This document shows, in pieces, positions 1-37,600 of a DNA stretch of 37,600 nucleotides. The stretch is from Pseudomonadota bacterium. GTDB taxonomy: Bacteria; Desulfobacterota; Desulfobacteria; Desulfobacterales; JBDRRP01. Below the pieces are notes generated by a model. It searched no databases. It saw only the letters and a program-made list of their open reading frames with translations, and was not told where the DNA came from. The position numbers were made by a program, and so were the translations under genes. Location of the stretch: positions 1 through 37,600 of the forward strand of contig JBDRRP010000101.1 of assembly GCA_043825735.1 (NCBI GenBank). The letters are read 5' to 3'. How positions within the stretch are numbered: position 1 is the stretch's first letter; each line of letters opens with the position of its first letter.

Positions 1-7
1 AAAAACA

Positions 8-112
8 TTTTGGCACGGATTTCACGGATTTCGCTGATAATCGGCCTTCGGCCGGAAAGCAACTGCAAAGAGAATGAACCGCAGATAACGTGGATGAGCG
101 CTGATAAAAATT
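8..112. repeat. Modular intergenic repeat (CACGGAT triad + GGCCTTCGGCC hairpin module), related to 3196-3385
   Basis: TTTTGGCACGGATTTCACGGATTTCGC matches the sequence starting at 3196. GGCCTTCGGCCGGAAAGCAACTGCAA is nearly the reverse complement of 3287-3313. Confidence 0.8.
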
Positions 113-142
113 AACGGCCCCCTGAAAGGACCAAAAGAACCA

Positions 143-475
143 AACGATCCCAACGATCCCAACGATCCCAACGATCCCAACGATCCCAACGATCCAAACG
201 ATCCAAACGATCCAAACGATCCAAACGATCCAAACGATCCTAACGATCCTAACGATCCTAACGATCCCAACGATCCCAACGATCCCAACGATCCCAACGA
301 TCCCAACGATCCCAACGATCCCAACGATCCTAACGATCCTAACGATCCAAACGATCCTAACGATCCTAACGATCCCAACGATCCCAACGATCCCAACGAT
401 CCCAACGATCCCAACGATCCTAACGATCCTAACGATCCTAACGATCCAAACGATCCAAACGCTCCTAACGATCCT
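143..475. repeat. Tandem 9-bp repeat AACGATCC(C/T/A), 37 copies
   Basis: 333 bp of contiguous 9-mers with one AACGCTCCT variant. Two degenerate units lie at 125-142. Confidence 0.97.
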
Positions 476-550
476 AACGCCGCCGCAGACGGCCTGAACG
501 CGCCTCAGGCGCCGAACCCGGAACGCCGCGGAGCGGCAAAAGGAAACACC

Positions 551-1819
551 ATGACCGACACCGCACCTGAGCCCATGTCGTCGGAGAAAGCGGCCATTAT
601 CGATGGCTTCCGCCGCCATGTGAGCGCCGCCAAAGCCGATTTTTGGGTTTCCATCGGTTTGCCGTTTGTTCCGGGTCGCCGGGAAGGCCCCTGGCTCTGG
701 GATGTGGACGGCGCCAAGCGCCTGTTCAATCTGCATACCAACGGCGGCACCTACAATCTGGGCCACCGGCACCCGGAAATCATCCGGGAATTGGTGGCCG
801 CCGCAGGGGAGACCGACATCGGCAACGGTCACCTCATGAGCCGCCCCCGTGCGGCTCTGGCCGCCGCCATCGCTCAATCGATGCCCGGCGATCTGGACAC
901 AACAGTCTTCGGTGTCAGCGGCGGCGAAGCCATAGACCTCGCCATTAAAGTGGCCCGCGCCTTCACCGGAAAACCGGGCATCATATCGGCCCGGGGCGGC
1001 TACCACGGGCATACCGGACTGGCCATGGCCGCCGGAGATGAAAAGTACCGCGCCCCCTTCGGACCTGCGGCGCCCGGATTCTCCCAGATCCCCTTTAACG
1101 ACATCGGTGCCCTGGCGGCCGCTGTGGACAATGATACGGCGGCCGTCCTGCTGGAAACCGTGCCCGCCACCCTCGGCATGCCGATCCCGGATGCCGGCTA
1201 CCTTGCCGGCGTCAGAACGCTGTGCGACAAACACGGGACGCTCTTGATTCTAGACGAGGTGCAAACCGGGCTAGGAAGGACGGGCCGTTTGTGGGGGTTT
1301 ACCCACTTTGATGTCGTGCCGGACATGGTGGTGCTGGGAAAGGGGCTATCGGGGGGGGTCTATCCCATCACCGCCACAGTGCTTCGAAAAAAACTGGAGT
1401 CGGTGTTTCACGCCGACCCCCATATCCACGTGTCCACCTTCGGAGGCGCCGAAATCGGTTGCCGGGTGGCGATGAAAGTACTCGAGATGTCATCCCAACC
1501 CGCGTTTCTGGCCCATGTCCGGTCCCTGGCTGAACGCATCGGAAACGGGTGCCGGAAACTGGCCGGGGCGCATCCGTCGCTGAAGGGGCTTCGCCAACTA
1601 GGGCTTTTTATGGGACTCGAGCTCGCCGATGACTCCTGCGGGCCGCTCCTGAGCCTGGCGGCGTACCGCCATGATCTGCTCATGGTCTACGCCAACAACG
1701 ATCGATCCGTCGCTCAGTTCCTGCCGCCGCTGATCATTTCTCTGGAGCAGGCCGACTGGGTTCTCGACCGCCTGGGCCTGGCCCTCGGCGACCTGGATGC
1801 CATGAGGGGGGTATCATGA
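551..1819 (+). CDS. Class III PLP-dependent aminotransferase (ArgD/PatA/GabT-like)
   Basis: Motifs SGGEA, YHGHT, LILDEVQTGLGRTG, PDMVVLGKGLSGG (PLP lysine) and HVSTFGG. AGGA RBS upstream. Confidence 0.93.
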   Translation: MTDTAPEPMSSEKAAIIDGFRRHVSAAKADFWVSIGLPFVPGRREGPWLWDVDGAKRLFNLHTNGGTYNLGHRHPEIIRELVAAAGETDIGNGHLMSRPRAALAAAIAQSMPGDLDTTVFGVSGGEAIDLAIKVARAFTGKPGIISARGGYHGHTGLAMAAGDEKYRAPFGPAAPGFSQIPFNDIGALAAAVDNDTAAVLLETVPATLGMPIPDAGYLAGVRTLCDKHGTLLILDEVQTGLGRTGRLWGFTHFDVVPDMVVLGKGLSGGVYPITATVLRKKLESVFHADPHIHVSTFGGAEIGCRVAMKVLEMSSQPAFLAHVRSLAERIGNGCRKLAGAHPSLKGLRQLGLFMGLELADDSCGPLLSLAAYRHDLLMVYANNDRSVAQFLPPLIISLEQADWVLDRLGLALGDLDAMRGVS

Positions 1820-1875
1820 AAGAAGGCAATGCGATTATGTATAATGCCCCAGTAGGTCTTTTCCCACAGTGATGT

Positions 1876-2081
1876 TGAATCACGGCGTCATGGAGGGCAT
1901 GGAGGTTTTATAATTCATATCTCCCGCAGAGGCGCAGAGGCGCAGAGGCGCAGAGGCGCAGGGAAAAGCACTCGCGCAATTCAATTTCCAGCAGTTCTCT
2001 GCGTCTCCGCGCCTCTGCGCGAGAACGTCTTTTTGGGTTTAAAAACCTCCGAGTGCTCCGTGAACTCCGTGCTGATCAAAA
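1876..2081. repeat. Nested inverted-triad element: outer CAYGGAG/CTCCGTG arms, inner CGCAGAGG/CTCTGCG arms
   Basis: CGCAGAGG x4-5 at 1925-1963 with inverted copies at 1997-2024, enclosed by the arms at 1881-1909 and 2041-2071. Confidence 0.85.
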
Positions 2082-2152
2082 TGTAACCGGGAAAAAGTGT
2101 CTTTGACGTTACACTTGAGGGTCTTTGAAATCTGGAAAAGGAAATACACCCT

Positions 2153-3094
2153 ATGGATAGTGCCTCGATGCCGCTGGTGATTGACAGGGAACTGCTCATC
2201 CGCTTCGAAGCCGGACTTGACCCCCTGGCGCTGCAGGCATCCGCCATTCCGGCAAAGCTCATCGGGTTCGGTGAGATTTCGGCCATTTTTGTGATCGATG
2301 CCGACCCTCAGGTGGCCTACAAACGCATGCCGCTGTTCGCCACTGCCGAAGCTGCCGAGGCCTACGCCCTAATGCACGAGACCTACTGCCGTCATCTGAA
2401 CGCGGCCGGTCTGCAGCTACCCGCCAGCGCTTCGTGCGTGGTGGCGGTGCCGGGCCGGCCGGTGGTGCTGTATATCGCCCAGCGACGCCTCCCCGAAGAC
2501 ACGCTGGCACATCGCCGGCTCTGGCGTCTGTCAACCGAGGAGTGCGCCGATATGATCGCTACGATCGTGGCGGCGCTCAAAGGCGTGTGGGCGTACAACC
2601 GGCAGATGGCGCCCGATGTGACGCTGGGCATCGACGGGCAACTGTCCAACTGGGCGTTGCCGGACGGCCCCCCGGAAACGTCGCTCGCCTACTTCGACAC
2701 CAGCACGCCGCTGATGCGGATCGGCGGCCGGGAACAACTCGACCCGGAACTGCTGCTCCAAGCGGCACCGGTGTTTCTGAGATGGCTGCTGCGGTGGTGC
2801 TTCGTGGATGACGTGGTCAGCCGCTATTACGACCATCGCGGCGTTCTCGTGGACCTCATTGCCAACCTGTACAAAGAGCAGCGGCCGGATTTGATGCCCA
2901 TGGCGGTAGATACGGTCAACCGCTGCCGGCCGGCGGACATGCCCGCCATCGACTCGGAGGAAATCCGCCGCTACTACCGGCAGGACAGGCTGATCTGGCA
3001 ATTGTTTTTGGCATTTCGAAGACTGGACCGGTGGATGTGCCGCTGGCGGGGCCGTCGCTACGAGTTTATCCTGCCGGGGCACATAAAGCGGTAG
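2153..3094 (+). CDS. Hypothetical protein (DUF6206-like, from recall) with protein-kinase-like motifs
   Basis: 313-aa ORF containing LIGFGEIS, VAYKRM, IDGQLSNW and YFDTSTP. Confidence 0.75.
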   Translation: MDSASMPLVIDRELLIRFEAGLDPLALQASAIPAKLIGFGEISAIFVIDADPQVAYKRMPLFATAEAAEAYALMHETYCRHLNAAGLQLPASASCVVAVPGRPVVLYIAQRRLPEDTLAHRRLWRLSTEECADMIATIVAALKGVWAYNRQMAPDVTLGIDGQLSNWALPDGPPETSLAYFDTSTPLMRIGGREQLDPELLLQAAPVFLRWLLRWCFVDDVVSRYYDHRGVLVDLIANLYKEQRPDLMPMAVDTVNRCRPADMPAIDSEEIRRYYRQDRLIWQLFLAFRRLDRWMCRWRGRRYEFILPGHIKR

Positions 3095-3098
3095 CGAT

Positions 3099-3133
3099 GA
3101 CAGAGGACAGAGGACAGAGGACAGAGGACAGAA
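3099..3133 (+). repeat. Heptamer tandem GACAGAG x5
   Basis: Begins 4 bp after the stop codon and ends in an A-run. Same family as 16584-16709. Confidence 0.9.
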
Positions 3134-3195
3134 AAAAAAACCACAAATTTCCGGGTTGGCACTACGTTATTGGCCCGCCGGTGGCGGGAAAACCT

Positions 3196-3385
3196 TTTTT
3201 GGCACGGATTACACGGATTTCGCGGTAAAAAGTTTAACAGCGCCTTCGGCGCTAAAAACAGGACGATCCGCGCCAAAATAGCAATTGTTGCAGTTGCCCT
3301 CCGGCCGAAGGCCGCACTTTTTATCTGCGTTCATCACCGTTCATCTGCGCCCCATTCCGCAGTTATCCTTCGGCCGCAGGCCACC
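3196..3385. repeat. Modular intergenic repeat with CACGGAT units and TTCG/GAAG mini-hairpins
   Basis: Shares three modules with 8-112. Hairpins AGCGCCTTCGGCGCT and GGCCGAAGGCC. Confidence 0.75.
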
Positions 3386-3390
3386 CGTCA

Positions 3391-4242
3391 TCAGGCTTTC
3401 GTGATCAATCCGGCCACGGTGTCTGCAATGGCCCCAAAGGCCGCCACCACCGGACTTTCCGCGTGCTTGAGTTGCAATGATTCGCCGGCGTCGCCGCAGG
3501 CCACCACCCGGGGGTCAAAGGGAACGCGCCCGAGAAACGGAATTCCCGCCGTCAAGGCCGTGCGCTCACCGCCACCGGTGCCGAAGGGGTCGAGCACCTC
3601 TCCACAGTGAGGGCAGGTATAACCGCTCATGTTCTCAATGACTCCGAAGATTTCTATTTTTACGGTCTTGCAAAAACTGATGGATTTGCGGACATCGGCC
3701 AGTGAAATCTCCTGGGGCGTGGTCACGATGATGGCCTTTGCGTCGGGGATCATCTGCGCCACGGTGAGCGGTTCGTCACCGGTTCCAGGAGGCGCGTCGA
3801 TCACGAGAAAGTCGAGATCACCCCAGTCCACATCACCGATGAACTGCCGAATGGCGGAATACTTGATAGGGCCGCGCCAGATAATGGCGTCATCCTTGCT
3901 CGGGGAAAGGCTTTCGATGGAAATGGCATGGAGGTTTTCCGAATACCGAAGGGGCCCGACCTTATTGTTTGCCGTCATGTCCGGCGCCCCTTCGAGACCG
4001 AGCATCCTGGGTATGTCCGGACCGTGAAGATCCACATCCATGAGCCCCACCCGAAACCCTTTTTCTGCCAGTGCAATGGACAGGTTCACGGACGTGCTGG
4101 ATTTGCCCACGCCCCCCTTGCCGCTCATAACCAGGAGCTTGTGTTTGATCCGGGTCAGTGATTTCTTTACCGAGGCGTCTTTTTCTGCCTGCAGCAGTTT
4201 CTGTTTTTGCGCCTGCGTCATGTTGTCTTGAAGCTCGACCAT
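3391..4242 (-). CDS. mrp: Mrp/NBP35 (ApbC) Fe-S cluster carrier ATPase
   Basis: SGKGGVGKSS, DVDLHGP, IIWRGP, IDAPPGTGDE and ENMS..CPHC motifs. Confidence 0.95.
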   Translation of the reverse strand: MVELQDNMTQAQKQKLLQAEKDASVKKSLTRIKHKLLVMSGKGGVGKSSTSVNLSIALAEKGFRVGLMDVDLHGPDIPRMLGLEGAPDMTANNKVGPLRYSENLHAISIESLSPSKDDAIIWRGPIKYSAIRQFIGDVDWGDLDFLVIDAPPGTGDEPLTVAQMIPDAKAIIVTTPQEISLADVRKSISFCKTVKIEIFGVIENMSGYTCPHCGEVLDPFGTGGGERTALTAGIPFLGRVPFDPRVVACGDAGESLQLKHAESPVVAAFGAIADTVAGLITKA

Positions 4243-4321
4243 CTCTGTAAGACTCCTTTTCCGGTAATACCGATAACGGGTTAATCACAACTTTCAAGAA
4301 AGAGTGCCAGGGCCCATCCGT

Positions 4322-4435
4322 CCCTAACGTTTTTGATCACCACGAAGTTCACGAAGGGCACGAAGATTTTCTAACCTACTCGTTTTATGGTTTTTCTTCG
4401 TGCACTTCGTGTCCTTCGTGGTTCACACTCAGTGC
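4322..4435. repeat. ~110-bp inverted CACGAAG-triad element, copy A
   Basis: (CACGAAGNN)x3, spacer, (CTTCGTGNN)x3. Close reverse complement of 19981-20094. Confidence 0.92.
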
Positions 4436-4476
4436 TGCGGGTTCAATCAACTTGAGTATTTTGTATAAGCAGGTGA

Positions 4477-4902
4477 TTAACCCCCGGCAGCGGTATGTTC
4501 GCGGTGGAATTGATCCCCACCGCAGTCCGGACAGGACTCGGGCCTTCCGGTCCCCTTGGACGCTTCCCACCGGCAGGAACAGACATTGCACAGGAAACGG
4601 CGGCGCTCGTCCACGATCTGGTAGTTGCCACCGTCCACCCGTATGGCCTTTCCGTTGATCAGGGCATCGGCCACAATTCCACGAGCGCGCTGGACAATGC
4701 GTCCAAAGGTGGCACGAGACACGCCCATGCTTTGTCCGGCACTTTCCTGGGAAAGCCCTTCCAGATCCGCAAGGCGAATCGCTTCCCGCTCATCCACAGA
4801 CAGGACGACCTCAGACAGCGCCATCATGGGGATGCCGCGAGGCTTGAAATAGCTGACATCCGGACTGAAGGCCACCAGGCGGTCTTTTTTAGGACGTACC
4901 AT
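4477..4902 (-). CDS. DUF134 family HTH protein with C-terminal Zn ribbon
   Basis: MVRPKKDR..YFKPRGIP..EAIRLADLEGLSQE..MGVSRATF. C-terminal CxxC...CPDC. Confidence 0.9.
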   Translation of the reverse strand: MVRPKKDRLVAFSPDVSYFKPRGIPMMALSEVVLSVDEREAIRLADLEGLSQESAGQSMGVSRATFGRIVQRARGIVADALINGKAIRVDGGNYQIVDERRRFLCNVCSCRWEASKGTGRPESCPDCGGDQFHREHTAAGG

Positions 4903-4944
4903 AGGCTCCTATTTTTTTGAGCATATACTCGTTATATGTGAAGG

Positions 4945-4972
4945 ATAATAACGCCCGTTCCGATGATGTCAA
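4945..4972 (-). promoter_or_regulatory. Putative sigma70 promoter of the DUF134 gene
   Basis: Minus strand reads TTGACA-16 bp-TATTAT. Confidence 0.55.
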
Positions 4973-5065
4973 GGCACCCACCGGTGAATACTCGGGCATG
5001 GCAGGCGCCGGGCGCGATAGACGACGGTACCAACAGTGCTCAGTCTCGGTGGGTGGGCGGAATTG

Positions 5066-5425
5066 TCATTCGTCGGCCTTCAACGACAAAAGGATCTCCT
5101 GAACGACGTGGGTCCGCTGCCCTAATCCGGTGGCAACGGCGCCGTCTAGTTGAAGACTGTCGATCTCGACGCCGATCTGGAAATAGTGCAGCCCGGCTGT
5201 TCCGGCTTCGATGGCCCACTGAATCACACCTCGAATGACGATCGCTTTATCAAGCTCCAGGGTGATGGTGGCGCCGGTTCCGGGGGTCGGGGCTTTGGGC
5301 ATCTCAAAGCGCAGGCCCTCCACACTGATTTCAGTCAGGGTTCCCGGCAAACGACCCACATCGCAGACGATGTTGGCCCCGCAATTGATCTGGTACCGAC
5401 TGTACTGCCGCCGATCTTCGGTCAT
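5066..5425 (-). CDS. PilZ-domain protein
   Basis: RRQYSR (RxxxR) and EISVEG (D/NxSxxG-like). The start was trimmed to ATG 5425 because the longer ORF runs through a repeat. Confidence 0.75.
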   Translation of the reverse strand: MTEDRRQYSRYQINCGANIVCDVGRLPGTLTEISVEGLRFEMPKAPTPGTGATITLELDKAIVIRGVIQWAIEAGTAGLHYFQIGVEIDSLQLDGAVATGLGQRTHVVQEILLSLKADE

Positions 5426-5445
5426 ATTTCTGGCCCTTTCCAACG

Positions 5446-5589
5446 GTGCCCATCCATAAACGGCATCTTTTGGCCCAGAGCGGCGTTTTCGCACTTTTCG
5501 AAATCCTCGAAATAGCACTGCTATTCCTCCGGTTTCGAAAATGCTCAAGCCTTGCTCTGAACCAAAACCTACCATTTCTGGACGGACAC
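5446..5589 (+). mobile_element. MITE/REP-like ~145-bp hairpin element, copy 1
   Basis: Imperfect TIRs GTGCCCATCCA...TGGACGGACAC. Nearly identical to 17954-18096. Confidence 0.85.
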
Positions 5590-5662
5590 TAACTAGGGGA
5601 TCTCTGCTCGCCCGCTACGGCAGTTGCTGCGGTATTGCCAGCCGGTGCCGCTCGCATCATCA

Positions 5663-6490
5663 TCATCGCACGCCGAAAGTCTGAGAAATGACACGGTTCA
5701 TCCGGCCCGTTGCATATCCTTCCATATCCAGCGCCACATAGTCAAAGCCGATCTCGCGCAGTTGCACTACGATGCGCTCACGAGTACCCGGCATCACCAT
5801 TCGATGAAGCTCCCGTGACGCCACTTCGATTCGAGCCACATTGCCGTGGGCCCGAACGCGGCAATGGGTGATACCGATTGAGCGCAACGCTTCCTCTGCC
5901 TGCTCGATCATAGCGAGCGCCGCCGCCGTAATCGGTGTTCCATAGGGTATGCGCGAGGCCAGACAAGCCATGGCCGGACGGTCCCACGTGGGCAGCCCCA
6001 TCTCATGCGACAGTCGCCGGATGTCTTTCTTGCCGAGTCCAGCCGTCACCAGGGGCGCGGCAACACCGAGTTCTTCCGCCGCCTGCATGCCAGGTCTGAA
6101 ATCAGATAAATCGTCCATATTGGCACCGTGTGCCAGCCGCGCAAACCCCTCAGCAGCAGCCAGGTCGATAATATCAGCGAAAACCATTTTTTTACAGATG
6201 TAACAGCGATGAGGCGGATTGGCAACGAGTGCGGCATTGCCCATAACGTCCGGGGTAACAATAACCTGGTTCGCGCCAAGGCCGGCGGCAGTGTCAGCGG
6301 CAAACCGTTTTTCGGCTTCCGGCATCAGTGGCGTATGGGCCGTAATGGCAATGACGCGCGTTCCCAGGACCTGCCGGGCGACTGCCAGCAACAGCGTACT
6401 GTCGACACCACCCGAGTACGCCACGGCCATGGGACCGTCGGCAGCGATGAGTGATTTCAACCTGTCGCATTTTCGGGAAGTCGCATCCAT
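5663..6490 (-). CDS. larE: ATP-dependent sulfur transferase LarE
   Basis: AYSGGVDS PP-loop, RCYICKK, DFRPG, ACLASRIPYG, RVRAHG..ARIEV. An alternative start lies at 6523. Confidence 0.9.
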   Translation of the reverse strand: MDATSRKCDRLKSLIAADGPMAVAYSGGVDSTLLLAVARQVLGTRVIAITAHTPLMPEAEKRFAADTAAGLGANQVIVTPDVMGNAALVANPPHRCYICKKMVFADIIDLAAAEGFARLAHGANMDDLSDFRPGMQAAEELGVAAPLVTAGLGKKDIRRLSHEMGLPTWDRPAMACLASRIPYGTPITAAALAMIEQAEEALRSIGITHCRVRAHGNVARIEVASRELHRMVMPGTRERIVVQLREIGFDYVALDMEGYATGRMNRVISQTFGVR

Positions 6491-6679
6491 TTGCTCGTCT
6501 CCAGCCCCGCCGGCATCGACCATTGATTGCCAATACCTAAAAGCAACAGGAACCTCTTGAAATTACCTTATTTGTCAATCGAGAAAAATGTTTACAAAAG
6601 CATAACTTTCCGTTATGTATTCGATTTAAATACGAAAATGAGTAATACGCCAATTTCAGACGATTTAAAAGGGGATTTT

Positions 6680-8134
6680 ATGGGAAAGGACAGCCTGCTC
6701 AAATCCACTGCAAAAGAAAAGACCGGTTCAAAAAAGGCGGGAGGTAAAAAGAAAAACGCTCCGGCCAAAAAAAATGTCTCCCCAAAGAAGACAGCAGCAA
6801 CCAATAAAACTGCGCCCGGCAAAAAAGCGGCGCCTGAGCAGGCTCCCGTAAAAAAAGCGGCGCCTCAGCAGGCTCCTGCAAAAAAACCGGCATCCCAGCA
6901 GGCCCCTGCGAATAAGGCGGACGTTAAAAAAACTACCGCGAAAGCCTCTCCACCCGCTATCAAGGATCTTCTCGCATTGTCATTCGACGCCTGGTCAACA
7001 CAGGCGCGCCCGGCGCCGAAGGTTCCGTCGGCCCCTTCCAAGGGCTCGGCCCCACCCTTTTTCTCTGGCGTCGACGCTGCCGAAGCGGCCCGCATGGGAA
7101 AGCTGCTCCTTGAAAAATTCGATATGACAGCCATCGAAGCCGCCGGTCGGGCATATGCTAAGAAAATGGCTGCTGCTGAAAAGGCTGCTGCTGAAAAAGC
7201 TGCCGCCGAAAAAGCTGCCGCCGAAAAAGCTGCCGCTGAAAAAGCTGCCGCTGAAAAAGCTGCCGCCGAAAAAGCTGCCGCCGAAAAAGCTGCCGCTGAA
7301 AAAGCGGCCGCCGAAAAAGCTGCCGCCGAAAAAGCTGCCGCCGAAAAAGCTGCCGCCGAAAAAGCTGCTGCTGAAAAAGCTGCTGCTGAAAAAGCTGCCG
7401 CCGAAAAAGTCACCGTCACTTATGAATCCGCTTATGAGAAACCGGGCAAAGCAGCGGCTCCGGTTGACCGATCCGGCCAGATCATGATGGGGGGCATCAT
7501 CGGCGTCATCGGATTGGTCTTTTTGATGCTCATCGGCGCCAGCATCAGCAACACCGGCAAATATTATATAACGCCCGGCGACGGCGCCCTCACCATTTAC
7601 CAGGGAAAGTTCGCGCCCTTGGGCAAAAAGCACCTCATCACCCTTCCTGGAATGGAACTGGCGGCGGAGCTGCGCCCGGTTTATGCCAAAACCGATGTCT
7701 ATCCGTTGATTTTTTCCCACTATCTGGGCAAAGCGGACGCGCTACTGCTCAATACCGGTGGATTCCCTGATTTCGATGGTATCAAGGGATATCTGGACAA
7801 AGCCCTTGCCTATGCAGCGAACAACGACGCCAAGAACGCCGTCTACCGCCGCATCGACGGCATCGATCTGCTGCTCTATCTTTACAAGGCCGACGTTGCC
7901 GCAAGCCGCGGCACCCTTGCCGATTACCAGCAAGCACTATCGCACTTGAACAGTGCCGCAAGCCTGAACCCTGATGCCTCTCAGGTGGATCTCATCGCTC
8001 AGAAAAAGGCCGCCATCGAAGCCACCATCGCTGACCTTGAAGCGGCGGCCACTGAGAAAGCCGCGGCTGAAGAGGCCGCTGCTGCCGAAGCCGCCGCCGC
8101 AGACAAAAACACCGACGAGACCAAAGCCAAATAG
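6680..8134 (+). CDS. Single-pass membrane protein with Lys/Ala/Pro-rich N-terminus, (AAAEK)x16 repeat and helical C-terminal domain
   Basis: AAGGGG RBS before ATG 6680. TM segment IMMGGIIGVIGLVFLMLIGASI. Confidence 0.8.
   Translation: MGKDSLLKSTAKEKTGSKKAGGKKKNAPAKKNVSPKKTAATNKTAPGKKAAPEQAPVKKAAPQQAPAKKPASQQAPANKADVKKTTAKASPPAIKDLLALSFDAWSTQARPAPKVPSAPSKGSAPPFFSGVDAAEAARMGKLLLEKFDMTAIEAAGRAYAKKMAAAEKAAAEKAAAEKAAAEKAAAEKAAAEKAAAEKAAAEKAAAEKAAAEKAAAEKAAAEKAAAEKAAAEKAAAEKAAAEKVTVTYESAYEKPGKAAAPVDRSGQIMMGGIIGVIGLVFLMLIGASISNTGKYYITPGDGALTIYQGKFAPLGKKHLITLPGMELAAELRPVYAKTDVYPLIFSHYLGKADALLLNTGGFPDFDGIKGYLDKALAYAANNDAKNAVYRRIDGIDLLLYLYKADVAASRGTLADYQQALSHLNSAASLNPDASQVDLIAQKKAAIEATIADLEAAATEKAAAEEAAAAEAAAADKNTDETKAK
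7169..7408 (+). repeat. Coding 15-bp tandem repeat GCTGCYGCYGAAAAA x16
   Basis: 240 bp, encodes AAAEK x16. Confidence 0.95.
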
Positions 8135-8169
8135 GTCTCTTGCCGCGCATGGCCTTTCTATCAATCGCG

Positions 8170-8200
8170 GGCCCCGGTCATTGGCCGGGGCCTTTGTTTT
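8170..8200 (+). terminator. Rho-independent terminator
   Basis: GGCCCCGGTCATTGGCCGGGGCC followed by TTTGTTTT. Confidence 0.8.
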
Positions 8201-8323
8201 GCTATTGTCCGATGCTGGCGCGGTCCATGTCGGCTTGACGAACCGACGCCCGTGGCTTAATCTTCCGGCCGTGTCCGGTTATCGTTTGCACCAAACCTTT
8301 TCTCCGGGATTTTTCCTTCGCTC

Positions 8324-10468
8324 ATGACCGTAAGACGGGTTCTGATAGCCGCCCCGGTGGTGGTGATGGTGATATTGCTCCAGTCCTATTTCTGGGTTCC
8401 CTCGTATGAGCAGCAAACCCGTGGCAACCCGGAGCGTCTGTCGAACTACATCACCGGCTCCATCGGAGACGCCAGCCTCATCAACCCTATTTTATCGGCG
8501 GACAGCGCCAGCAGCCAGATCGAATCGATGGTGTTCGAAGGGCTTATCGACAGAGACAAGGACCTGCGTCTTCGCGGCCGCCTGGCGACCGCCTGGGATA
8601 TCTCCGAAATCGCCACATTTCTGGTAAATCCAACGGCCGTTATCCCCGGCGCAGCAGCCCCGCTGTCGGCAACAGAAACCGCCGAGCGGCTGCTGCGGGC
8701 CGTAGCGAACCGACATCCGGAAGATGCCCTCCTGGACCAGACCCTTGCCAACATTCAGGAAATCAGCGTGGTCCCGGCTCAGGAGGGCACTGTTACCCAC
8801 CGTTTGCCCGGCCCCGCCGCACAGGGTGATTCCGCCACCAGCGCCGTCACCGTCACCGTGACCCTCTCGCCGCCGCCGACCATCCGACTGCGCCTGCACC
8901 GAGTAGACCAGGATCTCTTCTCCAACCTCGAAAAAATCCTGGGCGATGCTTATTTCACGGGCCATCACACCGCTGGCTACCTCACCGCCGCCCCCGAGCT
9001 GAACCCTGAAGAAATGGTTCAGGTGGCGCGGCAACTGCTGCCGGCCACTGAACATAACCCGGTCATTGAATTTCTGTTGCGCCCAGGGGTGCGATTTCAT
9101 GACGGCCATGAGTTTTCTGCCGAAGACGTCAAATTCACCTATGACGCCATCATGGATCCACGCAATCTCTCTCCGCGGACATCCGATTATGAACCGGTCA
9201 AAACCGTCACAGTGGATGGCCCCCTCAAAGTGCGAGTCACTTACAAGCGGCTCTACTCCCCGGCCATCAGCACTTGGGCAATGGGCATTCTGCCGGCTCA
9301 CCGCCTCAATGACGCAGCCCTGGCCAAAGAGGCCCGCCGGCAAGGTAAAGACCCCGCCACTTTTACCCTGCGCCAGAGCGATTTCAACCGCCACCCTATC
9401 GGGTGCGGCCCCTTTGTCTTCTCAGAATGGAAATCGGATCAGTACATCCGGCTGGCGCGCTTCGACGACTACTGGGAAGGCCCGGCCAATTACCGCGGGT
9501 ACGTGGTCCGGGTGATCCCGGATCTGCTCACCCAGGAAATGGAATTTTACGCCGGCACCCTGGACCACTACGGCGTACCGCCCTACCAGGTCAAACGCCT
9601 TAAAGAAGACCCGCGGTTCCAGAGCTTTTCGGGCACCGCCTTCGGGTACACCTATATCGGCTACAACCTTCGCCGGGCGCCCTTCGACGATCCGCGCGTG
9701 CGCAGGGCCCTGGGGATGGCCATTGACGCCCGCCAGATCATCGACTACGTCCTCTACGGCCAGGCAGAAACGATCACCGGGCCGTTTCCCAAGCAGACCG
9801 ATTTCTACAACAGTAACGTACCCGCCCTGCCCTATGACCCTGCAGGGGCCGCAGCCCTGTTGAAATCAGCCGGATGGATGCCCAACGCTGCCGGTATTCT
9901 GGAAAAAGAGGGCCGCCCGCTGCAGTTCACCCTCATCACCAACAGCGGCAACGACCTGAGAAAGGCGATCCTGGCCATTGCCCAGGATGCCTGGAAACGA
10001 ATCGGCGTCGACGTGCGCACCGATCTTTTGGAGTGGTCGGTGTTTCTCCAGGAGCGGGTCAACAAGCTGGACTTTGACGCGCTGGTGCTGGGCTGGCAGA
10101 TGGGCATCGATCCCGATCTTTATCAAATTTGGCATTCGAGCCAGACCGGTCCCTTTCAGTTGAACTTCGTGGGATTCCGCAACGCGGCTGCAGACGATCT
10201 CATCATCAAAATCCGCCAGGAGTACGATCTGGCCAAGCAGATCGACTACTGCCACCGCCTTCACGCCATCATCGCCGACGAGCAGCCCTACACCTTTCTC
10301 TACGTAAGCAACTGGACGGCGGTGCTGGACCGGCGGATCGCCATCAAAGAAACGGACGCGGCAGGCAATACCCGGTATCGCCGCATTGAACCGACAAAGA
10401 CGGGCAATTACGCCTTCGACTTCAATCAGTGGATCAAACTGCCGACGCCCCCGGTGTTCGAGCCATAA
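8324..10468 (+). CDS. Peptide/nickel ABC transporter substrate-binding protein (family 5)
   Basis: LRPGVRFHDG..SAEDVKFT, PIGCGPF, FDDPRVRRAL. Hydrophobic N-terminus. Confidence 0.92.
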   Translation: MTVRRVLIAAPVVVMVILLQSYFWVPSYEQQTRGNPERLSNYITGSIGDASLINPILSADSASSQIESMVFEGLIDRDKDLRLRGRLATAWDISEIATFLVNPTAVIPGAAAPLSATETAERLLRAVANRHPEDALLDQTLANIQEISVVPAQEGTVTHRLPGPAAQGDSATSAVTVTVTLSPPPTIRLRLHRVDQDLFSNLEKILGDAYFTGHHTAGYLTAAPELNPEEMVQVARQLLPATEHNPVIEFLLRPGVRFHDGHEFSAEDVKFTYDAIMDPRNLSPRTSDYEPVKTVTVDGPLKVRVTYKRLYSPAISTWAMGILPAHRLNDAALAKEARRQGKDPATFTLRQSDFNRHPIGCGPFVFSEWKSDQYIRLARFDDYWEGPANYRGYVVRVIPDLLTQEMEFYAGTLDHYGVPPYQVKRLKEDPRFQSFSGTAFGYTYIGYNLRRAPFDDPRVRRALGMAIDARQIIDYVLYGQAETITGPFPKQTDFYNSNVPALPYDPAGAAALLKSAGWMPNAAGILEKEGRPLQFTLITNSGNDLRKAILAIAQDAWKRIGVDVRTDLLEWSVFLQERVNKLDFDALVLGWQMGIDPDLYQIWHSSQTGPFQLNFVGFRNAAADDLIIKIRQEYDLAKQIDYCHRLHAIIADEQPYTFLYVSNWTAVLDRRIAIKETDAAGNTRYRRIEPTKTGNYAFDFNQWIKLPTPPVFEP

Positions 10469-10514
10469 CACGGTAGTATCGATTCAACGACAGGGGCCCA
10501 ACGGCAAGATACGA

Positions 10515-10762
10515 TTTGAACCACGAAGAGCACGAAGGGCACGAAGGGCACGAAGGAAAATCAGGACCACAACGCTCACACAGGCAATGTCGTAACACGA
10601 GGGCAATAGAAACCAATGGGATCGCGCAGGGCCGCTGAGGCGCAGAGAAAAACATTTGCAACCGTCCGCGCGGCGCTTTCGCCGTGCCTTCTCCGCGTCT
10701 CTGCGCCTCAGCGCGAAAACGGTTTTGCTTTTCTTCGTGATCTTCGTGTGCTTCGTGGTTTA
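10515..10762. repeat. Nested inverted-triad element (outer CACGAAG x4 / CTTCGTG x3, inner CGCAGAG/CTCTGCG)
   Basis: Outer arms at 10522-10555 and 10734-10758. Inner arms at 10622-10648 and 10690-10716. Confidence 0.88.
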
Positions 10763-10809
10763 TCACAGCCGTTATGCCGCCATGACCGACTCTCAATAGG
10801 GAACGCACC

Positions 10810-11772
10810 ATGATCGCCTTTATCGGCAGAAGCATGATCCAAAAACTGATCACCCTGTTTTTCATATCGGTGGTCTCGTTTCTGATCATCCACCTGGCCC
10901 CGGGCAGTCCCAGTCAGGTGGACCCGCTCAATCCCAAGTTCACGCCGGAAATGGTGGCACGGTTTCGCCAGGAGTTTCACCTGGATAAACCCCTCACCAC
11001 CCAGTACGGCTTGTTTTACAAAAACTTCTTCACCGGCCGCATTGTTTCCTGGAAGGACAACCAGCCCGTTCTGGGCAAGATCGGCGAGCGGTTTCTCAAC
11101 AGCCTGCCGCTGTTTGTGGTGGGAACCCTGCTCACCTGGACGCTGTCATTTCCCGTTGGCATCCGCTCGGCCATAGGCCGTGGCGGCACCTTTGATCGGA
11201 GCGCCACCTTTCTCGCCTACCTGCTCATCAGCATCCCCGGTTTCTTTTTCGCCTACATGCTCATCATCGCGGTGGTTACCATTTTCGAGGTGCCGGTGAT
11301 TGGCATGGAAACGTTCGGGTTGAGCGGTGTGGGGACGATCTCCCGCATCATGGACCGCACCTGGCACCTGGTACTGCCGTCGATCCTGGGGGCAACGGGC
11401 GGCATTGCGGTGCTTTCACGCTACGTGCGCAGCCAGATGCTCGAAGTGGAAGGCCAGGATTACATCCGAACCGCGCGAGCCAAGGGGCTTCCCGAAGAGC
11501 AGGTACACTACCGACACGCTCTTCGAAACGCCCTGCTCCCCTTTGTCACGATGTTCGGTCTGGTGCTGCCCGGGCTCATCGGCGGATCGGTCATCATCGA
11601 ATCCATCTTCTCGTGGCCCGGCATGGGACGCATGGCCTATGAGGCCATCCTGGCCAGGGACTACCCGGTGATTCTGACCGTCAATTTCGTATCGGCCGTG
11701 TTGGTGCTGCTGGGCACGTTTGTCTCTGACATTCTATACATGGTGGTAGATCCACGCATCGAGCTCTCATGA
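10810..11772 (+). CDS. Peptide ABC transporter permease (DppB/OppB-like)
   Basis: DYIRTARAKGL, HALRNA, ESIFSWPGMG, RDYPV. Confidence 0.95.
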   Translation: MIAFIGRSMIQKLITLFFISVVSFLIIHLAPGSPSQVDPLNPKFTPEMVARFRQEFHLDKPLTTQYGLFYKNFFTGRIVSWKDNQPVLGKIGERFLNSLPLFVVGTLLTWTLSFPVGIRSAIGRGGTFDRSATFLAYLLISIPGFFFAYMLIIAVVTIFEVPVIGMETFGLSGVGTISRIMDRTWHLVLPSILGATGGIAVLSRYVRSQMLEVEGQDYIRTARAKGLPEEQVHYRHALRNALLPFVTMFGLVLPGLIGGSVIIESIFSWPGMGRMAYEAILARDYPVILTVNFVSAVLVLLGTFVSDILYMVVDPRIELS

Positions 11773-12929
11773 TCGACACTCATCCATACCCCCCCGGCAG
11801 CTTCGCCGACGCCGACATGACCCTCGCCGCCCACCAGGGACGTTGGACCCTTTTCTGGGACCAGTTCCGCGGCAACCGCATGGCCGTGGCCGGCATGCTC
11901 ATTTTCGCGCTCTTTTTCGCGGCGGCCCTGGCAGGCCTTGCCCTCACGTCGGGAACGGCCCCGGTTCTAAACCCGTCAACGATCCGGCTCCAGGAAAAAC
12001 TACGCCCCCCGCTTTCAAAAGCCGCTGAGCAAATCCTTCAACCCAACCAGGTCCCTGCCGGGAGTGTTTATCTTCTGGGAACCGACGATCTGGGGCGGGA
12101 TGTGTTCGCGCGGATGATGCAGGGCGCCTGGGTATCGCTCACCGTCGGATTCGTGGCCGTCGGTATCTCCATTGCCATCGGGATCTTTATGGGAGGTATC
12201 GCCGGATACTACGGCCAGCTTCCCATCGGTCTGCACCACACCATGGCCCTGCTGCTGCCGAGCGCCGGTGCCGCGGTGGCCGGCAGTGTCTCCACCGCCG
12301 GAGGCCTCGCTCTTGCCGCCATCGGAATCGCGTGGCTCCTGGCAGGCCTGTTGCTGAAGCGCCGCGCACCGGCCCTGACCAGCGCCCTGAGCCGGCCGAT
12401 CATGAGCATCGACACACTGATCATGCGTATTGTGGACATCATGCTCTGTTTCCCGAGCTTTTTTCTCATTCTGACCGTGGTGGCCCTGCTGCCGGCCAGT
12501 TTATACAACATCATGATCGTCATCGGACTCACCAGTTGGATGGGGACCACCCGGTTTGTGCGGGCCGAATTTCTCTCGCTGCGCGAACAGGATTTTGTGG
12601 CCGCGGCCAAGGCCCTGGGAGTCAACGAACTCAGAATCATTTTTCTGCACATGATGCCCAACGCCATCGCACCGGTGCTGGTGTCGGCCACACTGGGTAT
12701 CGCCAGCGCCATCCTGACCGAGGCCGGCCTGAGCTTTCTGGGATTCGGCGTCCCCCCGCCCCATGCCACCTGGGGCAATATCCTTTCCGACGGCAAACGG
12801 TTTATTTTCGACGCCCCCTGGCTGACCTTCGCCCCGGGAACGGTTATTCTCCTGGTGGTACTGGCATTCAATCTTTTCGGCGAAGGGCTGCGGGACGTGT
12901 TGAACCCGCGGCTGAGGGAAAGGCATTGA
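11769..12929 (+). CDS. Peptide ABC transporter permease (DppC/OppC-like)
   Basis: LGTDDLGRD, EQDFVAAAKALG, EAGLSFLGFG, ATWG. Confidence 0.94.
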   Translation: MIDTHPYPPGSFADADMTLAAHQGRWTLFWDQFRGNRMAVAGMLIFALFFAAALAGLALTSGTAPVLNPSTIRLQEKLRPPLSKAAEQILQPNQVPAGSVYLLGTDDLGRDVFARMMQGAWVSLTVGFVAVGISIAIGIFMGGIAGYYGQLPIGLHHTMALLLPSAGAAVAGSVSTAGGLALAAIGIAWLLAGLLLKRRAPALTSALSRPIMSIDTLIMRIVDIMLCFPSFFLILTVVALLPASLYNIMIVIGLTSWMGTTRFVRAEFLSLREQDFVAAAKALGVNELRIIFLHMMPNAIAPVLVSATLGIASAILTEAGLSFLGFGVPPPHATWGNILSDGKRFIFDAPWLTFAPGTVILLVVLAFNLFGEGLRDVLNPRLRERH

Positions 12930-12931
12930 GC

Positions 12932-13963
12932 ATGAGGAGCGCCCCACCCAGCGACGCGGGCAAAACGAACGCACCGGGACGCGATGAGATGCTGCTGACG
13001 GTCTCCGAACTGAAGGTGTCATTTGGCGCCGGCCGCACAGCCGCACGCGCCGTGGATGGCGTCGATTTCCACATCGCCCCCAATGAAACCGTTTGCATCG
13101 TGGGTGAATCGGGCTGCGGAAAGACGGTCACGGCGTTGAGTATCCTGGGCCTCATCCCCTGCCCGCCCGCCCGCATCAGCGCCGATGCCGTACGCTTCAA
13201 GGGCCAGAATCTACTCACGGCTTCCCCGGAAGCGCTCCGGCACATCCGCGGCAACCAGATCGCCATGGTATTTCAGGAGCCTTTGTCCTCGCTCAACCCC
13301 GTATTCACCGTGGAAGATCAGATCGGCGAGGCCATGCGCATCCACGGCAAACACCCGTCCGGAGAAATCCGCGAGGCGTGCGAGAACCTGCTGGCCCAGG
13401 TAGGCATCGCCGACCCTGCCGATCGCCTGGCGGCGTTTCCCCATCAGCTCAGCGGCGGTCAGCGCCAGCGGGTGATGATCGCCATGGCACTGTCCTGCGA
13501 CCCGGATCTCATCATCGCCGACGAGCCCACCACCGCCCTGGATGTCACGGTTCAGGCCCAGATCATTCGACTGTTCAAGGACATCCAGGCACGCCGCCGG
13601 ATGGCCATCCAGTATATCACCCACGATCTGGGCGTCGTGGCCGCCATCGCCAACCGGGTCTATGTCATGTACGCGGGTATTATCGTGGAGGAAGGCGGCA
13701 CCGCCGCCATTTTCAAAATGCCGGGGCATCCCTACACCCGTGCCCTGCTGGCCGCACTGCCGAACCGGAAAAAACGGGGTCAGCGTCTTTATGCCATACC
13801 CGGTTCGGTGCCCAACCCTTCGAACAAACCCCCCGGCTGCCCGTTTCATCCACGATGTCCGGCAGCCGAGACGTCCTGCCGACACACCGTCCCCGACATG
13901 TGCGACTATGGCGGCGGGCACCGGGCACGCTGTCCGGTTGTGTTTGAAAAGGACGGGAAATGA
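12932..13963 (+). CDS. Peptide ABC transporter ATP-binding protein (DppD-like)
   Basis: [33 protein letters not shown]. Start trimmed to ATG 12932. Confidence 0.94.
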
Positions 13964-14961
13964 TGAACCGGCAATCCGCCATAGCGCCGGACGCGCTCAT
14001 TCTCGAGGTGACTGACCTTCGCAAGGCCTTCCCGGTACGTTCGGGATTCCTCCAACGGTTAACCGGCAGCGTCTCCGCCGTGGATGGTGTTTCGTTTGCC
14101 ATCACCCGTGGGCAGACGCTCGGCCTGGTGGGTGAAAGCGGTTGCGGAAAATCCACCGTGGCGCGGTTGATCCTGCGCCTGCTATCGCCCGACAGCGGCA
14201 TCATCCGGTTCAACGGCCACGATATCAGCCGGTTGTCCCAGCGGGCGCTCAAACCCCTCCGGCGACAAATCCAGATCATCTTTCAAGATCCCTATGGATC
14301 GCTCAACCCGCGCATGAGCATCGGGTGGTCCATCGCTGAAGGTCTGCGTACCATCGGGATCACCGAGGCCGCCGCCCAGCGCAGCCGGGTGGCCATGCTG
14401 CTGGAGATGGTCGGCCTGCCGCCGGCCTACCAAAACCGCTACCCTCACGAGTTCAGCGGGGGGCAGCGGCAGCGCATCGGCATCGCCAGGGCCCTGAGCG
14501 TCTCGCCGTCCCTTCTGGTCTGCGATGAGCCCATCTCTGCCCTGGATGTTTCCATACAGGCCCAGATCATCAATCTGCTCAAGGATCTGCAGGATCAATT
14601 GGGCCTGAGCTACCTGTTCATCTCACACGATCTGAATGTCGTCAGCTATTTGTGCACTCACGTCTGCGTTATGAACAGCGGGCAGATCGTGGAGTCCGCG
14701 CCGGCCGAGGCCCTTTTCGAGCACCCGTGCCACCCCTATACCCGGGCACTTTTATCGGCCATTCCGGATGCCGATGCATCCCTGAAGATGCGGGATGCAG
14801 CGCCGGCGCGCCCCCGTCGGGACGATCCGCCGCCGGGTGCCTGTGTCTATGCCGATGAGTGTCCCGCCGCTGAACCCCGCTGCCTTGCCGGGGCGCCGCT
14901 GATCACCGTGGCCCCGGGTCACCAGGTGCGGTGCTGGCAAGGAGCGGATGTGCTGAAATGA
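13960..14961 (+). CDS. Peptide ABC transporter ATP-binding protein (DppF-like)
   Basis: GESGCGKST, YPHEFSGGQRQRIGIARAL, CDEPISALDVS. Confidence 0.94.
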   Translation: MMNRQSAIAPDALILEVTDLRKAFPVRSGFLQRLTGSVSAVDGVSFAITRGQTLGLVGESGCGKSTVARLILRLLSPDSGIIRFNGHDISRLSQRALKPLRRQIQIIFQDPYGSLNPRMSIGWSIAEGLRTIGITEAAAQRSRVAMLLEMVGLPPAYQNRYPHEFSGGQRQRIGIARALSVSPSLLVCDEPISALDVSIQAQIINLLKDLQDQLGLSYLFISHDLNVVSYLCTHVCVMNSGQIVESAPAEALFEHPCHPYTRALLSAIPDADASLKMRDAAPARPRRDDPPPGACVYADECPAAEPRCLAGAPLITVAPGHQVRCWQGADVLK

Positions 14962-14971
14962 TTAAAGGGAT

Positions 14972-15120
14972 GTTGAACCACGGAGTTACGGAGGACACGG
15001 AGAAAAGCAGGTTTTGGGCGCTTCGCGCGGAACAGCAACATTGGTCTCCGGAGTCCGCAAAGAGGGCAGAGGAAAAACAATTTTAAGCGCTGCGCGCCGA
15101 AGGGCAACGGGTGGCTCAGA
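14972..15120. repeat. Half triad (CACGGAG-like x3) plus mini-hairpins
   Basis: GAACCACGGAGTTACGGAGGACACGGAGAAAA, then hairpins GCGCTTCGCGC and GCGCTGCGCGC. Confidence 0.65.
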
Positions 15121-15125
15121 AGAGA

Positions 15126-15278
15126 AAACTCCAAATCTCAAATTCTAAATTCCAAACAAATTCCAAACTCTAAATTCCAAACAAAAACCTTATACCCAGA
15201 TAGAAGTTTGGCTCTCGTTTGTTTTTTTGGTGCTTGGAATTTGTTTGTAATTTGGTGCTTGAAGTTTGTGATTTATTT
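15126..15278. repeat. Inverted AAATTCCAAA/TTTGGTGCTTG low-complexity element, copy A
   Basis: AAATTCCAAAC-type units followed by complementary TTTGGTGCTTG(G/A)A(A/G)TTTG units. Paralogous to 33147-33300. Confidence 0.85.
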
Positions 15279-15378
15279 AAAAGCCTCAGGCGGCCTGATG
15301 CGCCACCGGCGTAGGGTTTTTTTACACCAATACTGTATTTTGCGTTCTCTGCGAAAGAATTGCCTTAAGGAGTACGCC

Positions 15379-16578
15379 ATGCCCTTGACCACGCCTCGAA
15401 AAGAACTGATGGACCGGATCGCGCGGTTCCAGCAGCGGTTGGCCGCTGCCGATGTGGACGGTGCGCTGATCCTTCAAAAAACCGACCTCTTTTACCTGGC
15501 CGGCACTGTGCAGCAGGCCCAGCTCTACGTTCCGGCCGCCGGCACCCCGGTGTTGATGGTAAAAAAAAGCCATGCCCGTGCACGGGCCGAATCCGCCCTG
15601 GAGCGGGTGCTGCCCATTGCCTCGCCGAAAGACATTCCGGTGTGTCTCAAGGACGCGGGTCTGCCCCTGCCAGCTCGGCTGGGTCTCGAATGCGATGTGC
15701 TGCCGGCAAACTATTACCATCTGTACCGGAGTATTTTTGATGATGTCGCGGTGGCCGACATATCGCCCGAAATCCGCAGCATCCGTGCGATCAAATCCCA
15801 GTTTGAGCTGGAGATCATGACCGATGCCGCCCGTCTCGCCGATGCGGTTGCCGCCGCGGTGCCCGCGCTTCTGCGAGAAGGCATCAGTGAACTGGAACTG
15901 GCCGGCCTGGTAGAGGCCAGGGCCAGGGCCCTGGGGCACCAGGGCTTTCTCAGGATGCGGCTCTGGGGAAATGAGCTCTTTTACGGCCATCTCATGGCAG
16001 GCCCATCGGCGGCCCAGCCCAGCTACCTGGCCTCTCCCACCGGCGGCGCTGGGGCGAGCCCGGCAGTGGCGCAAGGGGCCGGCTTTCGCCGCATCCAACC
16101 CCACGAGCCCATTCTCGTGGACTATGTTTTTGCCTTCAACGGGTACCTGGCCGATCACACCCGCATCTTTGCCATCGGTGATCTCCCCGATGATCTGGCT
16201 CGCGGACACGAGGCCATGTGTCGCATTCAAGAGCGACTTGCTCGTGAATGCCTTCCGGGGGTAACCGGCGGTGAAATTTACAGCATGGCGGTGCAGATGG
16301 CGGCAGACGCCGGATACGGTGATCATTTCATGGGCAACGGAAATGATCGGGTGGCTTTCGTGGGCCACGGCATCGGACTTGAACTCGACGAGTATCCGTT
16401 CATTGCCCAAGGGCAGTCCATGCCGCTGGCCGAAGACATGGTGATCGCTCTGGAGCCCAAGTTGATCATCCCCGGCACGGGGGTGGTGGGCATTGAAAAC
16501 ACCCATTTGGTGACGACGACAGGCCTGCGCCGCTTGACCTGGCACCCGGACGAGATCCAGGTGGTGCGGCAAGCCTAG
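15379..16578 (+). CDS. Xaa-Pro aminopeptidase family (M24)
   Basis: IRAIKS..E, VDY..GYLADHTR, GHGIGLELDE, ALEPK, GIENT. AAGGAG RBS before ATG 15379. Confidence 0.93.
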   Translation: MPLTTPRKELMDRIARFQQRLAAADVDGALILQKTDLFYLAGTVQQAQLYVPAAGTPVLMVKKSHARARAESALERVLPIASPKDIPVCLKDAGLPLPARLGLECDVLPANYYHLYRSIFDDVAVADISPEIRSIRAIKSQFELEIMTDAARLADAVAAAVPALLREGISELELAGLVEARARALGHQGFLRMRLWGNELFYGHLMAGPSAAQPSYLASPTGGAGASPAVAQGAGFRRIQPHEPILVDYVFAFNGYLADHTRIFAIGDLPDDLARGHEAMCRIQERLARECLPGVTGGEIYSMAVQMAADAGYGDHFMGNGNDRVAFVGHGIGLELDEYPFIAQGQSMPLAEDMVIALEPKLIIPGTGVVGIENTHLVTTTGLRRLTWHPDEIQVVRQA

Positions 16579-16583
16579 CCTGT

Positions 16584-16709
16584 GACGGAGGTCAGAAGTC
16601 AGAGGTCAGAGGTCAGAGGTCAGAGGTCAGAGGTCAGAAGTCAGAAGTCAGAAGTCAGAGGACAGAGGACAGAGGTCAGAAGTCAGAAGTCAGAGGACAG
16701 AGGACAGAA
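16584..16709 (+). repeat. Heptamer tandem G(T/A)CAGA(G/A) x18
   Basis: 126 bp, starting 5 bp after the stop codon. The first unit is degenerate. Confidence 0.95.
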
Positions 16710-16722
16710 AAACCAAAAACAA

Positions 16723-16820
16723 TTTTCGCGCAGAGACGCTGAGGCGCAGAGAAAACATAAAAACTGTCTTCACGGCGCTTGCGCCGCGCATTCTCTGCGC
16801 CTCGGCGTCTCTGCGCGAGA
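16723..16820. repeat. Inverted CGCAGAG-triad element
   Basis: TCGCGCAGAGACGCTGAGGCGCAGAGAA ... TTCTCTGCGCCTCGGCGTCTCTGCGCGA. Confidence 0.9.
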
Positions 16821-16865
16821 AAGATCTTTTTGCCCGCTGCACCGCTTCATGAACTCGCAGTGCCC

Positions 16866-16903
16866 AAAAAAAAGGACGTACCGGGCAGAGGCCGGTACGT
16901 CCC
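16866..16903 (-). terminator. rpsI terminator
   Basis: GGACGTACCGG..CCGGTACGTCC stem with an A8 run on the + strand (T-run on the minus strand). Confidence 0.85.
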
Positions 16904-16927
16904 TTGAAATTTACGTGCTGCTGCGGT

Positions 16928-17320
16928 TTAACGCTTGGAGAACTGGAACCGCGCGCGGGCACCGCGCTGACCGTATTTTTTGCGTTCCTTGACTCTGGGA
17001 TCGCGCTTGACGAAACCGGCCCGCTTGAGCGGTGTCCGGTGCTCGGGGTTGGCGAGCATCAACGCACGGGTGATACCGTGGCGAATCGCACCGGCCTGCC
17101 CACTGGGTCCGCCGCCCTTGACCCGCACGACGATGTCGTAGTCACCGAGGGCATTGACCACCGCCAGTGGCTGACGCAGGATGGGAACGGCGGATTCAAC
17201 CTTGAAGTACTGTTCCACGGGTCGGTCGTTGACCGTAATAGTGCCGCTTCCCGGAGTGAGCCAAGTGCGGGCGATGGCGGTTTTGCGTTTGCCGGTGGCG
17301 TAGTAGCTGTTTTTTTCCAT
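16928..17320 (-). CDS. rpsI: 30S ribosomal protein S9
   Basis: [47 protein letters not shown]. Confidence 0.99.
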
Positions 17321-17350
17321 AGTCGTAGATACCTAAGGCGTAAAAAAGGT

Positions 17351-17785
17351 TTACTGTTCCAGCACTTGGGGCTGTTGGGCCTCGTGAGGATGCTCTGTGC
17401 CGGTGTAGACCTTGAGTTTTTTGATGAGTTGACGGCCGAGCCGATTCTTGGGAAGCATTCCCTTGACCGCAATACGAATGATATCCTCGGGACGCTTTTC
17501 CAGCAATTTTTCAGCGGTGATCTCTGTCAGACCGCCGATGTAACCACTGTGCCGGTAATAGGTTTTTTGGGTCCACTTGTTGCCGGTCATGACGATCTTG
17601 TCTGCATTGATCACGATCACCATATCGCCGGTATCTACATGCGGTGTGTAGATGGGTTTGTGCTTTCCACGAATTCGTGATGCCACCAGCGTGGCCAGAC
17701 GTCCCAGAACCTGCCCTTCGGCATCGACAACCCACCATTTCTCGTCTCGGTCAGATGCTTTAGCGCTATAAGTGTATTTTTTCAC
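17351..17785 (-). CDS. rplM: 50S ribosomal protein L13
   Basis: [41 protein letters not shown] start with AGGAG RBS. Confidence 0.99.
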
Positions 17786-17819
17786 GGTGTTCACTCCTAT
17801 CGGTGTTTCGAATCTGCGG

Positions 17820-17848
17820 TTTATAATGAAATGCCCCTGGTATGTCAA
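17820..17848 (-). promoter_or_regulatory. sigma70 promoter of rplM-rpsI
   Basis: TTGACA-17 bp-TATAAA on the minus strand. Confidence 0.8.
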
Positions 17849-17923
17849 CAGATAATCCCATTTTTTTCACGGTAGCGCCATTGTCCTAAAAACGTTCCAT
17901 TCGCGCAAAAACGCCCCACCGTG

Positions 17924-17952
17924 TTGACACGGTTCTGCCAACCCTCTAAGTT
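17924..17952 (+). promoter_or_regulatory. Putative divergent sigma70 promoter
   Basis: TTGACA-17 bp-TAAGTT. Confidence 0.55.
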
Positions 17953-17953
17953 A

Positions 17954-18096
17954 GTGCCCATCCATAAACGGCATCTTTTGGCCCAGAGCGGCGTTTTCGC
18001 ACTTTTCAAAATCCTCGAAATAGCACGCTATTCCTCCGGTTTCGAAAATGCTCAAGCCTTGCTCTGAACCAAAATCTACCATTTCTGGATGGACAC
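17954..18096 (+). mobile_element. MITE/REP-like ~145-bp hairpin element, copy 2
   Basis: Nearly identical to 5446-5589. Its left end begins at the G of TAG. Confidence 0.85.
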
Positions 18097-18106
18097 AAGT
18101 TAGTGT

Positions 18107-18384
18107 CCGCCCGGAAGCGGCGCGTCACATGCGCCTTGCGGCGCGTCAGTTGTTGGCTGCGCCAACGTCAGTTGCCCCTTCGGGGCGTCAATGGCGTCTT
18201 CGACGCGTCACATGCGCCTGCCGGCGCGTCAGTTGTTGGCTGCGCCAACGTCAATTGTGCTTCGGCACGTCAATTACAGCGCAGCGCCATGACGACGAAG
18301 CCTATTGACGTCGGCGGAGCCGACAATTGACGGTCGCGCAGCGACCATATGACGGCGAAGCCTATTGACGCCGGCGAAGCCGGC
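18107..18384. repeat. Bidirectional array of GTCA-type 7-bp linkers alternating with variable mini-hairpins
   Basis: 8 GTCANNN linkers (18124-18275) followed by 5 NNNTGAC linkers (18288-18369), separated by 9-15-bp palindromes. Confidence 0.88.
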
Positions 18385-18399
18385 CAGTGGAGAACCCCC

Positions 18400-19008
18400 T
18401 TGGAACCTCTTGAAATAGAAGTCAAATTCCACACCCCTGCCGCTGAGACAATTCGCCAGCAGATTATTGCCATCGGCGCTGCAGGCCACGGCAGGGTCTT
18501 CGAATCAAATGCGACCTACGACGACGGAACACAGTCGCTCAAAGACCGCGGCATGCTGCTGCGCCTGCGGCGGACGCAAGACCTAAACACCCTGACACTG
18601 AAAGCGCCGGCAGCAACGGTCAGCAACGAATACAAGATCATGAAAGAGCTGGAATCGGCGATATCGGACCCCGGCGCCATCCACAACATTCTGGAAACAC
18701 TGGGCTTTCGGATCTGGCGCCGGTACGAAAAGTGGCGGGAGACCTTCCGCTTGGACGATGTGACATTTTGTCTCGACACCATGCCGTTTGGCGATTTCAT
18801 CGAGTTGGAAGGACCGGGAGGGCGCATTCGCGAAATGGCAGACCAACTGGGATTCAACTGGTCGCGCCGCATCCTGATCAATTATTACGGTATTTTTGAT
18901 ATCATCCGCGCGCAGCTCGCCCTGCCCTTCAACGACATCGCCTTTGATCGATTTCAGGGCATCGATGTGGACCTGTCGCGCTATCGCACCATGATGGAGG
19001 CCGGCTGA
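18400..19008 (+). CDS. CYTH-domain protein (class IV adenylate cyclase-like)
   Basis: EIEVKF, LRLRR, LTLK, YEKWRETF, FIELE. TTG start with GGAGA RBS. Confidence 0.88.
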   Translation: MEPLEIEVKFHTPAAETIRQQIIAIGAAGHGRVFESNATYDDGTQSLKDRGMLLRLRRTQDLNTLTLKAPAATVSNEYKIMKELESAISDPGAIHNILETLGFRIWRRYEKWRETFRLDDVTFCLDTMPFGDFIELEGPGGRIREMADQLGFNWSRRILINYYGIFDIIRAQLALPFNDIAFDRFQGIDVDLSRYRTMMEAG

Positions 19009-19169
19009 TGGCGCCGGCGCGCAAACCGCTACCCCAAAAAACCGAGCCCGCTGATGCACAATCATCGAGTTGACTCTAACCGCAGCGCCGAATGAGAACC
19101 ACGAAGAACACGAAGTGCTCGAAGCACACCCTGAAAACCATTCAATGGTCCGGGTAACGTCAAATCACC

Positions 19170-19928
19170 ATGATCCGCATCATGACCCTCAATTTGCGTT
19201 TCGGACTCGCCAAAGACGGACCCGACGGGTGGCACCACCGTCAGCAGGCGTATCCGTCGCTCTTTTCATCGTTTCCGTCTGATCTTTACTGTTTTCAGGA
19301 GGCCAACGACTTTCAGCTCAGGGCCTTGAGCGCATGGCTGCCAGATCACCGCCCCATCGGTATCCGCCGTCCGTCCCCGCCCTTCTGGCAGCACACCCCC
19401 ATATTCTTTCCGAAAACATGGCAACTGCTGGCCGCAGAACACATCTTTCTCAGCGCGACCCCTCATGTGCCCAGCCGGCAGCGCAGCAGCAGATGGCCTC
19501 GCCAGTGCACTATCGGCGAGTTCAGAGTCGGCACGCACCGCCTTCTCTGCGTCAACACCCATTTTGACTTTGCACCCGAAACCCAGCGGGAAAGTGCACG
19601 CATCATCGGCGAACGCCTTCAGCGATATCCGCAGAGCGTGCCCTGTATCGTCGTTGGAGATTTCAATGCCCGGCCGGGTGGACGCTGCCACCGGCTCATG
19701 ACCGGCGGCGGGTGGGTGCCGGGGCGACAATTTCAATCCGCTTTTGGTGCGTCATCACCGGGCTCTTTCCATGGTTTCAGCGGCGCGGCGGCGGAAAGGC
19801 ACATCGACTGGATTCTTTATGACGGCCCGGTGCGGGTCGTCTCGGCCGCTGCGGTCACACAGTCCTTTGAAGGAATCTACCCCTCGGACCACTTCCCCAT
19901 GATAGCCACGCTGGAGCAGGTCGAATAA
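19170..19928 (+). CDS. Endonuclease/exonuclease/phosphatase (EEP) family protein
   Basis: MTLNLR, FQE, NTHFD, GDFN, IDWIL, SDHFP. Confidence 0.92.
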   Translation: MIRIMTLNLRFGLAKDGPDGWHHRQQAYPSLFSSFPSDLYCFQEANDFQLRALSAWLPDHRPIGIRRPSPPFWQHTPIFFPKTWQLLAAEHIFLSATPHVPSRQRSSRWPRQCTIGEFRVGTHRLLCVNTHFDFAPETQRESARIIGERLQRYPQSVPCIVVGDFNARPGGRCHRLMTGGGWVPGRQFQSAFGASSPGSFHGFSGAAAERHIDWILYDGPVRVVSAAAVTQSFEGIYPSDHFPMIATLEQVE

Positions 19929-19980
19929 AATCTGAGTGTCCTCGGTGGCCTCCGTTGGGCTGCTCCGCTGTGGAAAGAGA

Positions 19981-20094
19981 CACTGCGTGTGAACCACGAA
20001 GGCCACGAAGTGCACGAAGAAAACCTAAAAATAAGTGTGTTAGAAACACCTTCGTGTCCTTCGTGAACTTCGTGGTGATCAAAAACGTCGGGGG
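19981..20094. repeat. ~110-bp inverted CACGAAG-triad element, copy B
   Basis: Reverse complement of 4322-4435, including the flanks GTGTGAAC and GTGATCAAAAACGT. Confidence 0.92.
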
Positions 20095-20158
20095 TTATGT
20101 GGCATCGGCACTGCTACTTGCGTTTTGTGCATAAGCAGGTTCGGAATTTCTGTAGCCC

Positions 20159-20488
20159 TCAGCTCAAGCTGGTCACGTCGGCATTGAGCACGCCGCCCGC
20201 TTCGACCATGAAATATTTACAGGTGACTTTACCGGAACAATTGCCGGTGGCCAGTATGATCAGCACCTGGGTCGCCACTACCTCCCCTTCAAAATAGCCG
20301 CCGATGGTCATGCGGCTGACTTTCACGTCGGCGAATACGCGTCCTTCCCGCGCGATAACGAGGGTCTCTGCCTCCACGGTGCCACGCACTTCACCTTTCA
20401 CCACCAGGCGCCCCTTGGTACTCAGTTTCCCGTCGACACTCAGTTGCTCATCGATGATGGAAACATCCATTTCCGGTTTCTGACTCAC
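20159..20488 (-). CDS. Bactofilin (polymer-forming cytoskeletal protein, CcmA-like)
   Basis: SIIDEQLSVDGKL..GRLVVKGEVRGTV..GRVFADV..IGGYFEGEV..GGVLNA beta-helix repeats. Confidence 0.88.
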   Translation of the reverse strand: MSQKPEMDVSIIDEQLSVDGKLSTKGRLVVKGEVRGTVEAETLVIAREGRVFADVKVSRMTIGGYFEGEVVATQVLIILATGNCSGKVTCKYFMVEAGGVLNADVTSLS

Positions 20489-20491
20489 GAC

Positions 20492-22333
20492 TCAATTCCT
20501 CGCAAATGACAAGTGCACACTGCCCAGTTCCATACCGCCGCGCCAAACCGTCATCAGGTAGTCCCGGGCGGTCAAACGGCCCGGATCCACCGAAAGTCGA
20601 ATAGGCTCGTTAATGAGCATCCGCCGGTCGGCGTCTCCCGGAGCGCTGACCAACACGCTGACGCCGTCATTGCCGGGGATGTTGGTCCGAACATCCACCA
20701 GTTGTATCGATTGCCCCGGATCCAGGGTGGTGACAGAACCCGGGAAAAGGGGTATGTGACGGCCATCGCCGTTGCCGAGGAGAATGTATTCCAGCCGAGG
20801 GGTCATCACCTCGATAAACAATCTTCCCAGCTGATCGTCCCCGCTGGTGGTAAGCACCTGGAAGCGGGTGCCTTCAGGGTTGAGCGCATAGCGCTGCCAC
20901 AGATCGCTGCCGCTGTCGATGACAAATCCCCTGTCTTCACCGGTGTTGGTCCGACGGTTGCCCACGAATCCTTTGACATTGACCACCACCTGGGCCGAAT
21001 CGTGGGTGCTGGTGAAGACATCCACGATTTCGAATCGATCGCCTTTGATCAGATGCAGGGTGCCTTCGTTGGGAATCAGCTGGGCCTCACCGTTACGGCG
21101 CACTTTGTATACCAGCTCCGGCCAGGAGCCATCCGGCACCCGTCGCCGGATGCCGTTGCCGCCATCGACCGCGGCGGATAGCCCTGGTGTCACCAGGAGT
21201 TTGATGCCCCCGCAGGGATAGTTGTCCTTGCGAACGACGATCTCCGTAGTCGCGTTGACCACCACCGGGCGCCGCAGGTCGTTCATGGCGCCGAGACCGA
21301 GAATGTCTGCCGACATCCCGCGCTCGTAATTGGCTTCGATATGGGACACCGTCACCGTATCGTTGGCGGCGATATTCAATTGCTGGTGATTTTTCACCAC
21401 CACCGGCAGTGCGTCGTTGACAGCCACAACGAGATAGTCCAGCCTCGGCGTTTCCAGTCTGAGCCCCGGTGTTTCGGGCACCACATCGAAGGCCTGCATA
21501 AAGGCGTTGACCGCCAGATTGTGCTGATAAACCTTGTCCTCCAGAGACAGTGATTTGCTCGTTTCAATCCCGAACGCCGGTATGCCGCAGACGGTCAAGG
21601 CATAGTAGGTGGCCGATTTGCGCTGTTCCTTATGCCGGGAATCCGATTGTGTGGTCTGGTGATTGTTGAAGTGAAAATGGTGCTCCGGATCGGAGATGCG
21701 TCGGTTGATGGTCTCGCACACACGCCGGGCGATGTCCCCCAGGGCAATGCGGCGCCCGGTGTTCGGGTCGGTGTAAACGTCTTCGTCGGCGATAATTGAC
21801 TGGCCGAATTTTTGGGGATTGCGTTCTTCATTCACCCATGTTCCGGCATAAAATCCCGAACCATCGTGAAGATTGAGCAGGCAGTCGCTGTCGGCGATCA
21901 GGCCCTTGAGGATATCGACCACCTCGGCTTCGTAGATCCCCGGTGTGGCGGTTGAAAACTGCCGGTTCATATCGACATAGACCCCACGGCGATTTTCGAT
22001 GATGGACCGCCAGTTGGCTCGCGGCACGACGATGAGGCTGCCCTTCTCCAGGCTGATATCCGCATAGTGGTCCACGGAAAGAAACCCGCCCGGCTCATCG
22101 CCTTGAATGCCGCCGATGAGCATGATAGTGGTCCCTGCCTGCTTGCCATTGATGCGGTATATGTTGAGTTCGTGGTCGGAGCCTTCGAAATAGACGGTGT
22201 GGACACGCCCCTGGGCTTGCGCCGGAGATGCGCTTGCCCAGCCCGCCAGCAATCCGAATATCAGGGCCGCCAGGGCCGCTGGCCACCGCGGCACGGCCCC
22301 CTTTCTCTTCATGTGCTCAGATCTCGCCATCAT
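20492..22333 (-). CDS. Csd4/Pgp1-like M14/M99 metallocarboxypeptidase with long C-terminal extension
   Basis: Signal peptide, GGIQGDEPGG, DMNRQF, LNLHDGSGFY, NPQKFGQSII, FGIETSK. Confidence 0.85.
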   Translation of the reverse strand: MMARSEHMKRKGAVPRWPAALAALIFGLLAGWASASPAQAQGRVHTVYFEGSDHELNIYRINGKQAGTTIMLIGGIQGDEPGGFLSVDHYADISLEKGSLIVVPRANWRSIIENRRGVYVDMNRQFSTATPGIYEAEVVDILKGLIADSDCLLNLHDGSGFYAGTWVNEERNPQKFGQSIIADEDVYTDPNTGRRIALGDIARRVCETINRRISDPEHHFHFNNHQTTQSDSRHKEQRKSATYYALTVCGIPAFGIETSKSLSLEDKVYQHNLAVNAFMQAFDVVPETPGLRLETPRLDYLVVAVNDALPVVVKNHQQLNIAANDTVTVSHIEANYERGMSADILGLGAMNDLRRPVVVNATTEIVVRKDNYPCGGIKLLVTPGLSAAVDGGNGIRRRVPDGSWPELVYKVRRNGEAQLIPNEGTLHLIKGDRFEIVDVFTSTHDSAQVVVNVKGFVGNRRTNTGEDRGFVIDSGSDLWQRYALNPEGTRFQVLTTSGDDQLGRLFIEVMTPRLEYILLGNGDGRHIPLFPGSVTTLDPGQSIQLVDVRTNIPGNDGVSVLVSAPGDADRRMLINEPIRLSVDPGRLTARDYLMTVWRGGMELGSVHLSFARN

Positions 22334-23259
22334 TCTCCGATATCCTGGTCTGGGGGGGGGCCCTGCGCCACCCGGATGTCGAAAGACTTCTCCATGAGCA
22401 ACTCTCCCTGAAGCGAATAAACCAGAACGGCGGCGTTGTTGAACGCCTCGGTAGCCGCATCGTAGGGGGTGCTGAATTTAACGATGTTGAATCGCGAAAT
22501 AGAAAAATACCGTCCGTTTCGCACCTGGCTCGGACGGCCTTCTTCCAGGGGCACTGCGGGCATGGGCAGCCACCGCACTGTCGCGGCAGCTTTCTCCTTG
22601 AGTATGACGAACGTTCTGCCGGTGATCGCCCCCTGGTCGGCATCGACTTTTTTCAACATGAACTGGGCATGCATCATATGGTTGACAACATCATGGGTCA
22701 CCCGCAGGTCTTCCACATCGACCCCCAGGGCCTCGGTGGGGGTCGGTACCACCGCTTGAGGAACCGGTGCCGGCGCCGGAGTCTTCACCGATCCGGGAGA
22801 ACCCGTTGCGGCGACCTTGCCCGGCGTTGCCGGCACCACCTTGGCCATTTTGGGCGCCTTTTCTTCACTGGCTTGAGCCGCCGGTACCTGCGGCGCTTCC
22901 GGTGCCGGCGCTTCGGAGGCGAGGGCCTTGCGAGAGGCGGACACCACCATCCGGGCCATCATCAAATCTTTTTCCGCCTTCACCGCTGCCAGCTGCTCTC
23001 GCACTGTCAAGAGCTCCCGCGCAAGACGACGATTTTCATGTCGGGGGCTCCTGGACGCAAACCATAACGTGCCGGCAGCGGCCAACGCTGCCGCCAGCAG
23101 CGTAAAATAAAACACCGCCCACGCTTTGAAACGGCGGAAAGTGATTACTTCGCCATTGTCACCCACAAACAGCAGCGTCCACCGTCTATTTCGCTTGGGG
23201 GTGGGCGTATTGCCGATACGGGTTACGTCCCGCTGTATATCTCTCGGAATATCTTCCAT
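22330..23259 (-). CDS. Hypothetical single-pass membrane protein (TM, coiled coil, Pro/Ala linker, beta-rich C-terminal domain)
   Basis: 309-aa ORF that overlaps both neighbouring genes. Confidence 0.75.
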   Translation of the reverse strand: MEDIPRDIQRDVTRIGNTPTPKRNRRWTLLFVGDNGEVITFRRFKAWAVFYFTLLAAALAAAGTLWFASRSPRHENRRLARELLTVREQLAAVKAEKDLMMARMVVSASRKALASEAPAPEAPQVPAAQASEEKAPKMAKVVPATPGKVAATGSPGSVKTPAPAPVPQAVVPTPTEALGVDVEDLRVTHDVVNHMMHAQFMLKKVDADQGAITGRTFVILKEKAAATVRWLPMPAVPLEEGRPSQVRNGRYFSISRFNIVKFSTPYDAATEAFNNAAVLVYSLQGELLMEKSFDIRVAQGPPPDQDIGE

Positions 23260-24569
23260 TGATGTTTTTCCATTCGAAGGTGAAGGGTTTTACGCCCCTC
23301 AGATCGATACCGATTGGAAGCATATCGCTGCGTAAAAGTTACCACCGCCGTATCACCGGCCACCCGGTAGGAGATATCTTTTGCTGAGACCTGAATGCTG
23401 GAGTAGGTTTCATTGAGCGACTTTTTATAGTCCAGCCATTGGCGTTTGGTCATCTTCTTTGACATAAACGTCTCGGCATAGCAGTCGCCGTAGGCGGCGA
23501 TGTCCTGCGCCGACCAGGCCGCCAGCCATTGTTCTACAAAAGCAGCGAGACGGGCCTGAGCGCCGTCTGACTGCTTGAACCAACGGGTCGCGCTGATCAG
23601 AGGGATGGCGCCATCGTCGTCGGCGCGATCTGCGTCAATGCGATGGTAGTCGTCCCCGACGATGCGCATGCCCCCATCGACCTCCCGGATATAGAGCGTA
23701 CGCCACCCGGCCGGCCGCTGATGCGGCCCCACCTGCAGGGTCTGCCGAAAGGCTGACACAAGCGTGCCCTGATGCCGGTAAAGGGATACGCTGTCGAGTA
23801 GAATAGCAACATCTCCGATGCTGGCGGCGGTTCGTCTGAAGTCCTGCCAATCGCGCCACCAGTCGATCGGAGGAAGATAATCCGGATCATACAGTGCCAG
23901 ATACTGGTGATAGGAGCCGGAGGTCAAGCGCTGCCCCCATGTTTCAACAAAATCCAATAGCCGGGCGCGAAGGGCCGAGGCACCTTCGGAATCCACATAG
24001 TGCAGGGTTTCAGCCAGGAGAATGGGAGTGCGTTCCAGATCTATGAAAGCGGCCAGGTTGTCTATGTCGGCATTGTTCATGGCCACGCAACCGTTGGAAT
24101 CGTAGGGAACCAATGGACGGTCCGTACCATGCAGCCAGATGGCAAACCCGTCTTTGCCTTCCTGGCGGTCGATCACATTCGGATAGTTCAGCGGATAGGC
24201 CCGGGTTCCGTATATGGGGGCAAGCTCGCCGTCGTTGTGATGATCGGTAAAAAAATAGACGCCTTCGGGGGTTTTCATGTCGCCCGAGACCCATTTGTCG
24301 CCATTGGCCTTGCCGGTGGAACACGGATATCCGGCGATTTTCTGGAATGCGCCGTCGTAGCGGTACACCGACAATGTCTGGGTGGACTTTTCCACGATAA
24401 TGGCGTACTCCGGCGCCGCACCGGGCGCAGTACTCATAGAGATGAGGATGTCCGGCACCGGCGCTGCCCAGAGGCCCCCCGAAATACTTAAAAGAATGCC
24501 CAAAAGGGCAAGTACCACGCGGCCTGTTTCCGGGAGAAACCGTGTCGGCGGCGCAGCCGATGGTTTCAT
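23223..24569 (-). CDS. YkuD L,D-transpeptidase/carboxypeptidase with two NTF2-like domains (Csd6/Pgp2-like)
   Basis: GDMKTPEGVY, LNYPN, IWLHG..SNGCVAM, then W.AAWS.QDI..Y..CY..F ... FTQRYAS..Y.S.G.KTL ... WKIFRE. Start trimmed to ATG 24569. Confidence 0.87.
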   Translation of the reverse strand: MKPSAAPPTRFLPETGRVVLALLGILLSISGGLWAAPVPDILISMSTAPGAAPEYAIIVEKSTQTLSVYRYDGAFQKIAGYPCSTGKANGDKWVSGDMKTPEGVYFFTDHHNDGELAPIYGTRAYPLNYPNVIDRQEGKDGFAIWLHGTDRPLVPYDSNGCVAMNNADIDNLAAFIDLERTPILLAETLHYVDSEGASALRARLLDFVETWGQRLTSGSYHQYLALYDPDYLPPIDWWRDWQDFRRTAASIGDVAILLDSVSLYRHQGTLVSAFRQTLQVGPHQRPAGWRTLYIREVDGGMRIVGDDYHRIDADRADDDGAIPLISATRWFKQSDGAQARLAAFVEQWLAAWSAQDIAAYGDCYAETFMSKKMTKRQWLDYKKSLNETYSSIQVSAKDISYRVAGDTAVVTFTQRYASNRYRSEGRKTLHLRMEKHQWKIFREIYSGT

Positions 24570-24618
24570 CGTGCATAGACCTTTATCGTGTTGTCTCATC
24601 ACTGGAGCGGCGCTCTTT

Positions 24619-25659
24619 TCAAAACATCCGTTGTTGTATGGAAAATCCAAGATGCCGGTAGGCGGTCTCGGTGGCTTTTCGACCCGAAGATGTCCGCACA
24701 ACCAGTCCGGTTTTCAGCAGATAGGGTTCCACCACATCGACCAGGGTGTCGGTTTCTTCCTGAAGCGTGGCCGCAATGGCCTCGATGCCCACCGGTCCGC
24801 CTTTGTAAAATTCGATGATGGTGCTCAGATATCTGCGGTCCAAAGGCGTCAGTCCCCGCTCGTCGACCCCTTCCAGCGCCAGGGCCTCCGCTACCACTTG
24901 CCGCGTCACCTGTCCGTCGGAGCGCACCTGGGCAAAATCCCTCACCCGCTTGAGCAGCCGGTTGACGATGCGCGGCGTCCCTCGTGAGCGCTTTGCCAGC
25001 TCTTCGGCGCCGCCGGCATCGATGGGGATCGCCAACAATTCAGCGGAACGACGGGTGATGAGCTGCAAATCTTCGATGCTGTAGAAATCGAGCGTCCGGA
25101 AGATGCCGAAACGATCCCTGAGCGGCGCCGTCAGCAGACCGACTCTAGTGGTAGCCCCCACCAGCGTGAAGCGCTTCAGTCGGAAGCGATGGCTCCGGGC
25201 ATGCATGCCTTTATCAAAGACAAAGTCCACTGCAAAATCTTCCATGGCCGGATATAAAAACTCTTCGACGGTTTTGGGTGTGCGGTGAATTTCGTCGATA
25301 AACAGGATGTCGCCTTCTTCTAGATGGGTAAGAATACCGAGAAGATCGCCCCCCTTTTCAAGTACCGGGCCCGAAGAAACGGTAAGGGCACTGCCCATCT
25401 CGTTGGCGATGATATGCGACAAGGTGGTTTTTCCCAACCCCGGTGGTCCGTGAAAAAGGATGTGCTCCAGCGGTTCGCTTCGGATACGGGCGGCATCGAT
25501 GGCGATCTTCAGCGTTTCGACCACGTCCGGCTGGCCAACGTAATCGGCCAGCAACTGGGGACGCAGGGAAAGCAGTTCCGGTTCGGCGTCTTCCACCGTA
25601 GGCTGCCCGGCAAGAATGCCCGGAGATGAAGAGCGATGGGTGAGGATGTCGTCTGTCAT
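24619..25659 (-). CDS. ruvB: Holliday junction branch migration helicase RuvB
   Basis: [44 protein letters not shown]. Confidence 0.98.
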
Positions 25660-26273
25660 TCGGAAGTCTTTTTGCGGTAGATAGCGTCAAACAGCTGCTC
25701 GGCGGTGATGATACCGGGCTGCCGCATCAGGGCGTCGGCGATTAGCTGGCGCGCCTCGGCAGGCCGGTGTCCCAACTGCTCGACGAGAACGGTCTGAACG
25801 AGCTGATGCTGAGCGTCGGGCAGCGCGATTGGCGCAAGGGCCTGCCCAGGCAGCGCCATGAACCGATCGACTTTTCCCTCCAGCGTTGCCACAATCTTTT
25901 GAGCCGTGCGCTTGCCGATCCCGCTCAATGTGGCGAGCATGCCGACGTCCTTGTTTTCAATGGCCGCGGCGACCTCGGCCACGGGCCGCGTCAAGGCCTT
26001 GACCGCCTTCATGGGACCGATGGCCTCGACGGTGATAAACAGCTGAAAGAATGCCTTGTCCACCTCATCCCGAAAACCGATCAGCACCGGTTTTGGTTGA
26101 CGCTCGGTCTGATGGTAATAAATATACAGAGACACGCTGTCTCCGGCGGTTTTAGTGGCCAGCTCGGCACGCACCGAAACGGGCAGCATCACCTCATAGC
26201 CCACCTGGCCCGCCAGCAGAATGAGCCGTTCGTCATCCATGGCGAGGATGCTGCCTTCAAGATAGGCGATCAT
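25656..26273 (-). CDS. ruvA: Holliday junction binding protein RuvA
   Basis: [34 protein letters not shown]. Confidence 0.95.
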
Positions 26274-26791
26274 CGCAGGGGTCCCCCGGATCGTTGGCAG
26301 ATCCTCGCGGTGGGTGCGGGATGTTGCCGGTACAAACCGATGAGGGCCAAACCCAGCGCATCAGCCGCATGGGCGGGCCGCACCGGCTCAGGAGCACCGA
26401 GGAGCCGACGCACGTTTCGCTCCAGTTGGGCCTTGTCGGCGTTGCCGTTGCCGGTCAGCACCTGTTTGGCCTCCCGCACCGCCACTTCGAGCATGGGGAT
26501 CTGCGACTGGCTGCCGGCCAGAAGAATAACCCCACAGACCTTGCCCAAGGTGATGCCGGAGCGCGGGTAGACATCCAAAGAAAATACATCTTCAATCACC
26601 ATCAGATCCGGGTGCTCGTCTTCGATAAGGCTGCACAAGCGGCTGTAGATGCGGGCCAGCCGACTGCCCGTATCGGTGTTGCTTCGGGTGTGGATACAGC
26701 CGTAAGAGTATCCCTGTGGTCGCATGCCGCTGCCCCACACGAGCCCCACTCCGGTCGAGGCCAGTCCGGGATCGATACCCAGCACTTTCAT
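26270..26791 (-). CDS. ruvC: Crossover junction endodeoxyribonuclease RuvC
   Basis: VLGIDPGL..TG, IEDVF, K..LTGNGNADKAQ, AADAL. Start trimmed to ATG 26791. Confidence 0.96.
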   Translation of the reverse strand: MKVLGIDPGLASTGVGLVWGSGMRPQGYSYGCIHTRSNTDTGSRLARIYSRLCSLIEDEHPDLMVIEDVFSLDVYPRSGITLGKVCGVILLAGSQSQIPMLEVAVREAKQVLTGNGNADKAQLERNVRRLLGAPEPVRPAHAADALGLALIGLYRQHPAPTARICQRSGGPLR

Positions 26792-26865
26792 GAAGCCGCC
26801 TCGGTGGCATGGTGGTTCAGTGTCATCCCCTCTCCCCGCCGCCGTCTCTGGGGATTTGCTTATTC

Positions 26866-27088
26866 GTGCCCATCCACAAATGGCATCTTTGCCTTTGAAA
26901 CCCTGCGCTTCGCTGAGCAGCCAGCCCCCGGCGGCGTACTCGCTCATTTGCAATCCTCGATCCGCCGCGGCGGACCTGCGGTTGTCGGCCAAAGCCCTGT
27001 GGCGGACTCGGGCCATCCGCCGTCGCCAAAACAACGGCTTTGGCGGACAGGTGCCGGGAACCAAAATCTAACACCTGTGGACGGACAC
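26866..27088 (+). mobile_element. Hairpin element, copy 3 (expanded, 223 bp)
   Basis: Same termini GTGCCCATCCACAAATGGCATCTTT ... GAACCAAAATCTA..TGGACGGACAC. Abuts the cpoB stop codon. Confidence 0.78.
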
Positions 27089-27951
27089 TACTTGAGCCGA
27101 TCGAGTATTTTTTTCGCGATGGCCGCTTCGTTGGTGTCCGGATATTTTTTCACCAGTTCAGAGAGAACCAGCCGGGCGTTGGTGGCATCCTTCAACTGAC
27201 TGAAGGCCAACCCCTGTTTCAGCAGCGCCGCCGGCACCTTGTTACCCTTAGGATAATTCTTGATCACCTTGTGGTATTCGAGAATGGCCTTTTCGTACCA
27301 TTTCTCCCGGTAAAACGTCTCGCCGATCCAAAACTGCGCGTTGTCGGCCTGGGGGGCATCAGGGTATGCCTTGATCAGGGCGTCAAAGCCCTGACGAGCG
27401 GTTTCAAGGCTGCCATTGTCATAAGCCTGCTTGGCCAGATCATACATGTCTTTTGCAGAAAGAGATGTTTTTTGTTTCTTCTCGTCGGCATCCGCCACCG
27501 GCGGAATGCCCTTGCCGCCAGTATCGGTTTCTGGCTCCAGGTTGAGATACTCCTCGATGCGCAGGGTCTGCGCCCGAAGCGCCGCCACCGCCTCGCTCTG
27601 TTTTGCGTCCGCGCTCTGCCTGGCCCGTTCGGCCCCTTCCAATCCTTTCAGTTTCTCATTGAAACGGTGGTCCAGCTCGTCGATACTGCCGCGCAAGCGT
27701 GCCATTTCCTCGTCGATCCGGGCCAAAGATGCGCTAAGTCGTGCGGTCTGCTGGCGCATTTCCTGATTGCGCGCTGCCATGTCTTTTTCCAGATCATTGA
27801 TCCGCGACTCAGTGGTACGACTCGACTGCTGTGCATTTTGCGCCACCGCCTGCATGCGGTCGTCCAGGGTGTGCACATCCTGTTGTGAAGCACACCCGTA
27901 AATAGAAGCCGCCAGCATCGCAGCGACAACGACGTATCGGGCGTCTTTCAT
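27088..27951 (-). CDS. cpoB: Tol-Pal system protein CpoB/YbgF
   Basis: Lipobox-like YGC, coiled coil, TPR (ADNAQFWIGE, YPKGNKVPAALLKQG). Lies downstream of pal. Confidence 0.92.
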   Translation of the reverse strand: MKDARYVVVAAMLAASIYGCASQQDVHTLDDRMQAVAQNAQQSSRTTESRINDLEKDMAARNQEMRQQTARLSASLARIDEEMARLRGSIDELDHRFNEKLKGLEGAERARQSADAKQSEAVAALRAQTLRIEEYLNLEPETDTGGKGIPPVADADEKKQKTSLSAKDMYDLAKQAYDNGSLETARQGFDALIKAYPDAPQADNAQFWIGETFYREKWYEKAILEYHKVIKNYPKGNKVPAALLKQGLAFSQLKDATNARLVLSELVKKYPDTNEAAIAKKILDRLK

Positions 27952-27984
27952 GGGCTCTCACCCCCTGTCAGAAACATCGGATGG

Positions 27985-28018
27985 AAAAAAAACTTGCCCG
28001 CCGAAACGGCGGGCAAGT
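27985..28018 (-). terminator. pal terminator
   Basis: ACTTGCCCGCCG-AAA-CGGCGGGCAAGT stem with a poly-T tail on the minus strand. Confidence 0.85.
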
Positions 28019-28082
28019 GGTCTTCTGACAAATCGTCACCATCGGCTCGGCGCTAGACGGTAACGATGCACGAGTGTGCGGC

Positions 28083-28682
28083 TTACTGGATGACGAAAAC
28101 GTCTCGTCGGTTCTTAGCCCAGGCCTCTTCGTTATTGCCCGGATCGGCCGGACGCTCTTCACCGTAGCTGATCGTGGTAATCCGGGAGGCGGAAATCCCC
28201 AGATCCACGATAAAACTCATGGCCGCATTGGCACGACGCTCGCCTAGCGCAAGGTTGTATTCGGCAGTGCCTCGTTCGTCGCAATGGCCTTCAATGACCA
28301 CCGAAGCCATGGCATTGGCGCGGAGCCATTCTGCCTTGCGAACGAGAACGTCCTGAGCCATGGGCGTCAACTGAGCGCTGTCGAAATCAAAATAGATATT
28401 CTCGTTTTGAAATGCCATCCGCCGCATTTCCACTTCCCGAGCCATCGCCTCATCCTTGATTGTCTGCATGGTGGCGGCTTGTTGCGCCTCGGTCATCGCG
28501 GCCTGTTCTTTGGCCATCTCCTGCTGCTTTGCAGCCGAGGCAGCGTCTTCGGCCGCCTGCTGCTGTGTCGCCGCCGCGCTTGATTCAGCTGTTACGACCT
28601 GTTTCTTCGCGCAGCTAACGGTGAACAGCAGCCCCGGGATCACCACCAATAAAGCTATGTGTATCCACAACTTCTTCCGCAT
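28083..28682 (-). CDS. pal: Peptidoglycan-associated lipoprotein
   Basis: Lipobox VSC, IYFDFDS, IEGHCDERGTAEYNLALGERRA, SYGEERP, KNRR. Confidence 0.98.
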   Translation of the reverse strand: MRKKLWIHIALLVVIPGLLFTVSCAKKQVVTAESSAAATQQQAAEDAASAAKQQEMAKEQAAMTEAQQAATMQTIKDEAMAREVEMRRMAFQNENIYFDFDSAQLTPMAQDVLVRKAEWLRANAMASVVIEGHCDERGTAEYNLALGERRANAAMSFIVDLGISASRITTISYGEERPADPGNNEEAWAKNRRDVFVIQ

Positions 28683-28694
28683 GTTTCCTCCTTT

Positions 28695-30032
28695 TCAAAA
28701 ACCCGATAACGCTTTAGATTTCATACTGCTTGGGGACCATTCGGGGTCGGACTGCTGCCCCGGAAGAGCCAGCAACTGCCGCTGATCAGTACCAAATGCG
28801 GTCATGACGTATATTCGGGAAGGGCCTTCGCGGGTGGAACTGAAGGCGATCAGGCTGCCATCGGGTGACCATGAAGGCCCCTCGTTGTCTCCAGCCTCGC
28901 GGGTCAACTGCATCCCCCCCTGGCCATCGACCCCAATGACCCGGATGTTCAACTGGTTGTCGTCCATTGCGGAGTAAGCGATCTTGTCTCCCCGCGGCGA
29001 CCAGGACGGCTGAGTATTGTAGCGGCCGTCATAGGTCAGACGACGCACCTGACCACTGTCCATTTCCATGATAAAGATCTGAGGGGTGCCTGCCCTATCT
29101 GACACGAATGCCATTTTGTTGCCGTCAGGCGACCAAGCCGGATGGACGTCAATTCCCCCGGTATGGGTCAATCTTTTAATAATTTTCCCAGTTCCGGTCA
29201 ATAGGTAAATTTCTTGGTCTCCCGAAAAGCTTAACGTTGCTGCAAGCTCAAATCGTCCCGGCACCCAGGCAGGCTTTACATTGATGCCTTTTTCGGCGAC
29301 CACGTATCCCTGGGGTTGTGTGAGATTTTTGATGTAAAGATCGGGCCGACCTCGGGTATAGGCCGTATAGGCGATCCACTGCCGGTCGCTGGACCATGCC
29401 GGAAACAAGGTGATGGCGTTGTTGTGCGTCAACTGACGGGCATCGGCGCCGTCAAAATCGCAGGTGTAGATTTCCTTGTTACCGGTACCGGTGGATACAA
29501 ATGCGATCTGGGTATCGAAATAGCCGCTGCTGCCGGTCAGCGCCAGGAGCACTTCGCTGCAAAACCGACGGATGATTTTCTTCAAATCTCCCACCTGGGC
29601 GGTGTACTTCTTGCCGACGATGAGCTTTTCTTTGAAGGTGTCAAACAGTCGCAACTCGACCTCGACAACGCCCTCCCTCGTGAGCATGCTGCCGGTGATC
29701 ATCAACTCGGCGCCGATCCCGGTCCAGTTGGCAAAGTCGATATTGGGGCCGATCACCGGCGGATCGGCCGGATCGTAGAGATACGCCGCGGGATCAAGAA
29801 TTTTAAAGTAACCCGTAAAGTCAAGGCTTTGGGAAAGAATCCGGGCAGCATTGCCAAAGGCCTCCGTGGCGGCGGCATCCGCGGAGTAGACCTTGAACTG
29901 GGGAATGGCCAGAGGGATTTTTTTGAGAAACGGGTTGGTGATGTCAATATATTCATAATCCGCCATGGCGGCGGGAACCGCCACCAACCATAAAATGACG
30001 CACAAGATGGCAATCTCAAACAATCTTTTCAT
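28695..30032 (-). CDS. tolB: Tol-Pal beta-propeller protein TolB
   Basis: TQIAFV, repeated PAWSPDG/PSWSP motifs, FVSDRAGTPQIF. Confidence 0.96.
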   Translation of the reverse strand: MKRLFEIAILCVILWLVAVPAAMADYEYIDITNPFLKKIPLAIPQFKVYSADAAATEAFGNAARILSQSLDFTGYFKILDPAAYLYDPADPPVIGPNIDFANWTGIGAELMITGSMLTREGVVEVELRLFDTFKEKLIVGKKYTAQVGDLKKIIRRFCSEVLLALTGSSGYFDTQIAFVSTGTGNKEIYTCDFDGADARQLTHNNAITLFPAWSSDRQWIAYTAYTRGRPDLYIKNLTQPQGYVVAEKGINVKPAWVPGRFELAATLSFSGDQEIYLLTGTGKIIKRLTHTGGIDVHPAWSPDGNKMAFVSDRAGTPQIFIMEMDSGQVRRLTYDGRYNTQPSWSPRGDKIAYSAMDDNQLNIRVIGVDGQGGMQLTREAGDNEGPSWSPDGSLIAFSSTREGPSRIYVMTAFGTDQRQLLALPGQQSDPEWSPSSMKSKALSGF

Positions 30033-30143
30033 CGAAAGCTTCCGTATGGTGTGTCATGACCCCGGCAACGCCGCCCCGGGCCATGTTTTCCGCCTGGAAC
30101 CCTGCGCGCAGGGTTTCCAAGTCAAAGATGCCGCTTATCGCCA

Positions 30144-30288
30144 GTGGCCATTCACAGGTGGTAGGTTTAGGTTCCTGGCAAGGCTCGAGCATTTTTGAAA
30201 CCGGAGGCGTAGCTCAGGCTACGTCGAGGATTTCAAAAAGTGCGAGTACGCCGCCAGGGGCCGGAAGATGCCGCCTGTGGATGGCCAC
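30144..30288 (-). mobile_element. Hairpin element, copy 4 (diverged, inverted)
   Basis: Its reverse complement aligns end to end with copies 1 and 2. It starts at the G of the tolA TAG. Confidence 0.82.
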
Positions 30289-31160
30289 TACCGGATTCCC
30301 TGTGGGGTAAACCGCAACCCCACCGTAACTGCCGGACGAATCACGCCATTGGGGTGCGGTGGCAAGGGAACGGACTTGATAATGGCTCTTCGGGCCGATT
30401 CGTCCAGGTATCCATTGCCGCTGCGCTTATCGAACCAGATATCGCTGACGGTGCCGTCCGGCATCACATCGAATGCGATTTCGGTAACCAGATCATTGGC
30501 GCCACCGGCCAACGAGTCGGAAAACGCCCAGTTCTTCTGAATGATGAAAGCGATCTCCACCCGGTAAATATCAATCAGCTCTAGCGCCCTGGCATCCTGC
30601 TCCCGGACGGCGCCATCCACCTTCAGTTGACTGACGGCGTCCTGGGAATCGGGCTCAGGGGCCGGCTGGTCCTTTACCTGTTCCTGGAGCCGTTCGATGG
30701 CAGCATCGATCTGATCGGGCCGGTTTTCTTCCACGTCCTTTTCCAGCCGATCAATGGCCTGGTCCATCACTTTTGCCGATTGGAATGTTTTTCGTTTCAG
30801 GGAAGTCTTTTCAATAGCAGCCGGCTCCGGGGCCGACTGCCGCTTCGCAGTGGAAAGGCTCACCGCATCCGGCGGCGGTGCTTTTGGCGCCGCGCGCCTG
30901 GGGCTCACTCTGGCCTGTGCTGACTTTCTGGAAGCCGCCGGCAGCTCGGCCTTCACCGATGCCACGGGCAGGGCCACCATGCGCACATGAATGGCAGGCG
31001 GTGGAGACGAGCGGCGTGGCGCCAGGGCCGGCGTGTAAAGCATGAACGCCAGCGCTATCAGGTGAAACAATCCCGACGCCATGAAAGGGATGATCACTTC
31101 ACGACGTTCCACTGTGCCTCCAAGGGCGGGTCCGGATATCGCGGCCATATTGAATCCCAT
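30288..31160 (-). CDS. tolA: TolA/TonB-family energy transducer
   Basis: TM with S..FH motif, C-terminal SGNGYLDESARRAI..SVPLP. Lies between tolR and tolB. Confidence 0.82.
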   Translation of the reverse strand: MGFNMAAISGPALGGTVERREVIIPFMASGLFHLIALAFMLYTPALAPRRSSPPPAIHVRMVALPVASVKAELPAASRKSAQARVSPRRAAPKAPPPDAVSLSTAKRQSAPEPAAIEKTSLKRKTFQSAKVMDQAIDRLEKDVEENRPDQIDAAIERLQEQVKDQPAPEPDSQDAVSQLKVDGAVREQDARALELIDIYRVEIAFIIQKNWAFSDSLAGGANDLVTEIAFDVMPDGTVSDIWFDKRSGNGYLDESARRAIIKSVPLPPHPNGVIRPAVTVGLRFTPQGIR

Positions 31161-31167
31161 CGACCCG

Positions 31168-31584
31168 TTATTTCTTTTCCTGTTCTTCCACAGGAATCGT
31201 CACCATGCCCAGTTTCTCCACCCCGGCGTCTTTGATGGCCGCCATGACACGCACGACGTTTCCGTATGGAATTTGCTTGTCAGCGCGCAGATAAACCTCA
31301 CGATCGCTTCGCCCCTTGAGAATGCTGTCGAGCTTCTGTTTTAGAGAGTCGAGCGCCACCGGATAGGTGTTGATATATACCTGGCCGTCAGAATCGATGG
31401 TAATGATAAGATTTTCTTTTTGGGTCGGCAGCGCCTCGGCCGTCGTTTGCGGCAGCGCCACGTCCACCCCTTGAACCATCATGGGCGCCGTCACCATGAA
31501 AATGATGAGCAGCACCAGCATCACGTCAACAAACGGCGTCACGTTAATGTCGCTCATGAGATGGTCGTTATTTCCGGCGATCAT
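31168..31584 (-). CDS. tolR: TolR
   Basis: DINVTPFVDVMLVLLIIFMVTAP, LRADKQIPYG. Confidence 0.95.
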   Translation of the reverse strand: MIAGNNDHLMSDINVTPFVDVMLVLLIIFMVTAPMMVQGVDVALPQTTAEALPTQKENLIITIDSDGQVYINTYPVALDSLKQKLDSILKGRSDREVYLRADKQIPYGNVVRVMAAIKDAGVEKLGMVTIPVEEQEKK

Positions 31585-32306
31585 GCTCTCCTCCTGGCGG
31601 TTGCGAGAATGTCACGTTCCACGATGTTGAGAAAGTCGGCTGAAAAATTCTGTAAATCGGCTTCCATCATCCGGATGCGGTTCATAAAATGGTTAAAGGC
31701 GATGACCGCAGGTATCGCCGCCGCCAAGCCGGCTGCCGTGGCCACCAGCGCTTCGGAAATACCCGGCGCCACGACGGCCAGACTGGCCGACCCACGCAAA
31801 CCGATCCCATGAAAGGAATTCATGATCCCCCAGACCGTTCCGAAAAGACCGATAAACGGCGTGGTGTTGCCCGTGGTGGCCAGAAACGGCACCATTTGCG
31901 CCATACGGGTCATCTCGGAATTGATTGCCCGGCGCATGGCTCGCTTGAGATTGTCAATGCCTGCCAATCGGGTGCCCATCGCCGGGGTGTTGTCCGGAGC
32001 CTGATCCCCGGCCCGGGGGGCGGAGCGCTGGAGCTTGTTAAGCTCCACATAGCCCATGCGGAATATCCTGGCAGTGGGACTGCCGACCAGTTGTTTGGCC
32101 TTGGCATAGGCCTCTGAGAGATCGCGGCTTTTCCAAAAATGGTCGGTGAACTCAGCAGTTTCACGATACGCACGCCGCAGGTAGCGGAACTTGATGATGA
32201 TTATCGCCCAGGAAGTGATTGAAAAAAAGAGCAGCACCAGCAGCACCATCTGCACCACCAGCCCTGCGCTGCTGATCATCTGGATAAGATCAATCTCTGC
32301 GGTCAT
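31581..32306 (-). CDS. tolQ: TolQ
   Basis: FLATTGNTTPFIGLFGTVWGIMNSF, VAPGISEALVATAAGL. Start trimmed to ATG 32306. Confidence 0.95.
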   Translation of the reverse strand: MTAEIDLIQMISSAGLVVQMVLLVLLFFSITSWAIIIIKFRYLRRAYRETAEFTDHFWKSRDLSEAYAKAKQLVGSPTARIFRMGYVELNKLQRSAPRAGDQAPDNTPAMGTRLAGIDNLKRAMRRAINSEMTRMAQMVPFLATTGNTTPFIGLFGTVWGIMNSFHGIGLRGSASLAVVAPGISEALVATAAGLAAAIPAVIAFNHFMNRIRMMEADLQNFSADFLNIVERDILATARRRA

Positions 32307-32408
32307 CGGCACGATCTCCGTAAAAGTGGTTGAACCAATATAGTGCGCGCATCGCAAGCGCTGGCTGTATTTAAAAATTCCTAAGCATTTAAATATTTTA
32401 AGCGTGGT

Positions 32409-32437
32409 ACTGTATCCGAAGGCGGCATTCTTGTCAA
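32409..32437 (-). promoter_or_regulatory. Putative sigma70 promoter of the tol-pal operon
   Basis: TTGACA-17 bp-TACAGT on the minus strand. Confidence 0.65.
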
Positions 32438-32565
32438 GGTGACGCCAACGGCATGGCGCCGCCCTCAAAGAACGGTTATCGCGGCCGCCTGTCAGCCGCT
32501 TTTGGATTGAAAAAACCGCTGCGGACGACTACAGATGGCTTCTGATATCATTGACCGGAGGCGTC

Positions 32566-33111
32566 ATGAACCGAATAGCCGACTTTTTGTTCGAAGGACA
32601 CATGCTCAAAAACCTGCCGCGATCGGGTTACCCGTTTCTGGGGGTCGGCAAGGAATCAGTGGCGGAGCACACCTTCATGGTGGCGTTCATTGCCTGGGTG
32701 CTATCGCGCATGGAACCCACCGTGGATGTCGGCCGTCTCATTAGCATGTGCCTGGTCCACGATCTTCCCGAAGCACGGATCGGCGATCTGAACGCGGTAC
32801 AAAAACGATATGTCCGGGCTGATGAAGACGCCGCGGTGACAGACACGGCACAAGGGCTGCCCTTCGGTGATGAACTCACGGCGTTGATTGGGGAATTCAA
32901 CGCCGGCCTCACGCGCGAGTCGCAACTGGCGCGCGATGCGGACCATCTGGCCCTGGTCATCGATTTGAAAGCGCTTTCCGACCGCGGCTACCGTACTCCG
33001 GAAAAGTGGCAGCCCCATGTTCTGGCGCGACTGAAAACGGAATCGGCAAAATCCCTGGCCCGGGCCGTCACCCAACGGGACTTCGACGGCTGGTGGTTGG
33101 ATGGTTTTTGA
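32566..33111 (+). CDS. HD-domain hydrolase (YfbR/5'-deoxynucleotidase-like)
   Basis: PRSG, ESVAEH, VHDLPEARIGD, DAD. GGAGG RBS. Confidence 0.92.
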   Translation: MNRIADFLFEGHMLKNLPRSGYPFLGVGKESVAEHTFMVAFIAWVLSRMEPTVDVGRLISMCLVHDLPEARIGDLNAVQKRYVRADEDAAVTDTAQGLPFGDELTALIGEFNAGLTRESQLARDADHLALVIDLKALSDRGYRTPEKWQPHVLARLKTESAKSLARAVTQRDFDGWWLDGF

Positions 33112-33300
33112 TTGTTGATTGTTGATTGGGGATTGGGTGGGAAGGCGAAATCACAAATTCCAAATGACAAGTTCCAAACAAATGACAAATTCCAAACAAA
33201 AACATTGAAACCAACTTAAAGTTTCAGATTCGTTTGGGATTTGGTGCTTGTAATTTGGAATTTATTTGAAATTTGGTGCTTGTAATTTGGGATTTACTTT
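33108..33300. repeat. TTGATTG heptamers plus inverted AAATTCCAAA element, copy B
   Basis: TTGATTG x3 overlaps the stop codon. AAATTCCAAA units at 33147-33200 face TTTGGTGCTTGTAATTTGG units at 33232-33295. Confidence 0.85.
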
Positions 33301-33329
33301 GGCGCTTGTCGTTTGGTGAGCAGCGGGGA

Positions 33330-33698
33330 GGTTTTTTGGACGCGGCAATTTCCATCTTGGAAGAAAACCTCGCAGACAAGACGCAAACCCGCCTGGACAA
33401 TATCGTCATCGAATCCGCCCGCAGCCTGCCGTGGGCCGCGGCCGACCCGCCCCCGAAGGTGGTGGTCCGCAATTTCGGAGAATCGTCCGTGGACCTTCAG
33501 CTCAGGGTCTGGATCACCGACGCCCGAAAACGCATGGATACCATCTCAGAGGTCACCGACCGGGTAAAAACCGCTTTCGACGGTGCCGGCATCCAAATCC
33601 CCTTCCCCAGACGCGACATCACGATCATCCGGAAATCTGCAACAGGCAGCGCTGCGTCATCATCGAAACCGGCGCTTCCGCAAGAGCGCCCCAGATAG
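33330..33698 (+). pseudogene. Remnant of MscS mechanosensitive channel gene
   Basis: MscS C-terminal motifs P.VVVRNFGESSVDLQLRVW and AFDGAGIQIPFPRRDI are present. There is no TM region and no credible start. Confidence 0.72.
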
Positions 33699-33855
33699 GC
33701 GCTTGCAATTTCACCGGTTTCCGTGTAGCGAATTAAGTTTCCGTGAGAACCATGCATGCGTCATGCAGCATGCGCCAGATGGTCTCTTCGTGCGGCGGCT
33801 TTGAACCAGTCTCGGAGAACACGGAGATAAAATCGATAAATGCATAAAAAAGCAA

Positions 33856-33942
33856 TTTTCTCGCAAAGGCGCCAAGCACGCCAAGAAAAATATCTCTAAT
33901 ATCAGTGCGTTAACTTTGCGATCTTTGCGGCTTTGCGAGAGG
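33856..33942. repeat. Inverted CGC(A/C)AAG-triad element
   Basis: TCTCGCAAAGGCGCCAAGCACGCCAAGAAAAA ... CTTTGCGATCTTTGCGGCTTTGCGAGA. Confidence 0.85.
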
Positions 33943-33944
33943 TC

Positions 33945-34051
33945 CCGACTTTTTTTCAGCTGCATCAATATTGATGAACCGGTAAAAAGTCCCAAAGCCC
34001 GTCATCCCGGCGGCGGCCGGGATCCAGTAATTTCAAATACCTCTGGATTCC
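33945..34051. repeat. Composite REP-like remnants
   Basis: GACTTTTT..CATCAATATTGATG..AAAAAGTC dyad, then GTCATCCCGGC..GCCGGGATCCAG..CTGGATTCC. Confidence 0.6.
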
Positions 34052-34073
34052 TTAACGAGGACAGGTTGTTTTC

Positions 34074-34772
34074 ATGCGACTAGGGATTAACGAGATCGCC
34101 AAATGCCTTGATCTTCCCGCGAGCACCGTGGATCGGTGGATCCGGCAGGGCCACATCCCCGTCCGTCGCAGCGGCGATGCCTGCGTCTTCGAGGTACAGG
34201 CGCTCGCGCGGTGGGCCGCGGCAAAGCAGCTGTCGTTCCATCTCCCCGAGAAAGGAACCACGCGGGTTGCCGCTGAGGCAGACGAAGCGCCGGATTCCCT
34301 GACCCACACCATGGACCGCGGCGATGTGCTGCATGACGTCGACGGCGATGACGTCTCCGGAGTTCTTGAATCGGCCGTGGCCCGGATTCCCGGCATCAGC
34401 GACGGCGAGCGGCAGCCACTGCTGAAAGCCCTGCTGGAAAGAGAAGCGCTCACATCCACCGGCATCGGCAATGGCATCGCCATTCCCCATCCCCGGGCGC
34501 CGTTGGCCGGGACCTCCATGAAGCCGCAGATCACCACCTGCTTTCTCTCGCGGCCCATAGACTTTCACGCGGTGGACGACCGCCCCGTCTTTGTACTATT
34601 TATCCTCATCAGCGACTCTGTCCAGACCCACCTTCACCTGCTGTCACGCTTGGCCTACGGTTTGCGGGACAAGGCATTTTTAGAAGTGTTGCGGTCTCGG
34701 CCGGCAAAAGCGCCCCTTTTGGAGCAGATTACTGAGATAGAGCACCGTCTGGACCATTCGGCGCCATTTTAG
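34074..34772 (+). CDS. Excisionase/MerR-like HTH fused to PTS EIIA (PtsN-like) domain
   Basis: EIAKCLDLPASTVDRWIRQGHIP, then LLERE.LTSTGIGNGIAIPHPR, then HLHLLSRLA. Confidence 0.9.
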   Translation: MRLGINEIAKCLDLPASTVDRWIRQGHIPVRRSGDACVFEVQALARWAAAKQLSFHLPEKGTTRVAAEADEAPDSLTHTMDRGDVLHDVDGDDVSGVLESAVARIPGISDGERQPLLKALLEREALTSTGIGNGIAIPHPRAPLAGTSMKPQITTCFLSRPIDFHAVDDRPVFVLFILISDSVQTHLHLLSRLAYGLRDKAFLEVLRSRPAKAPLLEQITEIEHRLDHSAPF

Positions 34773-34785
34773 GTATCTTCATACG

Positions 34786-36510
34786 ATGCAGCTATTCAAT
34801 AAATGGCGAAACCCCACCAGTTGGTCGCTTTTTCGCTCCGACGACCGACTGCTCATGATGTTCACGGCTATCATTGTGGGCACCTGCAGCGGTCTGGCCG
34901 CACTGGCGCTGGGCCGCGCGCTGCTGGCCATGGAGCGCTGGCTTCACCACTTCCGCCCCTACTGGTGGGCGTTTTTGCTCCCGGCCGCCGGCGCCGCCCT
35001 GTCCTCGCTCTTTCTTGAAAAAGTGGTCAACGAAGGGGCCGGCCACGGTGTGCCGGAAGTCATCTACAGCGTCTCCCGCTACGGCGGGCTGCTCCGGCTG
35101 CGATCGAGCTTTTCCCGTCTGATTTCCAGCCTTCTGACCATCGGCTCCGGCGGCTCTGCCGGACCGGAGGCCCCCGTGGTCATGAGCGGCTCGGCTATCG
35201 GCTCCAATATCGCCCGACTGTTCAACCTCAATGACCGTCAGCGGGTCACCCTGGTGGGCTGTGGTGCCGCCGGCGCCATTGCCGCCATTTTCAATGCCCC
35301 CATTGCAGGCATGGTCTTCAGTATCGAAGTCATTCTCGGAGAATGGTCGGCACTGAACATCGTTCCTATCGCCATCGCTGCCGTGGCGGGAACGGAAACC
35401 AGCCGTATCCTCCAGGGCAACCAGATCCCCTTTATCCACGAAGCCTTCAAAATCGAATTGGTGGATATTGGCGCCAGCATCGGACTGGCACTGCTCTGCG
35501 CCGGCGCATCCATCTGCCTGACGCGATTGATGAAATCCATGGGCCGGTTTGCCGGAAAGACGCCCTGGCCCCTGTGGCTCAGGGCCGCGTTCGGAGGAAC
35601 TCTGATGGGTCTCATCGCCTGGGTGTTTCCCGTGGTGCTGGGCGAAGGCTATCACTCCATCCGGGAGATGATCACCGGCGCCTTCGCCCCCGGTTTGTCC
35701 ATGGTGGCCCTGGCGGTGCTGGCCAAAATGATGGCCACGGCGCTGACGCTGGGCTGGGGAGGCTCTGGCGGCATCTTCGCCCCGAGCCTGGTCATCGGCA
35801 GCCTCACCGGCGTGGCCTATCACCGTGCCCTGACCTGGGCGTGGCCTCACCTGACGCTGGTCAACGAGGGGTGTTTCGCCCTTCTCGGCATGGCCGGACT
35901 CATCAGCGGCATTTTGCAGGCGCCCTTGACCGGCATCTTTCTCATCGTAGAGATCACCGGCAGCTACGGCGTCATTTTGCCGCTGATCCTGGTCTCGGCC
36001 ATATCCTCGACTTTTTGCCATTATATAGAGCCGGCCTCTTTTTATTTGAAGGAACTGGTGGAACACGGACACGTACTCAGGCCCGGAACCGACGGCCGCG
36101 TCCTGTCGGATCTGTCCGTGCGCGAGTTGCTTGAAACCGACTGCATCCCGGTAAAGCGCAATATGCTCCTGCGGGAATTCATTCATGTTATCAAACGCTC
36201 CCGGCGCAACTATTTCCCGGTGGAAGACGAGAAGACGGGCCATTTCGTGGGACTCATTCAATTGGAGGATATCCGGCCCTATCTCTTCAACCGGGCCATC
36301 TACGACGCCGTCTTGATGGATCAGATCATGAAGCCGCCGGTGGCCGTCGCCGGGTTGGACGACGATGTGTCGGATGTGTTGAAAATTATGGATACCAAAC
36401 AACTGTTTTCCATGCCGGTTATCGCCAACAGGCGTTTTGTCGGAATGATTTCAAAGGGTACACTACTGGATCAGTACAGGAAGGAACTCATGGTACAATC
36501 CCCGCACTGA
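34786..36510 (+). CDS. ClC family chloride channel/transporter with CBS pair
   Basis: GHGVPE, GGSAGPEAP, FNAPIAG, GGIFAP, QAPLTG. C-terminal CBS domains. Confidence 0.94.
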   Translation: MQLFNKWRNPTSWSLFRSDDRLLMMFTAIIVGTCSGLAALALGRALLAMERWLHHFRPYWWAFLLPAAGAALSSLFLEKVVNEGAGHGVPEVIYSVSRYGGLLRLRSSFSRLISSLLTIGSGGSAGPEAPVVMSGSAIGSNIARLFNLNDRQRVTLVGCGAAGAIAAIFNAPIAGMVFSIEVILGEWSALNIVPIAIAAVAGTETSRILQGNQIPFIHEAFKIELVDIGASIGLALLCAGASICLTRLMKSMGRFAGKTPWPLWLRAAFGGTLMGLIAWVFPVVLGEGYHSIREMITGAFAPGLSMVALAVLAKMMATALTLGWGGSGGIFAPSLVIGSLTGVAYHRALTWAWPHLTLVNEGCFALLGMAGLISGILQAPLTGIFLIVEITGSYGVILPLILVSAISSTFCHYIEPASFYLKELVEHGHVLRPGTDGRVLSDLSVRELLETDCIPVKRNMLLREFIHVIKRSRRNYFPVEDEKTGHFVGLIQLEDIRPYLFNRAIYDAVLMDQIMKPPVAVAGLDDDVSDVLKIMDTKQLFSMPVIANRRFVGMISKGTLLDQYRKELMVQSPH

Positions 36511-36571
36511 CGGGCGGCCGCCACGGCCTGCCCCCGGCACTGCGGATCCCACTCCCGGAAAGGAGCCCCTG

Positions 36572-37399
36572 ATGGACCAACAACTCTTTCACATTTTCCG
36601 GAACACGCCGCTCGGACGCGAAACACTGCTGCAATCGCTTTACTTCTGCAACCGGCTGAGCATATCGCCGCTGTTGTATATCCCCGAGCACACCAAGTTC
36701 CTCATGTATTTCGACAATGATGTGGTCCAGGTGGATCTGGACCAGTCCTATCTCAGCGCTCCGGAGACCGCCCGCGCCCACGCAACAGAGCTGATCACCG
36801 CCGCCGGTTTCACGCCGCGATTCATGACACCCAAACACTTTACGGCATCCACACTCCCGGACATCAAAACAGACTTCGATTTCATGTGCTGCCCGCGAAG
36901 CATCAGTGATCTGTCATCAAAAATCGGACTGGGCTATATCGGGCCTCGGGTGCGGCGCATCGTTCAGTCTGCGCGGTTTCCGGTGCTTATGTCCAGCCCG
37001 GTGTTCAAGCCGTGGGAAAGCATCGCCGTCTTTTATGGGGGCTCTATCAATGCCACCAAGGCGCTGCGGCTGGGGCTGGCGATCAGTCGGGTGTCGGGCT
37101 TGCCGCTGGATGTGTTCACTCAGGTGGAAAAGCCCACAGCAGATGCCTACCGAGAGGATATCGCAGCGGCGGGGCTCACCGATGAATTATCCCATCAGGT
37201 GCGCCACTGGCAGCTTATGGATTCGGGCGAATTCGAAGACAATCTCTACAGCGTCCCGCATGACGCACTGGTGGTGCTGGGCGCCTTCGGGCACGGCGTC
37301 ATCCGCGATATCATGTTCGGCAGCAAAATGGAGCAGATCCAGTCCACCATATCCAACAACCTGCTCATCGTCGGTCCCCATTACCGGGCCGTGCTTTAG
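36572..37399 (+). CDS. Universal stress protein (tandem USP)
   Basis: IVQSARFPVL, LVVLGAFGHG..FGS. Confidence 0.85.
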   Translation: MDQQLFHIFRNTPLGRETLLQSLYFCNRLSISPLLYIPEHTKFLMYFDNDVVQVDLDQSYLSAPETARAHATELITAAGFTPRFMTPKHFTASTLPDIKTDFDFMCCPRSISDLSSKIGLGYIGPRVRRIVQSARFPVLMSSPVFKPWESIAVFYGGSINATKALRLGLAISRVSGLPLDVFTQVEKPTADAYREDIAAAGLTDELSHQVRHWQLMDSGEFEDNLYSVPHDALVVLGAFGHGVIRDIMFGSKMEQIQSTISNNLLIVGPHYRAVL

Positions 37400-37461
37400 A
37401 TGATGCGGCGGAAATAACCCACGAATCTGATAATGCCGCGGTGATTTTGATTACCACGAAG

Positions 37462-37600
37462 TGCGGTGGACCCCGAAATTCGGACAATGTGCTAAGCTAA
37501 GAGTCAGACCACTTCAACCAAGGAGGATCTGACAATGGGGAAGAGACGAAAAACGCACAGTGCCGAGTTCAAAGCCAAGGTAGCCTTGGCGGCAATCCAG
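37462..37600 (+). mobile_element. IS3-family insertion sequence, left end (runs off the window)
   Basis: 5'-TG..GGACCCCGAAATTCGGACA IRL, AGGAGG RBS and the start of OrfA. Confidence 0.82.
37535..37600 (+). CDS. IS3-family transposase OrfA, N-terminus (partial)
   Basis: Reads MGKRRKTHSAEFKAKVALAAIQ. Confidence 0.85.
   Translation, partial: MGKRRKTHSAEFKAKVALAAIQ

Follow-up and report, generated by a model that had tools for sequence, protein, structure and literature searches.

The 23S rRNA of Coxiella burnetii contains an intervening sequence (IVS) that has been described as a selfish element of 428 nt, which carries an ORF of the PF05635 family and is excised by RNase III (PMC4990558). In this helix-45 IVS, the complementary flanks of the PF05635 gene (the S23p ORF) pair into a long stem with the gene in its loop, as they do in the filled relatives of the element reported here (PMC4990558). 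Convergent pairs of tandem heptamers have been found in Xanthomonas (GGGAATC), along with heptamer repeats in Nostoc, and most of the pairs are transcribed and have no known function, according to the parts of that report on which we draw (Rehm et al., 2015, PMC4692102). Tagged REPs, which include the GTAG and CGTC super-families, BIMEs and REPINs, lie outside genes, mostly between co-directional or convergent ones. Each is a short, G+C-rich palindrome that has an unpaired tetranucleotide of fixed sequence at one end, and the stems fall into several sub-families. In the main text of Di Nocera et al. (2013, PMC3733652), no transposase is known for the CGTC class, and its families 1–4 have stems of 8–9 bp with A/T pairs at positions 1–2, loops of 4–5 nt and a 3-nt CCA tail; they occur mostly as head-to-head dimers and dispersed singletons, with head-to-tail pairs negligible and clusters rare.

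We analyzed a stretch of 37,600 nt (the window) from G000, a Desulfobacterales-like metagenome-assembled genome (MAG) of 6.8 Mb in 160 contigs with an estimated contamination of 3.7%. The spacer between rplM and a CYTH-domain gene in this window is occupied by a repeat array, and the locus has the following features:

17351–17848, minus strand: rplM (ribosomal protein L13), the divergent left neighbor (Pfam Ribosomal_L13, E 3.4e-52)
17924–17952, plus strand: promoter-like hexamers TTGACA-17 nt-TAAGTT, recognized from sequence
17954–18096, no strand assigned: MITE of 143 nt with terminal inverted repeats GTGYCCATCCA...TGGATGGRCAC (I1)
18097–18123, plus strand: junction, a degenerate second MITE-end copy (AAGTTAGTGTCC), then an imperfect hairpin before the first tag
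18124–18275, plus strand: left arm, 8 GTCA tags and 7 complete units
18276–18289, no strand assigned: center with the orientation flip, a degenerate unit with no room for a gene
18290–18384, plus strand: right arm, 5 TGAC tags in opposite orientation, G-N-A loops
18389–19008, plus strand: RBS GGAGAA and the CYTH-domain gene (Pfam CYTH, E 2.3e-15)

An earlier note, made from the sequence alone, had described positions 18107–18384 as a bidirectional array with a period of about 20–22 bp and an orientation flip near 18280. This description proved accurate, and the array is non-coding and strongly structured: all the linkers and palindromes that the note listed are present where it placed them, the GTCA starts of the left arm (18124, 18145, 18167, 18187, 18207, 18228, 18250 and 18269) lie 19–22 nt apart, and the TGAC starts of the right arm are at 18290, 18306, 18328, 18350 and 18366. 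Left-arm loops are T-N-C or T-N-N-C, and right-arm loops are the complementary G-N-A. Each left-arm unit consists of GTCA, three further nucleotides and a palindrome with a stem of 4–6 bp and a T-N(1-2)-C loop, and the stems are perfect in all seven left-arm units that have a tag on both sides. Among the four right-arm units between two tags, three have perfect stems (3, 6 and 6 bp) and one is broken; the final hairpin (18370–18384), with a tag on one side, is perfect, and the arm terminates in GCCGGC-GAA-GCCGGC. Unit length ranges from 16 to 24 nt, and TRF reported a period of 21 with 5.5 copies and 68% matches. The arms lie in inverted orientation within the same intergenic spacer, where the inverted repeats I2–I5 are 77–83% complementary over 18–38 nt, and block duplications are seen in both, as an 83-nt higher-order repeat in the left arm (93% identical, D1) and a 60-nt one in the right arm (85% identical, D2). 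The claim that stem sequences vary with pairing kept was partly right: pairing is conserved, but the stems are not free, as a small repertoire recurs in the 83- and 60-nt blocks. Only 14 nt separate the arms, and no PF05635-type ORF lies between them.

The region is predicted to fold strongly. For 18100–18399, the RNA fold has a free energy of -158.1 kcal/mol against -125 +/- 4.9 in 200 shuffles (z -6.7), and the DNA fold reaches z -5.9 on the plus strand and -5.3 on the minus strand. In the predicted MFE structure, a single long imperfect stem between the arms would predominate, and mini-hairpins would form in the surplus left units only.

The array had also been placed downstream of a promoter and just before the RBS of the CYTH gene. 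It does end at 18384, directly ahead of GGAGAA at 18389–18394, and the gene runs from a TTG start at 18400 to a stop at 19008; its orthologue in G001, a genome of the same genus, is 65% identical, with the alignment beginning at residue 2. An ATG at 18349 has no counterpart in G001, and as a start it would put 17 codons within the array. As for the promoter, the order is correct, but the 143-nt MITE intervenes, and the hexamers were missed by a promoter and terminator consensus scan (0 and 0 found), TAAGTT matching the -10 consensus at only three of six positions. Judged from its sequence, TTGACA-17-TAAGTT is probably the CYTH promoter, and the equivalent position upstream of CYTH in G001 carries TTGACA-18-TAATCT. 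The MITE, which is absent from G001, sits immediately after the -10 hexamer with AAGTTA on both its sides, and the junction copy of its end is 76% identical to 17948–17972 (direct repeat D4). Genome-wide, 139 copies of its terminal motif were counted where 6.5 are expected, and in run X1, probably the source sample, its summed contig depth is 1479–2047 against about 23 for the flanks. On the other side of the spacer, the Ribosomal_L13 match begins at residue 36 of the rplM ORF, and the real start of rplM probably lies inside the ORF 17351–17848.

Compared with the systems above, the window copy differs from the Coxiella IVS in that it is not part of an rRNA, lacks an ORF and is built of tandem heptamers and mini-palindromes in its arms, and cutting by RNase III is known for the Coxiella element (PMC4990558). 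With the heptamer pairs of Rehm et al. it shares the intergenic position and convergent short tandem repeats able to form stem-loops, but its unit is 20–22 nt long (heptamer plus palindrome), is not G-rich and has no quadruplex potential, and a link of those pairs to a gene family is not reported in the available part of that paper (PMC4692102). The 7-nt GTCAWWK of the window recurs every 20–22 nt, whereas the other type is made of tandem 7-nt units. Within the heptamer repeats of cyanobacteria, Elhai et al. reportedly found small mobile repeats in 2008. The GTCA units also resemble tagged REPs in the properties listed at the outset, but in G000 their stems are 5–6 bp with an outer G:C pair, their loops are 3–4 nt, and the units occur exclusively in head-to-tail arrays and never singly, unlike CGTC REPs. 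A similar case in this class is the GTAG-1 repeats of Thauera sp. MZ1T, which have 5-bp stems, were found via a tandem-repeat database and form gene-adjacent arrays, but carry a GTAG tag and belong to a RAYT-linked super-family, a comparison made by description rather than by sequence (PMC3733652). In addition, one strand of each arm has the G-N-A or G-N-N-A loops closed by C:G that are typical of the mini-hairpin DNAs d(GCGNAGC)/d(GCGNNAGC), a physico-chemical motif and not a genetic element, whose relevance to the array would lie in single-stranded DNA stability (PMC13037366). Examples from the right arm are GCGAAGC, GCGGAGC and GCGCAGC. A search of the literature on small dispersed repeats, mini-hairpins and Desulfobacter repeats found nothing closer.

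The window array belongs to a family. Using blastn, 11 arrays were found in G000, and the GTCA arm precedes the TGAC arm in every one of them; seven lie between co-directional genes, two between convergent genes and one between divergent genes (rplM-CYTH), with one of no clear class. The genome holds 21 chains of at least three CGTCA/TGACG at 15–24 nt spacing, and a 3-Mb mononucleotide shuffle holds none. Perfect stems of at least 4 bp are formed by 71 of the 110 units (500 partner shuffles: mean 21.5, maximum 37), 70 of these 71 having stems of 5–6 bp and one a stem of 4 bp. Their loops are mostly of 3 nt (TTC in 24, TGC in 23), 15 stem types recur, each of them starting with G, and a constant segment C-GTCA-WW-K-G of 7–9 nt lies between them. 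Checked for occurrence outside arrays, the 15 unit types were never found singly, and the seven outside matches had no tag. In the array at C127:820-1344, the two units at the outer ends repeat one another in inverted orientation.

Two of the arrays can be dated by comparison within the genus. The rplM-CYTH spacer of G001 is 190 nt long and contains promoter-like hexamers, with neither MITE nor array, and the ilvN-ilvC spacer, which holds a 515-nt array in G000, has none in G001 or G002; both arrays are missing from G001 and are therefore recent gains in G000. One further spacer differs by genome, with a GTCA array in G001 and a convergent array of CACGAAG type in G000. A target-site duplication is unreadable at the array sites, where the G000 and G001 spacers are too diverged, and no empty-site allele was seen in the reads. 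Within the lifetime of a genus, the elements thus come to occupy operon spacers and 5' leaders that belong to housekeeping genes (rplM-CYTH, ilvN-ilvC and arginine decarboxylase-agmatinase), and such insertions bear on annotation, on operon models and on MAG assembly.

Elsewhere in the order, the same arms enclose a gene of about 125 aa that encodes a four-helix-bundle protein (PF05635, "23S rRNA intervening-sequence protein"). In G003 this gene is flanked by 7 GTCA units and 10 TGAC units, and in G056 by arrays of 12 and at least 8 units. When the G003 arms were compared with the G000 genome by blastn-short, all eight matches fell inside G000 arrays. The G003 and G056 proteins are 60% identical to each other, and each is at most 34% identical (medians 25–26%) to 30 other sampled PF05635 proteins. 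Thirteen loci reach an identity of 57% or more with the G003 protein, and of these seven have GTCA-hairpin units on both flanks in convergent polarity, four have them on one flank, and two (L420 and L421) have pure GTCATTG/GTCATTA heptamer arms with a period of 7 nt; GTCA comes first in all seven with units on both flanks. At 11 loci that are 44–54% identical to the G003 protein, convergent-polarity units were found in none, and opposite-polarity units number 0–1 per flank. Repetitive, mutually complementary flanks are a wider property of the family: order-wide, 27 of 32 PF05635 genes exceed the 95th percentile of 132 shifted controls in the complementarity of their flanks, and at least one flank is tandem-repetitive in 30 of 34, with a period mostly of 7–8. 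The three full PF05635 genes of G000 all have inverted short-repeat arms, of different sequence families. The arms of this clade are thus either pure GTCA heptamers or heptamers alternating with mini-palindromes, and distant paralogues, even in the same genome, are armed differently, a pattern that is expected if protein and repeat recognize each other. No paper on short-repeat or hairpin arms around PF05635 genes was found in our literature search, and arms in which hairpins alternate with heptamers, together with their association with a single protein clade, are described here for the first time.

The constant "linker" of the array is accordingly the heptamer repeat of cassette arms, and the mini-hairpins are interspersed among the heptamers, which gives the odd layout of constant 7-mer and variable hairpin a concrete home, in the arms of a gene cassette of the 23S-rRNA-IVS family. 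The array is probably a mobile cassette copy and not a regulator made for its CYTH neighbor. The gene between the arms is missing, and the array is therefore filed as an empty form; we consider it fairly likely that it is an IVS-type hairpin cassette in its empty state, with both arms and no gene. A full copy has tandem GTCA-W-W-K heptamers as its left arm and their reverse complement as its right arm, surrounding the PF05635 gene of about 125 aa, and in one lineage the heptamers alternate with G+C-rich palindromes of 13–15 nt. In the window copy the gene is missing and the arms abut. Element and MITE were inserted between the promoter-like site of CYTH and its RBS after the split from G001, and the arms would later have changed in length through duplication of blocks of three and four units. 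For the filled G003 cassette, the arms are predicted to pair from end to end and to enclose the ORF in their loop (z -10; -290 kcal/mol against -200 +/- 9). Upon transcription, the arms of such copies would fold back into a long interrupted duplex that RNase III, by analogy with rRNA intervening sequences, may excise or trim, and such removal would explain the tolerance of inserts in leaders and within operons. The consequence for the CYTH gene is probably incidental, and any effect on it would be a by-product, via stability or processing of the leader. RNA runs X9 and X10, from the study of X1, contain nearly nothing of the stretch (X9 covers 1 of 30 bins). In the sediment metatranscriptome X3, array-like contigs occur at depth 2.5–9 as rearranged copies, with DNA carry-over possible.

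The likeliest helper for the spread of these elements would be the clade-specific four-helix-bundle protein acting on the heptamers. This protein is missing from G000: the 11 arrays neither contain a PF05635 gene nor have one next to them, and no close homologue of the arm-specific clade was detected in the genome, the best tblastn match being 36% over 76 aa. What moves or maintains the G000 copies is thus left unexplained by the cassette reading. Nor does this reading predict the partnerless single arms of G056, where the arrays are mostly of this kind, with up to 28 units in either orientation. In addition, the gene may have entered pre-existing hairpins rather than forming the core of the element, and the T-N-C/G-N-A loops with their C:G closing pair would suit a mechanism based on single-stranded DNA better than one based on RNA.

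As a speculative extension, which we regard as rather unlikely, we propose that the clade proteins read the GTCA-W-W-K heptamer sequence-specifically, as DNA or RNA. Gene and arms would then form a self-recognizing mobile cassette, gene-less arrays would be non-autonomous copies moved or maintained in trans, and the C(GNA)G mini-hairpins would act as stable single-strand spacers presenting the heptamers. If true, such a model would supply a first function both for a very large family of orphan proteins and for the unexplained excess of heptamer repeats in bacteria, and would offer, in pure heptamer and hairpin-interleaved arms, a natural specificity series within one clade.

Several of the same observations would fit a history in which the arrays came first and the gene was a later guest. 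The arrays would be satellite-like DNA that arises and expands where stable hairpins promote slippage and unequal recombination, genes for four-helix-bundle proteins would target long hairpins at their loops, much as they target helices of rRNA, and the window array would never have been a cassette. The 83- and 60-nt block duplications favor such growth, as does the non-random order of stems, with a mutual information between neighbors of 2.27 in G000 (null maximum 1.88) and 0.99 in G056 (null 0.71). The numerous single-arm arrays of G056, the empty state of all 11 arrays in G000, which has no cognate gene, and the spacer occupied by different array types in G001 and G000 point the same way. 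However, random homing would not yield GTCA-hairpin units on one or both flanks of 11 of 13 close homologues and of none of 11 distant ones, the GTCA-first polarity (11 of 11 in G000, 7 of 7 in the clade, and 5 of 5 bidirectional arrays among the metagenome matches listed, contigs L260, L293, L302, L314 and L319) requires a directional process, and slippage alone leaves the spread to 11 unlinked spacers unexplained. We regard this history as unlikely.

Less probable still is a REP/BIME-like family, in which an HUH enzyme of Y1/RAYT type would recognize single-stranded DNA hairpins, cut at the GTCA tag and produce the arrays. The palindromes, tag and stem sub-families are like those of tagged REPs (PMC3733652), and G-N-A loops closed by C:G are shared with very stable mini-hairpins of DNA (PMC13037366). 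The distribution is also patchy, with arrays in G056 and none in its congeners G335 and G396, and Y1 genes are present in G056 and in neither of these two. Against this, there are no singletons or simple dimers outside arrays, head-to-tail arrays are negligible for CGTC REPs in the description of Di Nocera et al. (PMC3733652), and none of the Y1_Tnp matches is flanked by units (0 of 8 in G000, 0 of 6 in G056). In G056, the RAYT-like gene has another palindrome on its flanks, the IS200 copies carry distinct ends of their own, and array orientation alternates along contig C3 of G056, which indicates no replication-strand bias. The search for a linked HUH/RAYT transposase or nuclease that the earlier note had suggested thus found none, and led to the four-helix-bundle gene family instead. 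The pattern does recur elsewhere, and it fits no catalogued GTAG or CGTC REP family as these are described in the main text of PMC3733652; a closer family may be among those that its supplements give for each species.

Two other ideas about the layout were not borne out. The array had been seen as a CRISPR layout turned inside out, but the variable positions of 71 units draw on 15 palindromes that recur and are copied as multi-unit blocks; a CRISPR array itself, with constant repeats of 24–48 nt and unique spacers of similar size, was rejected, as the constant part here is 7 nt. A stepwise hairpin-adding mechanism had also been considered, and its form as an insertion that duplicates the 7-nt linker fails, adjacent linkers being identical no more often than in shuffles (7 of 86 in G000, 11.1 expected; 35 of 133 in G056, 41.5 expected). 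The mutual information between linker triplet and hairpin is slightly above null on both sides, for the hairpin before as for the one after.

We consider it very improbable that the array is a phased DNA-binding platform with one tag per two helical turns, serving a nucleoid or replication protein from outside the four-helix-bundle family; the period of 19–22 nt and the constant 7–9 nt segment would suit one, but it has no known candidate protein, phasing drifts with units of 16–24 nt, and the period is 7 nt where members of this protein clade have pure-heptamer arms. A dedicated cis-regulatory leader or small RNA controlling the CYTH gene or rplM, which the strong structure and the position between the promoter-like site and the CYTH RBS might suggest, is scarcely credible, as the array is absent from the orthologous leader in G001, the same element stands beside unrelated genes at 10 further loci, and an Rfam search of 17000–19500 (E up to 10) returned nothing better than a weak chance match to Xoo1 (E 0.36; 24 bits, where the gathering score is 70).

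A strict scan (CGTCANNTG...x3) matched 5 of 401 genomes of the order, among which true hairpin arrays were limited to G000 (36 matches) and G056 (101), the matches in G094, G186 and G225 being plain heptamer repeats; the scan undercounts, as it misses arms with other linkers, such as those of G003, G159, G310, G231, G373 and G288. At the level of the phylum, the same pattern matched 1 of 401 genomes, which was G000. Comparison of the array with 300 genomes of the order by blastn, with the best two candidates per genome scored, gave short weak matches, and one true mini-array was found among them (L010 in G001). A pattern scan of viral contigs gave a single match, a coding sequence with no array. 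In genome contigs, the 80 matches listed, G000 not included, were mostly chance, heptamer repeats and 22-bp iteron-like repeats. In metagenome contigs, 6 of the 80 matches listed had at least three units and 68 had no unit. Many of these 68 loci are a conserved chaperonin coding stretch.

The array at 18107-18384 has the make-up given in the earlier note, in which GTCA linkers alternate with mini-palindromes and the orientation flips. The window is the entire 37.6-kb contig of a 6.8-Mb MAG (G000) in 160 contigs, and the array is set among the following features.

Features at the array
left of the array, minus strand: rplM (Pfam)
17954-18096: MITE, 143 nt, immediately behind a -10 hexamer, absent from the earlier note
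18124 to 18269: left-arm tags, GTCA x8, in steps of 19-22 nt
18290 to 18366: right-arm tags, TGAC x5, after the left arm
right of the array: CYTH-domain gene (Pfam), start best placed at TTG 18400 behind GGAGAA

Successive tags are separated by a 3-nt segment plus a short palindrome rich in G+C. The stems are perfect in all seven complete left-arm units (4-6 bp), in three of the four right-arm units that have a tag at either end (3, 6 and 6 bp) and in the terminal hairpin at 18370-18384, with loops of T-N-C or T-N-N-C in the left arm and their complement in the right. The array has a period of 21 (Tandem Repeats Finder) and contains two higher-order repeats, one of 83 nt (93% identical) and one of 60 nt (85%), showing that the arms grew by copying of four-unit and three-unit blocks. 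In a different sediment metagenome (X2), one contig spans 18151-18260 and has an extra C at window position 18259, which restores a canonical GTGCC-TTC-GGCAC unit and indicates that the window copy lost one stem base.

Chains of CGTCA/TGACG (at least three, spaced 15-24 nt) number 21 in the genome versus none in a 3-Mb shuffle, and blastn with eight arrays as queries found 11 array loci in G000, all with the GTCA arm first and the TGAC arm second. These loci contain 110 units with a tag at each end, built on 15 stems. Perfect stems of 4 bp or longer occur in 71 units, versus 21.5 on average and 37 at most after shuffling of 3' halves among units, and 66 of these 71 carry a T-N(1-2)-C loop. Singleton units were absent from G000: for the 15 unit types checked, all seven matches outside arrays lacked the tag. 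According to Pfam matches of flanking ORFs, seven arrays lie between co-directional genes (including ilvN-ilvC, pyruvoyl arginine decarboxylase-agmatinase and enoyl-CoA hydratase-coaE), two between convergent and one, that of the window, between divergent genes, and one setting is unclear. In the ilvN-ilvC spacer, G000 has an array of 515 nt, whereas the same-genus genome G001 and also G002 have none. Contigs C3, C90 and C127 hold seven of the 11 arrays (two 2.3 kb apart, three within 20 kb, two 10 kb apart), which suggests either local spread or adjacency of these contigs in the chromosome. G001 has a mini-array (L010, C72 at about 3700) with stems common to G000 arrays, and the orthologous G000 spacer (C90:44089-44215, co-directional genes) has a CACGAAG-type convergent array; at this site different arm families replace each other in one spacer.

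Across the order, a strict three-tag pattern matched five of 401 genomes, with true hairpin arrays only in G000 and G056 and plain heptamer runs in the other three; such patterns give counts that are too low, since they miss arms carrying other linker triplets. The fetched G056 loci comprise 155 units, of which 143 are perfect. Nearly all of their 12 stems are unlike the G000 ones, and the two genomes share the GTCA tag, an outer G:C pair, a C:G closing pair, T-N-C loops and the 20-22 nt period. G056 arrays are mostly single arms in either orientation, and the strict pattern found no hairpin arrays in two sampled congeners. Among the matches listed, metagenome contigs yielded at least six more arrays, whose stems differ again, and polarity was the same in all five bidirectional ones. 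One metagenome locus (L314) combines GTCA mini-hairpins, short non-palindromic GTCA units and eleven 11-nt TGAC-tagged repeats; its tag is constant although the unit type changes.

In G056, one convergent array pair encloses a 116-aa ORF of PF05635, the four-helix-bundle family of "23S rRNA intervening-sequence (IVS) proteins". Similarly, G000 has three full PF05635 genes, each set between short tandem repeats in inverted orientation that belong to other sequence families. PF05635 is present in 40 of 61 genomes across the order, and at least one flank is tandem-repetitive in 30 of 34 genes, mostly with period 7-8. Among genes with usable flanks (four loci dropped because their flanks were short or masked), left/right complementarity exceeded the 95th percentile of 132 shifted controls in 27 of 32 (observed median 37, control maximum 26). 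The G003 gene has seven GTCA-hairpin units on one side and ten TGAC-hairpin units on the other, and all eight short-blast matches of its arms in G000 fall inside G000 arrays. With four loci carrying a stop codon in the Pfam match dropped, the G003 and G056 proteins share 60% identity, and neither exceeds 34% identity to 30 other sampled members, G056 paralogues included. A protein search of the 401 genomes found relatives at E <= 1e-22 in 39, and 24 returned loci were examined. Identity to the G003 protein is 57% or more at 13 loci, of which seven have convergent GTCA-hairpin units on both flanks, four on one flank and two have pure GTCATTG/GTCATTA heptamer arms; convergent-polarity GTCA-hairpin units were found at none of the 11 loci with 44-54% identity. 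No close homologue of this protein clade was found in G000.

Judging from these sequence comparisons, the constant "linker" is probably the arm heptamer of an IVS-type cassette, in one lineage of which mini-palindromes are interspersed, and the window would hold an empty copy. The main rival, in which hairpin arrays arise by themselves and the gene homes into them, appears unlikely, since both the tie of a protein clade to arm type and the fixed arm polarity speak against it. A model of linker duplication, in which the 7-nt linker is copied with every hairpin insertion, was tested and fails. The known relative is the intervening sequence of 23S rRNA that carries an ORF, described in PMC4990558 as a selfish insert excised by RNase III. 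A literature search found no description of short-repeat arms flanking PF05635 genes; reports exist of 23S_rRNA_IVP genes inside cas loci (PMC3936711) and of convergent heptamer pairs in Xanthomonas (PMC4692102). What is new is the hairpin-interleaved arm type, its confinement to one protein clade that has pure-heptamer arms too, and its spread, in empty form, through a genome without the cognate gene.

By analogy with the 23S rRNA intervening sequence, transcribed arms would be processed as double-stranded RNA, which would explain the tolerance of inserts in leaders and operons. The array folds far more stably than shuffles (RNA z -6.7; DNA z -5.9 and -5.3), and its predicted best fold is chiefly one long interrupted duplex, arm against arm, with mini-hairpins only on the surplus of the longer left arm that has no partner. 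In the filled G003 cassette, the arms are predicted to pair over their whole length with the ORF in the loop (z -10). In addition, G-N-A loops closed by C:G are a rule for unusually stable DNA mini-hairpins (PMC13037366), and the match of the array loops to this rule keeps a single-stranded-DNA step in play.

A linked HUH/RAYT transposase, as the earlier note envisaged, was not borne out: none of the eight Y1_Tnp matches in G000 is flanked by units. Catalogued CGTC-tagged REPs (PMC3733652) differ from the array units in stem length, loop, tail and arrangement. In G056, which is the richest of the genomes in GTCA arrays, IS200 copies have ends of their own kind, and a RAYT-sized Y1 gene (C32:1317-1661, L229) has a different palindromic repeat on both sides, with three tandem copies downstream; the latter is a REP-like system of its own. 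Four G056 loci (L218, L222, L226, L381) have ACGACA/ACGATT-kind hexamer repeats adjoining GTCA arrays, and such hexamers also form the arms of another four-helix-bundle gene there (C6:79251-79562).

In several GTDB families, clade cassettes recur beside a methylmalonyl-CoA-epimerase-like gene (N-terminus MKILKIDHLG...), and an aminotransferase gene often precedes them. This recurrence marks either a hot spot or a site that has persisted for long.

Epimerase-side clade cassettes
G003 C1:639178
G373 C14:72895
G108 C66:34626
G288 C456:9155
G310 C2:176528
G159 C201:3091

The same spacer in G037 (C8 at about 2640, L011) holds a 3-unit mini-array only.

Upstream of the CYTH gene, the hexamers of the proposed TTGACA-17-TAAGTT promoter are present at 17924-17952, but a consensus scan makes no call there; the equivalent G001 site reads TTGACA-18-TAATCT. 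TTG 18400 is preferred over ATG 18349 because the G001 orthologue aligns from residue 2, without a counterpart to the 17 codons that the ATG would add. The G001 rplM-CYTH spacer (about 190 nt) has neither MITE nor array, which shows that both were inserted into the leader of the CYTH gene in the G000 lineage. The MITE terminal motif GTGYCCATCCA occurs 139 times in the genome versus 6.5 expected; the family mostly has TA or TTA before the motif and several internal sequence types, and fragments abut arrays at C155:8480-8511 and C127:10753.

Six further convergent short-tandem-repeat pairs, with units CGCAGAGG, CACGAAGGG, AAATTCC and relatives, occupy intergenic spacers of the window and have the look of empty hairpin elements whose arms belong to different families; the AAATTCC-type pairs are similar to the arms of a G000 four-helix-bundle gene at C151:12274-12588.

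Other short-repeat arrays in the window
1925-2020: convergent repeat pair
4341-4420: convergent repeat pair
10522-10757: convergent repeat pair
15126-15278: convergent repeat pair
19994-20074: convergent repeat pair
33148-33318: convergent repeat pair
131-479: long tandem array, 9-mer CCAAACGAT x 38.8
7169-7409: long tandem array, 15-mer GCTGCCGCCGAAAAA x 16

Just after the M24 peptidase gene, 16588-16708 holds about 17 copies of the heptamer GAGGTCA (= GTCAGAG), a single arm with the same GTCA tag as the array at 18107-18384.

Follow-up and report, generated by a model that had tools for sequence, protein, structure and literature searches.

The window, i.e. the whole stretch of 37,600 nucleotides that was analysed, contains a run of four closely packed minus-strand genes at 20159..24569, directly downstream of a tol-pal-ruv cluster on the same strand. 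The features are as follows.

24619..32468, minus strand: tolQ-tolR-tolA-tolB-pal-cpoB-ruvC-ruvA-ruvB (assigned with Pfam), directly upstream of genes 1-4
23223..24569, minus strand: gene 1, predicted YkuD LD-carboxypeptidase-type enzyme (448 aa, ATG at 24569)
22330..23259, minus strand: gene 2, unnamed bitopic candidate adaptor (309 aa; no Pfam family above cut-off)
23125..23184, minus strand: cytoplasmic beta-hairpin of gene 2 (about residues 26-45), candidate bactofilin-binding element
22366..22722, minus strand: periplasmic beta-sandwich of gene 2 (residues 180-298), with a conserved GxxFxIxxF motif
20492..22333, minus strand: gene 3, predicted secreted DL-carboxypeptidase of family M99 (Csd4/Pgp1 family; 613 aa; PF17033)
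20159..20488, minus strand: gene 4, minimal bactofilin without signal peptide (109 aa, GTG start; PF04519)

Recomputation of the four reading frames bore out the arrangement given in the first-pass annotation: genes 1 and 2 overlap by 37 bp and genes 2 and 3 by 4 bp, genes 3 and 4 are separated by 3 bp, and the motifs GGIQGDEPGG and LHDGSGFY (noted earlier as LHDGxGFY) are both found in gene 3. Gene 1 could also start at the in-frame ATG at 24599; with a start at the second ATG of gene 3 (22330) the overlap of genes 2 and 3 would be 1 bp instead of 4. The proposed origin from the Desulfobacterota likewise holds, the best named relatives being mostly Desulfobacterales records.

Gene 1 had been described as a YkuD enzyme with NTF2-like domains, in agreement with its Pfam matches to YkuD (PF03734, 65.5 bits) and Cds6_C (PF24125, 77.8 bits), both above cut-off. 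The YkuD domain is followed by two tandem NTF2-like domains (duplication: hhalign probability 99.8) and preceded by a hydrophobic N-terminus. The label Csd6/Pgp2-like is correct at the family level, but the closest PDB match is Bd1075 (7O21, E 5.9e-41), ahead of Pgp2 (6XJ6, 6.6e-19) and Csd6 (4XZZ, 1.9e-15), and by sequence Bd1075 of Bdellovibrio is thus the nearer relative. These three proteins share with gene 1 the combination of YkuD and NTF2, the His-Gly-Cys triad and a non-Arg residue at Cys+2; they have one NTF2 domain, whereas gene 1 has two, and bd1075 is monocistronic, whereas gene 1 heads an operon. NCBIfam DpaA/LdtF does not apply, the score of 36 bits being below the cut-off of 365.

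The available part of PMC8938487 gives as the rule for LD-carboxypeptidases a His-Gly/Ala-Cys triad with Ala or Val, not Arg, at Cys+2; reference catalytic residues for genes 1 and 3 were taken from that part and from PMC4599014 and PMC4220969. In gene 1, H147, G148 and C161 are invariant in 79 of 79 aligned homologues, and position 163 (Cys+2) is Ala in 38, Val in 31 and Thr in 10 of these, never Arg. The equivalents of Csd6 Tyr133 and Trp158, mapped by hand from a printed alignment, are kept as Y120 (Tyr in 70, Phe in 9 of 79) and W145 (Trp in 70, Tyr in 5, Phe in 4). Csd6 Glu110 and His155, which contact the meso-DAP side chain, are replaced by S95 and F142, and the Csd6 residue is found in only 7 and 6 of the 79 homologues, respectively. 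Since Bd1075 is active and, in the printed alignment, has neither residue, the two mark the Epsilon subgroup rather than activity. The pocket of the second NTF2 domain is strongly conserved (of 79: Y360 in 74, K382 in 77, Y416 in 76, K427 in 79 and E443 in 78), the reference residues being Y233, K257, K307 and E324 of Pgp2, with numbering mapped by eye, and Y274 of Bd1075. Gene 1 is predicted to encode a secreted enzyme that trims tetrapeptides to tripeptides.

The assignment of gene 3 to the Csd4/Pgp1 family of metallocarboxypeptidases was confirmed by Pfam (Peptidase_M99, PF17033, 144 bits, above cut-off) and by the match to Csd4 4Q6M (E 9.2e-31), which is confined to the catalytic domain. 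The structural model aligns with Csd4 4WCK over residues 55-510 versus 19-438 (Z 29.8, rmsd 12.2, 355 aligned residues), so that all three Csd4 domains (CPase, beta-barrel and Ig-like) are matched by the predicted fold. Q77, E80, H156, R116, N123, R124 and E257 each occur in 79 of 79 homologues; the QxxE...H metal motif of Csd4 and the equivalents of its Glu222, Arg86, Asn93, Arg94 and Thr208 are all kept. Metal motif, catalytic residues and three-domain fold are common to Csd4/Pgp1 and gene 3, whereas Csd4 His126 is Asn and Met203 is Gln in gene 3, PF17129 was not matched in the Pfam search, and a C-terminal beta domain (about residues 511-613) is added, for which a structure-atlas search gave no usable match. 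The predicted activity of this presumably secreted protein is tripeptide-to-dipeptide trimming.

Family membership does not amount to close orthology. A second M99 protein of the same genome, on contig C158, aligns with Csd4 residues 39-438 at E 1.9e-84, contains PF17129, and is by this measure much closer to Csd4 than gene 3 is. In a tree without Helicobacter sequences the operon-type M99 proteins form a clade of 52 rows (support 95/93), separate from the stand-alone C158-type copies. By sequence, gene 3 is a divergent, operon-type Csd4 paralog, and the Desulfobacterota carry two distinct Csd4-like lineages. Fusions of M99 and bactofilin (P0039, P0040, P0042 and P0052) were considered as evidence of a partnership and rejected: they are near-identical and stem from one of 80 records (L010), and at the junction the bactofilin still has its own ribosome-binding site and GTG start.

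Gene 4 is a bactofilin, as had been proposed (PF04519, 74.7 bits with a cut-off of 27.9; PDB matches 2N3D, E 1.8e-4, and 6RIA). A membrane-targeting N-terminus of the MFSK type, sought as M/V-F within 12 residues before the first strand, is found in 0 of 73 operon bactofilins; three start with M/V-W. The commonest N-terminal motif of Thermodesulfobacteriota bactofilins also differs from the MFSK type (PMC12448750). The genome encodes three bactofilins. In one genome (L202) a bactofilin is fused to a second copy of the beta-sandwich; the fusion lacks a membrane helix and was taken as a local duplication.

The remaining gene, gene 2, encodes a cytoplasmic beta-hairpin, a membrane helix, a coiled coil, a Pro/Ala-rich linker and a periplasmic Ig/FnIII-like beta-sandwich (AlphaFold model, mean pLDDT 82.7; hairpin strands 29-32 and 38-41). 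There are 1048 representatives at E<=0.001, and matches in 101 of 151 Desulfobacterales genomes. The layout resembles that of LmdC from the LmdC-bactofilin module of Hyphomonas and Rhodospirillum, which the available part of PMC10945521 describes as bitopic, with a bactofilin-binding cytoplasmic hairpin, a membrane helix and a coiled coil, and near a bactofilin. LmdC is a tethered M23 endopeptidase, whereas in gene 2 the M23 domain PF01551 was not matched, an Ig-like sandwich occupies its place, and the enzymes of the locus are separate, putatively secreted carboxypeptidases. The genome itself has two LmdC-like M23 proteins, and a gene 2 profile built without M23 sequences ranks them second and fourth (E 4.1e-5 and 0.044). 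A profile of the hairpin only scores 15.7, above all 100 column shuffles (maximum 8.7), and in hhalign the gene 2 N-terminus aligns with those of Desulfobacterota M23 proteins (probability 96.5, E 7e-10). In the opposite direction, a profile derived from M23 sequences missed gene 2 in a search of the genome at E<0.5, and the similarity of the membrane/coiled-coil part alone is non-specific (CpoB control, probability 79).

The beta-sandwich has Ig/FnIII-like matches with Z up to 10.0 and rmsd 2.5 over 101 residues. Among predicted models, it superimposes on a YkuD/Cds6_C-fused cluster (TM 0.77) and on a DUF6776 cluster (TM 0.71 over 112 residues), Ig-like folds being common. In three genomes a gene 1-type enzyme is fused to the gene 2 beta-sandwich, and one gene 2 homologue contains a LysM domain within the linker. 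Of the named families DUF6776 comes closest, both in structure and in features (0.86, a lead only); at the sequence level gene 2 falls outside it, as PF20567 matches only 4 of 113 gene 2 homologues (best E 0.0075) and exceeds the cut-off in 0 of 301 genomes of the phylum, with sub-threshold matches only. A similar protein is Api of P. aeruginosa (Api-Baf, PA0663-PA0664), which in the available part of the preprint (bioRxiv 10.64898/2026.10.09.758143) is described with a cytoplasmic tail, a membrane helix, a periplasmic helix, a terminal Ig-like beta-sandwich and an adjacent bactofilin gene; that part connects Api with the auto-processing of LmdC and not with carboxypeptidases. H. pylori Csd5 is likewise a non-enzymatic membrane protein of the same topology, which recruits the bactofilin CcmA and binds Csd4, but ends in SH3, a domain not found in gene 2 or its 113 homologues with the listed Pfam families. 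Homology between Csd5, which is confined to H. pylori and H. acinonychis, and gene 2 was not found. Whereas csd4, csd5, csd6 and csd2-csd1-ccmA of H. pylori lie at different loci, genes 1-4 form one run.

The conservation of the locus was counted in two ways. Anchored on M99, the gene order is conserved at 47 of the 57 loci with enough flank, a count that overstates conservation of the gene set. Anchored on gene 2, the 89 Desulfobacterales loci, from related sulfate reducers, contain the bactofilin in 73 cases, gene 1 in 47 and gene 3 in 30, and all four genes in only 28. The earlier proposal of one self-contained operon thus stands for the order around M99 but not for a fixed four-gene module: a genome of the same genus lacks the M99 gene at the locus, and the second M99 lies on C158. 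Gene 1 is present at 29 of the 30 loci with gene 3, and all 43 genomes with an M99 match also have a Cds6_C match, which is found in 59 of the 151, although a tree-aware test of nested loss, with three independent pairs, was not significant. Gene 2 and bactofilin occur without either enzyme at 27 of the 89 loci, and gene 2 stands alone, with neither bactofilin nor enzymes adjacent, at 14; conversely, both enzymes are paired without a detected gene 2 at 8 of 60 loci in the phylum. The pair of gene 2 and bactofilin looks like the lasting core of the locus, and the peptidases like optional additions whose losses mostly run against the order of the pathway. Hairpin and beta-sandwich motif are also conserved where both enzymes are missing (41 of 89 loci) or no bactofilin is adjacent, so gene 2 has a function beyond these partners; in five of five examined genomes with gene 2 loci of the latter kind other bactofilins are present.

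Taken together, families, catalytic residues, predicted folds, synteny and loss pattern incline us, with some reserve, to the reading that a bactofilin-anchored adaptor localises optional, sequential stem-peptide trimming. Gene 2 would span the inner membrane and dock with its hairpin on the polymer of gene 4, which has no membrane anchor of its own; the beta-sandwich, carried on the coiled coil and flexible linker, would hold or position the wall-trimming enzymes at the bactofilin site. Gene 1 would take D-Ala4 off stem tetrapeptides and gene 3 would next take meso-DAP off the tripeptides, leaving dipeptides that are not cross-linkable. These two activities are very probable; binding of the hairpin to bactofilin is reasonably probable, and binding of the enzymes by gene 2 has somewhat less than an even chance. 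In favour of this reading are the invariant catalytic residues in the sets of 79 homologues, the conserved order (47/57) and nesting (29/30), the likeness of hairpin and M23 N-termini, the frequent gene 2-bactofilin neighbourhood (73/89), the fusions of sandwich and LD-carboxypeptidase, the LysM linker and the parallel with Csd5. Against it count the negative reciprocal M23 profile, the hairpin kept without partners, the nonsignificant nested-loss test, the loss of Glu110/His155, and the loci without gene 2 (8/60).

Whether the trimming would shape the cell is a separate matter, and curvature or helicity as the cellular output is doubtful, with width, the division site and wall loosening as other candidates. 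Every characterised relative of gene 1 (three) and of gene 3 (two) determines cell shape, and in one family (two genomes) YkuD, gene 2, M99, M23 and bactofilin lie in a row as a full H. pylori-like set; this would suit a dedicated curvature or helical-shape machine, in which the cell would be bent by asymmetric trimming along a bactofilin track, in the manner of Helicobacter, Campylobacter and Bdellovibrio. The position of Bd1075 W303, needed for outer-curve targeting, is Trp in 68 of 79 gene 1 homologues, but Tyr in that of the window. Moreover, the reported link between Csd4 and curved cells concerns homologues with more than 50% similarity, a type represented here by the stand-alone C158 paralog, and operon records carry the (loose) MAG labels Desulfococcus, Desulfonema, Desulfosudis and Syntrophales. 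These groups are generally known as cocci, filaments or straight rods. Such a machine is rather unlikely.

Less likely still is that gene 2 acts in the manner of Api and regulates an M23 endopeptidase of the LmdC type whose gene lies elsewhere, with pairing through the coiled coil and anchorage on bactofilin, and with the carboxypeptidases as co-regulated neighbours and not cargo. The topology and bactofilin link of Api, the two M23 proteins of the genome and the enzyme-free loci (27/89) would agree with this, as would the GH3 beta-glucosidases that top the Foldseek list of gene 2, the hits given for Api in the available preprint text including BglX. The few PF20567 matches speak against it, if Api is assumed to belong to DUF6776, as do the fusions seen, which join the beta-sandwich to an LD-carboxypeptidase and not to M23. 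The genes could also be division or envelope-constriction accessories, co-expressed with Tol-Pal/CpoB, that thin septal peptidoglycan or feed peptide recycling and have no part in polar or lateral shape. The run from tolQ to gene 4 is on one strand, with only 49 bp from ruvB to gene 1 (co-transcription is a candidate only), and in 80 of the 89 Desulfobacterales loci, each with >=3.5 kb upstream, gene 2 is preceded by ruvB; outside this order, however, the module neighbours unrelated genes (purF, purB, parB, sigma-54 regulators), and pal and cpoB are separated by a terminator-like stem, though such sites are at chance level in our promoter and terminator scans (14 versus 14.3 in shuffles). We consider this explanation improbable.

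Returning to the anchored adaptor, it is a tentative suggestion that gene 2 defines a large family of adaptors, unnamed and without an enzyme domain, that combine the bactofilin-binding stalk of LmdC with an Api-like Ig head. Together with bactofilin these might constitute an old trans-envelope platform of the Desulfobacterota, with wall-editing enzymes (LD- and DL-carboxypeptidase, sometimes M23) as exchangeable cargo whose gain and loss would tune cell shape across the phylum; Csd5-CcmA of Helicobacter would then be a parallel solution with another adaptor. Homologues of Csd4/Pgp1 in deltaproteobacteria were already noted in 2012. Since two distinct Csd4-like lineages are found in the Desulfobacterota, the presence of Csd4 alone should not be read as a curved shape. 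How cytoplasmic bactofilins position periplasmic peptidoglycan hydrolases is only partly known, and for Bd1075 the available text reports no targeting partner. The locus supplies a candidate adaptor family and brings the cytoskeletal element together with both predicted steps of trimming in one run, and its naturally occurring forms (complete, lacking gene 3, lacking both enzymes, or fused) make their coupling testable in non-pathogens.

The first-pass annotation had grouped four minus-strand genes of the window as one tightly coupled operon:

23223-24569, minus strand: gene 1, ORF for a YkuD enzyme
22330-23259, minus strand: gene 2, ORF for a putative membrane adaptor
20492-22333, minus strand: gene 3, ORF for an M99 carboxypeptidase
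20159-20488, minus strand: gene 4, ORF for a bactofilin

Recomputation of the junctions returned the same overlaps (37 bp and 4 bp) and gap (3 bp). The genes continue a same-strand series, tolQ-tolR-tolA-tolB-pal-cpoB-ruvC-ruvA-ruvB, with 49 bp between the end of ruvB and gene 1. The named best relatives are mainly Desulfobacterales and Syntrophales records, in line with the proposed Desulfobacterota origin. Plus-strand CYTH and endonuclease/exonuclease/phosphatase genes (window 18349-19928) converge on the operon, a layout that was found again, with rplM, in many relatives. Elsewhere in the window, short tandem-like repeats (VRGQRSEVRGQ..., 16582-16700), possibly an intergenic repeat, lie between an M24 peptidase gene and rpsI, and an ORF of 535 residues (6527-8134) with a low-complexity middle and HC2/extensin-like matches is followed downstream by an oligopeptide ABC transporter (8324-14961).

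Gene 1 matches the Pfam families YkuD and Cds6_C. Its assignment to a Csd6/Pgp2-like family of YkuD enzymes with NTF2 domains stands, but the closest solved structure is Bd1075 of Bdellovibrio (7O21, E 5.9e-41), ahead of Pgp2 (6.6e-19), Csd6 (1.9e-15) and 8IKR (1.9e-6). In an alignment of 79 sequences, all from loci with genes 1-3, no substitution occurs at H147, G148 or C161. Two positions past the Cys there is an Ala, Val or Thr; the Arg that most transpeptidases have at this position, a rule taken from PMC8938487, never occurs. Equivalents of Csd6 Tyr133 and Trp158 are retained, whereas those of Glu110 and His155, described as required in Csd6 (PMC4599014), are absent, as they are from Bd1075 in the printed alignment. 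Two NTF2 domains were recognized (hhalign probability 99.8), and the second retains residues equivalent to those of the Pgp2 and Bd1075 pocket (PMC8038945). Another YkuD plus Cds6_C (NTF2) gene of this genome lies on contig C27 (L005:1219-2574), near a gene whose product resembles, by eye, a lytic transglycosylase.

Gene 3 matches Peptidase_M99 (144 bits) and, over the catalytic domain only, Csd4 (E 9.2e-31). As defined for Csd4 in PMC4220969, the metal motif and the catalytic residues are invariant in the gene 3 homologues (79/79); relative to Csd4, His126 is replaced by Asn and Met203 by Gln. In the AlphaFold model (pLDDT 82.4) residues 55-510 align with Csd4 19-438 (Z 29.8, rmsd 12.2; Foldseek E 3.6e-28), a span over which all three Csd4 domains appear to be present. 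The calcium ligands Asn382 and Glu396, matched by eye, correspond to N452 and E466. Gene 3 carries an additional beta domain, for which an Atlas search gave no hit. The label Csd4/Pgp1-like holds for family and catalytic residues, but the nearest Csd4 relative in the genome is a different copy:

G000:C158:17150-17833 (L086:5518-7236), minus strand: second M99 gene, on contig C158 of the window's genome, with a Csd4 match and PF17129

This copy is far closer to Csd4 (E 1.9e-84 over 39-438, PF17129 present) and would be a stronger candidate for a shape function of the Csd4 kind. None of genes 1, 2 and 4 was detected near it; an SH3_3-domain gene (L086:4479-5345) follows. In an unrooted tree of 71 catalytic domains, with long branches flagged and Helicobacter sequences left out, stand-alone copies form a single clade (10 rows, support 100/99) and gene 3 sits in a clade of 52 rows (95/93).

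The family match bears out gene 4 as a bactofilin, of 109 residues and one of three in the genome. None of the 73 operon bactofilins has M/V-F within 12 residues ahead of the first strand, so that they lack the MFSK-type anchor to the membrane that PMC12448750 describes; according to that paper, the commonest bactofilin motif of the phylum likewise departs from this type. Fusions were also seen: an M99-bactofilin read-through that retains the bactofilin start signals (L010:9968-12157, Olavius algarvensis Delta 4 symbiont record), and a bactofilin joined to a duplicate beta-sandwich immediately past an intact gene 2 (L202:5036-5833).

Gene 2 matches no family in Pfam or NCBIfam, and one model helix spans its membrane segment, as expected for the single-pass protein of unassigned family first described; 1048 representatives were collected at E<=0.001 and 773 at 1e-10. 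In the model, a hairpin (strands 29-32 and 38-41) precedes a single helix (44-115) that includes both the membrane segment and the coiled coil; a linker modelled with low confidence, 45% of it Pro/Ala, then leads to a beta-sandwich (180-298). With an N-terminal profile from which M23 sequences were kept out, two M23 peptidases rank second (E 4.1e-5) and fourth (E 0.044) in the window's genome. Against 23 Desulfobacterota M23 N-termini the match probability is 96.5; the controls TolA, TolR, Pal and a signal peptide stay below 7, and CpoB reaches 79. On its own, the hairpin reaches a score of 15.7, whereas the best of 100 column shuffles gives 8.7; a reciprocal search with the M23-derived HMM did not return gene 2. 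The hairpin of LmdC, a bitopic M23 peptidase, is described as binding bactofilin in Hyphomonas and Rhodospirillum (PMC10945521). The window's genome encodes two LmdC-like M23 peptidases (G000:C104:7626-8609 and G000:C136:19421-20494; L147, L146) that have such a hairpin together with a membrane helix and a coiled coil; neither is adjoined by a bactofilin gene, and both are possible partners of gene 2.

The beta-sandwich is Ig/FnIII-like (fold search Z up to 10.0), with GH3 domains among the Foldseek matches. Its Atlas neighbours include DUF6776 (TM 0.71), to which gene 2 does not belong by sequence, and a cluster of 57 YkuD/Cds6_C proteins bearing such a domain (TM 0.77). DUF6776 is reported in a P. 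aeruginosa hypothetical protein (PMC12864544). The layout of gene 2 is also the one described for Pseudomonas Api, a protein with a link to a bactofilin gene (bioRxiv 10.64898/2026.10.09.758143). In three genomes (G014, G150, G280) the sandwich is fused to the C-terminus of a gene-1 type enzyme. Such LD-carboxypeptidase-NTF2-sandwich fusions (L135:6871-8439, L136:7521-9257, L138:4172-5806) have an MF-type bactofilin upstream. One gene 2 homologue has a LysM within the linker, several have two sandwiches, and a frame of 779 residues (L200:4039-6378) combines a MerR-type HTH, membrane segment, gene-2 sandwich and TPR repeats.

The survey across Desulfobacterota showed the locus to be conserved but modular. 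Among the best 80 of 461 M99-anchored genome loci, 57 had sufficient flank; all four genes occur in order in 47, gene 1 is missing from 7, and gene 2, gene 4 or both from 3. Five of the genomes scored as without gene 1 have a weaker YkuD match elsewhere (three), a strong match (one) or an NTF2 match only (one). M99 was matched in 62 of 301 phylum genomes; of 64 matches, 60 loci were fetched, with genes 1, 2 and 4 nearby in 19, genes 1 and 2 in 14, gene 1 only in 8 and none in 19. In two genomes of one family an M23 gene is inserted ahead of the bactofilin; this five-gene version (YkuD, gene 2, M99, M23, bactofilin; L125:3789-9161, L129:3545-8983) parallels the Csd6/Csd5/Csd4/Csd1/CcmA set of H. 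pylori.

Within the window's order (151 genomes) gene 2 was matched in 101, M99 in 43 and Cds6_C in 59 (the last at E<=1e-10). Loci were fetched for 100 of the 101 genomes with gene 2; 5 second copies were set aside, 11 loci had short flanks, and 89 remained. Two of them were reassigned before counting: G352, whose bactofilin is fused to a duplicate, and G430, where a whole M99 would not fit and none is listed. All four genes are present in only 28 of the 89, which speaks against a fixed, self-contained set; 27 have gene 2 and bactofilin, 17 genes 1, 2 and 4, 14 gene 2 alone, and 3 other combinations. Gene 1 accompanies gene 3 in 29 of 30 loci, and the fewest changes on the gene-2 tree are 17 for gene 1, 12 for gene 3 and 6 for the bactofilin. 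Loss nested in this way agrees with the order of the pathway, in which the product of Pgp2 is the substrate of Pgp1 (PMC8038945); an independent-pairs test, with 3 pairs only, was not significant. In G353, of the same genus as the window, genes 1, 2 and 4 are present, no M99 lies between them, and the stand-alone M99 type is retained. Gene 2 was not matched in several near-complete genomes of the order, so that the module looks dispensable.

In the most likely reading, the hairpin would anchor gene 2 on the bactofilin polymer and gene 2 would position trimming in the periplasm; gene 1 would produce tripeptides and gene 3 then dipeptides, and this local trimming would reduce cross-linking there. 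The hairpin and the GxxFxIxxF motif of the beta-sandwich are conserved even without the enzymes or an adjoining bactofilin, which counts against a tight four-part complex; other bactofilins are present in all five gene-2-only genomes tested. Only the Arg of the motif varies with cargo (24/30 with gene 3, 4/18 with gene 1 only; 15/27 and 3/14 in loci without enzymes).

Papers of 2012 already reported Csd4/Pgp1 homologues from both delta- and epsilonproteobacteria, the shape link being drawn for close homologues (PMC3310789, PMC3310797); in one supplement the only match to Desulf- names is a Desulfovibrionaceae reference. The H. pylori genes csd2-csd1-ccmA share an operon, whereas csd4, csd5 and csd6 are located elsewhere. 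Csd5 of this species binds both CcmA and Csd4 (PMC9507126, PMC4220969). A search of the open-access literature yielded no description of the operon or adaptor. The locus, predicted to edit peptidoglycan, is real and conserved, though modular; in it, known enzyme families are arranged around an undescribed family of putative adaptors, that of gene 2.
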